A stretch of 64,000 nt of DNA from Eledone cirrhosa. Its lineage: Eukaryota. The stretch spans positions 380,308,001 through 380,372,000 of the forward strand of contig OZ024740.1 of assembly GCA_964016885.1 (NCBI GenBank), written 5' to 3'. The notes beneath the pieces were generated by a model that did no database searches, had not been told where the DNA came from, and was given only the letters and a program-made list of their open reading frames with translations. Below are positions 1-64,000 of this stretch, one piece after another (position 1 is the stretch's first letter; each line of letters opens with the position of its first letter). Position numbers and translations under genes: made by a program.

Positions 1-1322
1 ACAATGTAAAATTAATCATATGAAAATGACACATAGAGAAATAAAATGACATAAAGAAAAATAAAGAAAAAAAACAGATAGTGCACTGCAGTGCACTATC
101 TGAAACACAAGAATAAATGATCTAAAGATTGATGAAGCAAAAAATGCGCAAGCGCGCGTGTGGTGCGTACGTGTGAAATTGCACAAACTTATTCCGTTTC
201 ATGTAACACGCACTGTTTAGCCCCATGTCAACCCTGATCAACTAGGCCTATGATTAGATGCATTCCAGTCTTTTAATATTTCTGGGGTTTTTTCCACTAT
301 GTAATTTTTATGTCTATTTCTTGTTGTTAAGAGATAGACTTGATCTTTCACCTGGTTTAGTAGAGCTGAAGTTTGTCGACATCCTGGAAATTTATCACTG
401 ATTTCTGATCTCAATACAGGTGAGCTACAACAACCTGAAACATCTCGTATGCAAGACGAAGTAGACCCTGGTTAAGTACCATCATCTGATCAATTTAATT
501 TACTCTGTTGCAAGCATTTGGTCAAAATATCCGGATTAAGGATAACTTCCTCACACCAGTTTAGAAGGTCCTGAAAAAAATATAGGCTGATAAATGCTGT
601 CCTTTCTTCTCAAACTAAACGATAAAAGAAGACGGTAGGGTAAGATTTAAGAGAATATGGCTGCTATTTCTAGAATCGTTAGAGTATTGAACAAACATGT
701 AGCAATATGTGTCCTGATTTGAAATCCCGTCGAAATGAACTTTTCTTCTCAGTTTTTCGAGGTCGGTTGAATAAAGTACCAACCAAGTGTTAGAGTCAAT
801 ATAATCGATTTTTCCTTTTCCTCAAAATTGCTGTTTTTGTGTCTACATCAGACACTACCATATTGCATCTTTATTAAGACGGCAGATTGGGTGTTGGATA
901 AATGCTTTGTGGTATTTGATTATGATTTTCTTTCTTCTGATTTCAAATCTCGCCGAGGACAAGTTTACATTTCATCCTTCTGGGTTCGATAAAATAAAGT
1001 ACCTGTCAAGTACTTGAGTTGATTTGATCGACTACCCCTACTTCACTCATCCACCACCACCACTACACCAAAAATTAAATTGCTAGTCTTTCGCCTAAAT
1101 TATACATCATTTTATTACACCTTAATTGCTTTTTATTGCATTCTTTTTTTCTTAATTAAATTGAAATGTCTAGTTAATTTCGAGATGAAGGTGTTTGGGG
1201 GGAATCCAACTGGAAGCCATACGGTTAAATCAACTTAGTATTATATTTCTAATTTTTTGGAAAGCTAATTGATCGTTTATTAATTAATTGTAATTAACTG
1301 CTGATTAATAATGTTTTCTACA

Positions 1323-1500
1323 ATTGGCACAAGGCCGGCAATTTGAAGGGAATAAGAAATTCAATTACTGCTACCCAAGTTCTTTACTGATACTTATTTT
1401 ATCGACCCCGAAAGAATGAAGAGTAAAGCTAGTCTCCACGTGATTTTAACCGAATAAGTAAAGAACCAGAATTATATGCCGCAAATCATGTTGTCCGATA
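1323..1500 (-). mobile_element. Degenerate tRNA-derived SINE (family A), minus strand
   Basis: Reverse complement of the family-A 3' end (ggcacaaggccggcaa) and core (ttttatcgaccccgaaagaatgaag). Further decayed + copies at about 655-850 and 887-1100. Confidence 0.65.
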
Positions 1501-1755
1501 CTCGACCGATACTCGACATTAACTACAATACTTAAAGAAAATCGTCCATTCCTAGAGCTTTTATCAAAATAAATCATCAAGACAATGCCTAACTACCACA
1601 GAGCATCTATCTTTACGGACGCACAACTTCAATATAGTCAAAACTATATCTAAAACAGAGGGCTTCATCTTTACAAAGTTCAGATGATGCACACAATGGG
1701 GTACTGCATCCACATCTTGGACGATGCTGTTGCTGCTATATTATATATTATTGTA

Positions 1756-1939
1756 GATTAGCAGTATTGGTAGAGGGTCGGACGCCATGCTTTGACGTAT
1801 AGAGTTACGGCCCTTGCCATTCTGAGTTCAAATCCCGCCGAGGTTAACGTTGCCTTTCATCCTTACGGGGTCGATAAAATAAAGTACCAGTAATGCACTG
1901 GGTAAATGCTGGCCTTGTGCCAAAAGTAGAAACAATTAT
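1756..1939 (+). mobile_element. tRNA-derived SINE (family A)
   Basis: Box-A-like gcagtattggt, box B gagttcaaatcc, core gcctttcatccttacggggtcgataaaataaagtacc, 3' end ggccttgtgccaaaagtagaaacaattat; more than 10 copies in the window. Confidence 0.85.
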
Positions 1940-2084
1940 ATATTATATTACATTGTATATTTTTTTCTAAAAATGACTGTCTAAACACGTGCTTTCTTTT
2001 CTCATTTTTTCCGCTATCCAATTTCTTATAAGCGTTGAATTATTTATATTGTGTGTTCCCTGGTACAGTTGTTTTCCTGCTTTT

Positions 2085-2087
<3 letters not shown>

Positions 2088-2148
<61 letters not shown>
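2088..2148. repeat. (TA)n microsatellite, representative of many
   Basis: Direct observation. Other long tracts at about 2899-2970, 3677-3810, 9634-9702, 14405-14467, 18704-18760, 23910-24080, 24372-24440, 25040-25112, 53323-53376, 53761-53827, 55570-55696. Confidence 0.95.
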
Positions 2149-2150
<2 letters not shown>

Positions 2151-2700
2151 AACACACGCGTGCATGACTTCCGTTCTAACATTAAATATTTCTTTTAAAA
2201 GTATTTTATTTTATCTATAGAAGAAAAAAGAACAAAAAAGATTAAAATACGTATGAAGGAAATGTAATATATATATATATGGTCTTTGTCCTTTGAATTT
2301 ATATTCTACATACTTAGTCATACGGGTTTTCTTTTTAAAACTGTCATATAGTAGACATCACACCGCCCATCCTATTTTCTCCTATTCTCCCTTCTTACCT
2401 TTTCTATGCCTCAGTCGTTCTTTGTTTGTACCTTGGACTACAGACCTTAATTTTTTCTGTTTTACTATTTCTCTCCTTTCTATACTTTTCTCTTTTGGCG
2501 AAGCCCTTGTGCACTCTTTATTTGTGTAATTTGTTAAAGGCATAAATTGTCTCAATTCACCGAAACTGTAGCGATTTCCAGAGGTTGACTGAAGAGATGG
2601 AACAGTCCGTCTTAACGTTGGTGTTTTTTTTTGTTTCATTTTCTTTGTCCTGTACGCTCTATTTGAATATATATATTTTTGAATATATATATATATATAT

Positions 2701-2895
2701 AACGAAGAAAATGTGGTAAGGAACCAGATGGACCATAACGCACCAAAGTACTCAATACTTAGGGTAGTAGAGTGGGTAATAGGAACAAGTATGGCCCCGA
2801 CGGCAGAGCTCAAGCCGTTTCGACGGGTAATTCTGGATTAGTCCAGAATTAGCCGTCGAAACGGCTTGAGCTCTGCCGTCGGGGTCATACGTGTT

Positions 2896-2898
<3 letters not shown>
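2701..2898 (-). mobile_element. Hairpin-plus-tail mini-element H1 derived from the PLE terminus of 14871-18222
   Basis: 59-bp arms 2781-2839/2840-2898 plus an 80-bp tail (2701-2780) matching 18142-18222; flanked by (TA)n on both sides. Confidence 0.85.
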
Positions 2899-2966
<68 letters not shown>

Positions 2967-2970
2967 ATAT

Positions 2971-3175
2971 GTAGGAGGTGAGTTTTATTCTAGTACAATA
3001 AAGCAATATGTTGATTTAAAACTGCACTATTCACAAGTGTTTTTTAACCTTCATATCATGTCTTCCTATTTTATCTGATGAAAACACAAATGTTATTGCA
3101 TAATGATATTTGTTTTTGAAATGCGCATAATAAAATACATGGAACTCTTTTAACCATCTTTTGATCTTATATATT
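2971..3175 (+). mobile_element. Miniature derivative of PLE 18761-22026 retaining the hammerhead
   Basis: First ~37 bp (gtaggaggtgagttttatt.tagtacaataaagcaat) match 18761-18797; the remainder matches about 21860-22026; lies in (TA)n. Confidence 0.85.
3068..3137 (+). ncRNA. Type I hammerhead ribozyme (PLE-type)
   Basis: ttttat-CTGATGA-stem II (aaacacaaatgttat/atgatatttgttttt)-GAAA-tgcgca (palindromic stem III)-TA-ataaaa. Confidence 0.85.
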
Positions 3176-3674
3176 ATATATATATATATATATATATTTA
3201 TTTATATATATATAGTAATAAGAATATTTATATTTATATATATTTGATATAACTATAAATATGTAGGGTAGTACTAAGTACTAGCCGGTTACCGGTATGA
3301 CAAAAGGCTCAATGCAAATTTTGACTGTATTGACTCCTGCATTGTACACCAATTTTCCTTGCTTATAACTTTTTTGCCTGTTTTTTTAGCTTGTGATTTT
3401 TTTGCTTATGCTTTTTAATTATACCTATTACACTTCCAACCAGTGCTGCCTGTAATTGTGTTCTTTCAGGCAGAACATCTTTTTAACTCCTGACTCTCCA
3501 CATGATGCCTTTGACACTAATAACAATTATGTACCCTAAATGTTCTAAATGACTGGGATTTTAGTTACATGTTTCGACATTCCTTATGCTCCGATGTGTC
3601 TAAACTTCCCTCTGGAAGAAACAATTGTCATCTAATAGAAAGTTCTAAACTAAAATTTGATCGTTTTAACACTT

Positions 3675-3812
<138 letters not shown>

Positions 3813-4602
3813 TGGAAACTTAGTAAAATCGAAGCTTTGGCTGTGGGCAAGCAAAGTCGACCTACAATATGAATGAGTTAGCAAAGCACCCAATAAGGGT
3901 AGGTCCTTAGAGTAATAACATACGTTTAAATAGCTTGACAAATTGAACATTGTGGTAGGCAAAACCTAACACACAATACCAAAGTAACGAAAAAAACTAA
4001 CAGGTTTTCGCCGCCGAATATTAAAATATATTAATTATTATTAAACATGGGTAAAACATGTTTTGTGTTAATTGCCAGTAACTATAAATGTATCTATTCT
4101 CATAAGAAAAGAAGAAAATTAAAATAACAAATGGAAGAAACATGAACACAAATATCTCTACTTTATTAAACACAATTTAAATATGTGTTTCAAGGTTTAA
4201 AATGTAATGCTAAGAATGACAAAATGATAAGAGATACAACCACCACTCTTTAACAAATAGCTACAACAAAATAACTACAACTTATGAAAACTCTAGCGAT
4301 AAAAGTGATATAAACGACAGCTGAACATGGCTGATACATAACACAGCTAACATCGTGTTTATGTATATAAATGGAATTTCATGTTAACTCTACATATAGA
4401 AAAGAAATGCATCACCAATTTAGAAATACTCTGACATTTCGAGATTCAGTATTCATACAATTCTATAAATGAAAATACAGTAAAGTATAATAATATAAAA
4501 GCAACTAAATACAGAGTATTTGTCATTGTTTTCCTGTTTTTCTTTTGTTTTTGTTTGATATTTGTATATGGAATATATTATCAAAGTTCAATGACTGAAA
4601 TA

Positions 4603-4634
<32 letters not shown>

Positions 4635-4672
4635 ACAAACATACACACACATGTAATATATATATATATATG

Positions 4673-4724
4673 AAAGAGTCGGGACCCCGACGGCTGAGCT
4701 TTTGCCGTTTCAGCAGCTAAATGA
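4673..4724 (-). mobile_element. Very short PLE terminal fragment related to the H1-H3 family
   Basis: Reverse strand reads gaaacggcaaaagctcagccgtcggggtc, the 3' half of the HHR; between TA tracts. Confidence 0.55.
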
Positions 4725-5879
4725 TATATATATATATATATAGCATCAATTAAAAATTCCGACCTTTACGGTTGTTACACTGGGTGTTGTGCTAACAATG
4801 CAACTGCATTTTTTTTCTTTTAAGATAAAGACTTATATATATGATAAATATTATATATATGGTAAATATATATATATGATAAATATTATATATATGGTAA
4901 ATATTATTTATATATATATGATAAATATTATATAGATATGGTAATTATGTTGAGCTTAGTAAATATTCAAATCCATTTTTTTTATGACCCTTGAAATAGT
5001 CACCATTTGACAAGAACAGTTTTGCTAAAATGGTTGGACTATTACGGATAGAACAATAGCACAACAAGGTGTATATAAACACGGTGTACAAAGAATAAGA
5101 GGACGTGAAAGGGAAGTGTAAATAAATATAGAGTGATGATAGGGAAACAATTAATGATAGAATTACATCTATACGGGTGGATACAACAAGCTTTATATGG
5201 AAAGTTAGCGACTATTAAAAGTGGGTGAGGAAATGTATAAGAAGGAATAAGGTTTACTGGATGTAGATAGAAAGATGCAGAGCAGAGAAGAGGGGTTAAT
5301 GGATAAATTCCGGTTGAATAGTAAGAAAATTAAGAATTAGAAAGGTGTTATGCACCAGAACACATTATATTTAGTGTTATACAACGCGAGATCACTTTTT
5401 GTTTCTGTTACTATTCTCTTTCTTTCTTTTCGCTTCCTTTTTTTATCTCAGGTTGTTTTTTTTTTTTTGTGTTTTATCAATGTATATATTCTATTCCAAT
5501 CTATTTATTTAAATGTATTATAAACCGCTAAATGTTTAATATTTAGTTTTAGATAACAGTATCTAAGTTTTGACAAAACTCAATTTGCTCAAGTATCTAT
5601 CACCTTAAAGGCTTGTAATTTAAATATAAAGTTGCCACGTATCAGAAAGCAGTAACGCCAAACTGGAAGTAATGATTGAGTAAATCGTAGTTCTAATTGT
5701 TGTTATGTACATCCAAATAAAGATTACCAGCCAACAGGTTTCAACTATTGACATGTCATTCTGTCTTTTCAGTTGCTTCTACAATACTGGCTGATCTTCT
5801 GCTATTTCCAGTCAGGCACTTCCGACTCGCCATCTCACGTCACTCAAATATGGGAGAAATAGCGTGTGAATGTCGCATC

Positions 5880-6815
5880 ATATCCTTCCGACAACATTGA
5901 CTAATCATCAAGGGTAGAAGACCATCTATGGAACAAATCTGTCTACACGAGATAGATAATTTCATAAGAGTTAGGAAGGAGCTTCATAAGAAATACGCCC
6001 TGAATCTCGCACTCAGGGAAATTTCACGTTATCACCGTAATGAATCAGTGGGAGAAAAGCTGTATGTTTATCAGTAAATGTTGTTAGTGAGCTTCAAGTT
6101 GAGATTAATATAGATAACAAAATTAGTCTATCTTGGACCAACAACAGGTATATTAGCTATCAGTTTGATGGATAAGCTTTTTTAATCCATGAACAGGAAA
6201 TAGCAACGAAATACCTAATGCACAACGGAGATAAAGATTCAAGTAAAACATAGATGTGACAACAGATGCAAATTCTGTGGAATAAATATCAACGATGGCA
6301 CCCACCTCTTAAGCAGCTGTTCAAAGGTGCCATCACGTTACTGATTACCCATGAGACATGATGTAATAACCAAAACAATCTACAGTGTTATTCGTAGAAA
6401 GATAGTCCTGGGGATAAACATATAAAAAGTTACAGCGATTGGGTGAACATACGCCAACTTAATAAGAAAGAATACTGTTAGAAGATTCCAGTCAAAACGC
6501 CAACAAAATGTAAACATAACATATCATATACATTGTTATGGGACAGATGTGGAAATCAGCCACGCAGCATTTATTGATATAGCGATAAAGCTTAGCGAAA
6601 AGGAGAATATTTATACAAAACTAATCATCCACTCTAAGTACACTTTGAAATTTGTACCCGTGCACTAGATTTGCGCACTTGGATATGTTACTAACTGCTC
6701 AGTACAAATCTTGTAAAGATAACCTTCACTTAACCAGCAAAAGCACAGCTAATTAGGAAATTGCAAGTACAGTCAATTAATGGAATTATGAAAATAAGTG
6801 AAACATTCTAGAGAT
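5880..6815 (+). pseudogene. Decayed 3' part of an R4/Dong-like RLE non-LTR retrotransposon
   Basis: Broken motifs readable: CKFC zinc finger, RHD.I.K.IY, PVKTPTKCKHN (before the RPD of RLE), CALG, RKLQ.QSI.G..KI..TF. Same domain order as 47643-48638. Confidence 0.6.
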
Positions 6816-7565
6816 AACTGCAGATACATACATATATATATATATATATACATAACTATAGAAACAAATGTATGTGCATATACAGGGGGAGTCATATGTA
6901 ACCGGAGTATCAATGCATTTTTATTGCAAGGTTCACGGATAATGTTTTGAAAAACCACTTATTTGTGTGAGAAACGGGGACAAATTCCGAACACTTACTT
7001 TAATTATATTTTTTTAACTACTTTTGTTCGATGTATTTATAATTCCGTAATGTATGACCAAAAGTTTAGTTTTTATGATCATTTAGAATATAAATGTTTT
7101 ACTGCCTGCATACTTATGACTAACCTTGTATGATATAACTCAAACGATTCAGATCTACGTATGTAATAACAAACATACCTACATATGTAATAACAAACAC
7201 ACAAACGCATATAGGCATATAGGCATACACACATAATGCATAACGACTGAGTTCATATTGCCTAAATTCTTACATGATGGCTGCCCTCTCGTTTTAGAGC
7301 ATGGCCATTGCACGATATAACATTATTAATAATTATTAATTAATATCGTGTCATGACTGTGCAAGATTGTTTTTAAAGTGAGGAAAGACTGTGCACTGAG
7401 CCAATCTCACTCTCTGAGTGACAGTAGCTATAACCCGAAAAGAAGAAAAGATCAACATCATCGGTAACTACTGAGCTGCAGGTTTTATGTCGGAGTTATC
7501 CCAGTTTCCTGAGTTGCCTTCTCCTAGAAGAATGCCCTGACAAAGGCTAGGAGTCCTTCATTCCC

Positions 7566-7845
7566 ATACTTACATACACATATATACACATATACATACT
7601 TACATATATACACACATACACACATACATACATACATACATACATACACACACATACATACATACATGCATACTTACATACATACATACACTCATACACA
7701 CATGCATACCTACACACACAGATACATACTTACATACATACAGACAGACATACACACATACATACGTACGTACATACATACATACATACATACATACATA
7801 CATACATACATACATACATACATACATACATACATACATACATAC
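7566..7845. repeat. (CATA)n microsatellite
   Basis: Direct observation; explains the MYVC/HTYI pseudo-ORFs. Confidence 0.95.
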
Positions 7846-8599
7846 AATTGCATTATTTCTTGGCATGGCGTAAGTGGTCAAGCTGGAACACAGCTTAAAT
7901 ATTTTGTTTACGTTTTAATATATCCATTTTGTTTCACTAGTTGGTCTTAACAAATTGTTGTTGGCATATTTTCAAATAACAGTAGTTGTCCTAGTTTAGT
8001 AAGCAAATGAATTGATTAAGGTCGCTAAAACTTGTTCGTACATGGTTAAAGATTAGCGCTCAAGGACACTGTAGGAAAAATATGCTTCTTCGTATCAGTC
8101 TAACTCAAAATGAAGTCGTGTATATCATTTATGTTGTTTTAATTTTATGTTTGTCATTCAGAAGAACGTGCGAAAGCCATGGGTTTGCACAGCGGGTCGC
8201 GATTGCGATGAAGTTTTTATAATCAATTAAGCCATTTCGCTTATACTCTCATTCCTTCTCCAATATTTTGCCGTAAGGAAAAATGATCTTTTTCCTCATA
8301 AATTGGAGACTACTTCGTGTGGTACCAAGATGTATCCCCAAGCCAGTTGATCTGCATTCCACATATCTGGTTGGAAGATATGCCTATTAATCGTAATTAT
8401 CAAGTGGCACAACTATGTGATACTATAGCAGATCTGACCTTGAACAGACCATGTAATAGCAAATGAGACTGACGCACGGTGCACAGCTCACCACTGGCTG
8501 AGATCTTGCTATCCAGTGATGTTAGCTGCTGCTGTCATTGAACCTCCGACGATGTGTGTTCAAGTTGATTCAAGGTACTGAAATGCCTGATCGAGAAAT

Positions 8600-8780
8600 T
8601 AACGTGTAACACATTGAGCCTTCCACAGACACGCGCTCACTTTAAGCACGCATTTTCCAGCTGAGTCGATTGGAGCAATGTGAAAATAAGTGTCTTGCTC
8701 AATAACACAATGCGCTGCTGAACCGAGAGTCGCTCCATGTAAGGTTGCTACATCTCTGAATTGAGAGTTCACAGCTCTGA
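8600..8780 (-). mobile_element. Degenerate SINE (family B-like)
   Basis: Reverse complement of gttattgagcaagacacttatttt-cacattgctccaatcgactcagctgg, shared with 34266-34610. Confidence 0.55.
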
Positions 8781-8857
8781 CATTACGGACGTGTAGTTAG
8801 AATGCCTAAGGAAAGAATCGCTGTACAGATTTTACTGGCAAAACTATACATACATAC

Positions 8858-8905
8858 AAGAAGAAGAAGAAGAAGAAGAAGAAGAAGAAGAAGAAGAAGA
8901 AGAAG

Positions 8906-8990
<85 letters not shown>
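8858..8990. repeat. Compound (AAG)n(AAC)n microsatellite
   Basis: Direct observation; preceded by a short RTE-like coding remnant (GRVVRMPKERIAVQIL, about 8785-8850). Confidence 0.95.
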
Positions 8991-9515
8991 GCGCTTTTAC
9001 ACATAGTCTTCTTTTTCTGATAACCGGTTCCAGCATTTCTTGTATTTCATTCAGATTCCTCTCTTCCATCACTCGTGAAAATAGCCCAGAGATGTTTGAA
9101 CTGTATCTGTGAATGTGTGGCTTTATATATACATATAAAAAATAAGTATACAAAAATAATAAGAAAATGAATAACAAAATTGACCAGCCTTCTTTTTTAC
9201 CCCTTGTAAACCGAAGCTGATGACCAGAATTAGAACCTTGACACTTTTACTCCATCGACCTATTTCCATTACGTTCCACTAACAATTCATATCCCCACCT
9301 CTAGCCTGCCTTATGCAAACGTTTGTACAGCCGTCTGATACTATATAAGTAATAACTTATGGTATCCTCCTCATCGAGTGCTTACATCTGATTACACTAC
9401 TATCGGTCTAATATTTGATCAACCAATACTGATTACTTAGAATTATATATATATATATATATATATGTATAATTCAAAGAAATCAGTATTGTATTGGTTG
9501 ATCAAATATTAGTCT

Positions 9516-9558
9516 ATCAAAGTACTTTCGTTGCACGGCTGCAACATCATCAGTTGTA
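9516..9558 (-). ncRNA. Minimal hammerhead motif in a short PLE 3' fragment (about 9468-9633)
   Basis: Reverse strand: caa-CTGATGA-tgttgca gccg tgcaac-GAAA-gtac-TT-tga. Core intact, stem I weak. Confidence 0.65.
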
Positions 9559-9630
9559 CTATTATGCTTCCTCCTATTGTATTGTATTGTATGTCTACAC
9601 CATTTTTATATTTTTATTTATTTATTTCTT

Positions 9631-9702
<72 letters not shown>

Positions 9703-9705
<3 letters not shown>

Positions 9706-9865
9706 AAAAGGTATTACCCCGACGGCTATTTCTAAATAACCGTCGAAACGGCTTGAGTTCTGCCGTCGGGGTCATAATTTTTCCTATTTACCACTCTACA
9801 ACCCTAAGTATTGAGTATTCTGTTGCGTTATGGTCCATCTGGTTCCTTACCACAATTCCTTTGTT
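9703..9865 (+). mobile_element. Hairpin-plus-tail mini-element H2
   Basis: Same sequence family as H1 and H3; left arm has an internal deletion between two gacggc repeats; lies in (TA)n. Confidence 0.8.
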
Positions 9866-9933
9866 ATATATATGAAAGACGTAAAATAAGAAAATTTTAA
9901 AAATTAAAAATTAACTTACTTACTAAAATTTTC

Positions 9934-10015
9934 ACTCCAACTAATTAGTTTCTGTAATGGGATAAAGATAGTTACGCAATGTAACCATCGAGAATTCATT
10001 ACGTCATCAGGGAGT
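9934..10015 (-). ncRNA. Hammerhead ribozyme (array, inverted copy 1)
   Basis: Reverse complement of the 11015-11096 motif, core intact. Confidence 0.8.
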
Positions 10016-10471
10016 CTATTCTCAGCTAAGTCTCCAGGCAATGCGCGGACACTAGGGACTCATATAAAAATAATAATTCGGTGGATGGAACAGCTAGCGG
10101 GGACCGAATTCCATAGCACTGAAAAAGTTCACTGTCTCTGGTCAAATGGCAGATTCTAAAGAATCAATCACGTGACACTGAGGCTAGTCGGAAGGAGTGG
10201 GGTGGTAAAATGACAAAAGCCTACTACCACTACAATGAATTAGTAGTGGATTTGGCAGGTTTGCTCAACAAATAAATAATTTGGAGATAAATATAGAGAA
10301 TTAGTATATTTACCAATATATGCGTACAGATGTACACTAATGCTAGCAAATACATAAGTTATGTCATAGTACCTAGGTCGTTCAATGCAGGAGGATGCAA
10401 AACAATTATATGAAAGACGTAAAATAAGAAAATTTTAAAAATTAAAAATTAACTTACTTACTAAAATTTTC

Positions 10472-10553
10472 ACTCCAACTAATTAGTTTCTGTAATGGGA
10501 TAAAGATAGTTACGCAATGTAACCATCGAGAATTCATTACGTCACCAGGGAGT
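10472..10553 (-). ncRNA. Hammerhead (array, inverted copy 2) with core mutation CTGGTGA
   Basis: tcaccag instead of tcatcag at 10542-10548 (A6G, expected inactive). Confidence 0.7.
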
Positions 10554-11014
10554 CTATTCTCAGCTAAGTCTCCAGGCAATGCGCGGACACTAGGGACTCA
10601 TATAAAAATAATAATTCGGTGGATGGAACAGCTAGCGGGGACTGAATTCCATAGCACTGAAAAAGTTCACTGTCTCTGGTCAAATGGCAGATTCTAAAGA
10701 ATCTGTACGCATATGTTGGTAAATATACTAATTCTCTATATTTATCTCCAAATTATTTATTTGTTGAGCAAACCTGCCAAATCCACTACTAATTCATCGT
10801 AGTGGTAGTAGGCTTTTGTCATTTTACCACCCAACTCCTTCCAACTAGCCTCAGTGTCACGTGATTGATTCTTTAGAATCTGCCATTTGACCAGAGACTG
10901 AACTTTTTCAGTGCTAAGGAATTCAGTCCCTGCTAGCTGTTCCATCCACCGAATTATTATTTTTATATGAGTCCCTAGTGTCCGCGCATTGCCTGGAGAC
11001 TTAGCTGAGAATAG

Positions 11015-11096
11015 ACTCCCTGATGACGTAATGAATTCTCGATGGTTACATTGCGTAACTATCTTTATCCCATTACAGAAACTAATTAGTTGGAGT
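11015..11096 (+). ncRNA. Type I hammerhead ribozyme (array copy 1)
   Basis: actcc-CTGATGA-c gtaatg..gatggttac attgc gtaactatc..cattac a-GAAA-ctaattag-TT-ggagt; palindromic stem III ACTAATTAGT; predicted cleavage after GUU at 11091. Confidence 0.85.
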
Positions 11097-11548
11097 GAAA
11101 ATTTTAGTAAGTTAATTTTTAATTTTTAAAATTTTCTTATTTTACGTCTTTCATATAATTGTTCTACATCCTCCTGCATTGAACGACCTAGGTACTATGA
11201 CATAACTTATGTATTTGCTAGCATTAGTGTACATATGTACGCATATGTTGGTAAATATACTAATTCTCTATATTTATCTCCAAATTATTTATTTGTTGAG
11301 CAAACCTGCCAAATCCACTACTAATTCATTGTAATGGTAGTAGGCTTTTGTCATTTTACCACCCCACTCCTTCCGACTAGCCTCAGTGTCATGTGATTGA
11401 TTCTTTAGAATCTGCCATTTGACCAGAGACAGTGAACTTTTTCAGTGCTATGGAATTCGGTCCCCGCTAGCTGTTCCATCCACCGAATTATTATTTTTAT
11501 ATGAGTCCCTAGTGTCCGCGCATTGCCTGGAGACTTAGCTGAGAATAG

Positions 11549-11630
11549 ACTCCCTGATGACGTAATGAATTCTCGATGGTTACATTGCGTAACTATCTTT
11601 ATCCCATTACAGAAACTAATTAGTTGGAGT
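11549..11630 (+). ncRNA. Type I hammerhead ribozyme (array copy 2)
   Basis: Same motif, one unit downstream. Confidence 0.85.
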
Positions 11631-12081
11631 GAAAATTTTAGTAAGTTAATTTTTAATTTTTTAATTTTCTTATTTTACGTCTTTCATATAATTGTTCTAC
11701 ATCCTCCTGCATTGAACGACCTAGGTACTATGACATAACTTATGTATTTGCTAGCATTAGTGTACATCTGTACGCATATGTTGGTAAATATACTAATTCT
11801 CTATATTTATCTCCAAATTATTTATTTGTTGAGCAAACCTGCCAAATCCACTACTAATTCATTGTAATGGTAGTAGGCTTTTGTCATTTTACCACCCCAC
11901 TCCTTCCGACTAGCCTCAGTGTCACGTGATTGATTCTTTAGAATCTGCCATTTGACCAGAGACAGTGAACTTTTTCAGTGCTATGGAATTCGGTCCCCGC
12001 TAGCTGTTCCATCCACCGAATTATTATTTTTATATGAGTCCCTAGTGTCCGCGCATTGCCTGGAGACTTAGCTGAGAATAG

Positions 12082-12163
12082 ACTCCCTGATGACGTAATG
12101 AATTCTCGATGGTTACATTGCGTAACTATCTTTATCCCATTACAGAAACTAATTAGTTGGAGT
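12082..12163 (+). ncRNA. Type I hammerhead ribozyme (array copy 3)
   Basis: Same motif. Confidence 0.85.
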
Positions 12164-12615
12164 GAAAATTTTAGTAAGTTAATTTTTAATTTTTAAAATT
12201 TTCTTATTTTACGTCTTTCATATAATTGTTCTACATCCTCCTGCATTGAACGACCTAGGTACTATGACATAACTTATGTATTTGCTAGCATTAGTGTACA
12301 TCTGTACGCATATGTTGGTAAATATACTAATTCTCTATATTTATCTCCAAATTATTTATTTGTTGAGCAAACCTGCCAAATCCACTACTAATTCATTGTA
12401 GTGGTAGTAGGCTTTTGTCATTTTACCACCCCACTCCTTCCGACTAGCCTCAGTGTCACGTGATTGATTCTTTAGAATCTGCCATTTGACCAGAGACAGT
12501 GAACTTTTTCAGTGCTATGGAATTCGGTCCCCGCTAGCTGTTCCATCCACCGAATTATTATTTTTATATGAGTCCCTAGTGTCCGCGCATTGCCTGGAGA
12601 CTTAGCTGAGAATAG

Positions 12616-12697
12616 ACTCCCTGATGACGTAATGAATTCTCGATGGTTACATTGCGTAACTATCTTTATCCCATTACAGAAACTAATTAGTTGGAGT
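12616..12697 (+). ncRNA. Type I hammerhead ribozyme (array copy 4)
   Basis: Same motif. Confidence 0.85.
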
Positions 12698-13149
12698 GAA
12701 AATTTTAGTAAGTTAATTTTTAATTTTTAAAATTTTCTTATTTTACGTCTTTCATATAATTGTTCTACATCCTCCTGCATTGAACGACCTAGGTACTATG
12801 ACATAACTTATGTATTTGCTAGCATTAGTGTACATCTGTACGCATATGTTGGTAAATATACTAATTCTCTATATTTATCTCCAAATTATTTATTTGTTGA
12901 GCAAACCTGCCAAATCCACTACTAATTCATTGTAATGGTAGTAGGCTTTTGTCATTTTACCACCCCACTCCTTCCGACTAGCCTCAGTGTCACGTGATTG
13001 ATTCTTTAGAATCTGCCATTTGACCAGAGACAGTGAACTTTTTCAGTGCTATGGAATTCGGTCCCCGCTAGCTGTTCCATCCACCGAATTATTATTTTTA
13101 TATGAGTCCCTAGTGTCCGCGCATTGCCTGGAGACTTAGCTGAGAATAG

Positions 13150-13231
13150 ACTCCCTGATGACGTAATGAATTCTCGATGGTTACATTGCGTAACTATCTT
13201 TATCCCATTACAGAAACTAATTAGTTGGAGT
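13150..13231 (+). ncRNA. Type I hammerhead ribozyme (array copy 5)
   Basis: Same motif. Confidence 0.85.
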
Positions 13232-13586
13232 GAAAATTTTAGTAAGTAAGTTAATTTTTAATTTTTAAAATTTTCTTATTTTACGTCTTTCATATAATTG
13301 TTCTGCATCCTCCTGCATTGAACCACCTAGGTACTATGACATAACTTATGTATTTGCTAGCATTAGTGTACATCTGTACGCATATGTTGGTAGATATACT
13401 AATTCTCTATATTTATCATCAAATTATTTATTTGTTGAGCAAACCTGCCAAATCCACTATGGAGATATAACAGATACAGAAACAAAAGCCAACCAAACAG
13501 TGAGTGTGTTCTGTTATTATTTCTGGCAATGTTACAACAATGTGACGCCCCCCAAGTATAACAATATAATATATATATATATATAT

Positions 13587-14399
13587 CCAAAATTAAAATT
13601 AAGGGTTGTCATGTCTGATAGACATGCGCCATATCCACTGTAGAATAAGCTCAAAGATTAGATCCGAGCATTACATATCAACTAGAAATAGATTGACATA
13701 TATATATATAAAATAAACATATGAAACAATCACAGGGAATAATTTGTAAAGAATGTAAGCACACATAGCTAGGTAGGTAACTAATTAAGGTTTAACTAGA
13801 ACTTCAAATATAGATACCTTTTTAAATGATTAATCTCCTTTGTATATATTTCTTTAAGTAAGAAATATATTTCACCTATTAATCCGTAAATAACAGCAGT
13901 TAAATTCTTTGATGTTCACCAAAGGAGAAGAAGATAACCATCTGCGTTTACAAAGCAAATGCAAATTTGTGAATGACTCGAACCACGTGTTGCATTTTTT
14001 TAAAAATCCACACATTGCACAGCGTCATCCCAGTGGCGTGAATAGGACCATCGACAGCCAGAAATAGCAGCCGAGCCTATTCAACTGAATTAGCTCAACA
14101 ATCAAGGGGCTGTATATATATCCAAAATTAAAATTAAGGGTTGTCATGTCTGAGAGACATGCGCCATATCCACTGTAGAATAAGCTCAAATATTAGATCC
14201 GAGCATTACATATCAACTAGAAATAGATTGACATATATACAAAGGAGATTAATCATTTTAAACGGTATCTATATTTGAAGTTCTAATTAAACTTTAATTA
14301 GTTACCTACCTAGCTATGTGTGCTTACATTCTTTACAAATTATTCCCTGTGATTGTTTCATATGTTTATTTTATAGATATATATATGTCAATCTATTTC

Positions 14400-14404
<5 letters not shown>
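13587..14404. repeat. TA-embedded element with a 535-bp-period direct repeat plus an inverted segment
   Basis: ccaaaattaaaattaagggttgtc... at 13587 and 14122; about 14232-14404 is the reverse complement of about 13680-13848. Confidence 0.8.
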
Positions 14405-14472
<68 letters not shown>

Positions 14473-14511
14473 ACTATTAGCTTCTCGCTAAAACAATCTC
14501 TATACCTTTCA

Positions 14512-14574
<63 letters not shown>

Positions 14575-14748
14575 AAGTAGTTTCACAACAGTTAATTCCC
14601 CATACGTAGAAACAAATGTTTCACCTTATGCGGATCTTCAGCTCGGTCTGAATGAAAGTTGTACGGAAAAGGAAATAACAACCCCAGCTCTACTACTACG
14701 GATATAACCCTCCATTATTCTACTACTACTACTATATATATATATATA

Positions 14749-14851
14749 TGGATGAGGAAAGCACGATCCAGAGAGGAATGGACGGCGTGCTGTAACCAGC
14801 GGCGCCAAACAGACGCCCGAATGACTGGTCGATCAAGGTGATCAAGGTGAT
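14749..14851 (+). mobile_element. Probable 3'-terminal stub of an RTE-clade LINE
   Basis: Encodes WMRKARSREEW (W..A..R..W C-terminal motif) and ends in a tandem (gatcaaggt)2 tail; lies in (TA)n. Confidence 0.5.
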
Positions 14852-14873
14852 ATATATATATATATATATAGGA

Positions 14874-14986
14874 GAAAGTATGACCCCGACGGCAGAACTC
14901 AAGGTGTTTCGACGGCTATTTCTGGACTAAAGTAAAAGTTTTTTAGTCTGGTAAATAAGTAGCCGAACTTATCAAGGGGTACTTCC
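14874..14986 (-). ncRNA. Hammerhead with U3-A8 core variant (left repeat)
   Basis: Reverse strand: ggaagtacccc-TTGATAA-gttcggcta...tagccgtc-GAAAC-..gccg-TC-ggggtcatactt; 5' strand of stem III mutated in this copy. Confidence 0.65.
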
Positions 14987-15775
14987 TTATATGGGAAGAT
15001 TGTAGTTGTCAAGAGGATTGGTCAAAATTTGTAGCAGACACAGAAAAGTCTATCGTGGCAGTAGGTGTGGGGTGGGGATGGCTGATCTTGCTTTTAGAAC
15101 GATAGGGGAATGGGTAGAGCCGGTCAAGCGTAGAAGGCGAAATCTACATGGCAAATTCTAAGGAATGAGTATGAAATTAGGCCAGAGGAGGTTGGCGAAA
15201 AAAGGTTTCTTTAGAAAGTGGAAGAGGGACGTTATAGAAATAGTAAAACAAAAGCGGTTAGGGGACAAAGAAAAAATATATTAAAAAAGGATATAATAAA
15301 AAATGAGAGAAAGATGTATCAGAATGTAAGGTTGGAAAGTGAGAAGTGAAATAAAACAAAAACTAAGGTTTCTAACACAGCTGCTATATTTAGTTGGTGC
15401 TGCTATATCCGCCAAAGCTATAGAATGAGTTGCTAGATGAGAATTATTGAAAATTAAGAATTAAAAATTAATACCACATCTCTGGGGTCTAACACAGCTG
15501 CTATGAATAGTTAGTATAGCGTAATCGGCGAATGCTATCTGTAAGTTACTGGGGAGGGGGTACTGAGGCTAAAGAGGCCCGATGGGCTGCCTAGGGGTAG
15601 GCCAAAGAGAAAAAAAAACAAAGAAACGAACGAGGAAGAAGTTCGGTTGTGGAAAGAAGAGATGGGGGAGACAAGGGGAGAAGAAAACATAGAGGAAGAG
15701 AAAAGAGGTACATCTACCTATATCAGTAGGGGTTTTCCCTATCTTATTCGGCAAGTGGGGTATTTCAGCCCTAGT

Positions 15776-17285
15776 TTACCCACCCGGATCGTTAGGGGGT
15801 TTGCGGGCGAGGTAAGTCTTCCGCAATCTGTGTTTGCATGCAGCTACCAGTTCGTCTTTTTTGTTTAGGAGTTGCTCCTTCGTAAACAGCTTTTGTAATG
15901 TTTCCTCCGTACATAAGTTACACGGACGGCGTCCCCCCGTGTAAGAGTTAGCTCTGGACAGTAAGCTCCAAGTAAGATGGTAAGTTATATTATTATCTTG
16001 GAGGTCCCAGATATGGACCGAAAGTGTGGTGGCATGTCGCCGGACTGGGTTTCGGAACGTATGTCGGTGTTGGTAGAGCCGGGTCTTAAAGTCACAAGCG
16101 GTTAATCCTATAAAAGCTTTGTTGGAGGTGTCCGTCCTCAGGTTGCACTGGTAGATCACGTTACGTTCTCGGTATCTGTTGTTGAGGGGGCACGTAGATC
16201 TATCAGGGCAGATACACCTCCTGGTCGGCTCTCCGCTAATTTCTAGGTTGTTTCTTCCATAGGGGTTGAGTTTTTTGTTGTTTGAGGAGATGATGTTTTG
16301 TGCGAAGTTAGGTGTGGTGCTGTAGGATAGCTTGATAGTGTTTTTGTTGATTATATTGTGGTAGCCGTGTTGTGGTGGAAAGTGTTTTTCGAGGAGCCTA
16401 AACAAGATTTTCCCGATAGGTGTTGCCACCTCGGCATTGTGGGGCGGATTGAACCACGTTACGTGGTGGGAGCGGCGCGTCGCCTGCTCGTTCTGCTAAG
16501 GGAAGCTGGATAAATGGATATTTCCTCCCGGAAGTCACTCCGCTTGAGGGCCTGGTTGTAATGAGGCGCATGTTCGTCGAATATCTGCTCATTAGCGGAC
16601 AAACGAGATATGCGGAGGGAGATGTTTTTTTCCAGATTATTGGTGATGTTTCTAGGATGGTTAGAGCGGCGGTGGATGTAGTGCAGGTTGTCGTTTGGTT
16701 TCCTGTATGGGTGGTACAGGTCATTTTCGAGGTTGAGGGTAACGTCCAGGAAATTTACTCGTGTTAGGGACGTTTGTAGGGTGATTTTAAATCCTCAGTC
16801 CCAGAAAAAGTTGATAAGTTGTTTACGGACCCGGTCTGTACTACTGAGGGTGTACCCTTTGAGGGTAAGAAGCCCATCGTCTCGGTACAATCCACCGCCG
16901 AATGCGGCAAACATTTCGGTGAGTTTAAATAGTAGGAATAATCCTATAAGATCTGTGACCTCGGCCTAATCGGTCGCGCCCCCGCTGACGTCGAAGGGGG
17001 AGTCGGGAGCTCTCTTTATCCACTTGGAGTTGTCGAAAAATAGAACTGTCTTCCTGGTGTGGAGGATGATATTTCTTTCCTGGTCGGTGATGGGCGTGAG
17101 TGTTTCGGCAAAGTCCAAGGCGGCCCTAAGGAGCGGTAAGGTAATAGATGCATAGTAACTATGTCAAACTGGATGAATTTTGTGTCCTGTTTGTCCTCAA
17201 TATTCCTGAACCATGATATTACTTCCTGGGTGCTAAACCATAGGCTAAGTCTCGCGTTTTGCTTAACTTTTGGTATAACGCGGTC
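15776..17285 (-). pseudogene. 5'-truncated, frameshifted PLE reverse transcriptase + GIY-YIG endonuclease
   Basis: [49 protein letters not shown]...FKTR...H, CNLC, CKH; homologous to ORF 18969-20717. Confidence 0.9.
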
Positions 17286-18024
17286 TTATATAGGTAGATG
17301 TACCTCTTTTCTCTTCCTCTATGTTTTCTTCTTCCCTTTGTTTCCCCCTATCTCTTCTTTCCACCACCGAACTTCTTCCTTGTTCGTTTTTTTGTTTTTT
17401 CCTCCTTTCGCCTACCCCTAGGCAGCCCATCGGGCCTCTTTAGCCTCAGTATCCCCACCCCAGTAACTTACAGATAGCATTCGCCGATTACGCTATACTA
17501 ACTATTCATAGCAGCTGTGTTAGACCCCAGAGATGTGGTATTAATTTTTAATTCTAAATTTTCAATAATTCTCATCTAGCAACTCATTCTATAGCTTTGG
17601 CCGATATAGCAGCACCAACTAAATATAGCAGCTGTGTTAGAAACCTTAGTTTTTGTCTTATTTCACTTCTCACTTTTCAACCTTACATTCTGATACATCT
17701 TTCTCTCATTTTTTATTATATTCTTTTTTATTATATTTTTCTTTGTCCTCTAATCGCTTTTGTTTTACTATTTCTATAACGTCCCTCTTCCACTTTCCAA
17801 AGAAACCTTACTTCGCCAACCTCCTCTGGCCTAATTTCATACACATTCCTTAGAATTTGCCGTGTAGATTTCGCCTTCTACGCTTGACCGGCTCTACCCA
17901 CACCCCTATCGTTCTACAGGCAAGTTCAGCCATCCCCACCCCGCATCCACTGCCATGATAGACGTTTCTGTGTCTGCTACAAATTTTGACCAATCCTCTT
18001 GACAACTACAATCTTCCCATATAA

Positions 18025-18136
18025 GGAAGTACCCCTTGATAAGTTTGGCTACTTATTTACCAGACTAAAAAAACTCTTACTTTAGTCCAGAAATAGCCGT
18101 CGAAACGGCTTGAGCTCTGTCTTCCGGGTCATACTT
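18025..18136 (+). ncRNA. Hammerhead with U3-A8 core variant (right repeat)
   Basis: TTGATAA at 18036-18042, GAAAC at 18102-18106; 3' strand of stem III mutated in this copy. Confidence 0.65.
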
Positions 18137-18669
18137 GCTCCTATTACCCACTCTACTACCCTAAGTATTGAGTACTCTGGTGCGTTATGGTCTTTCTGGT
18201 GCCTTACCACAACTCCTTCGTTATATATAAAAAGGGGTTGTGGTTTCCAGGTTGTTCTTGTAATTGAGAATACGTGTCATCATAAAACGCTCCAGCTGAG
18301 ATAATCGTGACTGTTCCTATATTTGTTCTTAAAGGTGAGATTTGCTTGAGATTTGGTTATTATCTTTAGTATTTGGAACCACATCATTACTGCTCCGTTG
18401 TTCACTCGTAGATAAATATTCTATATTCTCCAGTGACACCATCAAGTTAATGAATCGAATTTTGTTGAACGTTTCTATTTGTTTAAACCATAACAAACAA
18501 AATTGTTACAACACTATTTTAGTCATCTTTGATGATTTTGTTGTCTTTAAGAGAGGTTATCTATGAAAGCGATGAACAGTCAACCGCAGCTGGAACAAAT
18601 TACACCTTGAACTTTTATCACTTTAGACATTACCGTCAACAGATAAGTATATCACTGTACTTCTCTCTG

Positions 18670-18763
<94 letters not shown>

Positions 18764-18875
18764 GGAGGTGAGTTTTATTGTAGTACAATAAAGCAATGCA
18801 GATATCGGATAAGAAGCACTCTACAGTTTGTGGGACTGGAGTATGCATAATATAAAAGATGGTTAAAGGATAAAT

Positions 18876-20717
18876 CTCAAGGATCACAAAAACAATTTTC
18901 GCACTGAACTACCTGTTAGATTAATCGCCCCCTCTAAATCTGATCTGGGGGTTGTTAGTAAAGCCATCTTGGATAGGATTATCCCACAGGTTAGTTCTAA
19001 TTGCTCTTCTTTAAACCTAAATTTATGGTTTGGTACTTCTGAAGTGATTGGCTGGTTCAACAAATTGGATAATAAAAACAAACTAAAATTTATTCAATTC
19101 GATATTGCCAGCTACTATTCCTCCATTTCGCCTTCACTTCTCAATAATGCTCTATCTTTCGCACTTAAATATTCTGACATCACCACAGATGAACCTCACA
19201 TCATCCTCACCGCACGTAAAACCATCCTAGAGTTCAACAACGAATATTGGACCAGAGCCGATACCTCTAACAACTTCGACATCACAATGGGAGCATCCGA
19301 TTCATCCCAATTGACTGATTTAATTGGTATCTTCATTTTGAACTCTTTGAGTCGGAAAATTCCTCAACTTCGCGGTGGAATTTATCGTGACGATGGACTC
19401 TTTACTATCCTAAATTGCAATATAGTTAAACTTAATATTATTAAGAACAATATACGTAATCTCTTTAACCAACATAACCTAAAAATTGAATTTGATAATA
19501 GTACCAAACTAGCTAATTTCTTGGATGTATCTCTTAATCTTGACACTGGCCTATATTACCCTTACCATAAAAACAATGAGAATCTTAATTATGTTAACTT
19601 TAAATCTAACCATCCTACCAATATCAAGAATGCTATAGTTAATAATATTGGAAATAGAATATCTAACATATCTTCTAATAAAAACATCTTTGATGCTAAC
19701 GCCAATTACTATAATAACGCACTTTCTAAAGCTGGCTATCCAGATAAAATCAAATATAATAAAGAAACAAATTCTAGGAAAACTTACAGTAGAATATTTA
19801 ATCATAACCATTCCAATAATTTTAATAAAAGACCTAGATACAAAAACATAATCTGGTATAATGCTCCTTTCTCCATCTCTATTAATAACAATATTCCTAA
19901 ATTATTTTTTAGTGCCTTAAATAAATGCTTCCCTCCCTCACATATCTATAGTAAAATATTTAACAAACACACCATCAAATTTTCGTATTCTACATCCTCC
20001 AATATTTCCAACATCATCTCTAAACACAACAACAAAATATTAAATACTAAATCTCTTCCTTCCAATATTGAATTTCATAATAACAATAATAGTACTCCTG
20101 ACGTCATTGTAAACCCTAGGCTAACTTCTGTAAACCCAAATGCAACGTCAAACACAACTTCGCTAAATGTTCATAATCCAACTCTAAATCAAGAAACTAT
20201 TATTCCTATTATTCCTATCGCAAACAACTTCTCCAATCCAATTCCTTCTATAGATAACACTAGATCACTCATTAATAATCTCTCTAATTGCAACTGCCGC
20301 ATTAAAAATAAATGTCCTCTCAACAACCATTGCCTCGATAAAAACTTAATTTATGAATGTAAAATTATAACTAGCACCAATTCCTTCACCTATTTTGGCT
20401 CCACTTCCACCTCTTTTAAAGCTCGTCTCTATAATCATCATTCATCTTTCAAATACAAACTTAAAAGAACTAACACTGCTCTCTCAGAACTCATATGGTC
20501 CTTAAAAGACAAAAACATTAAATATAACATCTTTTGGAAAAAGATTTCTTCTGCATCCTCGTACTTGAACAGCTCTCTATCTAAAATCTGTAATCTCTGC
20601 CTAAATGAAAAATTTACCATTATCTCTAACCTAGAATCCATAATAAATAGACGCTCGGATTTGTTTTCCATCTGCCTGCATAAATTCCATAGAACTTTTC
20701 ACAAAGTATACAGTTAA
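18876..20717 (+). CDS. PLE RT + C-terminal GIY-YIG endonuclease, uninterrupted but N-terminally truncated
   Basis: In-frame LKDHK..P.RLI upstream of the ORF call; FDIASYY, ITMGASDS, IYRDDGL, NFLDVSL, CNC....CPL...C, LIYEC..YFGST..FKAR...H, CNLC, CLH. Confidence 0.9.
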   Translation, partial: LKDHKNNFRTELPVRLIAPSKSDLGVVSKAILDRIIPQVSSNCSSLNLNLWFGTSEVIGWFNKLDNKNKLKFIQFDIASYYSSISPSLLNNALSFALKYSDITTDEPHIILTARKTILEFNNEYWTRADTSNNFDITMGASDSSQLTDLIGIFILNSLSRKIPQLRGGIYRDDGLFTILNCNIVKLNIIKNNIRNLFNQHNLKIEFDNSTKLANFLDVSLNLDTGLYYPYHKNNENLNYVNFKSNHPTNIKNAIVNNIGNRISNISSNKNIFDANANYYNNALSKAGYPDKIKYNKETNSRKTYSRIFNHNHSNNFNKRPRYKNIIWYNAPFSISINNNIPKLFFSALNKCFPPSHIYSKIFNKHTIKFSYSTSSNISNIISKHNNKILNTKSLPSNIEFHNNNNSTPDVIVNPRLTSVNPNATSNTTSLNVHNPTLNQETIIPIIPIANNFSNPIPSIDNTRSLINNLSNCNCRIKNKCPLNNHCLDKNLIYECKIITSTNSFTYFGSTSTSFKARLYNHHSSFKYKLKRTNTALSELIWSLKDKNIKYNIFWKKISSASSYLNSSLSKICNLCLNEKFTIISNLESIINRRSDLFSICLHKFHRTFHKVYS

Positions 20718-20772
20718 TATTCAATTCTTTATCAATTTAGAATCTTTTCTCAAAGGCACATATACATACACC

Positions 20773-21205
20773 TCTTTAAAATATACCCATCTACCTTACT
20801 TTAAAGGGCATTATACACTCTATAATACTCGTTTACTCATTACCCTCATCCTATCTTCTCGTAAAACAATAACATTTGTTTTTGACATTTTGAGTATTCA
20901 TCCGCAATCATTATTATTTTTTCTCTCTATCATAAATCTTTTTAATCTCAATTTCATCCTTAATTTATTATTATATATTTTTTTTTTAATATATACTCAT
21001 ATATTCTTTAAAATATACCCATCTACCTTACTTTAAAGGGCATTATACACTCTATAATACTCGTTTACTCATCACCCTCACTCTATCTCCTCGTAAAACA
21101 ATAACATTTGTTTTTGACATTTTGAGTATTCATCCGCAATCATTATTATTTTTTCTCTCTATCATAAATCTTTTTAATCTCAATTTCATCCTTAATTTAT
21201 TATTA
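20773..21205 (+). repeat. ~200-bp direct duplication (period ~232) in the PLE 3' region
   Basis: tctttaaaatatacccatctacc... at about 20773 and 21005; a second, looser duplication at about 21405 and 21636. Confidence 0.85.
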
Positions 21206-21921
21206 TTTTTTTCTCCCCATCAACGAACTCATTATTAATAAATATCAATTCAATATACAAACTTTAACTTCACATTATTTTTCTCAAATCCTTCTACACA
21301 TAAACTTTTTCTCTTTGCTAATTTTAAAATTCCTACATTTCTTCTTTTGACGTTAGAATATTCACCCACAATTATTATTTTTTTCTCTCTATCTTCATAC
21401 ATAATTTCCCTTCGTTAATTTTCAAATTCCTTTAATTTATACATTATCTTCCAACGGTTCCCAACCTCTCTATATTAAAACATTATATCTTTTTCTCAGT
21501 TATAAAAACTATCTCTTTCTCTCTATCACCCATCTCTCCCTTTCCACCTTCACTCTCATCTCCTCCCCTTTTTTTCATCCTTTCCAACCCCCCCCCCCCT
21601 CCCTAAATATAATATATTTTTTCCTCGCACATATCCTCCCTTCGTTAATTTTCAAAATTTTTAATTTATACAGTATCTTCCAACGGTTTTCAACCCCTCT
21701 ATATAAAATATATCTCCTCTCAGTTATAAAAACTATCTCTTTCTCTCTATCACCCATCTCTCCCTCTCATCTCCTTCCCTTTTCATCCTTTTCTCTCCCC
21801 CCCTCTCTAAATAAAATATTTTTCCCAATATCACACATCAATCTAAAACCACTTTTCATATGTTGATTTAAAACTGCACTATCAACAAGTGTTTTTTTAG
21901 CCTTCATATCATGTTCTCCTG

Positions 21922-21988
21922 TTTTATCTGATGAAAACACAAATATTATTGTTTGATGATGTTTGTTTTTGAAATGCGCATAATAAAA
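21922..21988 (+). ncRNA. Type I hammerhead ribozyme of the PLE
   Basis: ttttat-CTGATGA-aaacacaaatattatt..gatgatgtttgttttt-GAAA-tgcgca-TA-ataaaa. Confidence 0.85.
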
Positions 21989-22020
21989 TATATTGAACTC
22001 CTTTAACCATCTTTTGATCT

Positions 22021-22066
<46 letters not shown>

Positions 22067-22107
22067 ATATTAAATAAATGGGAACTATATTTATAAAACC
22101 ATATTTA

Positions 22108-22168
22108 TTTTATTATATATATTTCAAGGGTAACCAAGACAACATTGGTATGCTTTCATCAGATAAAC
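22108..22168 (-). ncRNA. Type I hammerhead ribozyme
   Basis: Reverse strand: tttat-CTGATGA-aagcataccaa..ttggttaccctt-GAAA-tatata-TA-ataaa. Confidence 0.8.
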
Positions 22169-23265
22169 TACAAAGTTTGTTTTATAAATAGAGACATACC
22201 CATGAAAATCATACCTTATCGGTTGGAAATTCACTGGATAGTGGAAATATATTAGGGATTATTCAAACTTATGTGTGAATATGCAAATGAATATATACAA
22301 ATTTGAAAAACAACCGTTTATTTAAATGACACTAGAGAAAAAGAGAGAGAAAAAATATAAGTGGATAAAGATAAAAAAATATTACGAGAGAGATAGAGAG
22401 AAGAAATTAACAAGAGCGTGAATAAAACTGATATAACGTTAATTTGGGGGAAATATATTCTAAGTATATATCTAATAGTACGTGTATTTACGATCAATTA
22501 GTTGTTTAAAATTCTTTGCTAATATAATATTTTCTGTTATAAGTATATAGAAAAATAAATAGATAGAAAAATAGATAGAAAATAAATAAATAAATAAATA
22601 TTTAAAATAAATAGATAAATAGATAAATAAATGAATAGATGGGTATATCGTGTTATAGATAATTGTTTTAATGAGTTATGAGAGATATTGGTTTTGTATT
22701 TAATGTACGTAAATATTAAATTAAATTAAGTTAACTGAGTTAATAAGAATATTTATATTTATATATTTTAAAATGGGAAGATACGGAAAAAACTCGTTTT
22801 GTTTATTTATTCGTTAGTATGAGACTATTTTGTCAAAATAAGTATAAATGTTGAAAGATATATTTAGCCAGAATTAGTTAGTGTTTATAAATCTAATAAA
22901 AGATATTGAAAAAATTATTAAAAATTCGAGAAAATGTTTTAAAAAAATAATTTATAAGAGATAAGTAATTTTTTTTAAAATAAGTAATTTTTAAAAATAG
23001 ATTAAAAAAATTAAAGAAATAAAATATAAAGAATTTAAAATTATTAAGATTAAAATTACAATTAAAATTTTAATTTAAATTTTAAAAAATTAGAATTATA
23101 TATGTATATATTTTATGAAACTTTAAGAAGTGAAATTATAGCAAATGTTATAGATATGATTTAGAGATATCAATATATTAAAACCAAGTGGATAAGATTG
23201 TTATGGAAATAAGTAGAAATATTATAAGTGTAATTATAATTTATATATAGTTCTAAATGTTGAAT

Positions 23266-23860
23266 TCAGGCGATGTCTACAATAACTAAATAAATTCGTC
23301 CTATATTATAGAGTTTACGTATGAAAAAGAATTCCTCAAAACACAATTTGCAGAATCTAGATAAAGCTGTGTTTCGGTACGCGGGTGCTTTCGAAATTAT
23401 TTCCCAAGTTAATGAATAGTGCATATTTTTGCATTTTAAGTTCCATACCAGGTTTGAAAGAGAAGTTGAAGATTTTTTATCAAATCTTTGGAAAGAGCAT
23501 TTGTGATTATTCCATCGACTTTTAAATTCTGTAGAAGTTTCACCTACATAGTTAAATATATTATCACTTGTTTTGGCTGTACATTTATAGACCACGTCCT
23601 TATCTAAACACTTATTTTGTAAAGGACAGTTTAATTTAATTCTACAGTTACATTTTGCGGAGTTTTGTTATTCCGAACGGTACTATTATATTGCTAGAGA
23701 TATTACTGCTATTTTGATTATTTTGGTTAGGGTTTAAATTTGTATTATTGATTCTATTTATATTTTGTGCTATGTTAATAGTAGTAGAGTAAGATAGTTT
23801 TATAATATGTCTGTTAAAGATTGAGTGGTATCTGTGGGCTTTAGGAAAACAGATACCACT
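23266..23860 (-). pseudogene. PLE GIY-YIG endonuclease fragment, frameshifted
   Basis: ORF pieces 23266-23595 and 23648-23860. Confidence 0.85.
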
Positions 23861-23910
23861 CAACATTTTTAGAGAATTTTTTGACAAGCAAAAGATAATG
23901 GTCAAGAGAA

Positions 23911-23984
<74 letters not shown>

Positions 23985-23988
23985 TATA

Positions 23989-24087
<99 letters not shown>

Positions 24088-24132
24088 TAAACAAATAATG
24101 AATAAACAATTCCTTATATTAAACAAAAAAAG

Positions 24133-24287
24133 TTCACTATTTAACGATCGTTTCTAGGGTATATATGTGTTATAATTGGTATGCATATTCAACAGATCTA
24201 TGTACAAAATTATACAAAATTATACAAATTATCAAGATTAAATATACATACCTAACACATATATACGCCGTCTTCAGAAATAATGAA
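24133..24287 (-). ncRNA. Hammerhead with greatly extended stem II, in a ~280-bp TA-flanked insert (24081-24364)
   Basis: Reverse strand: ttcattattt-CTGAAGA-cggcgtatatatgtgtta...taacacatatatacccta-GAAA-cgatcg-TT-aaatagtgaa. Confidence 0.75.
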
Positions 24288-24366
24288 GTATATTTATTGA
24301 TAATAACAACAATTCAAAATATCAGTTCAAAATTGACCAATGAAAACACAAAGGGTTAAAAGCATA

Positions 24367-24443
<77 letters not shown>

Positions 24444-25033
24444 CTCTTGACCATTATCTTTTGCTTGTCATAAAATTCTCTAAAAAGGCTACACAATAGA
24501 TTTCCAAATAAGAGCGCGAAATTTAATGAAAACTTGTTCACGTGACAGCGTAATTTCATTTATAACCAATCAAATTACGTTTATTAAAAAAAGCCTTCGT
24601 GAGCCCCTTTTTTTTTAAGTAAAAAGAAATTCAAACACTCATATATGAAAAAACAACCAGAAAAGCCCCCCACCCCCACCCCCACCCCCTTTGTTTGAAG
24701 AATTTTGTAACCCGAACTGGCGCGAAATGTATTATAATTATTGACCAACGAATCAAATTACTTCTCTAAAAACCTGGCGTTTCGAACCACTTTTTTCCAT
24801 ATAAAACAAGTAACATTCAAAGATTAACCAGATGTGAGAAAAACCACAGACCCTCCATCTCAACTCTACTTTTGAAAAGCAGAAGAACTGCGAAATCGGT
24901 AAAGAAACCAAATAAATATATATATATTTTTTTAAATAAGACTCCAGTTGCATTTTCGATTTCATCTTTTTTTCTTTATACTTACATTCGTGTAGGACAC
25001 CAGTTATTTTTCATTTTGTAAAAAAAACCTCAC

Positions 25034-25116
<83 letters not shown>

Positions 25117-25163
25117 TATATGTATACCATTTAAGTTAAACCCTGTTTTGTAATTCTGTCGAA

Positions 25164-25238
25164 GTTACCTGATAAGGCCGTCCTGTCTTGCATCATAAAT
25201 GGATGACGGAACTGGGCTATTGAAATATGTATAGTGAT
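25164..25238 (+). ncRNA. Degenerate hammerhead (core CTGATAA)
   Basis: gttac-CTGATAA-ggcc...gggctatt-GAAA-tatgta-TA-gtgat, just after a (TA)n tract. Confidence 0.55.
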
Positions 25239-25749
25239 TTTTTTTCACGGAATTAAAATTTACAGTATATCTTCCAATATGATGGGGCAGAAATATTATA
25301 TTATTTATTTAAGATCGCTAGCTTACCATCACTGCAAGAAGTAAACAAATTGTTTTAACTGATACGGGAAACGTATTGAGAAGAGCACTATTGCTATGAG
25401 AAAGATAATCATCTATGTAATTGTTTTTACATAAGTTTATTTGATTATATTCCGTAATTATGTAAGTTGTAAATAATCGAGCATTCTTATATGATTCAAT
25501 ACTATTCTGTTGTAAATGTCATTTTAAACAGATAATGCGCATATGTATAAAGCAAATGATATACTTGTAACTGTGTAAAGTGCATGATGTGAATAAACTA
25601 GTGTGATTATTATTTTTTCTTTTTTTGTGTGTCTGGTTTATCAATATATGCAGTGAGTTTCTCTGCCTTAGGTGTTAGGAAGACACTCGACAAGAAAAGA
25701 AGCTCAGAGGAAAAACGCAAACGCAAATAATAAAAACTTAGACAACAGC

Positions 25750-26000
<251 letters not shown>

Positions 26001-26737
26001 GGTTATTAGTAGTGCAAGTATATATATATGTATATGTATATATATATTTGATATAAGTGTTTTAATGGAAAAACTGTGCCATATAAGTAGCTTATAGCTG
26101 TTTTTTGTTTGTTTTTGTTTTTGTTTTTGTTTCTCGTTTTTCTTCACTTTTGTGCAGCAATATTATATCTAGGATATATTTTTGTTACAGAAGGAATCCT
26201 ATCGTAGAAATTTGCTTAAATTCTTTTTTAATGGGAAAAGGTGAGAGTTTCGTGAGTGTATACACACGTGTGTGTGTGTGTGTTCGTGTTTGTGTGTGCT
26301 AGTAATGTGTGTGTGTGTGCGTGTGTATGTATGTGTGTGTGTGCGTGTGTATTGTCGTTGTTAGTACTGCATATAACTCAGAATTTTTTGTAATGACGCC
26401 AAGATTTTCTTTTAACACTGTCGACATTGTCACCCTCCATCCCCATTTCCCTCCCTACACTCAAGAGAAGCATTAAATATATTAGCTTATTCTCACCTAT
26501 TGCTAAAGTAATTCTCTGTCTATTCTCGAGAATATTAACGTATCAGACGTATCAAACTTCTCATTTGATATCGATCTAAGATAAACTGCCAAAATATCTA
26601 TAATATTTATTAGTCTAGCTTTCACTATATCTTACTTGAAATCAGATTAAGACGAAAACCATCGGGAAACCACCTTGAAAGGAAACAATTTCCTTCGATT
26701 GTTATAAATAGTAATATATAGCATTGTGAAGTGATAA

Positions 26738-26935
26738 TTGGGAGAATTGGTAGAGCGTCGTATAAAATGTTATTGTTTGCTCTGATGCTTTACATTCTGA
26801 GTTCAAATCCCGTAAATGTCAACTTTTCATTTCATCATTCCCGGGTCGATAAAATAAAATACCAGTCACCTAGTGGGGTTGATATAATCAAGTTTTCCCT
26901 TATACTAAAATTGTTAACCCTGTACGTATATTAAA
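26738..26935 (+). mobile_element. Degenerate SINE (family A)
   Basis: ctgagttcaaatccc and catcattcccgggtcgataaaataaaataccag. Confidence 0.7.
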
Positions 26936-27730
26936 AATCAATATTTCATATTGTCAGTGGGTTGTGAAGTCTATAGAAAATTTAAAACGTATTTCCTTTC
27001 AATTTCTCTCAATTTACCATTGAAATCCAACGGTGGCCAATTTTCCTTTCCTCCGTCTCGTAGCTGATTTAATTATTATTTCTATTTTTTTTATAACACG
27101 TAAAACATGGTGGAGTCGTAAAGGCACCGTAGTGACATAGGGCGTTTCTTGGGTATTTTAGACAAAAAAATAGGACACAGCCGATTTCTTTTAGGGAAGG
27201 AGAGAAATTGTTAGCGAGGAAGTAAGAAAAAGATATTGAGCAAGGAACGTCCCCGATATAAGACTGCTCCTTTTTTTATCGACCTCGAAAGGATGAAAGA
27301 CAAAGTTCACCATTTATGTCTTGCTCAAATTACATCGTACTGTCTTGGAAAATAAGAACCAGAGTATATGATATTTTTAGATGTTGAACAATTTTTATTC
27401 TGTTATTGTTTCATGTTGTAAAGATAGTAAGTATAATTTTAGTTAATAGCAAGATTTCAGCTCAGTACATTTCATATGAATTTTAGAAGTGGTGGAGTTT
27501 ACCACTGGTCTTTAGCAACCAAGGAAGATCACCCTAACGGCTGTTTCTGTTACGTTAACCGACTTCAGAGGGGCTAATTCCGCATGGATGCTAAAACAAA
27601 AATAAGCTAAAGGCTTATAGTATTTAAGCTGATGGACATTGACTAATGAAACTCATTTGCATATAGAATGAGCATGTATTATCCACTAGGATAATTGCTG
27701 GCCTTGTGCTAAAAGTAGAAACAATTATTA

Positions 27731-29483
27731 CCTTTCTAGAAACATTTCACTCTTTATTGTTAGCGGGCGACTGGGTCGGCATCTTAGATGCACGCTGGGA
27801 TTCTGTGGGAGTAGCTGATAGGAGTGGGGATGCAAAAGCCTCAAGTACCTGATCAACCAGTTCCAACTGTCTGGCAGGTACCGGGACGCAGAAAGGCTGT
27901 GTCAGCGTATGCGGATGACATCACCGTGATGATGTCGGAAACCTCGGAAATCGAGGTCGTCGCACCTTAATGGAGGAATATAAAAGGTTGACAAGAGCGA
28001 AACTTAACTCGCAAAAGTCGGTGGGCTTGCAGCTCGGCACCTGCAGAGGCAAGTCCATGCCGTCCAACAGCGTCGACGGGTGCTGGATGAGCAGTAAAGT
28101 TGCTCGGGTTTGGTTTGGACCAGACCTCCAAGTAGATAAGAATTGGGACGAGGTGACGATCAGGGTAGCCACTCTCACCCAGAAATGGGACGTGAGGAAG
28201 CTGTCCCTGAAAGGTCAGGTGGAGGTAGCGAACGCATACATTGCGTCCGTGACTATTAACGCCTTTCCGTTGTGCCTTGCCCCCGTTCGTGCCTCATCAA
28301 ATTGGAATGGCTCCTCTTCAAATTCTTGTGGAAGGGACAGGTTCAGTTGGCGAGGCGGTCCATCTGCTGCCAGTAGCCTCTACGCGGAGGGCTGGGGATT
28401 CCATGATTAATGATGCGCAAACATGCGCTGGGGTACGGCATCTCCAGATATTCTGCCTAAACGGTGAACAGGTGTGGTCACCGTTTGTCAGACGGGCCTT
28501 TCCGCAGCTCGTCTCTTTGACTGAGCTGCAATCCTGGGTCAAGTAGAGACCAAGACTGGGTACCTGGCATCTGGAATGGTGCCAGGCATTCACTTCCCTC
28601 TACCAGGCGGGCACTACGGTCAGTGGAACTTCCACTCTCGAGTTCTATAGAGGGTTAGTGGTGGGGTAGTGCGACGATGCACTAGGAGAGGCTCTGAGCG
28701 TCGACGAAATCGAGCTGACTTGTCTGTTCCGGAGGACGTTCGAACCGGGGACGATGGCTAACTTGCAGAAATCCCTCGCTTGGCAGTGTTACCGGGAGGG
28801 GTGTGGGTGGGGGCACTGCTGATTCGAGATAAACTCTACAGGCACGGGAGTGCTGTCAAACGCACCTGCCCGAGAGCCATGAAACCGTTCTGCACGCACT
28901 CGTCCAGTGTCACTGCATTATTGACTTGTGAAGTTATGTCGAACAGCTGTTGTCGCGTGTAGAACGGATCCGGCTATCGGCTGACTACATAGTGAAGATC
29001 GGTCCACCGTCTTCTTCTGGCCAGGAAGGGCAGGCATTTTTCCTCTGTCTGGTGGAAATAGCGAAAGATGTTGTAAGGTGCATCAAGTTGAAAAGACTGA
29101 AGACAGACACTTTTCTCTTTGGCCAATCCCTCATGAACTTTTTCAAGTTTCACTTGGAAAGGAAGATGAGGGTAGTGTGAGAAGTGCTTCCCTCAGTACA
29201 TTTCCTGAAAGGTGGGTGAATGTCGCGAGAATGGCCCGTTTGAAAGGGCCTACTCTAAGTATGCGCCTGTGGTTTCCCCAAAGCGTTGGGTGATTCAGGA
29301 TTGGTGGGGCACCTGAGTCAACCCTTAGTGGTTAACCCCCTATTGGGGAACTCTGTCGATTGTTATTTTCTTGTTTATTGTTATTGTTTTCATATTGTTT
29401 TATTAGATTTTTGTGTAAAACCCCCACTATCTCGTCCTGTTGTATTGCTCCCTATATGTCGGCCCTTGTGGCCAATAAAGAAA
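27731..29483 (+). mobile_element. Decayed Tx1-like LINE, 5'-truncated and internally deleted
   Basis: Colinear with about 44236-44390 joined to 45872-47514 (~1.5-kb deletion); SAYADD, KSVGLQLGT, WFGPDLQ; ends aataaagaaa(att)n; begins directly after a SINE tail. Confidence 0.9.
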
Positions 29484-29518
29484 TTATTATTATTATTAAT
29501 CATAATAAAGGTAATGAG

Positions 29519-30125
29519 TGGTGAGTTGGCAGAATCGATAGTGCGTTTGATGAAATGTTCGGTGGTATTTCTTCTGGCTCTTTACGTCCTTAGTTCAAAT
29601 CCCTTTCATTTTCCCAGGTTCGAAAAAATAAAGTATTAGTAATGTACTTTGACCGATCTAATTGACTTTCCTAGCCCCAAAATTACCTACCATGTGTCTG
29701 AATTAGAAAGATTGGATTAGTGGATTGGCAGTATCGGTAGAGGGTCGGACGCTTTGCTTTGACGCATAGAGTTACGACCCATGCCATTCTGAGTTCGAAT
29801 CCCGCCGAGGTTAACTTTGCCTTTCATCCTTACGGGGTCGATAAAATAAAGTACCAGTAAGGCACTGGGTAATTGCTGGCCTTGTGCCAAAAAGTAGAAA
29901 CAATTATTAAAATTAGAGCAGGGTGGTGGATTGGCAGTATCGGTAGAGAGTCGGACACCATGCTTTGAAGCATAGAGTTACGTCCCTTTATGATCTGAGT
30001 TCAAATCCCGCCGAGGTTAACTTTGCCTTTCATCCTTACGGGGTCGATAACATAAAGTACGAGTAATGTACTGGGTAATTGCTGGCCTTGTGCCTAAAAT
30101 AGAAACAATTATTAAAATTAGAGCA
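29519..30125 (+). mobile_element. Three consecutive family-A SINEs; the last two form a tandem duplication
   Basis: Copies at about 29519-29710, 29721-29908 and 29927-30113; the last two are both followed by aaaattagagca. Confidence 0.85.
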
Positions 30126-30563
30126 TTAGAAACATTAAACACCAATGTATTATACTCCAATTCTAATTACTATTATTATATTCAATATTATTAATTGCTA
30201 TAAATGGTGTTGAAAAACAATCTATAAAATTATTATTTATTTTAACTGCAAAAAACTCAAATCAGTGAAAGATAAGCAATTACCACCTACTCGTCTGAAA
30301 CCAAAAAAGTTAATTCTATAGAACTATATCCGATAGTATGTCAATACAATTAATCGATACATTTTCGGATTAATAAATAATAAATTTGAACATACATATC
30401 AATATTTAAATGTAATTATGAGACATAAACTGCAAGCTATGACCCCCCCCCCCCCTCCCCCCCTCTCTCTCTCTCTCATCTCTGGCTCATCCATCTTAAG
30501 AATGATCTGGTTATTATAAAAATCAAAGTCTACAAGCTGTCATGACACTTTACTTCTTTCTCT

Positions 30564-30632
<69 letters not shown>

Positions 30633-30644
30633 CTCGCTCTCTCT

Positions 30645-31619
30645 ATGAAATACCAATGATGATTGGCAAAATCACTGATGAGGGACTAATTTTATATGTA
30701 ATCCATGTGCAACCATGCAGTATTCTTCTTCCCCTTGTTTTTCATATATATTTACCTAAACTGCGATTATCTGTTTCTCTCTTTCTCTCTTACTGCTCCC
30801 CCGTTCTCTCTGTTTCTCTTACCTTCTTTCACGCTCTCTGTCAGTTACACTTTTTCTCTCGACTGACCTCTTCCTCGCACTTCCACTCACTCACTCTCTG
30901 TTTCTCCCCTTCTCACTTCCTCCCGTTCGCTAGTAGTGGGGTTCCTTCTTTCTCACACCGCACTCACGGCGTACGGTCTGCTTCTCTGACCGTTCATGAA
31001 ATTCACCCAGATTATGCTGATCGGATAACTACCATGTGGCTTGCTGTTTTCCAACCTTCGGTTTGCTTTTCCTTCTGTTGTTTACTTGTCTCACTCGCTC
31101 TACGCGTTTCACTTGTCCCAATAGCTTATTTTAGTTATTGCTCGCACCAACCTGAGGTATCTGATTTTTAATGCGATGAAATACCAATGATGGTTGGCAA
31201 AATCACTGATGAGGGACTAATTTTATAATATATAATCCATGTGCAACCATGCAGTATTCTTCTTCCCCTTGTTTTTCATATATATTTACCTAAACTGCGA
31301 TTATCTGTTTCTCTCTTTCTCTCTTACTGCTCCCCCGTTCTCTCTGTTTCTCTTACCTTCTTTCACGCTCTCTGTCAGTTACACTTTTTCTCTCGACTGA
31401 CCTCTTCCTCGCACTTCCACTCACTCACTCTCTGTTTCTCCCCTTCTCACTTCCTCCCGTTCGCTAGTAGTGGGGTTCCTTCTTTCTCACACCGCACTCA
31501 CGGCGTACGGTCTGCTTCTCTGACCGCTCATGAAATTCACCCAGCTTATGCTGATCGGATAACTACCATGTGGCTTGCTGTTTTCCAACCTTCGGTTTGC
31601 TTTTCCTTCCGTTGTTTAT
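30645..31619 (+). repeat. Tandem duplication with 531-bp period (~1.8 units), pyrimidine-rich
   Basis: atgaaataccaatgat at 30645 and 31176, near-identical downstream; flanked by ~45-bp direct repeats (tctggctcatccatcttaagaatgatct) at about 30481 and 31629. Confidence 0.9.
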
Positions 31620-31833
31620 TGGAGCAGCTCTGGCTCATCCATCTTAAGAATGATCTATTTATTATAAAAATTGCCGTCATAGAAAAGTAATGACATATTT
31701 ATTATAATTCAGTCTTCATAACATATTGAGCACTCTCATGTTTATTGAACAGGAAGTAGCCGGTTTAATCACATCTCTTCTCTAACTTGGTATTGTTCTA
31801 ATACTTAGCTTCTTTCAAATTTATCTCTTTCTT

Positions 31834-31880
<47 letters not shown>

Positions 31881-32721
31881 ATGTAGAGTTTTTTTCGGAA
31901 TATTTTTGACTGTTGTTTCATGTAAACAAACATTCGTCTCGTTCTGACGTCACCAGCCCTGTTTTTCCACATGTGCGTTTTATTTTCATAATCACGCATG
32001 ATGTTAAACTAGCCTGCTTTTAAATTCCCTTTTTGGCATATTAATCAGTGAGAATTTGACTACCGTGTTGAGCTCTGCTGATGATCCTATTCCAACCGTG
32101 ACCATCTCCACTGAAAGCTTACGTGAAATAGTCTTTTTCAAGACTATACAGAGCATTTGTAGTTGTCCCAAATTGAAGGATGAGTATTTTAAACTTTATT
32201 TTATCATGAGTTAAGGCTCTATTGATTTTTCCCTGGATTTCACTAAATTCTGTTGGATAAATCTATATCCTGATTCTTTTTGAATTGAGTTTGAATTATT
32301 TTCCCCACATCTTACGTTAATTATTTTCCCATTTTGACGCTATAGTCACTTATATATTATGGAATACTGTTGGCTTCTTGCTACAAAACTTTCTATACCT
32401 TTCATTTATATATATTATATAAATGGAAAAATGAAATTTCATTTCTCACTCTTAGTACGGCTGATACTTAAATATAAGTATGTATACGTACATACATATA
32501 TGTATACAGGCGTACACTATATAGGTACATATATATATGTGTGCATGTATGTATGTATATACATACTAGTGTACGTCTGTATACATATATGTATGTACGT
32601 ATACATATATATATATGTGTGTGTGTGTGTGTTTCCAAGAGATGTCAATATGAATGAACCTGTTATTTTCATCTAAACACATTTTTTCCTGTCCCTTCAA
32701 TCTATCTTATTTCTCATTCTT

Positions 32722-32757
32722 TCTTCTGATGAAGGACTAGCGTCCGGAACGTTAAGA
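32722..32757 (+). ncRNA. Minimal hammerhead relic
   Basis: tctt-CTGATGA-aggac tagc gtcc-GGAA(for GAAA)-cg-TT-aaga; lies between microsatellites. Confidence 0.65.
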
Positions 32758-32838
32758 CCCTCTTCCTGCTATTTCAAGCATTAACCTAATATATTCCTTC
32801 AATAACTGTACCGATTGTGTTGCTATTTCTGTTTACCT

Positions 32839-32870
<32 letters not shown>

Positions 32871-32872
32871 CA

Positions 32873-32905
<33 letters not shown>

Positions 32906-33278
32906 GTGGAGGGGGGGGGGGTGTAAAATGTGTATGCGTGATTTTGTGTGTGATTATTTGGCTTAATGATCACATGTAGCGTGAAACTCAGGTCGTGTTC
33001 TAAATTCAATTCTCGGAGACCATTGTATTTTATTCTCTGGTGGTGTTAAAATCCTCCCTCCATCACTCAGGATGTCTTCTCGCAGTTCTATCAAGTTATA
33101 TTTCACTAGAAATATTACTTCTTCCCCTGCCTGTAGGGCAGAAATAGACCGGTCGATCTGAATTAAGAGACTGCTCAACAGGGTACAAAGGAAACTGGTT
33201 CGACATAGATATATGTAAACTTTCAACATAATATATATATATTTATATTTGTGTGTGTATGCATATATATATATATAT

Positions 33279-33408
<130 letters not shown>

Positions 33409-33458
33409 TCATATATTTATATATATATATATGTGTGTATATATGCGTGTGTGTGTGT

Positions 33459-33505
<47 letters not shown>

Positions 33506-33710
33506 CGTGTGTGTATACATATTTGTGTATAAGTATGAAATATGTGAGAAATGTGAAAGAATGTGAAACATTCATATACAGAACGCCGCAACATGATTTA
33601 GAGAAAGTGGGGGGGGTCTGTGATTGAATGATAGAGTGGGTGTGAGATGGCAGGAGAGTGTGAGGGAGTGAGGAAGTGAGAAGTGAAGGCATAAGTTGTT
33701 GTTGTTATTT

Positions 33711-33927
33711 GGATTGGCAGAATCGGTAGAGCGTCGGACACCATGCTTTGCAGCTTAGAGTTACCGCCCTTTACGTTCTAAATTCAAATCCCGTCTAGGT
33801 CAGCTTTGTCTTTCATCCTTACAGGGTCGATAAAATACAGTACCAGTAATGCACTGGAGGCGGTTTAATCGACTTTCCCCTCCCTCAAAATTGCTGGCCT
33901 TATGCTTTAATCAGAAACCATTATTAT
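33711..33927 (+). mobile_element. SINE family A (long variant)
   Basis: Box A, box B, core, extra segment gactttcccctccctcaaaa, (att)n tail. Confidence 0.85.
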
Positions 33928-34265
33928 TATCATTGTCAGTGTTGTTGCAGTTGTTGTTGTTATTGTTATCTGTCGACAAGGAAGTCACGTATCCTCATTT
34001 TGTTGTGTTTCGAAAAGCTTTTTGAAATTTTAAAAAAGCAAATGAACAATATGGCGCCCGTTGTCGGAGCAGATGAAAGTGAGGAGATGGTAAGAGAAAT
34101 GGAAAGCTGAAGCAATAACACGACAATCGATGCCAACATCACCACTCTCACCTGCAATACCATGGTTGTTGACGCGTCTGGAATCAATTCATTCAAAAGT
34201 TATCCTTTGAAATTTCTAAAAATATTAAAATGGCACAACTGTGACTATCTTAGTTACATATGTGA

Positions 34266-34610
34266 AGGCGCGTGGCTTAGATATTAGAGCGTCGGGCTTA
34301 CAATCGTGAGGTTGTGAGTTCGATTCTCGAACCGGGAATTGCGTTGTGTTTCTGAGCAAGACACTCTATTTCATGTTGCTCCAATTTACTCAGCTGTAGA
34401 AATTAGTTGCGACGTCACTGGTGTCAAGCTGTATCAGCCTTTGCCTTCGCCTTAGACAACATCGGTGACGTGGAGAGAGGAGACTGGTATGCATGCGCGA
34501 CATCTAGTCTTCCACAAATAACCTTGCCCGGACTTGCGCCTCGGAGTGGAACTTTCTAGGGGCAAATCCCATGGTTATTCGTGACGGAAGAGAGTCTTTA
34601 CCCCTTTTTT
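34266..34610 (+). mobile_element. tRNA-derived SINE family B
   Basis: ggcgcgtggcttag (box A), gagttcgattc (box B), body gagcaagacact..gttgctcca..actcagctgt; decayed relative at about 36001-36250. Confidence 0.8.
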
Positions 34611-35102
34611 TCTTAGTCGGAGAGATTGCAAGAGGAGTAGGAAGTCAGAGTAACAGCTCAATAATCAACATTTTTACTACATCTCTGCACTATAATTGAG
34701 ATCTTAGCTATCCCCACTTTACGACGAATGGGGAGGGTATGAACCTTCGACGCAGACGATATGATTTGATTAGAGGACATGTAGGTGGGTCGTTGTCAAA
34801 GGTATGTCCCAGCTAGTTTCGGTTCCCTTGAGAGGCCGAAAGAAATGTTCAGTACAACATAATCCTACTTCGTTGTCTTTCTCCCTAGTTATTTGAATGT
34901 TTTTCGTCTAAGAGGAATCTGGAAGCAAAGGTACAACCTCAACTAATCTGATTAGGATGTGGGTAGCCATTTCACACTTCTCGTCTCTAACTACTAAGTG
35001 TGTGCTTATTTCTGTTAGCCTTGGTTGAACTTATTTGATATTTGTATGATTTACGTAAGACCTGGCTTTTGGGGGTAAGGAAGCTATTTCAGTGATCTGA
35101 CA

Positions 35103-35403
35103 GGTCAAGGTTAGGGTAAGGATTAGGGTTAGTGTTAGGGTTAATTATAGGGATAGGTTTAGGATTAGTCTTTATGTTAGTATTAGGGTTAAGTTTAGGG
35201 TTAGGGTTTTGTAAGGTTTAGGCTCATGGTTTGTGTTAGTGTTTGGGTTAGAGATAAAGTTAGGTTTAGAGCTAAGGTTATGGTTAGGGTTAAGATTAGT
35301 GTTAAGTTAGGGCTAGGGTTATATTTAGGTAAGGATTAGGGTTTGTGTTATGGATAGGATTAGATTTAGGTTTAGTGTTAGGTTTAGGTTTAGGGTTAGT
35401 GTA
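35103..35403 (+). repeat. Degenerate (TTAGGG)n-like hexamer array
   Basis: About 50 ggttag/ttaggg variant hexamers. Confidence 0.85.
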
Positions 35404-35574
35404 AGCGTTATAATTATTACTATTACAGCCCTTTATGTTCTTAGTAGAATCCCGTATGGATATAATATAATGTACCAGTCCATTACTGATGTCGATTTAA
35501 TCGACTTTCCCCTTCCCTTCAAATCGCTGGTCTTGTCTTTAAAGTAGAAACAATTATTGTTATTGTTGTTGTTG

Positions 35575-35763
35575 GGCGGTGAATTGGCAGTATTGTTAGA
35601 GGGTCGAACATGCTTTCCAGCATAGTTACGTCCCTTTACGATCTGAGTTCAAATTTCGCCGAGGTTAACTTTGCCTTTCATCCTTACGGGGCCGATAAAA
35701 TAAAATACCAGTAATGCACTGGGTAATTGCTGGCCTTGGGCCAAAAGTAGAAACAATTATTAT
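35575..35763 (+). mobile_element. SINE family A
   Basis: Full set of motifs; a 3' fragment also lies at about 35427-35556. Confidence 0.85.
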
Positions 35764-38700
35764 TGTTGTTGGTTTTGTTGCTGATTTTGATTTTTGTTGT
35801 TGTTAATGCTGTGATTTTTGTTGAAACTTTGCAATTTTTAGCTCAAAACAGAAATATGTTATCGATGAATATTATTTACAATCTGTCATCAAATATGGTA
35901 AACTAAATCTTGATATGCGACAACATCAGATTGTTTAGTTTCTCTTGGATAATTACCAAATACTGAATTATTTTTGGTTTATCACATGTCAGATAAAGCA
36001 TTTGGCGTAATGGTTTAGAGTGTTCAGTTTACGATCACAAAACCGTGAATCCGGTGGCGCGTTGTGTGCCTTAGAAAATTATCTTATTCCATGTTGTCGT
36101 AGTCCACTCTGCTGGCAAAAAAGGGTTGTATCTGTAATTAAAAAAGCCAACCTAATCACACACTGAATGTCCTTGAGAAATGTTTTGTGGTTAAACATGT
36201 CTAAAAAATGCTCACCCACTTACATGTTAATCTCACAAGCAGGCTATTCAGTTAACAGCAAAAATACAGTTAACAAGAAAAATACTTGTTAACAGAACCG
36301 ACACAGGGTCCAACATTATCATTAGAAGGGTGTTGGATGTTAGACGCAGTAGAGCACCAAATATAATACTTCGCAATAATTAGTCATGTTTCTTTATTAT
36401 CTAAATTTTTATCCTGCAGTAATAACTGTGGTATTTCCTCATTTCGAGGTCGATAAACTAAAATGAAATAAGTCCCAGTTCAATGTTATACAGCAATCAC
36501 ATGACGCAATCGAGTATGACCTGGTAGTATAAACTACGCCTACACTAAGAGTTTAAAGTTTTAGATACCCATGGAGACGCAATCAACCCCTTACTCTCCC
36601 TTGGTCTAGCCGAACATCAAGGGTTTGACTACATACAGGAGAGAGTGATGGCTACATTATCACCAGGCTGGTACTTTCGTTATAGATCATGAAGTGATGG
36701 AAGGCAAAATGGAATACAGTGGAATTTGAACTCAGAACGAAGACATATACGTGATATCTTTTGAATACTAGTTTGCATTGATTTTAAGAATTTTACTAAA
36801 ACAAATCTAATAAGAGGTATTTTGTTTATATATGTGTGGGGACCACGAGTGGAAGATTAAGTCAGCTAAATTAATTCATATTAAGGAATTCATTTGCTTC
36901 TATATGAAAATACATATTTAATCTCAAACTAAAGTTATTATAGGGTATACCTCAGAAAGATAACGTGAGATACAATGTCTGTATATATTCGGTTCGTCAG
37001 AAATACGTTTGCTCTATTACTCAAATTATAGAGCATATTTGCAAGATATCAGAGCTGTCAACTTTCCCAGTCCGACGGGGAGATCTCCCACTTACTTTGG
37101 GGTGGGTGAGAGATGTCTTCTCTTCTGAAAATGTGTATAGCTTTTATTATGTAAACTCTCCCCATTTTGCCTCATTTCTTCCCGTTTTGGAGCACTTTTT
37201 CCTATGTATCTTCACAAAATTCCGTTTAAAAATATGTAAATACAAATAGCGTACATTCTAGTTCATCTTTCACTAAAAAGAAATAAGATTTTAAATGTTT
37301 ATTATATATGTGCTGATATTTGAAATTAATCATTTTGTAGTGTAGATTTGGCAGAGTTGTTCGAAAGTGAAACATTGTAATCATGAAAATATATGTTTAG
37401 CTTTATATTAAATCATTGTGCGGTTATGAGTCGCAAACTATTTCAAAATCCACGACATTTAATGTTTACAACTATATGTTTTTGAGGGGTTTGGTTTTTT
37501 ATTTTTATTTTTATTTACTACTACATTGACTATTTAGTTTGTAACCACTTTCACTCGGCGTTCTAATTCAGTGATTTTCAGATAAAATAGGTTTCCTGAA
37601 ACGTGAGTAAAATCTATTATATTAAAGGGTTAACAATAGTTACGTGTGAAATGCATATTGTTTGTCATGGAAAGGGGGTGGTAATAGTGATTGTGCGATA
37701 AAGCAAGAGAAAGGGAGTTGTGGTAGGGCGGGGTGGCTTTGACGGCAGCAAACGCCGGAATTGTTTTATTTTTAAATCTCACATCTTTATGGTAAGTGTG
37801 TGGGGTGAAAGGGAAAGATTTAGAGAGTGGAAGTGGTAAAAATGATGTCGAAATCTATTTTTAAAACTATGCTGTTCAAAAAATATCCTTTGAAAGTTTC
37901 AGTAATTTGTTAATATATTATTTATATCTATATCTAACACTTAAATGCCTTGTTGATCTGTAATACTTGGTGGTTGTTTCTATTTAAACCATGGAATTTC
38001 CTCGGTGTCAGATATTAAACTTTGAAGGATTGAAAGTTCTCAATCAATAAATGTGATGAACCTAATGACCATGTTTTGTTTCCTTGTGTCACAGTTAGTT
38101 GACTTGCTCTTTTAATGTCCTTAAAAAAGGTATAAATATTACAGCATTCATTCTCCCATCTATGAAGTCGATAGATATGAAGCCCGTTGGTAAATACCTA
38201 TGATTATGAAAGAGCAAACAGTTGGTATGTGGAGTATATACGTAGTTTTTCTTTTAACACACGTATAAGAAGTCATATTTGAATAGAAACATTTACTTGC
38301 CAGTGACTTGATTGAGCCTATGTCTCTCTGAGCAATGCCATGGATAAAAACTTATATTCGAGTACTAAACCATTTATTGTCCATCACTCAAGCTGTCACA
38401 AAAATCGGAAATAGATGAGACGGAAATATTTATACATTTACTGAAATGTTGGCAAAAACAAAGGCATGAACTTTTTAAAAATATCTGTCAAAATGTCAGT
38501 TATGTATTTAACAAATATTTGTAGATGCCTGCCGTAGTTTTAAATATATTTTCCATTTATTTCGATCTGGTATTAAATGCCAATAATTTCTTTGTTGTTT
38601 CCTCTCTAAATATATTTCTTCCGTCCTCCTTTCCATTTCTCTCATTTCTCCCTCTCGCTCTATAACTTTCTATCTATCGATGTATTTTATATGTATTTTA

Positions 38701-39451
38701 CTTGGATTTCGATTGTCAGATTTTCTACACCTCTCTTTGTCTTTGGCTTCTTTTCCCGTTCTCTCTTGCTCCTATCTCTATTTCCTTTTTATCTTTTTAT
38801 CCGTATGTCAGTTGTCTAGTTGTATGTTCCCAGCAAAATAGTAACTTCACTATTGCTTTTGTTTTCATTTTCTTTCTTTTTACGAATAGTTTCTCTGTTA
38901 TTCTGCAAACAATTCTTAATTTTCCACGCCAATTACTCTACATTCTTGTACATTTAGTGATTTTTCTCATTATGACTTCGACAAGTATGTTGAAGTCTAT
39001 ACCTCGCTTAATTGAACATCATAATACCAAAACATGTCTGAAGTTTTATTCCATACTTAACAAAATAACTAAAGTAATATTATTTTTCATAACCATATAA
39101 CTATTTGTAGTTACCTCCTGCATGTTATATGTTAATCTAAATTTAATCCAGAATAGTTTGAGTGAATTTAAAAAGGTTTCAAGAACAAAAAATAATTATA
39201 TAACAAATACAAAACAAGAGCAACACGAAATTAATATCACTTTGAGTTCTTCTGTAATTTTCTTTTCCTTACTCCGTAAAATAAATTACTTTGCACTACT
39301 GTTTTATGTTCTCGAAATATTTGTTATGACCAAAGCAAAACTTAAAGATGTTTTATATTTTTAAAAAGTGAACACTTTATATGATTCACGTGTATAATAT
39401 GTTTTTCGTGTTCATCTGACATCGTAAATGCTAATTATTATCTATCATAGT

Positions 39452-39614
39452 GGATTGGTAGAGGGCCGGATGCCATGCTTTGCAGCATAGAGTTACTGCC
39501 TGTTACGGTCTGAGTTCAAATCCTGCCAAGGTTAACTTTGCTTTTCATCTTTACAGGGTTGATAAAATAAAGCATTGGGGTAATTGCTGGCCTTGTGCCA
39601 AAAGTAGAAACAAT
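39452..39614 (+). mobile_element. SINE family A
   Basis: Box B, core and 3' end present. Confidence 0.8.
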
Positions 39615-41287
39615 TTTTATCTAACATAGTTTTCATAGCTACTACAATATTTATCATGTTGATGATGATGATTATCACAGACTTGCAAACCTCTAAAAAC
39701 CAAAACGGGGAGTACCATGAAAAACGTGCCCCAAAGCGGGAAAAATGGGAAGATTTTACACAATGAAAGCTCTACCCATTTTCACAACAGAAGATATCTC
39801 TCACCCACCCAAAGTGGGAGATCTCCCCGTCTGACAGGTCTATCATCATCATCATTACCTTCAACATCATCATCATCATTACCATCAACATCAGCAGCGT
39901 TGTTGTCACCGTTGTGAGATAGTCAAGGTGCAGAAGCATTATTGGTCATGTACCCAAAATCTGGCGGGTTAGAATTGACTTTACTATTTCATTTCATTAA
40001 GTTAACAAAGTAGTAATTAACAGTAGTCTGCTTGCAGTTCTTCGACTCCACTGTAGCCGCCTCCTCTATGAATTCATGACCTTGGACCCTATTGTCTGTG
40101 TAAGAAATCTTTTATTTATATATATATATATATATATATAAAATCTTTTATATATATAAATATATATATATATATATGTGTGTGTGTGTATATATATATT
40201 CACTTTTAATCTGAAGACAGCTAATGTAATGCGAATTGATCAAATTATATTGATATCTACTGAATGCTAAAACGATATCATCAACTCAGTCAAATTGCTT
40301 TCTGCTGCCATAGCAACATATTTGGAATTTCCAAATTAAGAAACGCTAAGTACCTCTTGATAAACATTGATGGCGTTTGTTAGAAACTGTAAATTCCTGC
40401 CTGTCCCACCATTTTATTGCAAATTCTTTAGTTTTTCCCGAGAGCTTTGAACTTAGGGAATAACGGGAAATAACGGTCTGCTTTAGTTTCATTCTGTCTA
40501 GTCGGTTAAAATAATAATTTAATGATAAAGTGATTGCGAGCATATATATATATATAGGGGGGGGGGGGGATTTTGCGTATACAAAATCTGCTGTGTAGGA
40601 TTATAAAGAGAAACGGAGAGAGATTAGCCGGAAAGTAACTAGTGACAAAAACGAGAGGAGCATGATAAGAGACAAAATAAAAAAAACACCATTTCAAAAT
40701 CACGTGTAAATAGAAAAGAAATTAGGAGGAAGAGGAGATATTGGAGAAAGAAGTTATACGAGTAAGTCCGATTGTAAAATCATGGACATTTGAAGGCAGG
40801 GGGAACGGAGTGGATTGAGAGAAAGACTCAGAGAGAGAGAGAGAATGGATAGATAGAACGAAATAAAGAAAGAAAGAAAGAGACCTCATACAAAAAAGCA
40901 AGAAGAATATATTAATGAAAGATAAAGATGAAATTTGGAAGTATAAGTGTCTATGTTTCTGTTTATAATAAGTAACCTTTGCTAATAACATTACTAATTG
41001 ATAAAGTATCGGATAATAAGCAGTTCATTGTTTTCCAAAATATTTTTCTAGCTTCAACAATGTCGCGTTTTATTCGCAATTCTCTCTGTGTTCTCTTTCT
41101 TTTTAATACCAACATTTGTCTACAGGTATTTAGTATAAACTCGCTATCTTGAAGTATGTCTCTTGTTACATAAATATAGCTAAATATAGGCAAACATAGA
41201 AGGGAAAGTATATATATGTGTATATATATATAAGTATATATAAATTCGTAGAGCAAATATCTATAATAGTAATAATATATATTATTA

Positions 41288-41483
41288 TTGGCAGTATCGG
41301 TAGAGGGTCGGACATGCTTTCCAGCGTAGTTACGTCCCTTTACGATCTAAGTTCAAATCCCGCCGAGGTTAACTTTGCCTTTCATCCTTACGGGGTCGAT
41401 AAAATAAAGTACCAGTAATGCACTGGGTAATTGCTGGCCTTGTGCCAAAAGTAGAAACAATTATTATTATTATTATTATTATT
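41288..41483 (+). mobile_element. SINE family A with (ATT)n tail, immediately upstream of the Tx1 LINE
   Basis: Full set of motifs; tail 41460-41483. Confidence 0.9.
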
Positions 41484-41699
41484 GAATGCTATGGTTGACG
41501 GAGGCTCGGCTCTGTAAGGTATTGTAAATTTTGACCGCTATAACAATTGTAAATTGTTTAAAACTTTAACCAACTTGTAGACAAAAACACCCTCCTCCTC
41601 GTGAGAGGGGTCTTTCTGCCCGTTATTTAGCCCTTCGGGGTTAAATAACCGCTTATTGGGGTTTTGTGCCCAATATTTATTTTAAACAAAAAAAAAAAC

Positions 41700-43672
41700 A
41701 TGGCTACGAAAAAGAATTTTCATAGGTCACTCCCACTCATTCCGTCTTATTCTGCCTCAATCGTCACTACAGCAGAGAGAAGATTGTCTCTCTCCCTCCC
41801 TTCTCTAAATGTGTCTCTCTCCCTCCCTTCTCTTTCGCAAGCGACGCCAGAAAAGAAAAATCACGTGCAAAGCGTGCAAGATTTCTCCACGACGACGACG
41901 ACAACGATGAAAAAGGTGTGCGGGAAATACGAAAACCCATTTCATTCGTCTGACGTCAGGAATAATAACAGTAGCAGCCGTAATAACAGCAGCAGCAGCA
42001 GAAGTGACAAGGAAAACAACAGTAGCAGCCGCAGCAGCAGCAGCATAAACAACAATAGCATTAGCAGCAACAACAACGGCAGCAACAACAACAACAACAA
42101 CGACAGCAACAGCGGCGGCGGCAGTAGTCGTAGTACCTGCAGCAACAACAAAAGTAACAGCAGATCTGACGACAACAACAACAGCAGCAAAGAAAAACCA
42201 ATCTCGTTTGCAGGTATCGCAAAGAACCTGGAAACCATCTTCATAACAAATGAGGAATTAGAGGAAACGAAGAAGATGGTGACAAAAACACGACACCGAG
42301 CAATCTGCAAGGCAGCCGAAAAATTTTTCGAAACCCAACAGCACTGTACGGTCACGTACCGTACAGTAAGCACAAAATCCCGTAGGGTTGAAAGAGCCAC
42401 AGAGGCTCAAATACAAAAAGCCTTAGGGTCTGTGTGGCAGCGGAAAACGCACATCACCCGAGGCAAGAAATATGCCACCGTAGACGTGCTTTTTGCCACA
42501 CCCCAGGAGGAAAAGGCTCAATCTTTAGTGACCCTAAGAAGCGAGGAAATGGTGTTGGTGCCCTCCTACTGCGGGCAAAACATTGTGAGGGTCAAACTGA
42601 CCCACGTCCCCCCCCCCCCCCCCCCGGGATGGCCCCTTCTTTGCTGGCCGCGTCTGTCCTCGTCGGAATCGAGGACAAAACAACTGTACTGCAAGTACAG
42701 AAAAAAGTAAGAGAAGATTGGGTCGGCACCTCCATTGAGATGTTAATCCAAACTAACCAGGAGTGCATCGAAGCTATCCCGGATGTGATAGACTTCGATA
42801 ACGGCACTCAACTGCCCATAAGTGTTGAGGGCAAACGCCCGAAATGCTTTCGCTGTTGATCGAAGACTCACCTCAGGGCCTTCTGCAACGAGAAAACCCT
42901 GAGAAAGGAGAAAACCCCCCTCCTTCCGAAACCGGCTCCACGGCTACCAGCAACAAGACAAGCGGCAACCAGGAACGATAGGTCCGTGGCACCCATACCC
43001 ACGCCACGGAAATCAAAAACAGCAGCAGCAGTGGAAGCATTAACAACAACAACAGCAATACCAAATGCAGCTGCAACAGACTCCAGTGCAAACATCACCA
43101 ACAACAACAAGTGAAAGAGTGGAGCTGGTACCCCTCCCCGACCTCACAGAATCAGAATGGAGTGTGAGGTGGGAGAGGGATGGCAAATGGTCGTAAGAAG
43201 GCACAAACGCAGAAGCAGCGCATCGTTGCCTTCGAAAAGGGAGGAAAGAAATGAAAAAAGGGTAAAGGCTACTGCAAAGAGACTCACAGCAGCAACACCA
43301 CCAACACCATCACCACCCACACTAGCACCACCATCACCACCGGCGACAACCCCACCGCCAACAACAACAACACCTTCAACACCACCACCACAAGCACCAA
43401 CATCGCAAACACAACAACAAAACACACACACCCAGCAACAACGACAAGAAAATAGCAGAACCACACCCCACCCCCAGAAAAACAAATGCACGGCAATAAA
43501 TACACACAACAAGAAACTAATGACTTACATAATTGAACACACAGACATTTCACAACACGACTACATAATACCAGCACCAATCAAAACGCCAACTAACATA
43601 AGACTGGTAAAAATAGCACAGAAACAATACACAAACATTAAAACGAAATTCCCCAACGCACACTTTCTCTAG
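41700..43672 (+). pseudogene. LINE ORF1 (gag-like), disrupted
   Basis: Frameshift at the poly-C run (about 42608-42625); VEGKRPKCFRC*SKTHLRAFC CCHC knuckle with a stop; GWQMVVRR motif; S/N and P/T low-complexity tracts. Confidence 0.75.
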
Positions 43673-43853
43673 GAGGGACTCTCAACCGAAGAGTATATTC
43701 GGACATACTCATAGAAGAGCCGACGACCAGCCGAAGGGACGATTCGACGGTCCCTTCACCAGACGATCAAGTGAAAAGGGATGGAAAAACCATCCTTCCT
43801 CTACGAAAAGTACGGTAAGTGGTCTTTCCCATCTTTTCCACTCTATTTTAAAC

Positions 43854-46800
43854 ATGACCTCACTCAGAATAGACAGCATAAATGCGCGTGGCTTGGGGTC
43901 GTCATGGAAGCAGGGTCACCTGCTCAACGACCTCAGGTCACTAAACATAGATGTAGTGGCCATCAGCGAGACCAGAATCTCCGAAGCACGGGCCTTCGCA
44001 CCGATCTTCGGCGGCTACGATGTGTACGCATCTCCCAGCCGTCCTGGATCGGGGGGAGGAGTTGCTGTGCTTTTTCGGAGAGGTTTGGATCTAGCCATAC
44101 GTGCCATCTTCCTGGACCCAGAGGGTAAGTTGGTGGTGCTGGATGCGACCAGCGGAGACGGGCAAGCTTTCAGGCTAGTGGCCGTCTATGCCCCGACAGG
44201 AGCAGGGCGGCCTGATTTCTTCCGGCGTCTGGAGACCTTTCTTGGAACGTCCCGCTCTTTAGTGCGAGTGGGCGACTGGAACGGGATCTTAGATGCACGC
44301 TGGGACTGTGTGGGATTAGCGGATAGGGGTGGAGGGTGCAAGAGCCTCACCAACCTGCTCAGGCGTTTTGAACTGTCTGACAGGTACCGAATGTGCCAAT
44401 GTGGACTTGGACAAATCGCATAGGGACATCCAGATCATATCTAGATAGAGTATTTTGTAGGGAAATAGATAGGTCTAGCATAGGCTGTCCACAATTCAAT
44501 ATAGTCAGCTACACGGACCACAAATTCGTGATCTGTGTGCTTGACTTAGATAGGCTTCATAGACGAGGACCCGGCTACTGGAAGCTAAACGCGTCCTTAC
44601 CAGCGCGCAAAGCCTACAGAGACCGGATTAGCGAACTAGTTAAGCAGGCGTTGACGGGGACCATCGTCAACAACAAGTGGTGGTTTGCTCTGATAAGAGC
44701 GATTAGAATAGAATCGATTAGGTTTAGTAAGGCTTTAGCAATAGAGAAAAATAGAGCAGAGGGAGAACTAGTTAGAAAATTAGACGAGGCGCTTAGCAAA
44801 GGCATTGCGACCGACGTGCTTGCGGCGAAATTGGCCCTTGACCAATTCTTCAATGCAAAGCACGAAGGCTGCGTTGTCAGAGCTAGGGTGCGTGCTCTCA
44901 GACACGAGGGGACGAAAGCCGTTCAATGGGCCCGAGTGGCGGAGGCGCGTCGTGGCAACAAAGCCACGATCCGGTCTTTGGTGGACCACGACGGGCGCAT
45001 ACTACTCGATCCCGGGCAAATGTGTGAAGCTTTTCAGCGACACTTCGCTCAGCTGTTCGGGGAAAGCGGTGGGCCGGGTCGGGGGATGGACTTTAGTGTC
45101 TACCTCGACGGACTGCCGCGGCTCTCGGCCACTGAGGCGGAGTGTTGCGAAAAGCCGATAACAGCCGCTGAAGTAAGGGAGGCAATGACTGGCTGCACAA
45201 GGGGTAAATCGCCTGGTTTGGATGGTCTGCCCTAAGAACTTTACGTACAGATACCAGACTTGTTCGGAGGCCTCTTGGCGGACGTCTACTGCAACTGGCA
45301 ACAGAACGGGAGAATTCCCAGTTCTGTGAGCCGAGGAGCGGTGGCACTGCTGAGAAAGGATCCGAACAAGGGGGATAACATAGATAATTTCAGGCCCATA
45401 ACTCTGCTAAACACAGAGTTCAAGATTTTGGCCAAGGTGCTAGCAAAGAGGTCGGCGCTTGTCGTTGGTGGCCTGGTGGGAGAGGCGCAGACATGCACCA
45501 TTCTCGACAACCTCCACCTCCACGACAACCTGCACCTCATGCGATACATCGTAGAGAGGGTAGCTAGGGAACCTGGCACGGGTGGGTCCTTGATCAATTT
45601 AGATCAGTCGAAAGCTTTCGATAGGGTCGACCATCGTTACCTATCGGCAGTCCTGAGGGCGACTGGCTTTGGGCCCGTCTTCAGAGGCTGGATCGCTGCC
45701 ATGCACAGCGACATCTGCTCTGTGGTGAGAGTGAAGGGTCACCTTTCGGAACCGTTCAATATCATGCGCTCGGTCCGCCAAGGATGTCCCCTCTCGTCCC
45801 TCTTGTACGTATTGACTCTCGAGCCATTACTGCACAAACTGGAGACGTTGAGGGGTGTCCTGCGCGAACTAGGATGCGGAAGATCCGTGTCAGCATATGC
45901 GGACGATGTCACCGTAGTGGTGTCGAACGCCAAACGCATCGAGGCGATCGGCACTACACTAAGAGAATACGAAGCGGTGACAGGAGCAATGATCAACCAG
46001 GAAAAGTCAGTGGGCCTACAGCTCGGCACCTGGAGAGGCAGGTCCATGCCGTCCAACAGCGTCGTTGGACGCTGGACAGACGGACCGGTTAAATTGCTAG
46101 GGGTCTGGTTCGGTCCGGACCTCCAGACGGACAAAAACTGGGACGAGGTGACGAGCAGGGTGGCTTCTCTCACCCAGAAATGGGCGGAGAGGAAGCTATC
46201 CCTGAAAGGTCGAGCGGAGGTGGCTAACGTGTACATCGCGTCTGTCATCTGCTACCGCCTGACCGTCGAACCTTGTCCTAAGCCCCGCCTGACTGCGCTG
46301 GAGCGTTTGCTCTTTCGCTTTTTGTGGAAGGGACGCGCTCCAATGGTCAGGCGGTCCAATTGCTGTCAACATCCGCTACGTGGAGGGCTGGGCATGCCGT
46401 GGCTGATGATGCGCAGACACGCGCTCAGGCTACGACATCTCCACCTCTTCCTCGACGGTGATCAGGTGTGGTCGCCGTTTGCTAGACACGTATTTCCCCA
46501 GCTCGTTTCCTTGACGGAACTGCAGTCCTGGGTCAAGCGAAGACCGAGAGGGAGCGCCTGGAGACTGGAATGTCTTCAGGCGCTCACAGCCCTCGACCAA
46601 TCGGGCAATGTGATCGGTGGAAACTCCACCTCGGCGTTCTATAGAGGATTAGTGGAGGGGAAGAGCGACGACGTACTTGGGGAAACTCTAGGCGTCGACG
46701 AAAATCAACTAGCCAATCTCTTCGGAAGAACTTTCGGGCCGGGACCTATGGACAATTTCCAGAAATCTCTGGCCTGGCAGTGCTACCGAGGAGCCTTGCC

Positions 46801-47266
46801 AGTTTGGGACAAACTCTACAGGCATGGATGTGCCGTCAGCCGGGCATGTCCGAGATGCGCCGCGCAGGGCGACGAAACCGTCCTGCACGCACTCGTCCAG
46901 TGTCCGAAAATTGCTGACTTGTGGGTTTATGTCGAACACCTTCTGTCGCGTGTAAGACGGATCCAGCTATCATCTGAGTCCATCGTGAGGATTGCCCCGC
47001 CCTCTTCCTTTAGCCGGGAAGGGCAGGCAGTTTTTATCTGTCTGGTGGCCATGGCGAAAGAGATAGTATGGTGGACACGTTTGAAAGGGCTGAAGACGAG
47101 CACTTACCTCTTCGGTGATGCCCTGATTGACTTTTTCAAATTTCATTTGAAAAGGAAAATCAGAGTAGAGAGGGAAGTGCTCTCTTCCCAGCATTTTGTT
47201 GAAAGATGGGTGAGAGAAGCAAGAATGGCCCGAGTGAATGGGCCTACTCTGAATACGTATCTGTAA
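43854..47266 (+). pseudogene. LINE ORF2: APE endonuclease + RT + C-terminal zinc finger; one frameshift (~44390) and one stop (45233)
   Basis: SINARGL, ISET, VYAP, GDWN, SYLDR, TDH, GYWKLN, KSPGLDGLP, FRPITLLN, DQSKAFDRV, VRQGCPLS, AYADD, CPRC...ETVLHALVQC. Confidence 0.95.
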
Positions 47267-47536
47267 ATTAAAGGTGGAAAACTGGGAGAGGGCACTTGCC
47301 TTGGTGGTCAGGGTCACTGTGGCCTTTTACTGGGCTTTCTCCACAAATGTCCCTCCGAAGTCTCCCCCCGCTTGGGGAATTTTTCTTTGTTAATTTTTTG
47401 TTACATCCTCTGTTTTTGTTTTTTACACGCAGAAATGCCCATTTGTACCGTCCTGTATTGTCCTGCACTGTCCTTAATGTCTACTTTATGTAAACCCTTG
47501 TGGTTAATAAAGAAATCATTATTATTATTATTGTTA

Positions 47537-47568
<32 letters not shown>

Positions 47569-50500
47569 CTTTGAGTCTCAGTCATTGATGTTATTTAACT
47601 GGAAAGTTTGTTGAAATGAATACCAAGCCGCTACCTGCAGCCTCAGATATTCAGGACGTATCGGAGGGTTCTTGCTGTTCCCAGCAAGCATGCCGTTTTA
47701 AGTGTTCCAAAAAGCGGGGCTGGACTAATTTTCTTGAACCATCCTTGGAAACTCTTTGAGATAGTACCTAGTGCGCCTATGACAATCGGGACAACTCTGA
47801 CTTCATGGCAGTTCCAAATCCTTTTTATCTTCCACATTAAGTCCTGGTATCGGTTAATTTTCTCCCTCTCCATTTCTTGCACTCTCGTGTCAAATGGGCA
47901 GGCCACATCTACAATCAGGCATGATCTTTTTTCCTTGTCCAAAACCACCAGGTCAGGTCTATTGTGTTCCAGTTTCTTGTCCGTCTGTATCCTAAAATCC
48001 CACAGCACCTTCACCTGATCGTTTTCTATCACCGACTCTGGTTTATGCTCATACCACTTCTCAGAATATGGTAAATTGTTTACTTTACATAGGTGCCAGT
48101 GGATCACCGTACCCATCACATCATGTCTCCAGCCTTTATAGTGAGTCTGGGCTAGGTGTTTACACTCGGATACAATGTGAGCCACAGTCTCGTCTCTCTC
48201 TCCACAGATCCTGCACAGTGGGCTAGCCTCCTCCTTGTAAATATGGTGTTTCACCCATTTCGTTCTGAGGGATTGCTCTTGCGCAGCCATTAGCATTCCT
48301 TCTGTAGCCTTTTTAAGGTCTCCTCTTTTCAACCAGTTCCATGACTGTGGATCTCTAAATTCAGTTTTCTCAAAGAAGGTACTATGAAGGGATTTTTCAT
48401 GAAGGTTGCTCTTCCTCCTTGCTGTTATTTCCTCCTTGGACATCTCCTGGTCTATTGTCCTCTCCTTCAGTACAATTCTGAGCATTGGCTCCCTACTGTC
48501 AATCACGTATTTGTGCAGGTTGTTTTTCTCCATCTGAACACAGTCCTCTATGCTGATAAGACCTCTTCCACCTTCAGATCTCTTTAAGTAGAGTCTATCG
48601 ACATCACTCCTCTTGTGGAACATGTTGTAGATAGTCAATAGCTACCTAGTCTTCCTATCCATTTCTTTTTGTTCAGCAACATTCCATTTCAGAATTCCCG
48701 CACTGTACCTAATAATAGACACAGCACGGGAATTCACTGCACTTATGACATTCCTACTATTTAGATGTGATTTTAATACGCTCCTTACTCTTCTAATGTA
48801 CTCAGATCTTATCAATTCCTTCATTTTTTTTGTTCTTGATGTCATCTGCCTCCAGAACACCTAAATATTTGTATCCTTCTTCAGTGTCAATTACCTTTAT
48901 CATCTCACCTGTTGGTACCTGGATTCCGTTGCTTCTGCTCAATTTACCCTTCTTCATCACTAGGACTCAACATTTATTAATACCAAATTGCATACATATA
49001 TCATTGCTGAAAATACGGACAGTGTCAACAAGTACATCCCACTCCTTCTCACTCTTCGCGAAGAGTTTAAGATCGTCCATGAAGAGGAGGTGGTTGATGG
49101 TAAGCTCTCCTTTTCCAACTTGTATCCTGCTCTCACTTTTCGCAGTATAATGGTCAGGGGTATCAGGGCAAGGACAAATATCTCCTTGGAAGATACCTCT
49201 CTTAATCTTCACGCCTCCCAAGGATTCTCTACCCGATGTTAACTCTGTTTCCCAGGACTTCATACTTTTGCTCAAAAACTGTCTGATGTTATCTGCCACC
49301 TTGAAGATCTCTAGGCTTTTGGTTATCCAAGAATGAGGTACATTGTCGAATGCCTTTTTGTAATCTATCCATCCCATGGCAAGACCAGTGTATCTCCTCT
49401 TGCAATTCCTCATTACCATCTTATCAATAAGTAACTGGTCTTTTGTACCACGGGACTTCTTTCGGCATCCTTTCTGTTCGTCCGGTAACAAGTTGTTCGT
49501 GTGGAGGTGATGGTAGGTTTCCTCAGACACAATGCTTGTTAACAGTTTCCACATTACGGATAGAGATGTGATAGGTCTATAGTTGGTAACATCATTACCC
49601 TTGATTCGGTCTTTCATTACCAGGACTGTGGTACCTTTTGTCAACCACTCTGGTACCTCACCCGACATCAAGCAGTCATTGCACATGGTTGTCAGTTTCT
49701 GGTGGAGTGATGTTATATTTTTAATCCAATACCCCTGCACACCATCTCGGCCTGGTGATTTCCAGTTGGTTAGTGTTTTGGCCTACCCTTTAAGAGTTTC
49801 AACTGTGATACTTAAATCAGTTTGTTGGTGTGCTTGTTCACTAATCTCCTTTTCTACTCTCTCAATCCACACTGCCTGATCATTATGTTCAACATCCTGC
49901 TCTCATATTCCTCTCCAGAATGTCTTAGTCTGTTCCGCCTCAGGGATCAAGTTGTTGCCTCTTTCTTTCCCTTCAAGCTGCACAAACAACATCTTCTGGC
50001 TGTTGTCAAACATGCGGTTCTGTCTATACTGACTGACTCTGCTCTCATATCGCCTAATCATTGCACTCTTTGCTACAATGCGTTGCTTCAATGCGTTGCT
50101 TCAGTGTCCCATTCAGAAGGGACTCAAGCTTTCCAATGTCATTTCTCATTTCCCTGATTTGACCATTCAGTCGTTTCTTCCACCAAGGTTCTGATCTTTC
50201 TTGTTTGTTGTTTCCTCTCGTGTTTATGCCATTTGCTGTTGCTTTGAGGATATTGTTGCATTGGTGAAGGTTCCTCGCCTCAAGGTATGGGATGACTTTG
50301 TTTACCTTAGTTGTTGTTTCTTTTAACTTTTTCCTGTCTACAAATCTTAGGTTCATAGGTTTCAAAATATCATTGTTCATTTCATCTACTACTAAGTTTA
50401 GGATATCAACCAAATCTAATCCTAGCCCATCACTATTCATTTCCTCAATGGCCGTATATTTGTTCCAGATGTTATTTATGTCAGCATTCAGATCATTATC

Positions 50501-51060
50501 TGCTTCGAATGCTTCCTCCGTTCTCTCAACCTCTTCACCTTCATTTCCCACTGGCTCGTTTGTCTGGCATACTCCACTCTCCATTTCCAACCTAATCTCT
50601 CTGCTCAGTTCCTCCAGTTCCAACTCGCTTATCTCTCTATTAGTTCTTATTACCCGAACCTGCCCGGCAAAATTTTTGTTCATCTAATTTAAATAGACCA
50701 ATCTCGTTCCAGATGTTATGCATCTGTTTCCTATAGCCTTTTTCCTTGGGGTTACTCTTCAGGTAACATTGCATAACAGTTCTATTCAATTCTTTCGTCC
50801 AGTTGGTTCTTGTCCCTTTCCTTCTTCTTCTTCCTCCAACACCAACACTATTTGGATGACAGCCAGGTCCCTGCTGCTGGGCCAGGGAGCACTTGCTGAG
50901 TGAGAATCTGTCACATAACGTTCCAGTCTCCTCTTCACCGTTATTCGAACTGTTTAGGTTCGACCTTTAAACACTCATATCGAGGATTGGTGAATGTATG
51001 GTTACATAACCATCGGTGATTTCATAACCCCCGGTAATTTTAGCATGGCACTATCACGCT
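47569..51060 (-). mobile_element. R4/Dong-clade non-LTR retrotransposon (RT, CCHC, RLE), frameshifted; 5' boundary approximate
   Basis: N-terminal WTKELN..VMQCY...GYRKQM..IW; YRPITSL, EQKGC, DYKKAFD.VPH, RGIFQGD, HLLFMDDLKL, YKYLG, RLYL.R..GGRGL, CRIC...ETVAHIVSEC, RPDLVV..LIVDVACP; 3' end abuts (TAA)n. Confidence 0.92.
47643..48638 (-). pseudogene. C-terminal CCHC + restriction-like endonuclease segment of the R4/Dong ORF
   Basis: 331-aa open segment with RHD, RPD..D motifs and VPIVIGALG. Confidence 0.9.
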
Positions 51061-51516
51061 GTAGACTAACATAAATAAATAAACAAATAAATAGATAAAA
51101 ACTTTAAAAAATAAACATAAGTTTCATTGTAATGTTTGAATGTCTGACTTAGTTTTTTTTTGTTTGTTTGTTTTTTTCCTTTACGTTTTACGTTTTTCAA
51201 GGCCAGTAACATCGGTTACTAGTGTTGTTGTTGCTGCTGCTGCTAAGGGAAGTAGGGGTTGTGTTCAAAACTTTTGAAATTTGTGTCTGTTGTCTGTGTT
51301 CTGTTCTATAATTTTTCGACTTGTTGCTTATCATTATTATTTTGCCTTTCATCCTTACGGGGCCGACAAAACAAAGCACCAGCAACACACCGGGACAATT
51401 GCTGGCCCCGTGCCAAAAACAGAAACAAATATTATTATTATATTATAGTTTAGATTTGACATCGTTTAAACTAAACATTTTGAGAGAGTTTAGAGATACA
51501 ACAACAATAATTATTT

Positions 51517-51583
51517 TGTCCTGTATGGTCCTGTACTGTCCTTAATGTCTACTTTGTGTAAACCCTTGTGGTTAATAAAGAAA
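51517..51583 (+). mobile_element. 3'-terminal stub of the Tx1-like LINE
   Basis: tcctgtatggtcctgtactgtccttaatgtctactttgtgtaaacccttgtggttaataaagaaa matches 47450-47514; preceded by aataattatt. Confidence 0.85.
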
Positions 51584-51607
51584 GTAAGCATTATTATAAT
51601 TGTTGTT

Positions 51608-51798
51608 GGATTGGCAGTATCGGTAGAGGGTCGGACGCCATGCTTTCCAGCATAGTTACGTCCCTTTACGATCTGAGTTCAAATCCCGCCGAGGTTGACT
51701 TTGCCTTTCATCCTTACGGGGTCGATAAAATAAAGTACCAGTAATGCACTGGGTAATTGCTGGCCTTGTGCCTAAAGTAGAAACAATTATTATAATTG

Positions 51799-51845
<47 letters not shown>

Positions 51846-51846
51846 G
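51608..51846 (+). mobile_element. SINE family A with long (ATT)n tail
   Basis: Full set of motifs; a truncated copy also lies at about 51341-51440. Confidence 0.9.
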
Positions 51847-51921
51847 ATATTTGCTCTACGGTTTTATATATACTTATATATTATATATATACAGAGAGAG
51901 AGGGATATATATATATATATT

Positions 51922-52788
51922 TATAAACACACAGACACCCATCAATATCTGAATTTTAAGTCGTGCCATCCGCCTCATACAAAACGCAACATCCCATACT
52001 GCCTAGCCAGAATAATTTGTACCATTGTAGAAGATACGAATACCAGGTACAAACGCCTAACAGAACTAAGAGAATTTTTGCTCAAACAAAAATACCCATC
52101 TCTACTTATAGAAAATGGCATACAGCGGGCTATAAAAATACCTATACAACAACTTAGAACAACCCAAGGAAGAAGAAACCAAGAACTGGTCATACCATTT
52201 ATAATGACACACAACCCATGTCACCAGAATATCTTCAACACTGCCAAAGCAAACCTACCGATCATTGCTCAAAGTAATGAATTAAAAGGCTTAATCACAG
52301 ATCGATCTTTGACTCTTAGTAAAAGACAGCCAAAAAATTTGAAGCAATTGCTAACAAAAGCAAAGTTTGACCTTAACAACAAAGACCAATCATTCACTGT
52401 ATCTAAATGCAATGATAATCGATGCGGCACATGTCAATCCATACACGCCGGTCAATATATGAAAACAAAAACTGGAAAAATATTCCCAAATGCAAATATG
52501 AAATGCAAAAGCAGAAATCTAATTTACTGCATTAAATGCCCGAATTGTGAAGAACTATATGTCGGTCAAACTGGAAATGCACTATCGGAACGTGCACGGG
52601 TACACCGTCAACAAATCAGAGACCCAAATGTCCGTCAGATACCCCTAAGCGGCCACCTGGCAACATGTGGTCAGGGAATATTTATAATATTCCCATTCTA
52701 CAAATTACACAGCCCAAGTGAAATCAAGAGAAAAATCAAAGAAAAGAATTTTATTGATAAATTCAAACCCAAGCTAAATGAACAATAA
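51922..52788 (+). CDS. PLE thumb + GIY-YIG endonuclease, open but 5'-truncated
   Basis: Real part of the 330-aa ORF; its N-terminus is microsatellite artefact. Confidence 0.85.
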   Translation, partial: YKHTDTHQYLNFKSCHPPHTKRNIPYCLARIICTIVEDTNTRYKRLTELREFLLKQKYPSLLIENGIQRAIKIPIQQLRTTQGRRNQELVIPFIMTHNPCHQNIFNTAKANLPIIAQSNELKGLITDRSLTLSKRQPKNLKQLLTKAKFDLNNKDQSFTVSKCNDNRCGTCQSIHAGQYMKTKTGKIFPNANMKCKSRNLIYCIKCPNCEELYVGQTGNALSERARVHRQQIRDPNVRQIPLSGHLATCGQGIFIIFPFYKLHSPSEIKRKIKEKNFIDKFKPKLNEQ

Positions 52789-53164
52789 TAACGCCTAGGG
52801 GTATTACTTCTACTACCACTATGACCACGACCACTAACAACAACAACAACAACAATAATAATAATAATAAAAGTGATGTTGATGGTGATGATTAATAGAA
52901 AATGCTATTTTCATCATTTCAAAAAAAGCAAAACAATTGATACGTTGGATATGACTATTGGTCGTTAGCATGCTCAACAAGCCGTGACGCTTAAACCAAT
53001 CAGCTGTAGTAATTCAGTGAAACTACACACTGATTGGTCGAAATACAGTTTACAGGACTTTGCATTCTGGAGCCACTTTTCTCTGTATAAAATGTATAAA
53101 AGGTAGGAAATTTACCCATCTCATTACAGTTGAAAATTGCAAACTCGACTGTCACCACATATCA

Positions 53165-53203
53165 TGAACCTGAAGATTGCGAAAGCATGAAAGTACTTGT
53201 TCA
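53165..53203 (+). ncRNA. Minimal type I hammerhead ribozyme
   Basis: tgaac-CTGAAGA-ttgc gaaa gcat-GAAA-gtac-TT-gttca. Confidence 0.9.
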
Positions 53204-53319
53204 ATTAACACTTAGAATTTAATATTCTATCATACTATTTCATTATAATACCATATTATATATATTTTAAAGGATTGTAAATAAAACGATTAAATCAGAC
53301 AAAGTTGGAATTCCTCTTA

Positions 53320-53439
<120 letters not shown>

Positions 53440-53758
53440 GGTGCAGACGCAAAGAGAGATGCACAGACAGATATGAATACGTAGACTATAGAAAAAGATG
53501 GCTAGATCAAAAGACAAAAATAGAAATGTATACTATTGCTTCTGGTAATTTCCGGAAATGAAAGTGACATTGTTTCTTCCAGTTTTATTATCATATTAGT
53601 AATTTAAAATTCCAAAATTCTATCTGAAAAATATGCATTTTTATGGAAGTAGTGAGACAACCAGCAGAGTGTGTGTGTGGGGGGGGTTTAAATTGTAGCT
53701 ATTCATACATACATATATGTGTGTGTGTGTCAGTGTGTGTGTACATACATATAAATAC

Positions 53759-53831
<73 letters not shown>

Positions 53832-54160
53832 GAACATAGAAATAAAAACAGAATCTACACACAGAAAAGACGTAATGTTTAAACAAATCACAGAGGCAAT
53901 AAACATAAATGAACTCCAACAAAAATTAAATAGAAAACATGACTGGAATAGCAACATCACAACTTACAATTAAGGACAAAATGAAATCACACACACACAT
54001 AGAACAAACACCCAACCTGTAACATGTAAATAAACAAATAAATAAACAAATAAAACACCCGGATGTAACACATGCGCAAACTAAGCACACAACACACACA
54101 AAAACAAGATGGCGTAGGACAGAACAAAGGAGAGGCACAAAACAAAGAAAAGAATCCCCA

Positions 54161-54203
54161 GTCACTGAAGAGGTCACAGAATGTGTGACGAAAGAACTTT
54201 GAC
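54161..54203 (+). ncRNA. Minimal type I hammerhead in an orphan PLE 3' fragment (about 53828-54290)
   Basis: gtca-CTGAAGA-ggtcac agaatgt gtgac-GAAA-gaac-TT-tgac. Confidence 0.8.
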
Positions 54204-54432
54204 AATATATGAGCAACCGTCCGGTTATGGAACCAACCAACCAACCGGAAATTTATAAAATCTTAAATTTATAAATTTAATTTATAATAAATTGGAGTGA
54301 AAGCAACTGGTGCGTGTGTTTCTTATTGGCAACAATACCCTCCCAAAGCATAACAATATCGGTTTCAACACACGTTTTCAGATAAAGAATCTTGCTAAAC
54401 AAATTCGGAAACGAAACATATATATATATATG

Positions 54433-55447
<1,015 letters not shown>

Positions 55448-55566
55448 GCAATTCTCTCTTTGTGTTCTTTATGCATTATTTATTGGTGTCTGCAATATTT
55501 TCAATACCATCATATTTGTCTTCAGATATTATAGCAATATCAAGTGCACTAGTGCAATATACCCCT

Positions 55567-55685
<119 letters not shown>

Positions 55686-55696
55686 TATATATATAT

Positions 55697-56143
55697 AAAA
55701 ATAGATAGATATATAATATGTAATGTTCACGTGGCACTATGGTCGTTTTTAGAGAGAATTGAAGCTAAATATGCGAGACCTCAGAGATTTGACATAGGAA
55801 TAACAAGACATATACGCTATCTGCAAGATATCTTGCAGATAGCGTATATGTCTTGTTAAATAAGAGTATCTAAATAAAGTTGAGGATTTTGCTGCATGAA
55901 ATGATACCATATAAATCTTTTGAAAACTTAGTGGCTATATAGGTATAATATTTATTCTGTCCCTGCGTTTTGTCACCTAATTAGATTATTCTCTATAAAA
56001 TATTAGATATGTGGTTTCCTATGGTATTGACAGTGGCAATATACCTATGTCAAATCTCTGAGGTCTCGCATATCTAGCTTCAATTCTCTCTAAAAACAAC
56101 CATAGTGCCACGTGAACGTTACATATTATATATCTATCTATTT

Positions 56144-56145
<2 letters not shown>
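55697..56145. mobile_element. TA-flanked element with ~101-bp inverted termini and an internal perfect 58-bp palindrome
   Basis: 55697-55798 vs 56044-56144 inverted; 55801-55858 perfect palindrome; third terminal stub at 56176-56212. Confidence 0.8.
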
Positions 56146-56177
<32 letters not shown>

Positions 56178-56232
56178 AAATAGATAGATATATAATATGT
56201 AAAGTTCACGTTATATATATATATATATATAT

Positions 56233-56438
56233 AAAGTTTAATATAGAAATGGTTTCTATGTGACTAGAACTGTTTCATTCAAAGAAAAAATCACCAGGAA
56301 AGTGCTTTCCTGGTGATTTCATTTGAATGAAACACTTCTAGTCCTGTAGAAAGCCTTTCTATACTAAACTTGATTTTTACACTCTGCTAATGTATTGAGT
56401 AGCTTACTAACTGTGGTTTCCCCGATTGAACCCAGGAC

Positions 56439-56443
<5 letters not shown>
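56233..56443 (+). mobile_element. Hairpin-plus-tail mini-element of a second sequence family
   Basis: Arms about 56235-56302 / 56305-56370 centred on ccaggaaag-tg-ctttcctgg, then an ~73-bp unpaired tail; (TA)n flanks. Confidence 0.75.
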
Positions 56444-56500
<57 letters not shown>

Positions 56501-56502
<2 letters not shown>

Positions 56503-56695
56503 CGAAGGAAGAGTAGTAAGGAACCAGATGGACCATAACGCACCAGAGTACTCAATACTTAAGGTAGTCGAGTGGGTAATAGGAAAATGTTTGACCTCAT
56601 CGGCAGAGCTCAAGCTGTTTCGACGGCTATTTCTGGAGTCCAGAAATAGCCGTCTAAATGGCTTGAACTCTGCCGTTGGGGTCAAACATTTTCCT
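56501..56695 (-). mobile_element. Hairpin-plus-tail mini-element H3
   Basis: Same family as H1 and H2; tail 56501-56580, arms centred on ctggagtccag. Confidence 0.85.
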
Positions 56696-57159
56696 ATATA
56701 TATATATATATAAAACAACGCATTACACATTTACAGTTTAGTGCCCCCCCCCCCTGGATTTGTTTCCTCACACCTTTCTTGATATTGGATATTTTGCTAA
56801 CAGACGTTTTCAATGAAGTAGATAACGATTACGTTAATAAAATAGGTTTTTAGAAAATTGTCATTTTCACCCAGAGAAAATGTTGGGAAGTTCTCTGTGA
56901 TCTTGAAATGAAGGAACACCAAACTTGAGGTATTTATAGAGGACCTATTCTTACGATAAATGTACCATCTTACATTGTTACGTTTGTAAATATGTTTAAA
57001 CATTGACAACTACTCCACCCCCACACACTACCACCATACATACATTTACGACAACTCGAAACGGAAGTGATGAAATTGGAGTGGGATTTGGCCTACGACT
57101 ACTTAGCGTAGACTTTCCCGGGGAGGCTTAAGAAGGAGATCCCTCTCTATTTGGAGCGG

Positions 57160-57578
57160 TGTCTTTTTTCTCTTTTTTCAAAAATTCGGGTTATCACTCC
57201 CGATTACCATTGATTGGGTGCCTTACCAGGCTTCTAGACCAACCGGTATACTCGTGTCAGCCAGAGAATACTTTCTTTTAACATATCAGGTCGAATTTCT
57301 TCCTCCCCAGCGACTTTGCCACATTTGAGCTCTTTAATTGCTCTTGTGATCTCAGCCTCCAAGAGATTAGTCATTGCTCCCAGATGAACCTCGTGTATAT
57401 CAGATGATGTTGTGATCAGGTTTAGGAGATCAGCAAAATTGTCTCTCCAACTCGTGAGGATTCACTCTCAGACAAAAGAAGAACCCCAGACGCGTTCCTG
57501 ATAACAAGTGTGGAAGAGGACTTCTTATTAAAAAATGTTCGGATGGTCTACTAGAACACTTTACTCTCTCTCTCTCTC

Positions 57579-57654
<76 letters not shown>

Positions 57655-58110
57655 GCGATGTTCGTGCCTGTTTGTACCGCAAGTGCAAGAAAGAGATCTT
57701 ATTTCCAAGGCAAGTTTTGTAGTCATCCAAAGCTTTGCTCAAATGTCATCTTTGACGGACCTCTTGATTGAACCAAGGGGTCTTCCTCCCATCCTGCACC
57801 ACACCAAGCCTCTTTTCCCAACAGCATTTAACAGCTGAATCAGGAATTTCTGAGATGAACAATCTCCACTCCGTTTCAACGTCCTATGTTTGCACAGGGA
57901 ATTCTCTGAATTTCGGATGCTATAGTATCTGCATACCTGGCCCTGACTTCCTTATCCACCTTTCCACTTTATCCTGTAGGTCGACCTGGACATGTCAGTT
58001 TTGTACGCATCTTTGGCATTAGGTCGTCTCATGTTGCATATCACTAGCCTGTTATCAGTTGACAGCTCAGCTTTTCTCTTAACACCGACATTCAGCTCGG
58101 AATCTTAAGA
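57160..58110 (-). pseudogene. Decayed RTE-clade LINE fragment interrupted by (CT)n
   Basis: Reverse strand: AELSTDNRLVIC (end of endonuclease), EAEITRAIKELKCGKVAGEEEIRPDMLK, ILWLTRVY..W..GKAP.QW (pre-RT region). Confidence 0.7.
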
Positions 58111-60432
58111 ACATGTCTTGCATGCTCTTTTCTACAACCTGTGCTCTAAATTCAAATCCCACTGTTCAACTTTGCCTTTCAACTTTTCGGGGTCGATAAA
58201 ATAAAGGCAGTAAATTATTGAAATTGTTTGATCATCGGACTATATTCCTTACCGTATTTATTTCGGCTCTTTGGATTCTGAGTTCAAATCCGGCTGTTGC
58301 TTACTTGCATACAAAATTTAATCCGTTACCCGGTCAACACTACCATCAGTCACCCAAGTAGAAACAAAAGTAATAAAATATTTATTTTTTATGTGAAAAG
58401 CGTTTAATTCCTAATATATTGATTGATTTCCCATGCATCTAAAACTGATCTGGATATGTTTTTCTTTCTATATTTCTTTTGATGCAACAATAAATCGATG
58501 TTTAATCATTTTTTAATGCATTTTCCCAGTACTCTACCTGTCGAATACATGATAGATTGTATTTATCTGTAAGTACATGTTTCGTATTTTTATCAGTTTT
58601 TTTGGCAAGCATGATTTACGTTGTTTAATGCATCTAAGCCTCTTACGATTATTTCAACATATCACTTAACGGTACATTATATGCTAAGTTGGTGTTTTTC
58701 ATGAAGCGATTTCCAATCTTCAATTATTCCAAGTCATTTCATAACTTGATGTATATGTCTGTAGTGTCAGCTGTTTGTATGTGTGCACGCTTCTGTTCTC
58801 ATTATTTTTGTTGCAGTTTTTTTTAAACCCAAGTTATCCCTAATCAAGTAGAACTATGATCAAAGACATGACAATGTCACCATTCCGTTTTTCTTTTATA
58901 AACTAGACTGTCCAATGTATCCTTCCGTTGTTTAAGATAATACTCTGTAGTTTAATGGAATTCAGGTGTTATTTCTGAAGATTATACCAGCCCACCATTT
59001 ATATTAGTTATGCTACTAGTAGGTAGTAAATTAGGAAAGTCTTTAAATTCTCGAACAAAATGACTTGCAGTATTTCAGGCTCTCTGCCCACTGAGTTCAA
59101 ATCTTGCCATCATCAACTTTGCCTTTTTATCCTTTCAAGGTCAATACCTTGCTATATTTGCTATATTTGTCCCGGCTCTTTGAGTTCTGAATTTAAATCT
59201 CAAGCGGCATTCTTAATATGTCATCCGGTTTAAGACCTCCACCTATATATTTAGTGGAGTTCATTCTGTTGCAAGCATTCAGGCCTTGCCACCTGTTTAA
59301 AGATACCCATCTCTTCTTCCCTTGTAAAGTCTCATGGTCATTGCTCTTTCCGCCCTGACTAAACATTAGAAAAGAAAATTTGCCAAGCCTCTGACTTCAA
59401 TCTCCCCTTTATAGACAAAATACTCGAGACAGAAGTAACGCAGTTGTTGCTACAGTGAGCTTTAATCCTCACAGCCCCTGTCATGACATGACAAATCACT
59501 TCTAAGGACGCAAATATATGCACACTATAGAAGATTATTACTGCAACAGCATCCTAAAACACTATTTCTCCCTGTCCAGCCAGACAAACTTTTTAAAAAT
59601 TACATACACAGAAATAGCTGTAACATCACTGTCCCTTTTAGCTTCAAGTACTCAGGGATTACAATAATGAATGAAAAAAAAACGGTAACTGTCACGATTT
59701 GATCGAGTCCATCTTATCCACATCCGTTGTAACTACCACCAGAATTTATGAACGAACAACAAATGTGATCACGTTATCTGCTAGAAATAGCAACAAAATC
59801 TTCCTCAAATTAGTCTCTACAACATTGAAAAGACGAGGGCCTGGTGGGCATGAATGGAACGCTTTGATTATAGGTCTGCTTAGTCAGTGCTGACTTGTAA
59901 CTAAACGACAGCGACAAAAGACACATAAAAACATACTGGATAGTAGAAAGAGTTCTACATGTCAGAACTGTTAAATTAATTTCCATACGATTCATCACAA
60001 TATATCGAGATGTCCGATATGGTTCTCAGCTAGGCAGAGATTTGATATAACTGGGGGAAAGTACATTAGGGGATCACACCTTGCCATTCATCACATTGCC
60101 TGCATGCTATATGATGTTTCGCTCAGAGCTGATCTGAATTATACAATAACTCATATACCAATATTAACGCAAATATATGCACACTATAGAAGATTATGAC
60201 TGCAATTGAATCTGACCAACTGTAACTATTTATCATAATTAGTGGCATCCGTGAACATTACACGTTTTATACAGATATTAGAGGAAATAGGAAAGCAGAT
60301 TGATTAACGAAAGAGGGAACAAAAAGGGAAAAAAATTGATATAGACTACATTCCCAAATTTATCATAATTAAAATCATTTAGCAAAAATATAATTAGTCA
60401 ATGTTAGTAGGAATCTAGAGATAAGCTCTCAA

Positions 60433-60790
60433 ATGTCAATCCCTCTTTATCTCAGCCAGTCATTATTTAAAACATATCAATCAGTGAACAATATCAATAA
60501 ACAAAGTTTATGTTGGCTTCGAACGCGTGATATACCGTTGAACTATATTTTATCACAAACAGGTCGAAGAGATTCACCCCTACGTTCTTGCGAAAACTGC
60601 ACAGAAACTCTTTGGCACTGCTTGTTCCAATGCAAAAACTACCCGTCTGGGAGAGAGGACATCTTTAAGCTGATCATTAAAAATCTACCAAGATTGGAGA
60701 TACAATAGATCTGCCAATTATAAACAAGTTCTTTCAGTACATGGAGGCAACATGGCTTATTAGCTCCATACGGACTTTTACATTAATTAA
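60433..60790 (+). pseudogene. Possible C-terminal zinc-finger remnant of a non-LTR retrotransposon
   Basis: WLRT...PLN..L and CENCTETLWHCLFQC..Y...R motifs. Confidence 0.5.
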
Positions 60791-61810
60791 ATAAATGAAT
60801 ATAGCATTGTTTCATTGTGTTAAAAATTGTCTTAAATTTTGTTCCATGGTTAAGTATGTTTAAAGCATAACAATGGAACTTGGTTCATTGTGTTAAGGAT
60901 TTCGATTATATCGTCGAATTTTTTTCAAATATGTGTTGTTTTAACAACAATATTTTTATAATATTCTGATTTTATAAAAAACAAAACAAAAAGAAAAACA
61001 ACAACGTTCGAATTTCAGCCATTTACAACTTTCCAGATTCATTTGGTTGTTATGAAAACAAACTTTTTCGGTATAAATATTCGTCATAGATTTCAGAAAT
61101 CAACAAAGAAACCGCAAATAATTGTTTTGTCTGTGTATTTAATAGAAATAATAAAGGATCAGGTGCGAAAGTAAAGAAAGATTACAAAGATTATGTCTTT
61201 GAAAAGAAAGAATATGTAATGACAGATATTTTAACAAGACAACCAGGTAGTTTCTGAGTACACTGAATATCTAGAATTAGTGTGAACTCGCCAACATATT
61301 ATTACAGTAGCACTGATAAAATTGCTTTGTAATGTTGAGAGACACTATTATGTTATCGTTTATATAATTATTCATGAATATTGACCTTCGTGGTAAAATG
61401 TTTCTTGTATTAATACCCTTAAAAGTAAGATAACAGCAAAAGTAATATTTTTAAATGTAAGATAAAAACGACCATGATTAAAGAAGGATGACAAAACACG
61501 GAAAGAAAGATGATGTATCAAAAATATTTTTGTTCACACTATGAAGCAAATTACGTACTTTAGAGGATTGAAAACGTACAATAGAAATAGTGTTTCTTAG
61601 TTCAATCCTCGCTAACGGTAGACATAAATGACTATCGATCGAAATTAAACATATGAAAGATAGCATTAATTGTCAAAAAAAAAGCCGATATGACTCTAGC
61701 AATATATCAATACTAACCATTGAGATATAGCATATAAAAAAGGATTATGCTAAAAGCTACATTGATTTTATAGATTGCTGTGGAAGCTCTCTCGGCATCC
61801 AATGCACATA

Positions 61811-62069
61811 TTTTAAATCGGTGCTATATAGACCAAATGAGGTTATTCCAACCTCTCAGAAATCACTCCAATATATCAATATGCTTAAATATTCAATAAC
61901 TATTATAGAAAATAACCTAATAAATCTTCTAAAGAGATATTTTTAGAAGAAAACTTTGTATTGAGTTCTTTTCGATAACAGATATTAAATTTTTAAGAAT
62001 ATTGATATATTGTAGTGATTTCTGAGATGTTGGAATAACCTCATTGGTTTATGTAGCACACAATTAAAA
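61811..62069. repeat. Imperfect foldback (MITE-like) palindrome
   Basis: aatgaggttattccaacctctcagaaatcact..aatatatcaatat vs atattgatatatt..agtgatttctgagatgttggaataacctcatt. Confidence 0.8.
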
Positions 62070-62547
62070 CCAAAAGATAAGCGTTAGCATAACCAAAACG
62101 TTTCCCTATTTATATAAACGGGTGGTTTTCTGCTAGCACGTGTAGTGTGTATATTGATATTATACGCAAGTATATATACATGTAGATATGATACATCAAA
62201 TAAAATCGTAATTGACAATATAAACAGAAATTGAACGAAGACGTTGTTACACTGTCTTATGTAATCAGTTACGTAATCCATGATACATTAAAAAAAGACG
62301 ATATTATATATAAACTGCATTGGGAGAAAATTAGTATGTTTATTTAAGTGATCACCACCGGAAGTGTTGACATCACACACTCTCTCTTTCTATATATAAA
62401 GTAGTTGAAGTGGTGGTGGTGGTGGCAACTTTGAAAAGAAGTCAATTTTAAATTATTTATTTTTACGAAATTATTTTTGTTTACGAAATTTAGTAGATTA
62501 TGTAATATTCATTCATTATTTATTCAAAGTATAATAAAGTATAATTC

Positions 62548-62822
62548 AAACTATAATAAAGGAAGGTCTGCGGGACTGCGTACGGTTTATTTTTTTTTTA
62601 TCCCGTTAGTAAAATAAGTTGGATTACTTTGAATAAATAATTGTTTCTACTTTAGGCACAAGGCCAGCAATTACCCAGTACCAGTAATGCACTGGGTAAT
62701 TGCTGGCCTTGTGCCTAAAGTAGAAACAATTATTTATTCAAAGTAATCCAACTTATTTTACTAACGGGATAAAAAAAAAATAAACCGTACGCAGTCCCGC
62801 AGACCTTCCTTTATTATAGTTT
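62548..62822. repeat. Perfect 132-bp inverted duplication centred on a SINE 3' fragment
   Basis: 62548-62679 is the reverse complement of 62691-62822, with an 11-bp spacer. Confidence 0.92.
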
Positions 62823-63715
62823 AGATTAGATGATGAAAATCAGAACTTGTACTGTAAAATAAAAATTAAAAAAAGAATGAGAAACACTATATTTACAAGA
62901 AAGCATCACTTCACGATTATTATATTCGAATTGTGAATGAAATTGTCTATATATTTATGTATCCCAATATAGTTACAGGTGAGCCGATATTTGCTGACAT
63001 TCCAGCTCAGATTTACATAAGAAAAATGCAATAAGTCCTTCGTGAAGAGTCAAACTGCTTACAAACATTTTGACAAATAACTAAAGATATATTAATCGGT
63101 GAATTAGATACTCCTTCAATTCGAAGGTCAGATTACGTTATACACGAATGTTGGCAATTGAACAATATTACTCATTAAATCTTTATAATCAATCATCTGC
63201 CAATCTACCAGATAAAAGCAGACTACACTTCATCTTTTGACCGGCATTCAATTTCTCTACAGACGTAGGGTTGCTGGAGATCACTCAATCTGCTATAAAT
63301 ATCAACAAAATCCCCTTCACATTTTCCCCTGGCCATATTAAATCAAGGATATACTGGACAATGCAGTTAATCCCTGATATACAAATGTTGAGAAAGGTAG
63401 CAATTTGAACGCTTTTGTTCGTAGGTCTGTTCAACCAAGGCTGATTGGAGTTAAATAATAAGAAAAACGATTTCTTTTTGGCAAAGTTCAAATAAACAAA
63501 TATTATAGAAAGTTGTGCAAAGACAGATTAGGAAACCTATCTTGAAGAATTTCCTTTTGTGGTATAAAACTACTTTGTTTTAATATTTAGTTATTTATTG
63601 TACAGTATATGTAATTATACGGAAATAAGTTAGATAATATTAGTTCATAATTAATTTTTACTCAGTGTTGCTTATAGATAATTAATTCATATATTGACGT
63701 GATTATTTCAAAGTT

Positions 63716-63778
63716 TTGGGCATAAACATGCGTATTGGGACATAAACATGCGTATTGGGACATAAACATGCATATTGA
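63716..63778 (+). repeat. 20-bp minisatellite, about 3 copies
   Basis: ttgggacataaacatgcgta repeated. Confidence 0.85.
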
Positions 63779-64000
63779 GAAGAAATGTGCATATTTAAGA
63801 ATAAACGCCCTCTAAAAGGTCATTGCATTTATATTTGATGCAGCCCCCTATTCTTCCCATGTATAAATTCTGGATACAGCCATAACGTTCACCTAGCTCA
63901 TAACCTCCCATTTCATCATTGACCATGAATAAAATACATATAGTAGAATGGATTATTTGATATTATATAGGACTGGGGTTTTACCATTAATACAGAAATG

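Follow-up and report, generated by a model that had tools for sequence, protein, structure and literature searches.

A non-coding hammerhead repeat family in Eledone cirrhosa with insertion ends of the PLE type

The repeat array described here lies in a 64,000-nucleotide stretch of the Eledone cirrhosa genome, which is referred to as the window, and belongs to a family of several thousand loci in whose unit a tail of the Penelope-like element (PLE) type is linked by a spacer to a type I hammerhead ribozyme (HHR). The element is best explained, with a probability of about 0.8, as a non-autonomous PLE, i.e. a non-LTR retrozyme, and the family shows the testable marks of non-LTR retrozymes except for the size range given in 2020. 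Mobilisation of animal retrozymes by PLEs has so far been argued from co-occurrence and pLTR similarity. The ends of the copies analysed here, which fall at two fixed 3' sites termed A and B, suggest an enzymatic link between retrozymes and PLEs that was earlier mostly assumed. The strict pairing of A with B, the structured 120-nt tail and the terminal (CT)n make this link and the mechanism of PLEs directly testable; moreover, the terminal (CT)n hints at telomerase-like repeat addition by PLE RT, and a ready candidate helper exists in a young coding PLE family of this genome, of which many intact ORFs are present.

In the window the array spans positions 9869-13459 and comprises 6.72 units of 534 bp, arranged in two arms that are joined head-to-head via a microhomology of about 3 nt (Table 1). 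This agrees with the initial reading, made from the sequence only, of about 6.7 near-identical non-coding units: units of the minus and plus arms are 97-99% alike, ATG-started frames in a dimer of the unit reach at most 41 aa, and no similarity was found between the array and the neighbouring PLE proteins. The inversion, which had been likened to those of the neighbouring PLEs, has its counterpart in the inverted arms with short and long ends of these coding elements. The array had also been placed within (TA)n, which is correct for its left end, where the minus arm terminates at the fixed 3' site B and is joined to TA, but not for its right end, which reaches 43 nt beyond the usual A end of the family and is fused to another common repeat by a short microhomology. 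The true A end was probably removed by a deletion, and the array counts as one of the 16 head-to-head pairs with an atypical end that are considered below.

Table 1. Features of the array and its surroundings (positions in the 64,000-nt window)
Feature	Position	Strand	Remarks
Separate 165-bp inverted stub of a neighbouring PLE family (14868-18229 type)	9704..9868	.	own short and long ends; outside the retrozyme element
Inverted arm of the array	9869..10703	-	unit positions 307-534, one full 538-nt unit, unit positions 1-65
Type I HHR, intact	9934..10015	-	
HHR with A6G core change	10472..10553	-	core at 10548 reads CUGGUGA
Direct arm of the array	10701..13459	+	unit positions 141-534, four full units (534, 533, 534, 534), unit positions 1-228
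Type I HHR, intact core	11015..11096	+	GUU site after 11091
Type I HHR, intact	11549..11630	+	5-bp stem I with 11-bp extension, palindromic stem III
One monomer, cleavage site to cleavage site	11626..12158	+	predicted unit-length RNA
PLE-type tail	11691..11806	+	bounded by site B at unit position 65 (11690 in the window) and by site A at unit positions 174-185 (about 11799-11810 in the window)
Covarying hairpin in the tail	about 11742-11793	+	
Type I HHR, intact	12082..12163	+	
Type I HHR, intact	12616..12697	+	
Type I HHR, intact	13150..13231	+	
Another common repeat (part), joined to the end of the array	13450..13575	+	microhomology
Broken coding PLE	14868..18229	-	inverted arms, one ending 85 nt further (tail)
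Coding PLE, truncated; its family is active and has Hydra-clade motifs	18762..22021	+	3' HHR (21928), B end (22021) and, at 18762, an inverted tail

Seven type I HHR sites were located in the array, with cores at 11020, 11554, 12087, 12621 and 13155 on the plus strand and at 10010 and 10548 on the minus strand. Cleavage of the plus strand is predicted after 11091, 11625, 12158, 12692 and 13226, and the position 11091/11092 named by the sequence-only reading is correctly placed at its GUU site. The same reading had ascribed a complete HHR to every unit; six of the seven cores are indeed intact (CUGAUGA), but the seventh carries the A6G change, which on the strength of its sequence probably renders it inactive. 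Stem II is extended, as had been proposed, but in two parts and with a C.A mismatch at its base (C after CUGAUGA, A before GAAA), the two nucleotides flanking the usual G-C pair; beyond it come 6 bp and, after an internal loop, a hairpin of 9 bp. Such a mismatch could slow the HHR. It has a precedent in the U.U mismatch at the base of helix II that is described for axolotl HHR_Amex2 (PMC7229834), and an additional residue lying between 9 and 10.1 has been described in PLE HHRs (PMC4209133). A GAGAA/UUCUC pseudoknot is possible between stem I and stem II, and both of its sides barely vary.

A search of the array for Rfam hammerheads, which had been suggested as a check, returned no match at gathering score or at E<=10, so that the HHR was identified from its motif, its folding and covariation. 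In an alignment of 28 distinct HHR regions, hand-picked from 95 distinct sequences, the structure was paired in 91.9% of cells, compared with 86.1% in shuffled and 33-46% in slid controls, figures that do not represent a probability because the aligned sequences are related. One pair of stem II occurs as UA, AU, CG and GC and another as GC and UA, while in the outer hairpin of stem II both sides have changed in 6 of 9 pairs. The HHR is maintained by structural selection. In the folded monomer an inactive structure is favoured by 3.8 kcal/mol, the core pairing with the palindrome of stem III (P about 0.85), and the palindrome itself has a computed energy of -9.0 as a duplex versus +3.2 as a hairpin. 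Judged by these folding energies it is reasonable to expect that the HHR probably cleaves as a dimer, as the palindromic stem III had already been taken to indicate. Among the dimers of Xenopus retrozymes, in vitro cleavage is reported for one of nine and none for the other eight in a recent preprint (bioRxiv 10.64898/2026.07.22.740005).

Genome-wide, the exact HHR patterns gave 9,169 (3' part of the HHR) and 9,116 (both cores) matches, and since the reversed controls gave 0 these matches are not due to chance; the exact tail pattern gave 4,649 matches, again with 0 for its reversed control. The first 100 HHR matches, grouped by eye, represented 63 loci, which extrapolates to roughly 5,000-6,000 loci, and a search of the genome with the unit returned 2,661 candidates, full-length matches being 94-99% identical (40 scored). 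The dispersed loci with varying copy number and 5' phase that the sequence-only reading had anticipated thus number in the thousands. Its description of the element as young holds for the subfamily, given the identity and full length of these matches, but the few differences between units, on which it was based, date the local expansion and not the insertion. The 158 loci examined further comprised the 38 top BLAST matches, 60 of the above 63 loci, 40 from the tail list and 20 from the both-cores list, and form a non-random sample, the 38 being the best matches and 100 loci coming from the first 81 Mb of one contig (C1). Unit length ranged from 522 to 594 bp in 72 units, with a GC content of 0.34-0.38, and the units formed 14 clusters at 6%, differing by up to 22% from the window unit; the family hence includes at least 14 subfamilies.

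No tRNA-like gene was found, and a Pol III promoter was set aside in view of several runs of T4-T6 on the sense strand. A metagenome scan with the HHR pattern gave 0 matches. In the literature consulted, mostly open texts and exclusive of Repbase and Dfam, we found no description of this retrozyme family, no cephalopod retrozyme and no (CT)n stuttering by PLE RT; the supplements of PMC8557442 and of the above preprint may hold a related consensus, and the accessible text of PMC13282606 mentions neither hammerheads nor retrozymes.

The PLE nature of the family is indicated by the ends of its copies. Counting from the cleavage site as unit position 1, the arms have two fixed 3' ends lying 120 nt apart, B at +65 (class limits 60-70) and A at about +180 (165-200), and variable 5' ends. 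At 139 loci, 222 of 244 arms ended at A (118) or B (104), and TA was found outside 114 of the 118 A ends and 103 of the 104 B ends. Among 89 head-to-head pairs, 73 combined an A with a B end, none combined A with A or B with B, and 16 had an atypical end; all resolved inverted pairs (73/73) are accordingly A+B. Similar results were obtained for a divergent subfamily with B at 80-81, in which all 14 inverted pairs, counted from coordinates at 21 loci, were A+B. The arms mostly abut or overlap by a few bases at their junction, and the RNA contains AUAU at both sites. The tail is confined to one end of inverted insertions, and its hairpin shows double changes at two pairs, in 6 and 7 of 14 sequences, respectively. 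In addition, 5' truncation, partial tandems and an inverted 5' copy are all present in the family. Together, the A and B ends, the (TA)n and the 5' truncation bear out the earlier suggestion of mobilisation by TA-targeting PLE machinery. The (TA)n in which the ends sit would mask any target site duplication (>4 bp expected when present). L1-style twin priming with a block at B was rejected as a rule, as 50 of the 73 A arms exceed 185 nt in length, crossing the cleavage site.

A second feature of the ends is the presence of (CT)n with at least three repeats at 47 of 115 terminal A sites compared with 1 of 135 internal ones (Fisher p 8e-18). The single internal case is a mis-called terminus, internal sites carrying one or two CT, and the terminal runs are 3-38 repeats long. 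This distribution suggests RT slippage or stuttering at initiation as the simplest cause of the (CT)n, although the targeting of pre-existing compound microsatellites could account for it as well. At the other end of the arms, 11 of 89 late 5' stops are located 1-30 nt beyond the cleavage site (p 0.0015) versus 2 in the 30 nt before it, as would be expected if HHR-cleaved 5' ends had served as templates. This is only suggestive, because positions 385-504 are equally enriched for 5' stops (25) and A/T-rich.

The coding PLEs next to the array have the same layout as the retrozyme, HHR - B - tail - A in (TA)n. Both coding copies and the stub in Table 1 possess short and long ends in (TA)n, with tails of 85-90 nt. 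In the family of the truncated element at 18762 the HHR has a long stem II and a palindromic stem III and lies about 45 nt before the B end. A full ORF of this family, found elsewhere in the genome, encodes 821 aa with DKT, CxCX5C and CxxC/CxH around E and N, and with RWK appearing as RWT. DKT, CxCX5C and CxxC/CxH are given as marks of the Hydra clade in PMC8557442, and the assignment of the 18762 family to this clade is one by motif reading (motifs, canonical HHR and (TA)n target) rather than by a tree. The best 150 genomic matches of the 821-aa ORF are 99-100% identical and have no stops inside the match; intact autonomous PLEs therefore coexist with the retrozyme family in this genome. A BLAST comparison of the retrozyme unit with the 18762 coding family gave no match. 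Four loci that had appeared to contain coding partners (L013, L080, L117, L178) turned out on inspection to be separate insertions or chimeras, and several partner matches of 69-84% were dropped as artefacts of TA runs. Because no autonomous partner with shared sequence was found in the neighbouring family or at the 158 loci, the helper is deduced from anatomy, and the 18762 family is put forward as a candidate helper and architectural model only.

The sequence-only reading had regarded the array as the integrated cDNA of a rolling-circle-copied monomer. According to this explanation, a single circular RNA of 534 nt was copied round repeatedly to give the cDNA of each array, whose length records the rolling-circle turns; this is possible but not what we would favour. 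It accords with the precision with which arms cross the cleavage junction, at least two junctions being present in one arm at 36 of 100 pattern-selected loci, and with the finding that, at multi-unit loci, the nearest unit came from the same locus for 25 of 33 units. Most shared variants span all segments of a locus, and at three loci (L002, L026, L137) a variant is common along one arm and missing in the other, as though the arms had been copied from separate, homogeneous templates. Moreover, internal initiation makes a circle a workable template (PMC11167929), the circular fold of the unit is stable (z -4.4, 60% paired), and known retrozymes are described as forming circles (PMC7229834). The distribution of variants within arrays, in contrast, is difficult to reconcile with repeated copying of one circle. 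In the plus arm of the window array, units P1-P4 share a 4-nt deletion and 79A that are absent from the terminal P5 and from the minus arm, and 98G and 372G are present in P1-P4 as well as in M1 and lacking in P5, P0 and M0. Likewise, five other loci (L021, L030, L035, L038, L113) have variants in a subset of units with the common allele in the terminal segments, and at L038 the variants alternate with a two-unit period. In the window as well as at L003 and L035 variants are shared in register between the arms, and five junctions in one arm, as in the window, were found at none of the 100 pattern-selected loci. Gene conversion between arms could mimic in-register sharing. The subset and in-register variants fit a heterogeneous multimer template with local expansion better than a copied circular monomer, and the window array is best read, from its variants, as the insertion of a short multimer whose inner unit was expanded later.

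Two further explanations were considered. An unsampled coding PLE that has this unit as its pLTR or 3' end, and the copies as its truncated products, is improbable. The unit does resemble the 3' ends of the coding neighbours in layout, and the genome contains 41,959 RT candidates; the sequence comparison covered the neighbouring family and the 158 loci. However, in every tandem examined (72 units) the tail joins the spacer and HHR directly with no ORF between them, at least 14 subfamilies retain the short unit, and the unit was fused to a coding PLE at 0 of 158 loci, three flagged cases being separate insertions; the unit is found neither solely as the terminal repeat of a coding PLE nor solely at this locus. 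Slightly less credible again is a minisatellite spread as DNA, or an assembly artefact, with the HHR as a passenger. The internal units of the window array do look locally amplified, and spread of the minisatellite type may account for the number of copies at this locus. The family is not explained in this way: more than 130 independent loci show TA targeting, the A+B rule and 3' ends that are fixed while the 5' ends vary, compensatory changes are found in the HHR and in the tail hairpin, and units P1-P4 differ from one another.

For the element as a non-autonomous PLE, the following mechanism can be proposed. An RNA of more than unit length would be made from tandem copies and bound in trans, probably at the tail hairpin, by a PLE RT-endonuclease, most likely of the TA-targeting Hydra type. 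The enzyme would cut both strands of (TA)n, and each DNA end would prime reverse transcription at an AUAU patch inside the RNA, site A serving one end and site B, 120 nt upstream, the other. In this scheme the end positions and their pairing are observed in the copies, and the biochemistry of priming is modelled on an anole PLE, whose protein, as described in PMC11167929, nicks and extends both strands in vitro, initiates at two internal sites on either side of the tail and uses uncleaved RNA, HHR cleavage not being needed. The RT would often slip on CUCU at site A, adding the observed (CT)n, read through uncleaved HHR junctions and stop at variable places. The two cDNAs would then be joined head-to-head via 0-5 nt of microhomology to give the inverted arms seen in the copies, or only one arm would be kept, and long arrays such as that in the window would, judging from their variants, be extended subsequently by local duplication. 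The HHR probably cuts as a dimer, releasing monomers that may circularise, and as template for copying a linear multimer seems somewhat likelier than a circle.

A more specific and rather doubtful extension of this mechanism would invoke a PLE protein dimer of fixed geometry, which sits on circular or more-than-unit RNA with one subunit at each of sites A and B and thereby primes every two-ended insertion asymmetrically. Its telomerase-related RT would add (CT)n, and probably (TA)n, by slippage at initiation, the family thus both targeting and making host microsatellites, and recognition would depend on the structure of the tail hairpin without sequence kinship to the helper. Two tests for an origin of both arms from the same RNA were negative. 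Of 45 insertions, 25 had arms that lay nearer to one another than to all foreign units, and in 16 the arms lay farther apart (p 0.21), and alleles unique to both arms were found in 4 of 44 cases versus 3 of 44 controls, so that apparently private variants, which were judged against the 8 nearest units, are mostly lineage variants.

Metazoan non-LTR retrozymes (PMC7229834; bioRxiv 10.64898/2026.07.22.740005) resemble the window family in having a single type I HHR in each of their non-coding tandem units, a GC content below 50%, thousands of copies, a weak palindromic helix III and coexistence with PLEs, and retrozymes have been argued to be non-autonomous PLE derivatives (bioRxiv 10.64898/2026.07.22.740005). 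In contrast to the experimentally studied retrozymes, the window family has a longer monomer and a two-part stem II with C.A at its base. The unit, which had been termed large, exceeds the range of 150-450 bp given for retrozyme monomers by Cervera and de la Pena (2020; PMC7229834), but lies within the 51-972 bp reported in the 2026 preprint of Li et al. (bioRxiv 10.64898/2026.07.22.740005). Furthermore, the family occurs mostly as short dispersed inverted insertions and not as the long satellites known from other retrozymes, and differs from them in the PLE-type tail and two-site ends documented here.

A similar picture emerges from the comparison with PLEs. As in the Hydra-clade PLEs (Craig et al., 2021, PMC8557442; PMC3846280), for which inverted copies and a tail of 30-40 bp on one end are described, the window family targets (TA)n and shows 5' truncation, partial tandems, an inverted 5' copy, a tail on one end only and an HHR near the 3' end. 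It differs from them in the absence of an ORF, in a tail of about 120 nt (85-90 nt in the coding neighbours), and in having no sequence match to a coding family, as far as the neighbouring family and the 158 loci are concerned. Non-coding parasites of PLEs with head-to-tail multicopy insertions are also known from Chlamys, e.g. MRC1 (PMC8557442). A mechanistic parallel is the anole Poseidon element PAc (Frangieh et al., 2024, PMC11167929), with which the family shares two internal initiation sites flanking the tail, extension of both strands and the use of uncleaved RNA. The start sites of PAc are not homologous to the cut DNA and the strands do not differ in bulk, whereas in the window family AUAU at both sites matches the target, and an insertion never uses the same site for both of its ends.

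The studied array, built of non-coding, hammerhead ribozyme (HHR)-bearing units, is bordered on either side by pieces of another common HHR-bearing repeat (window 9500-9633 and 13450-13575), and both the array and the 165-bp stub, an inverted Penelope-like element (PLE) piece at 9704-9868, appear to be nested within an inverted insertion of greater age. A small TA-flanked element lies at 13578-14412 and also occurs in several of the loci fetched from the same genome. Compound (TC)n(TA)n runs at 14512-14572 and 18662-18760 resemble those at the A ends of the studied element, its fixed 3' ends at about +180.

The studied element also occurs elsewhere in the genome. Its array at L038:2511-5937 contains six junctions, and the sequence variants there recur in every second unit, a pattern suggestive of a repeated dimer. 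At L178:2753-3264 an arm of the element is joined to the 3' portion of a coding PLE from a different family.

The coding PLE family represented by window 18762-22021 and by loci L140-L168 is very young and carries Hydra-clade motifs. Its tandem period is approximately 3.9 kb, 821-aa ORFs are intact in many copies, and an N-rich stretch separates the RT from the endonuclease. The (TA)n tract at 22021-22061 is common to the 18762-22021 element and a third PLE. In the PLE family of window 14868-18229 and 9704-9868 the terminal region is a hairpin containing GAAAC; a motif scan found no canonical CUGANGA core near the 3' end, and this family has either a variant ribozyme or none.

Additional HHR families were observed in the genome. 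A second tandem family, at L059:1-1060 (G000:C1:22620400-22621460), consists of almost identical 311-bp units, and one copy of the studied element sits beside this array, inserted at an ATAT site. Stem III is likewise palindromic in a further, dispersed family, whose stem II is short and has a U.U mismatch at the base. Within the window, a 200-bp SINE-like repeat with many copies was noted alongside the broken ORFs listed below.

Coordinates of hammerhead cores and repeat features in the window and at fetched loci (L)
Feature	Location	Strand	Detail
Flanking common repeat, HHR core	window 9526-9553	minus	
Small TA-flanked element, direct parts	window 13578-13704, 14113-14239		
Small TA-flanked element, inverted parts	window 13672-13852, 14230-14412		
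Third PLE	window 22061-23983	minus	own HHR at 22162
Broken non-LTR retrotransposon ORFs and GIY-YIG PLE fragment	window 42392-47266, 47643-50966, 51796-52788		
311-bp family, HHR cores	L059: 238, 549, 860		
Short-stem-II HHR family, sites	L017:1799, L024:1029, L025:2066, L041:499, L078:2005, L081:2153, L104:17, L116:2879
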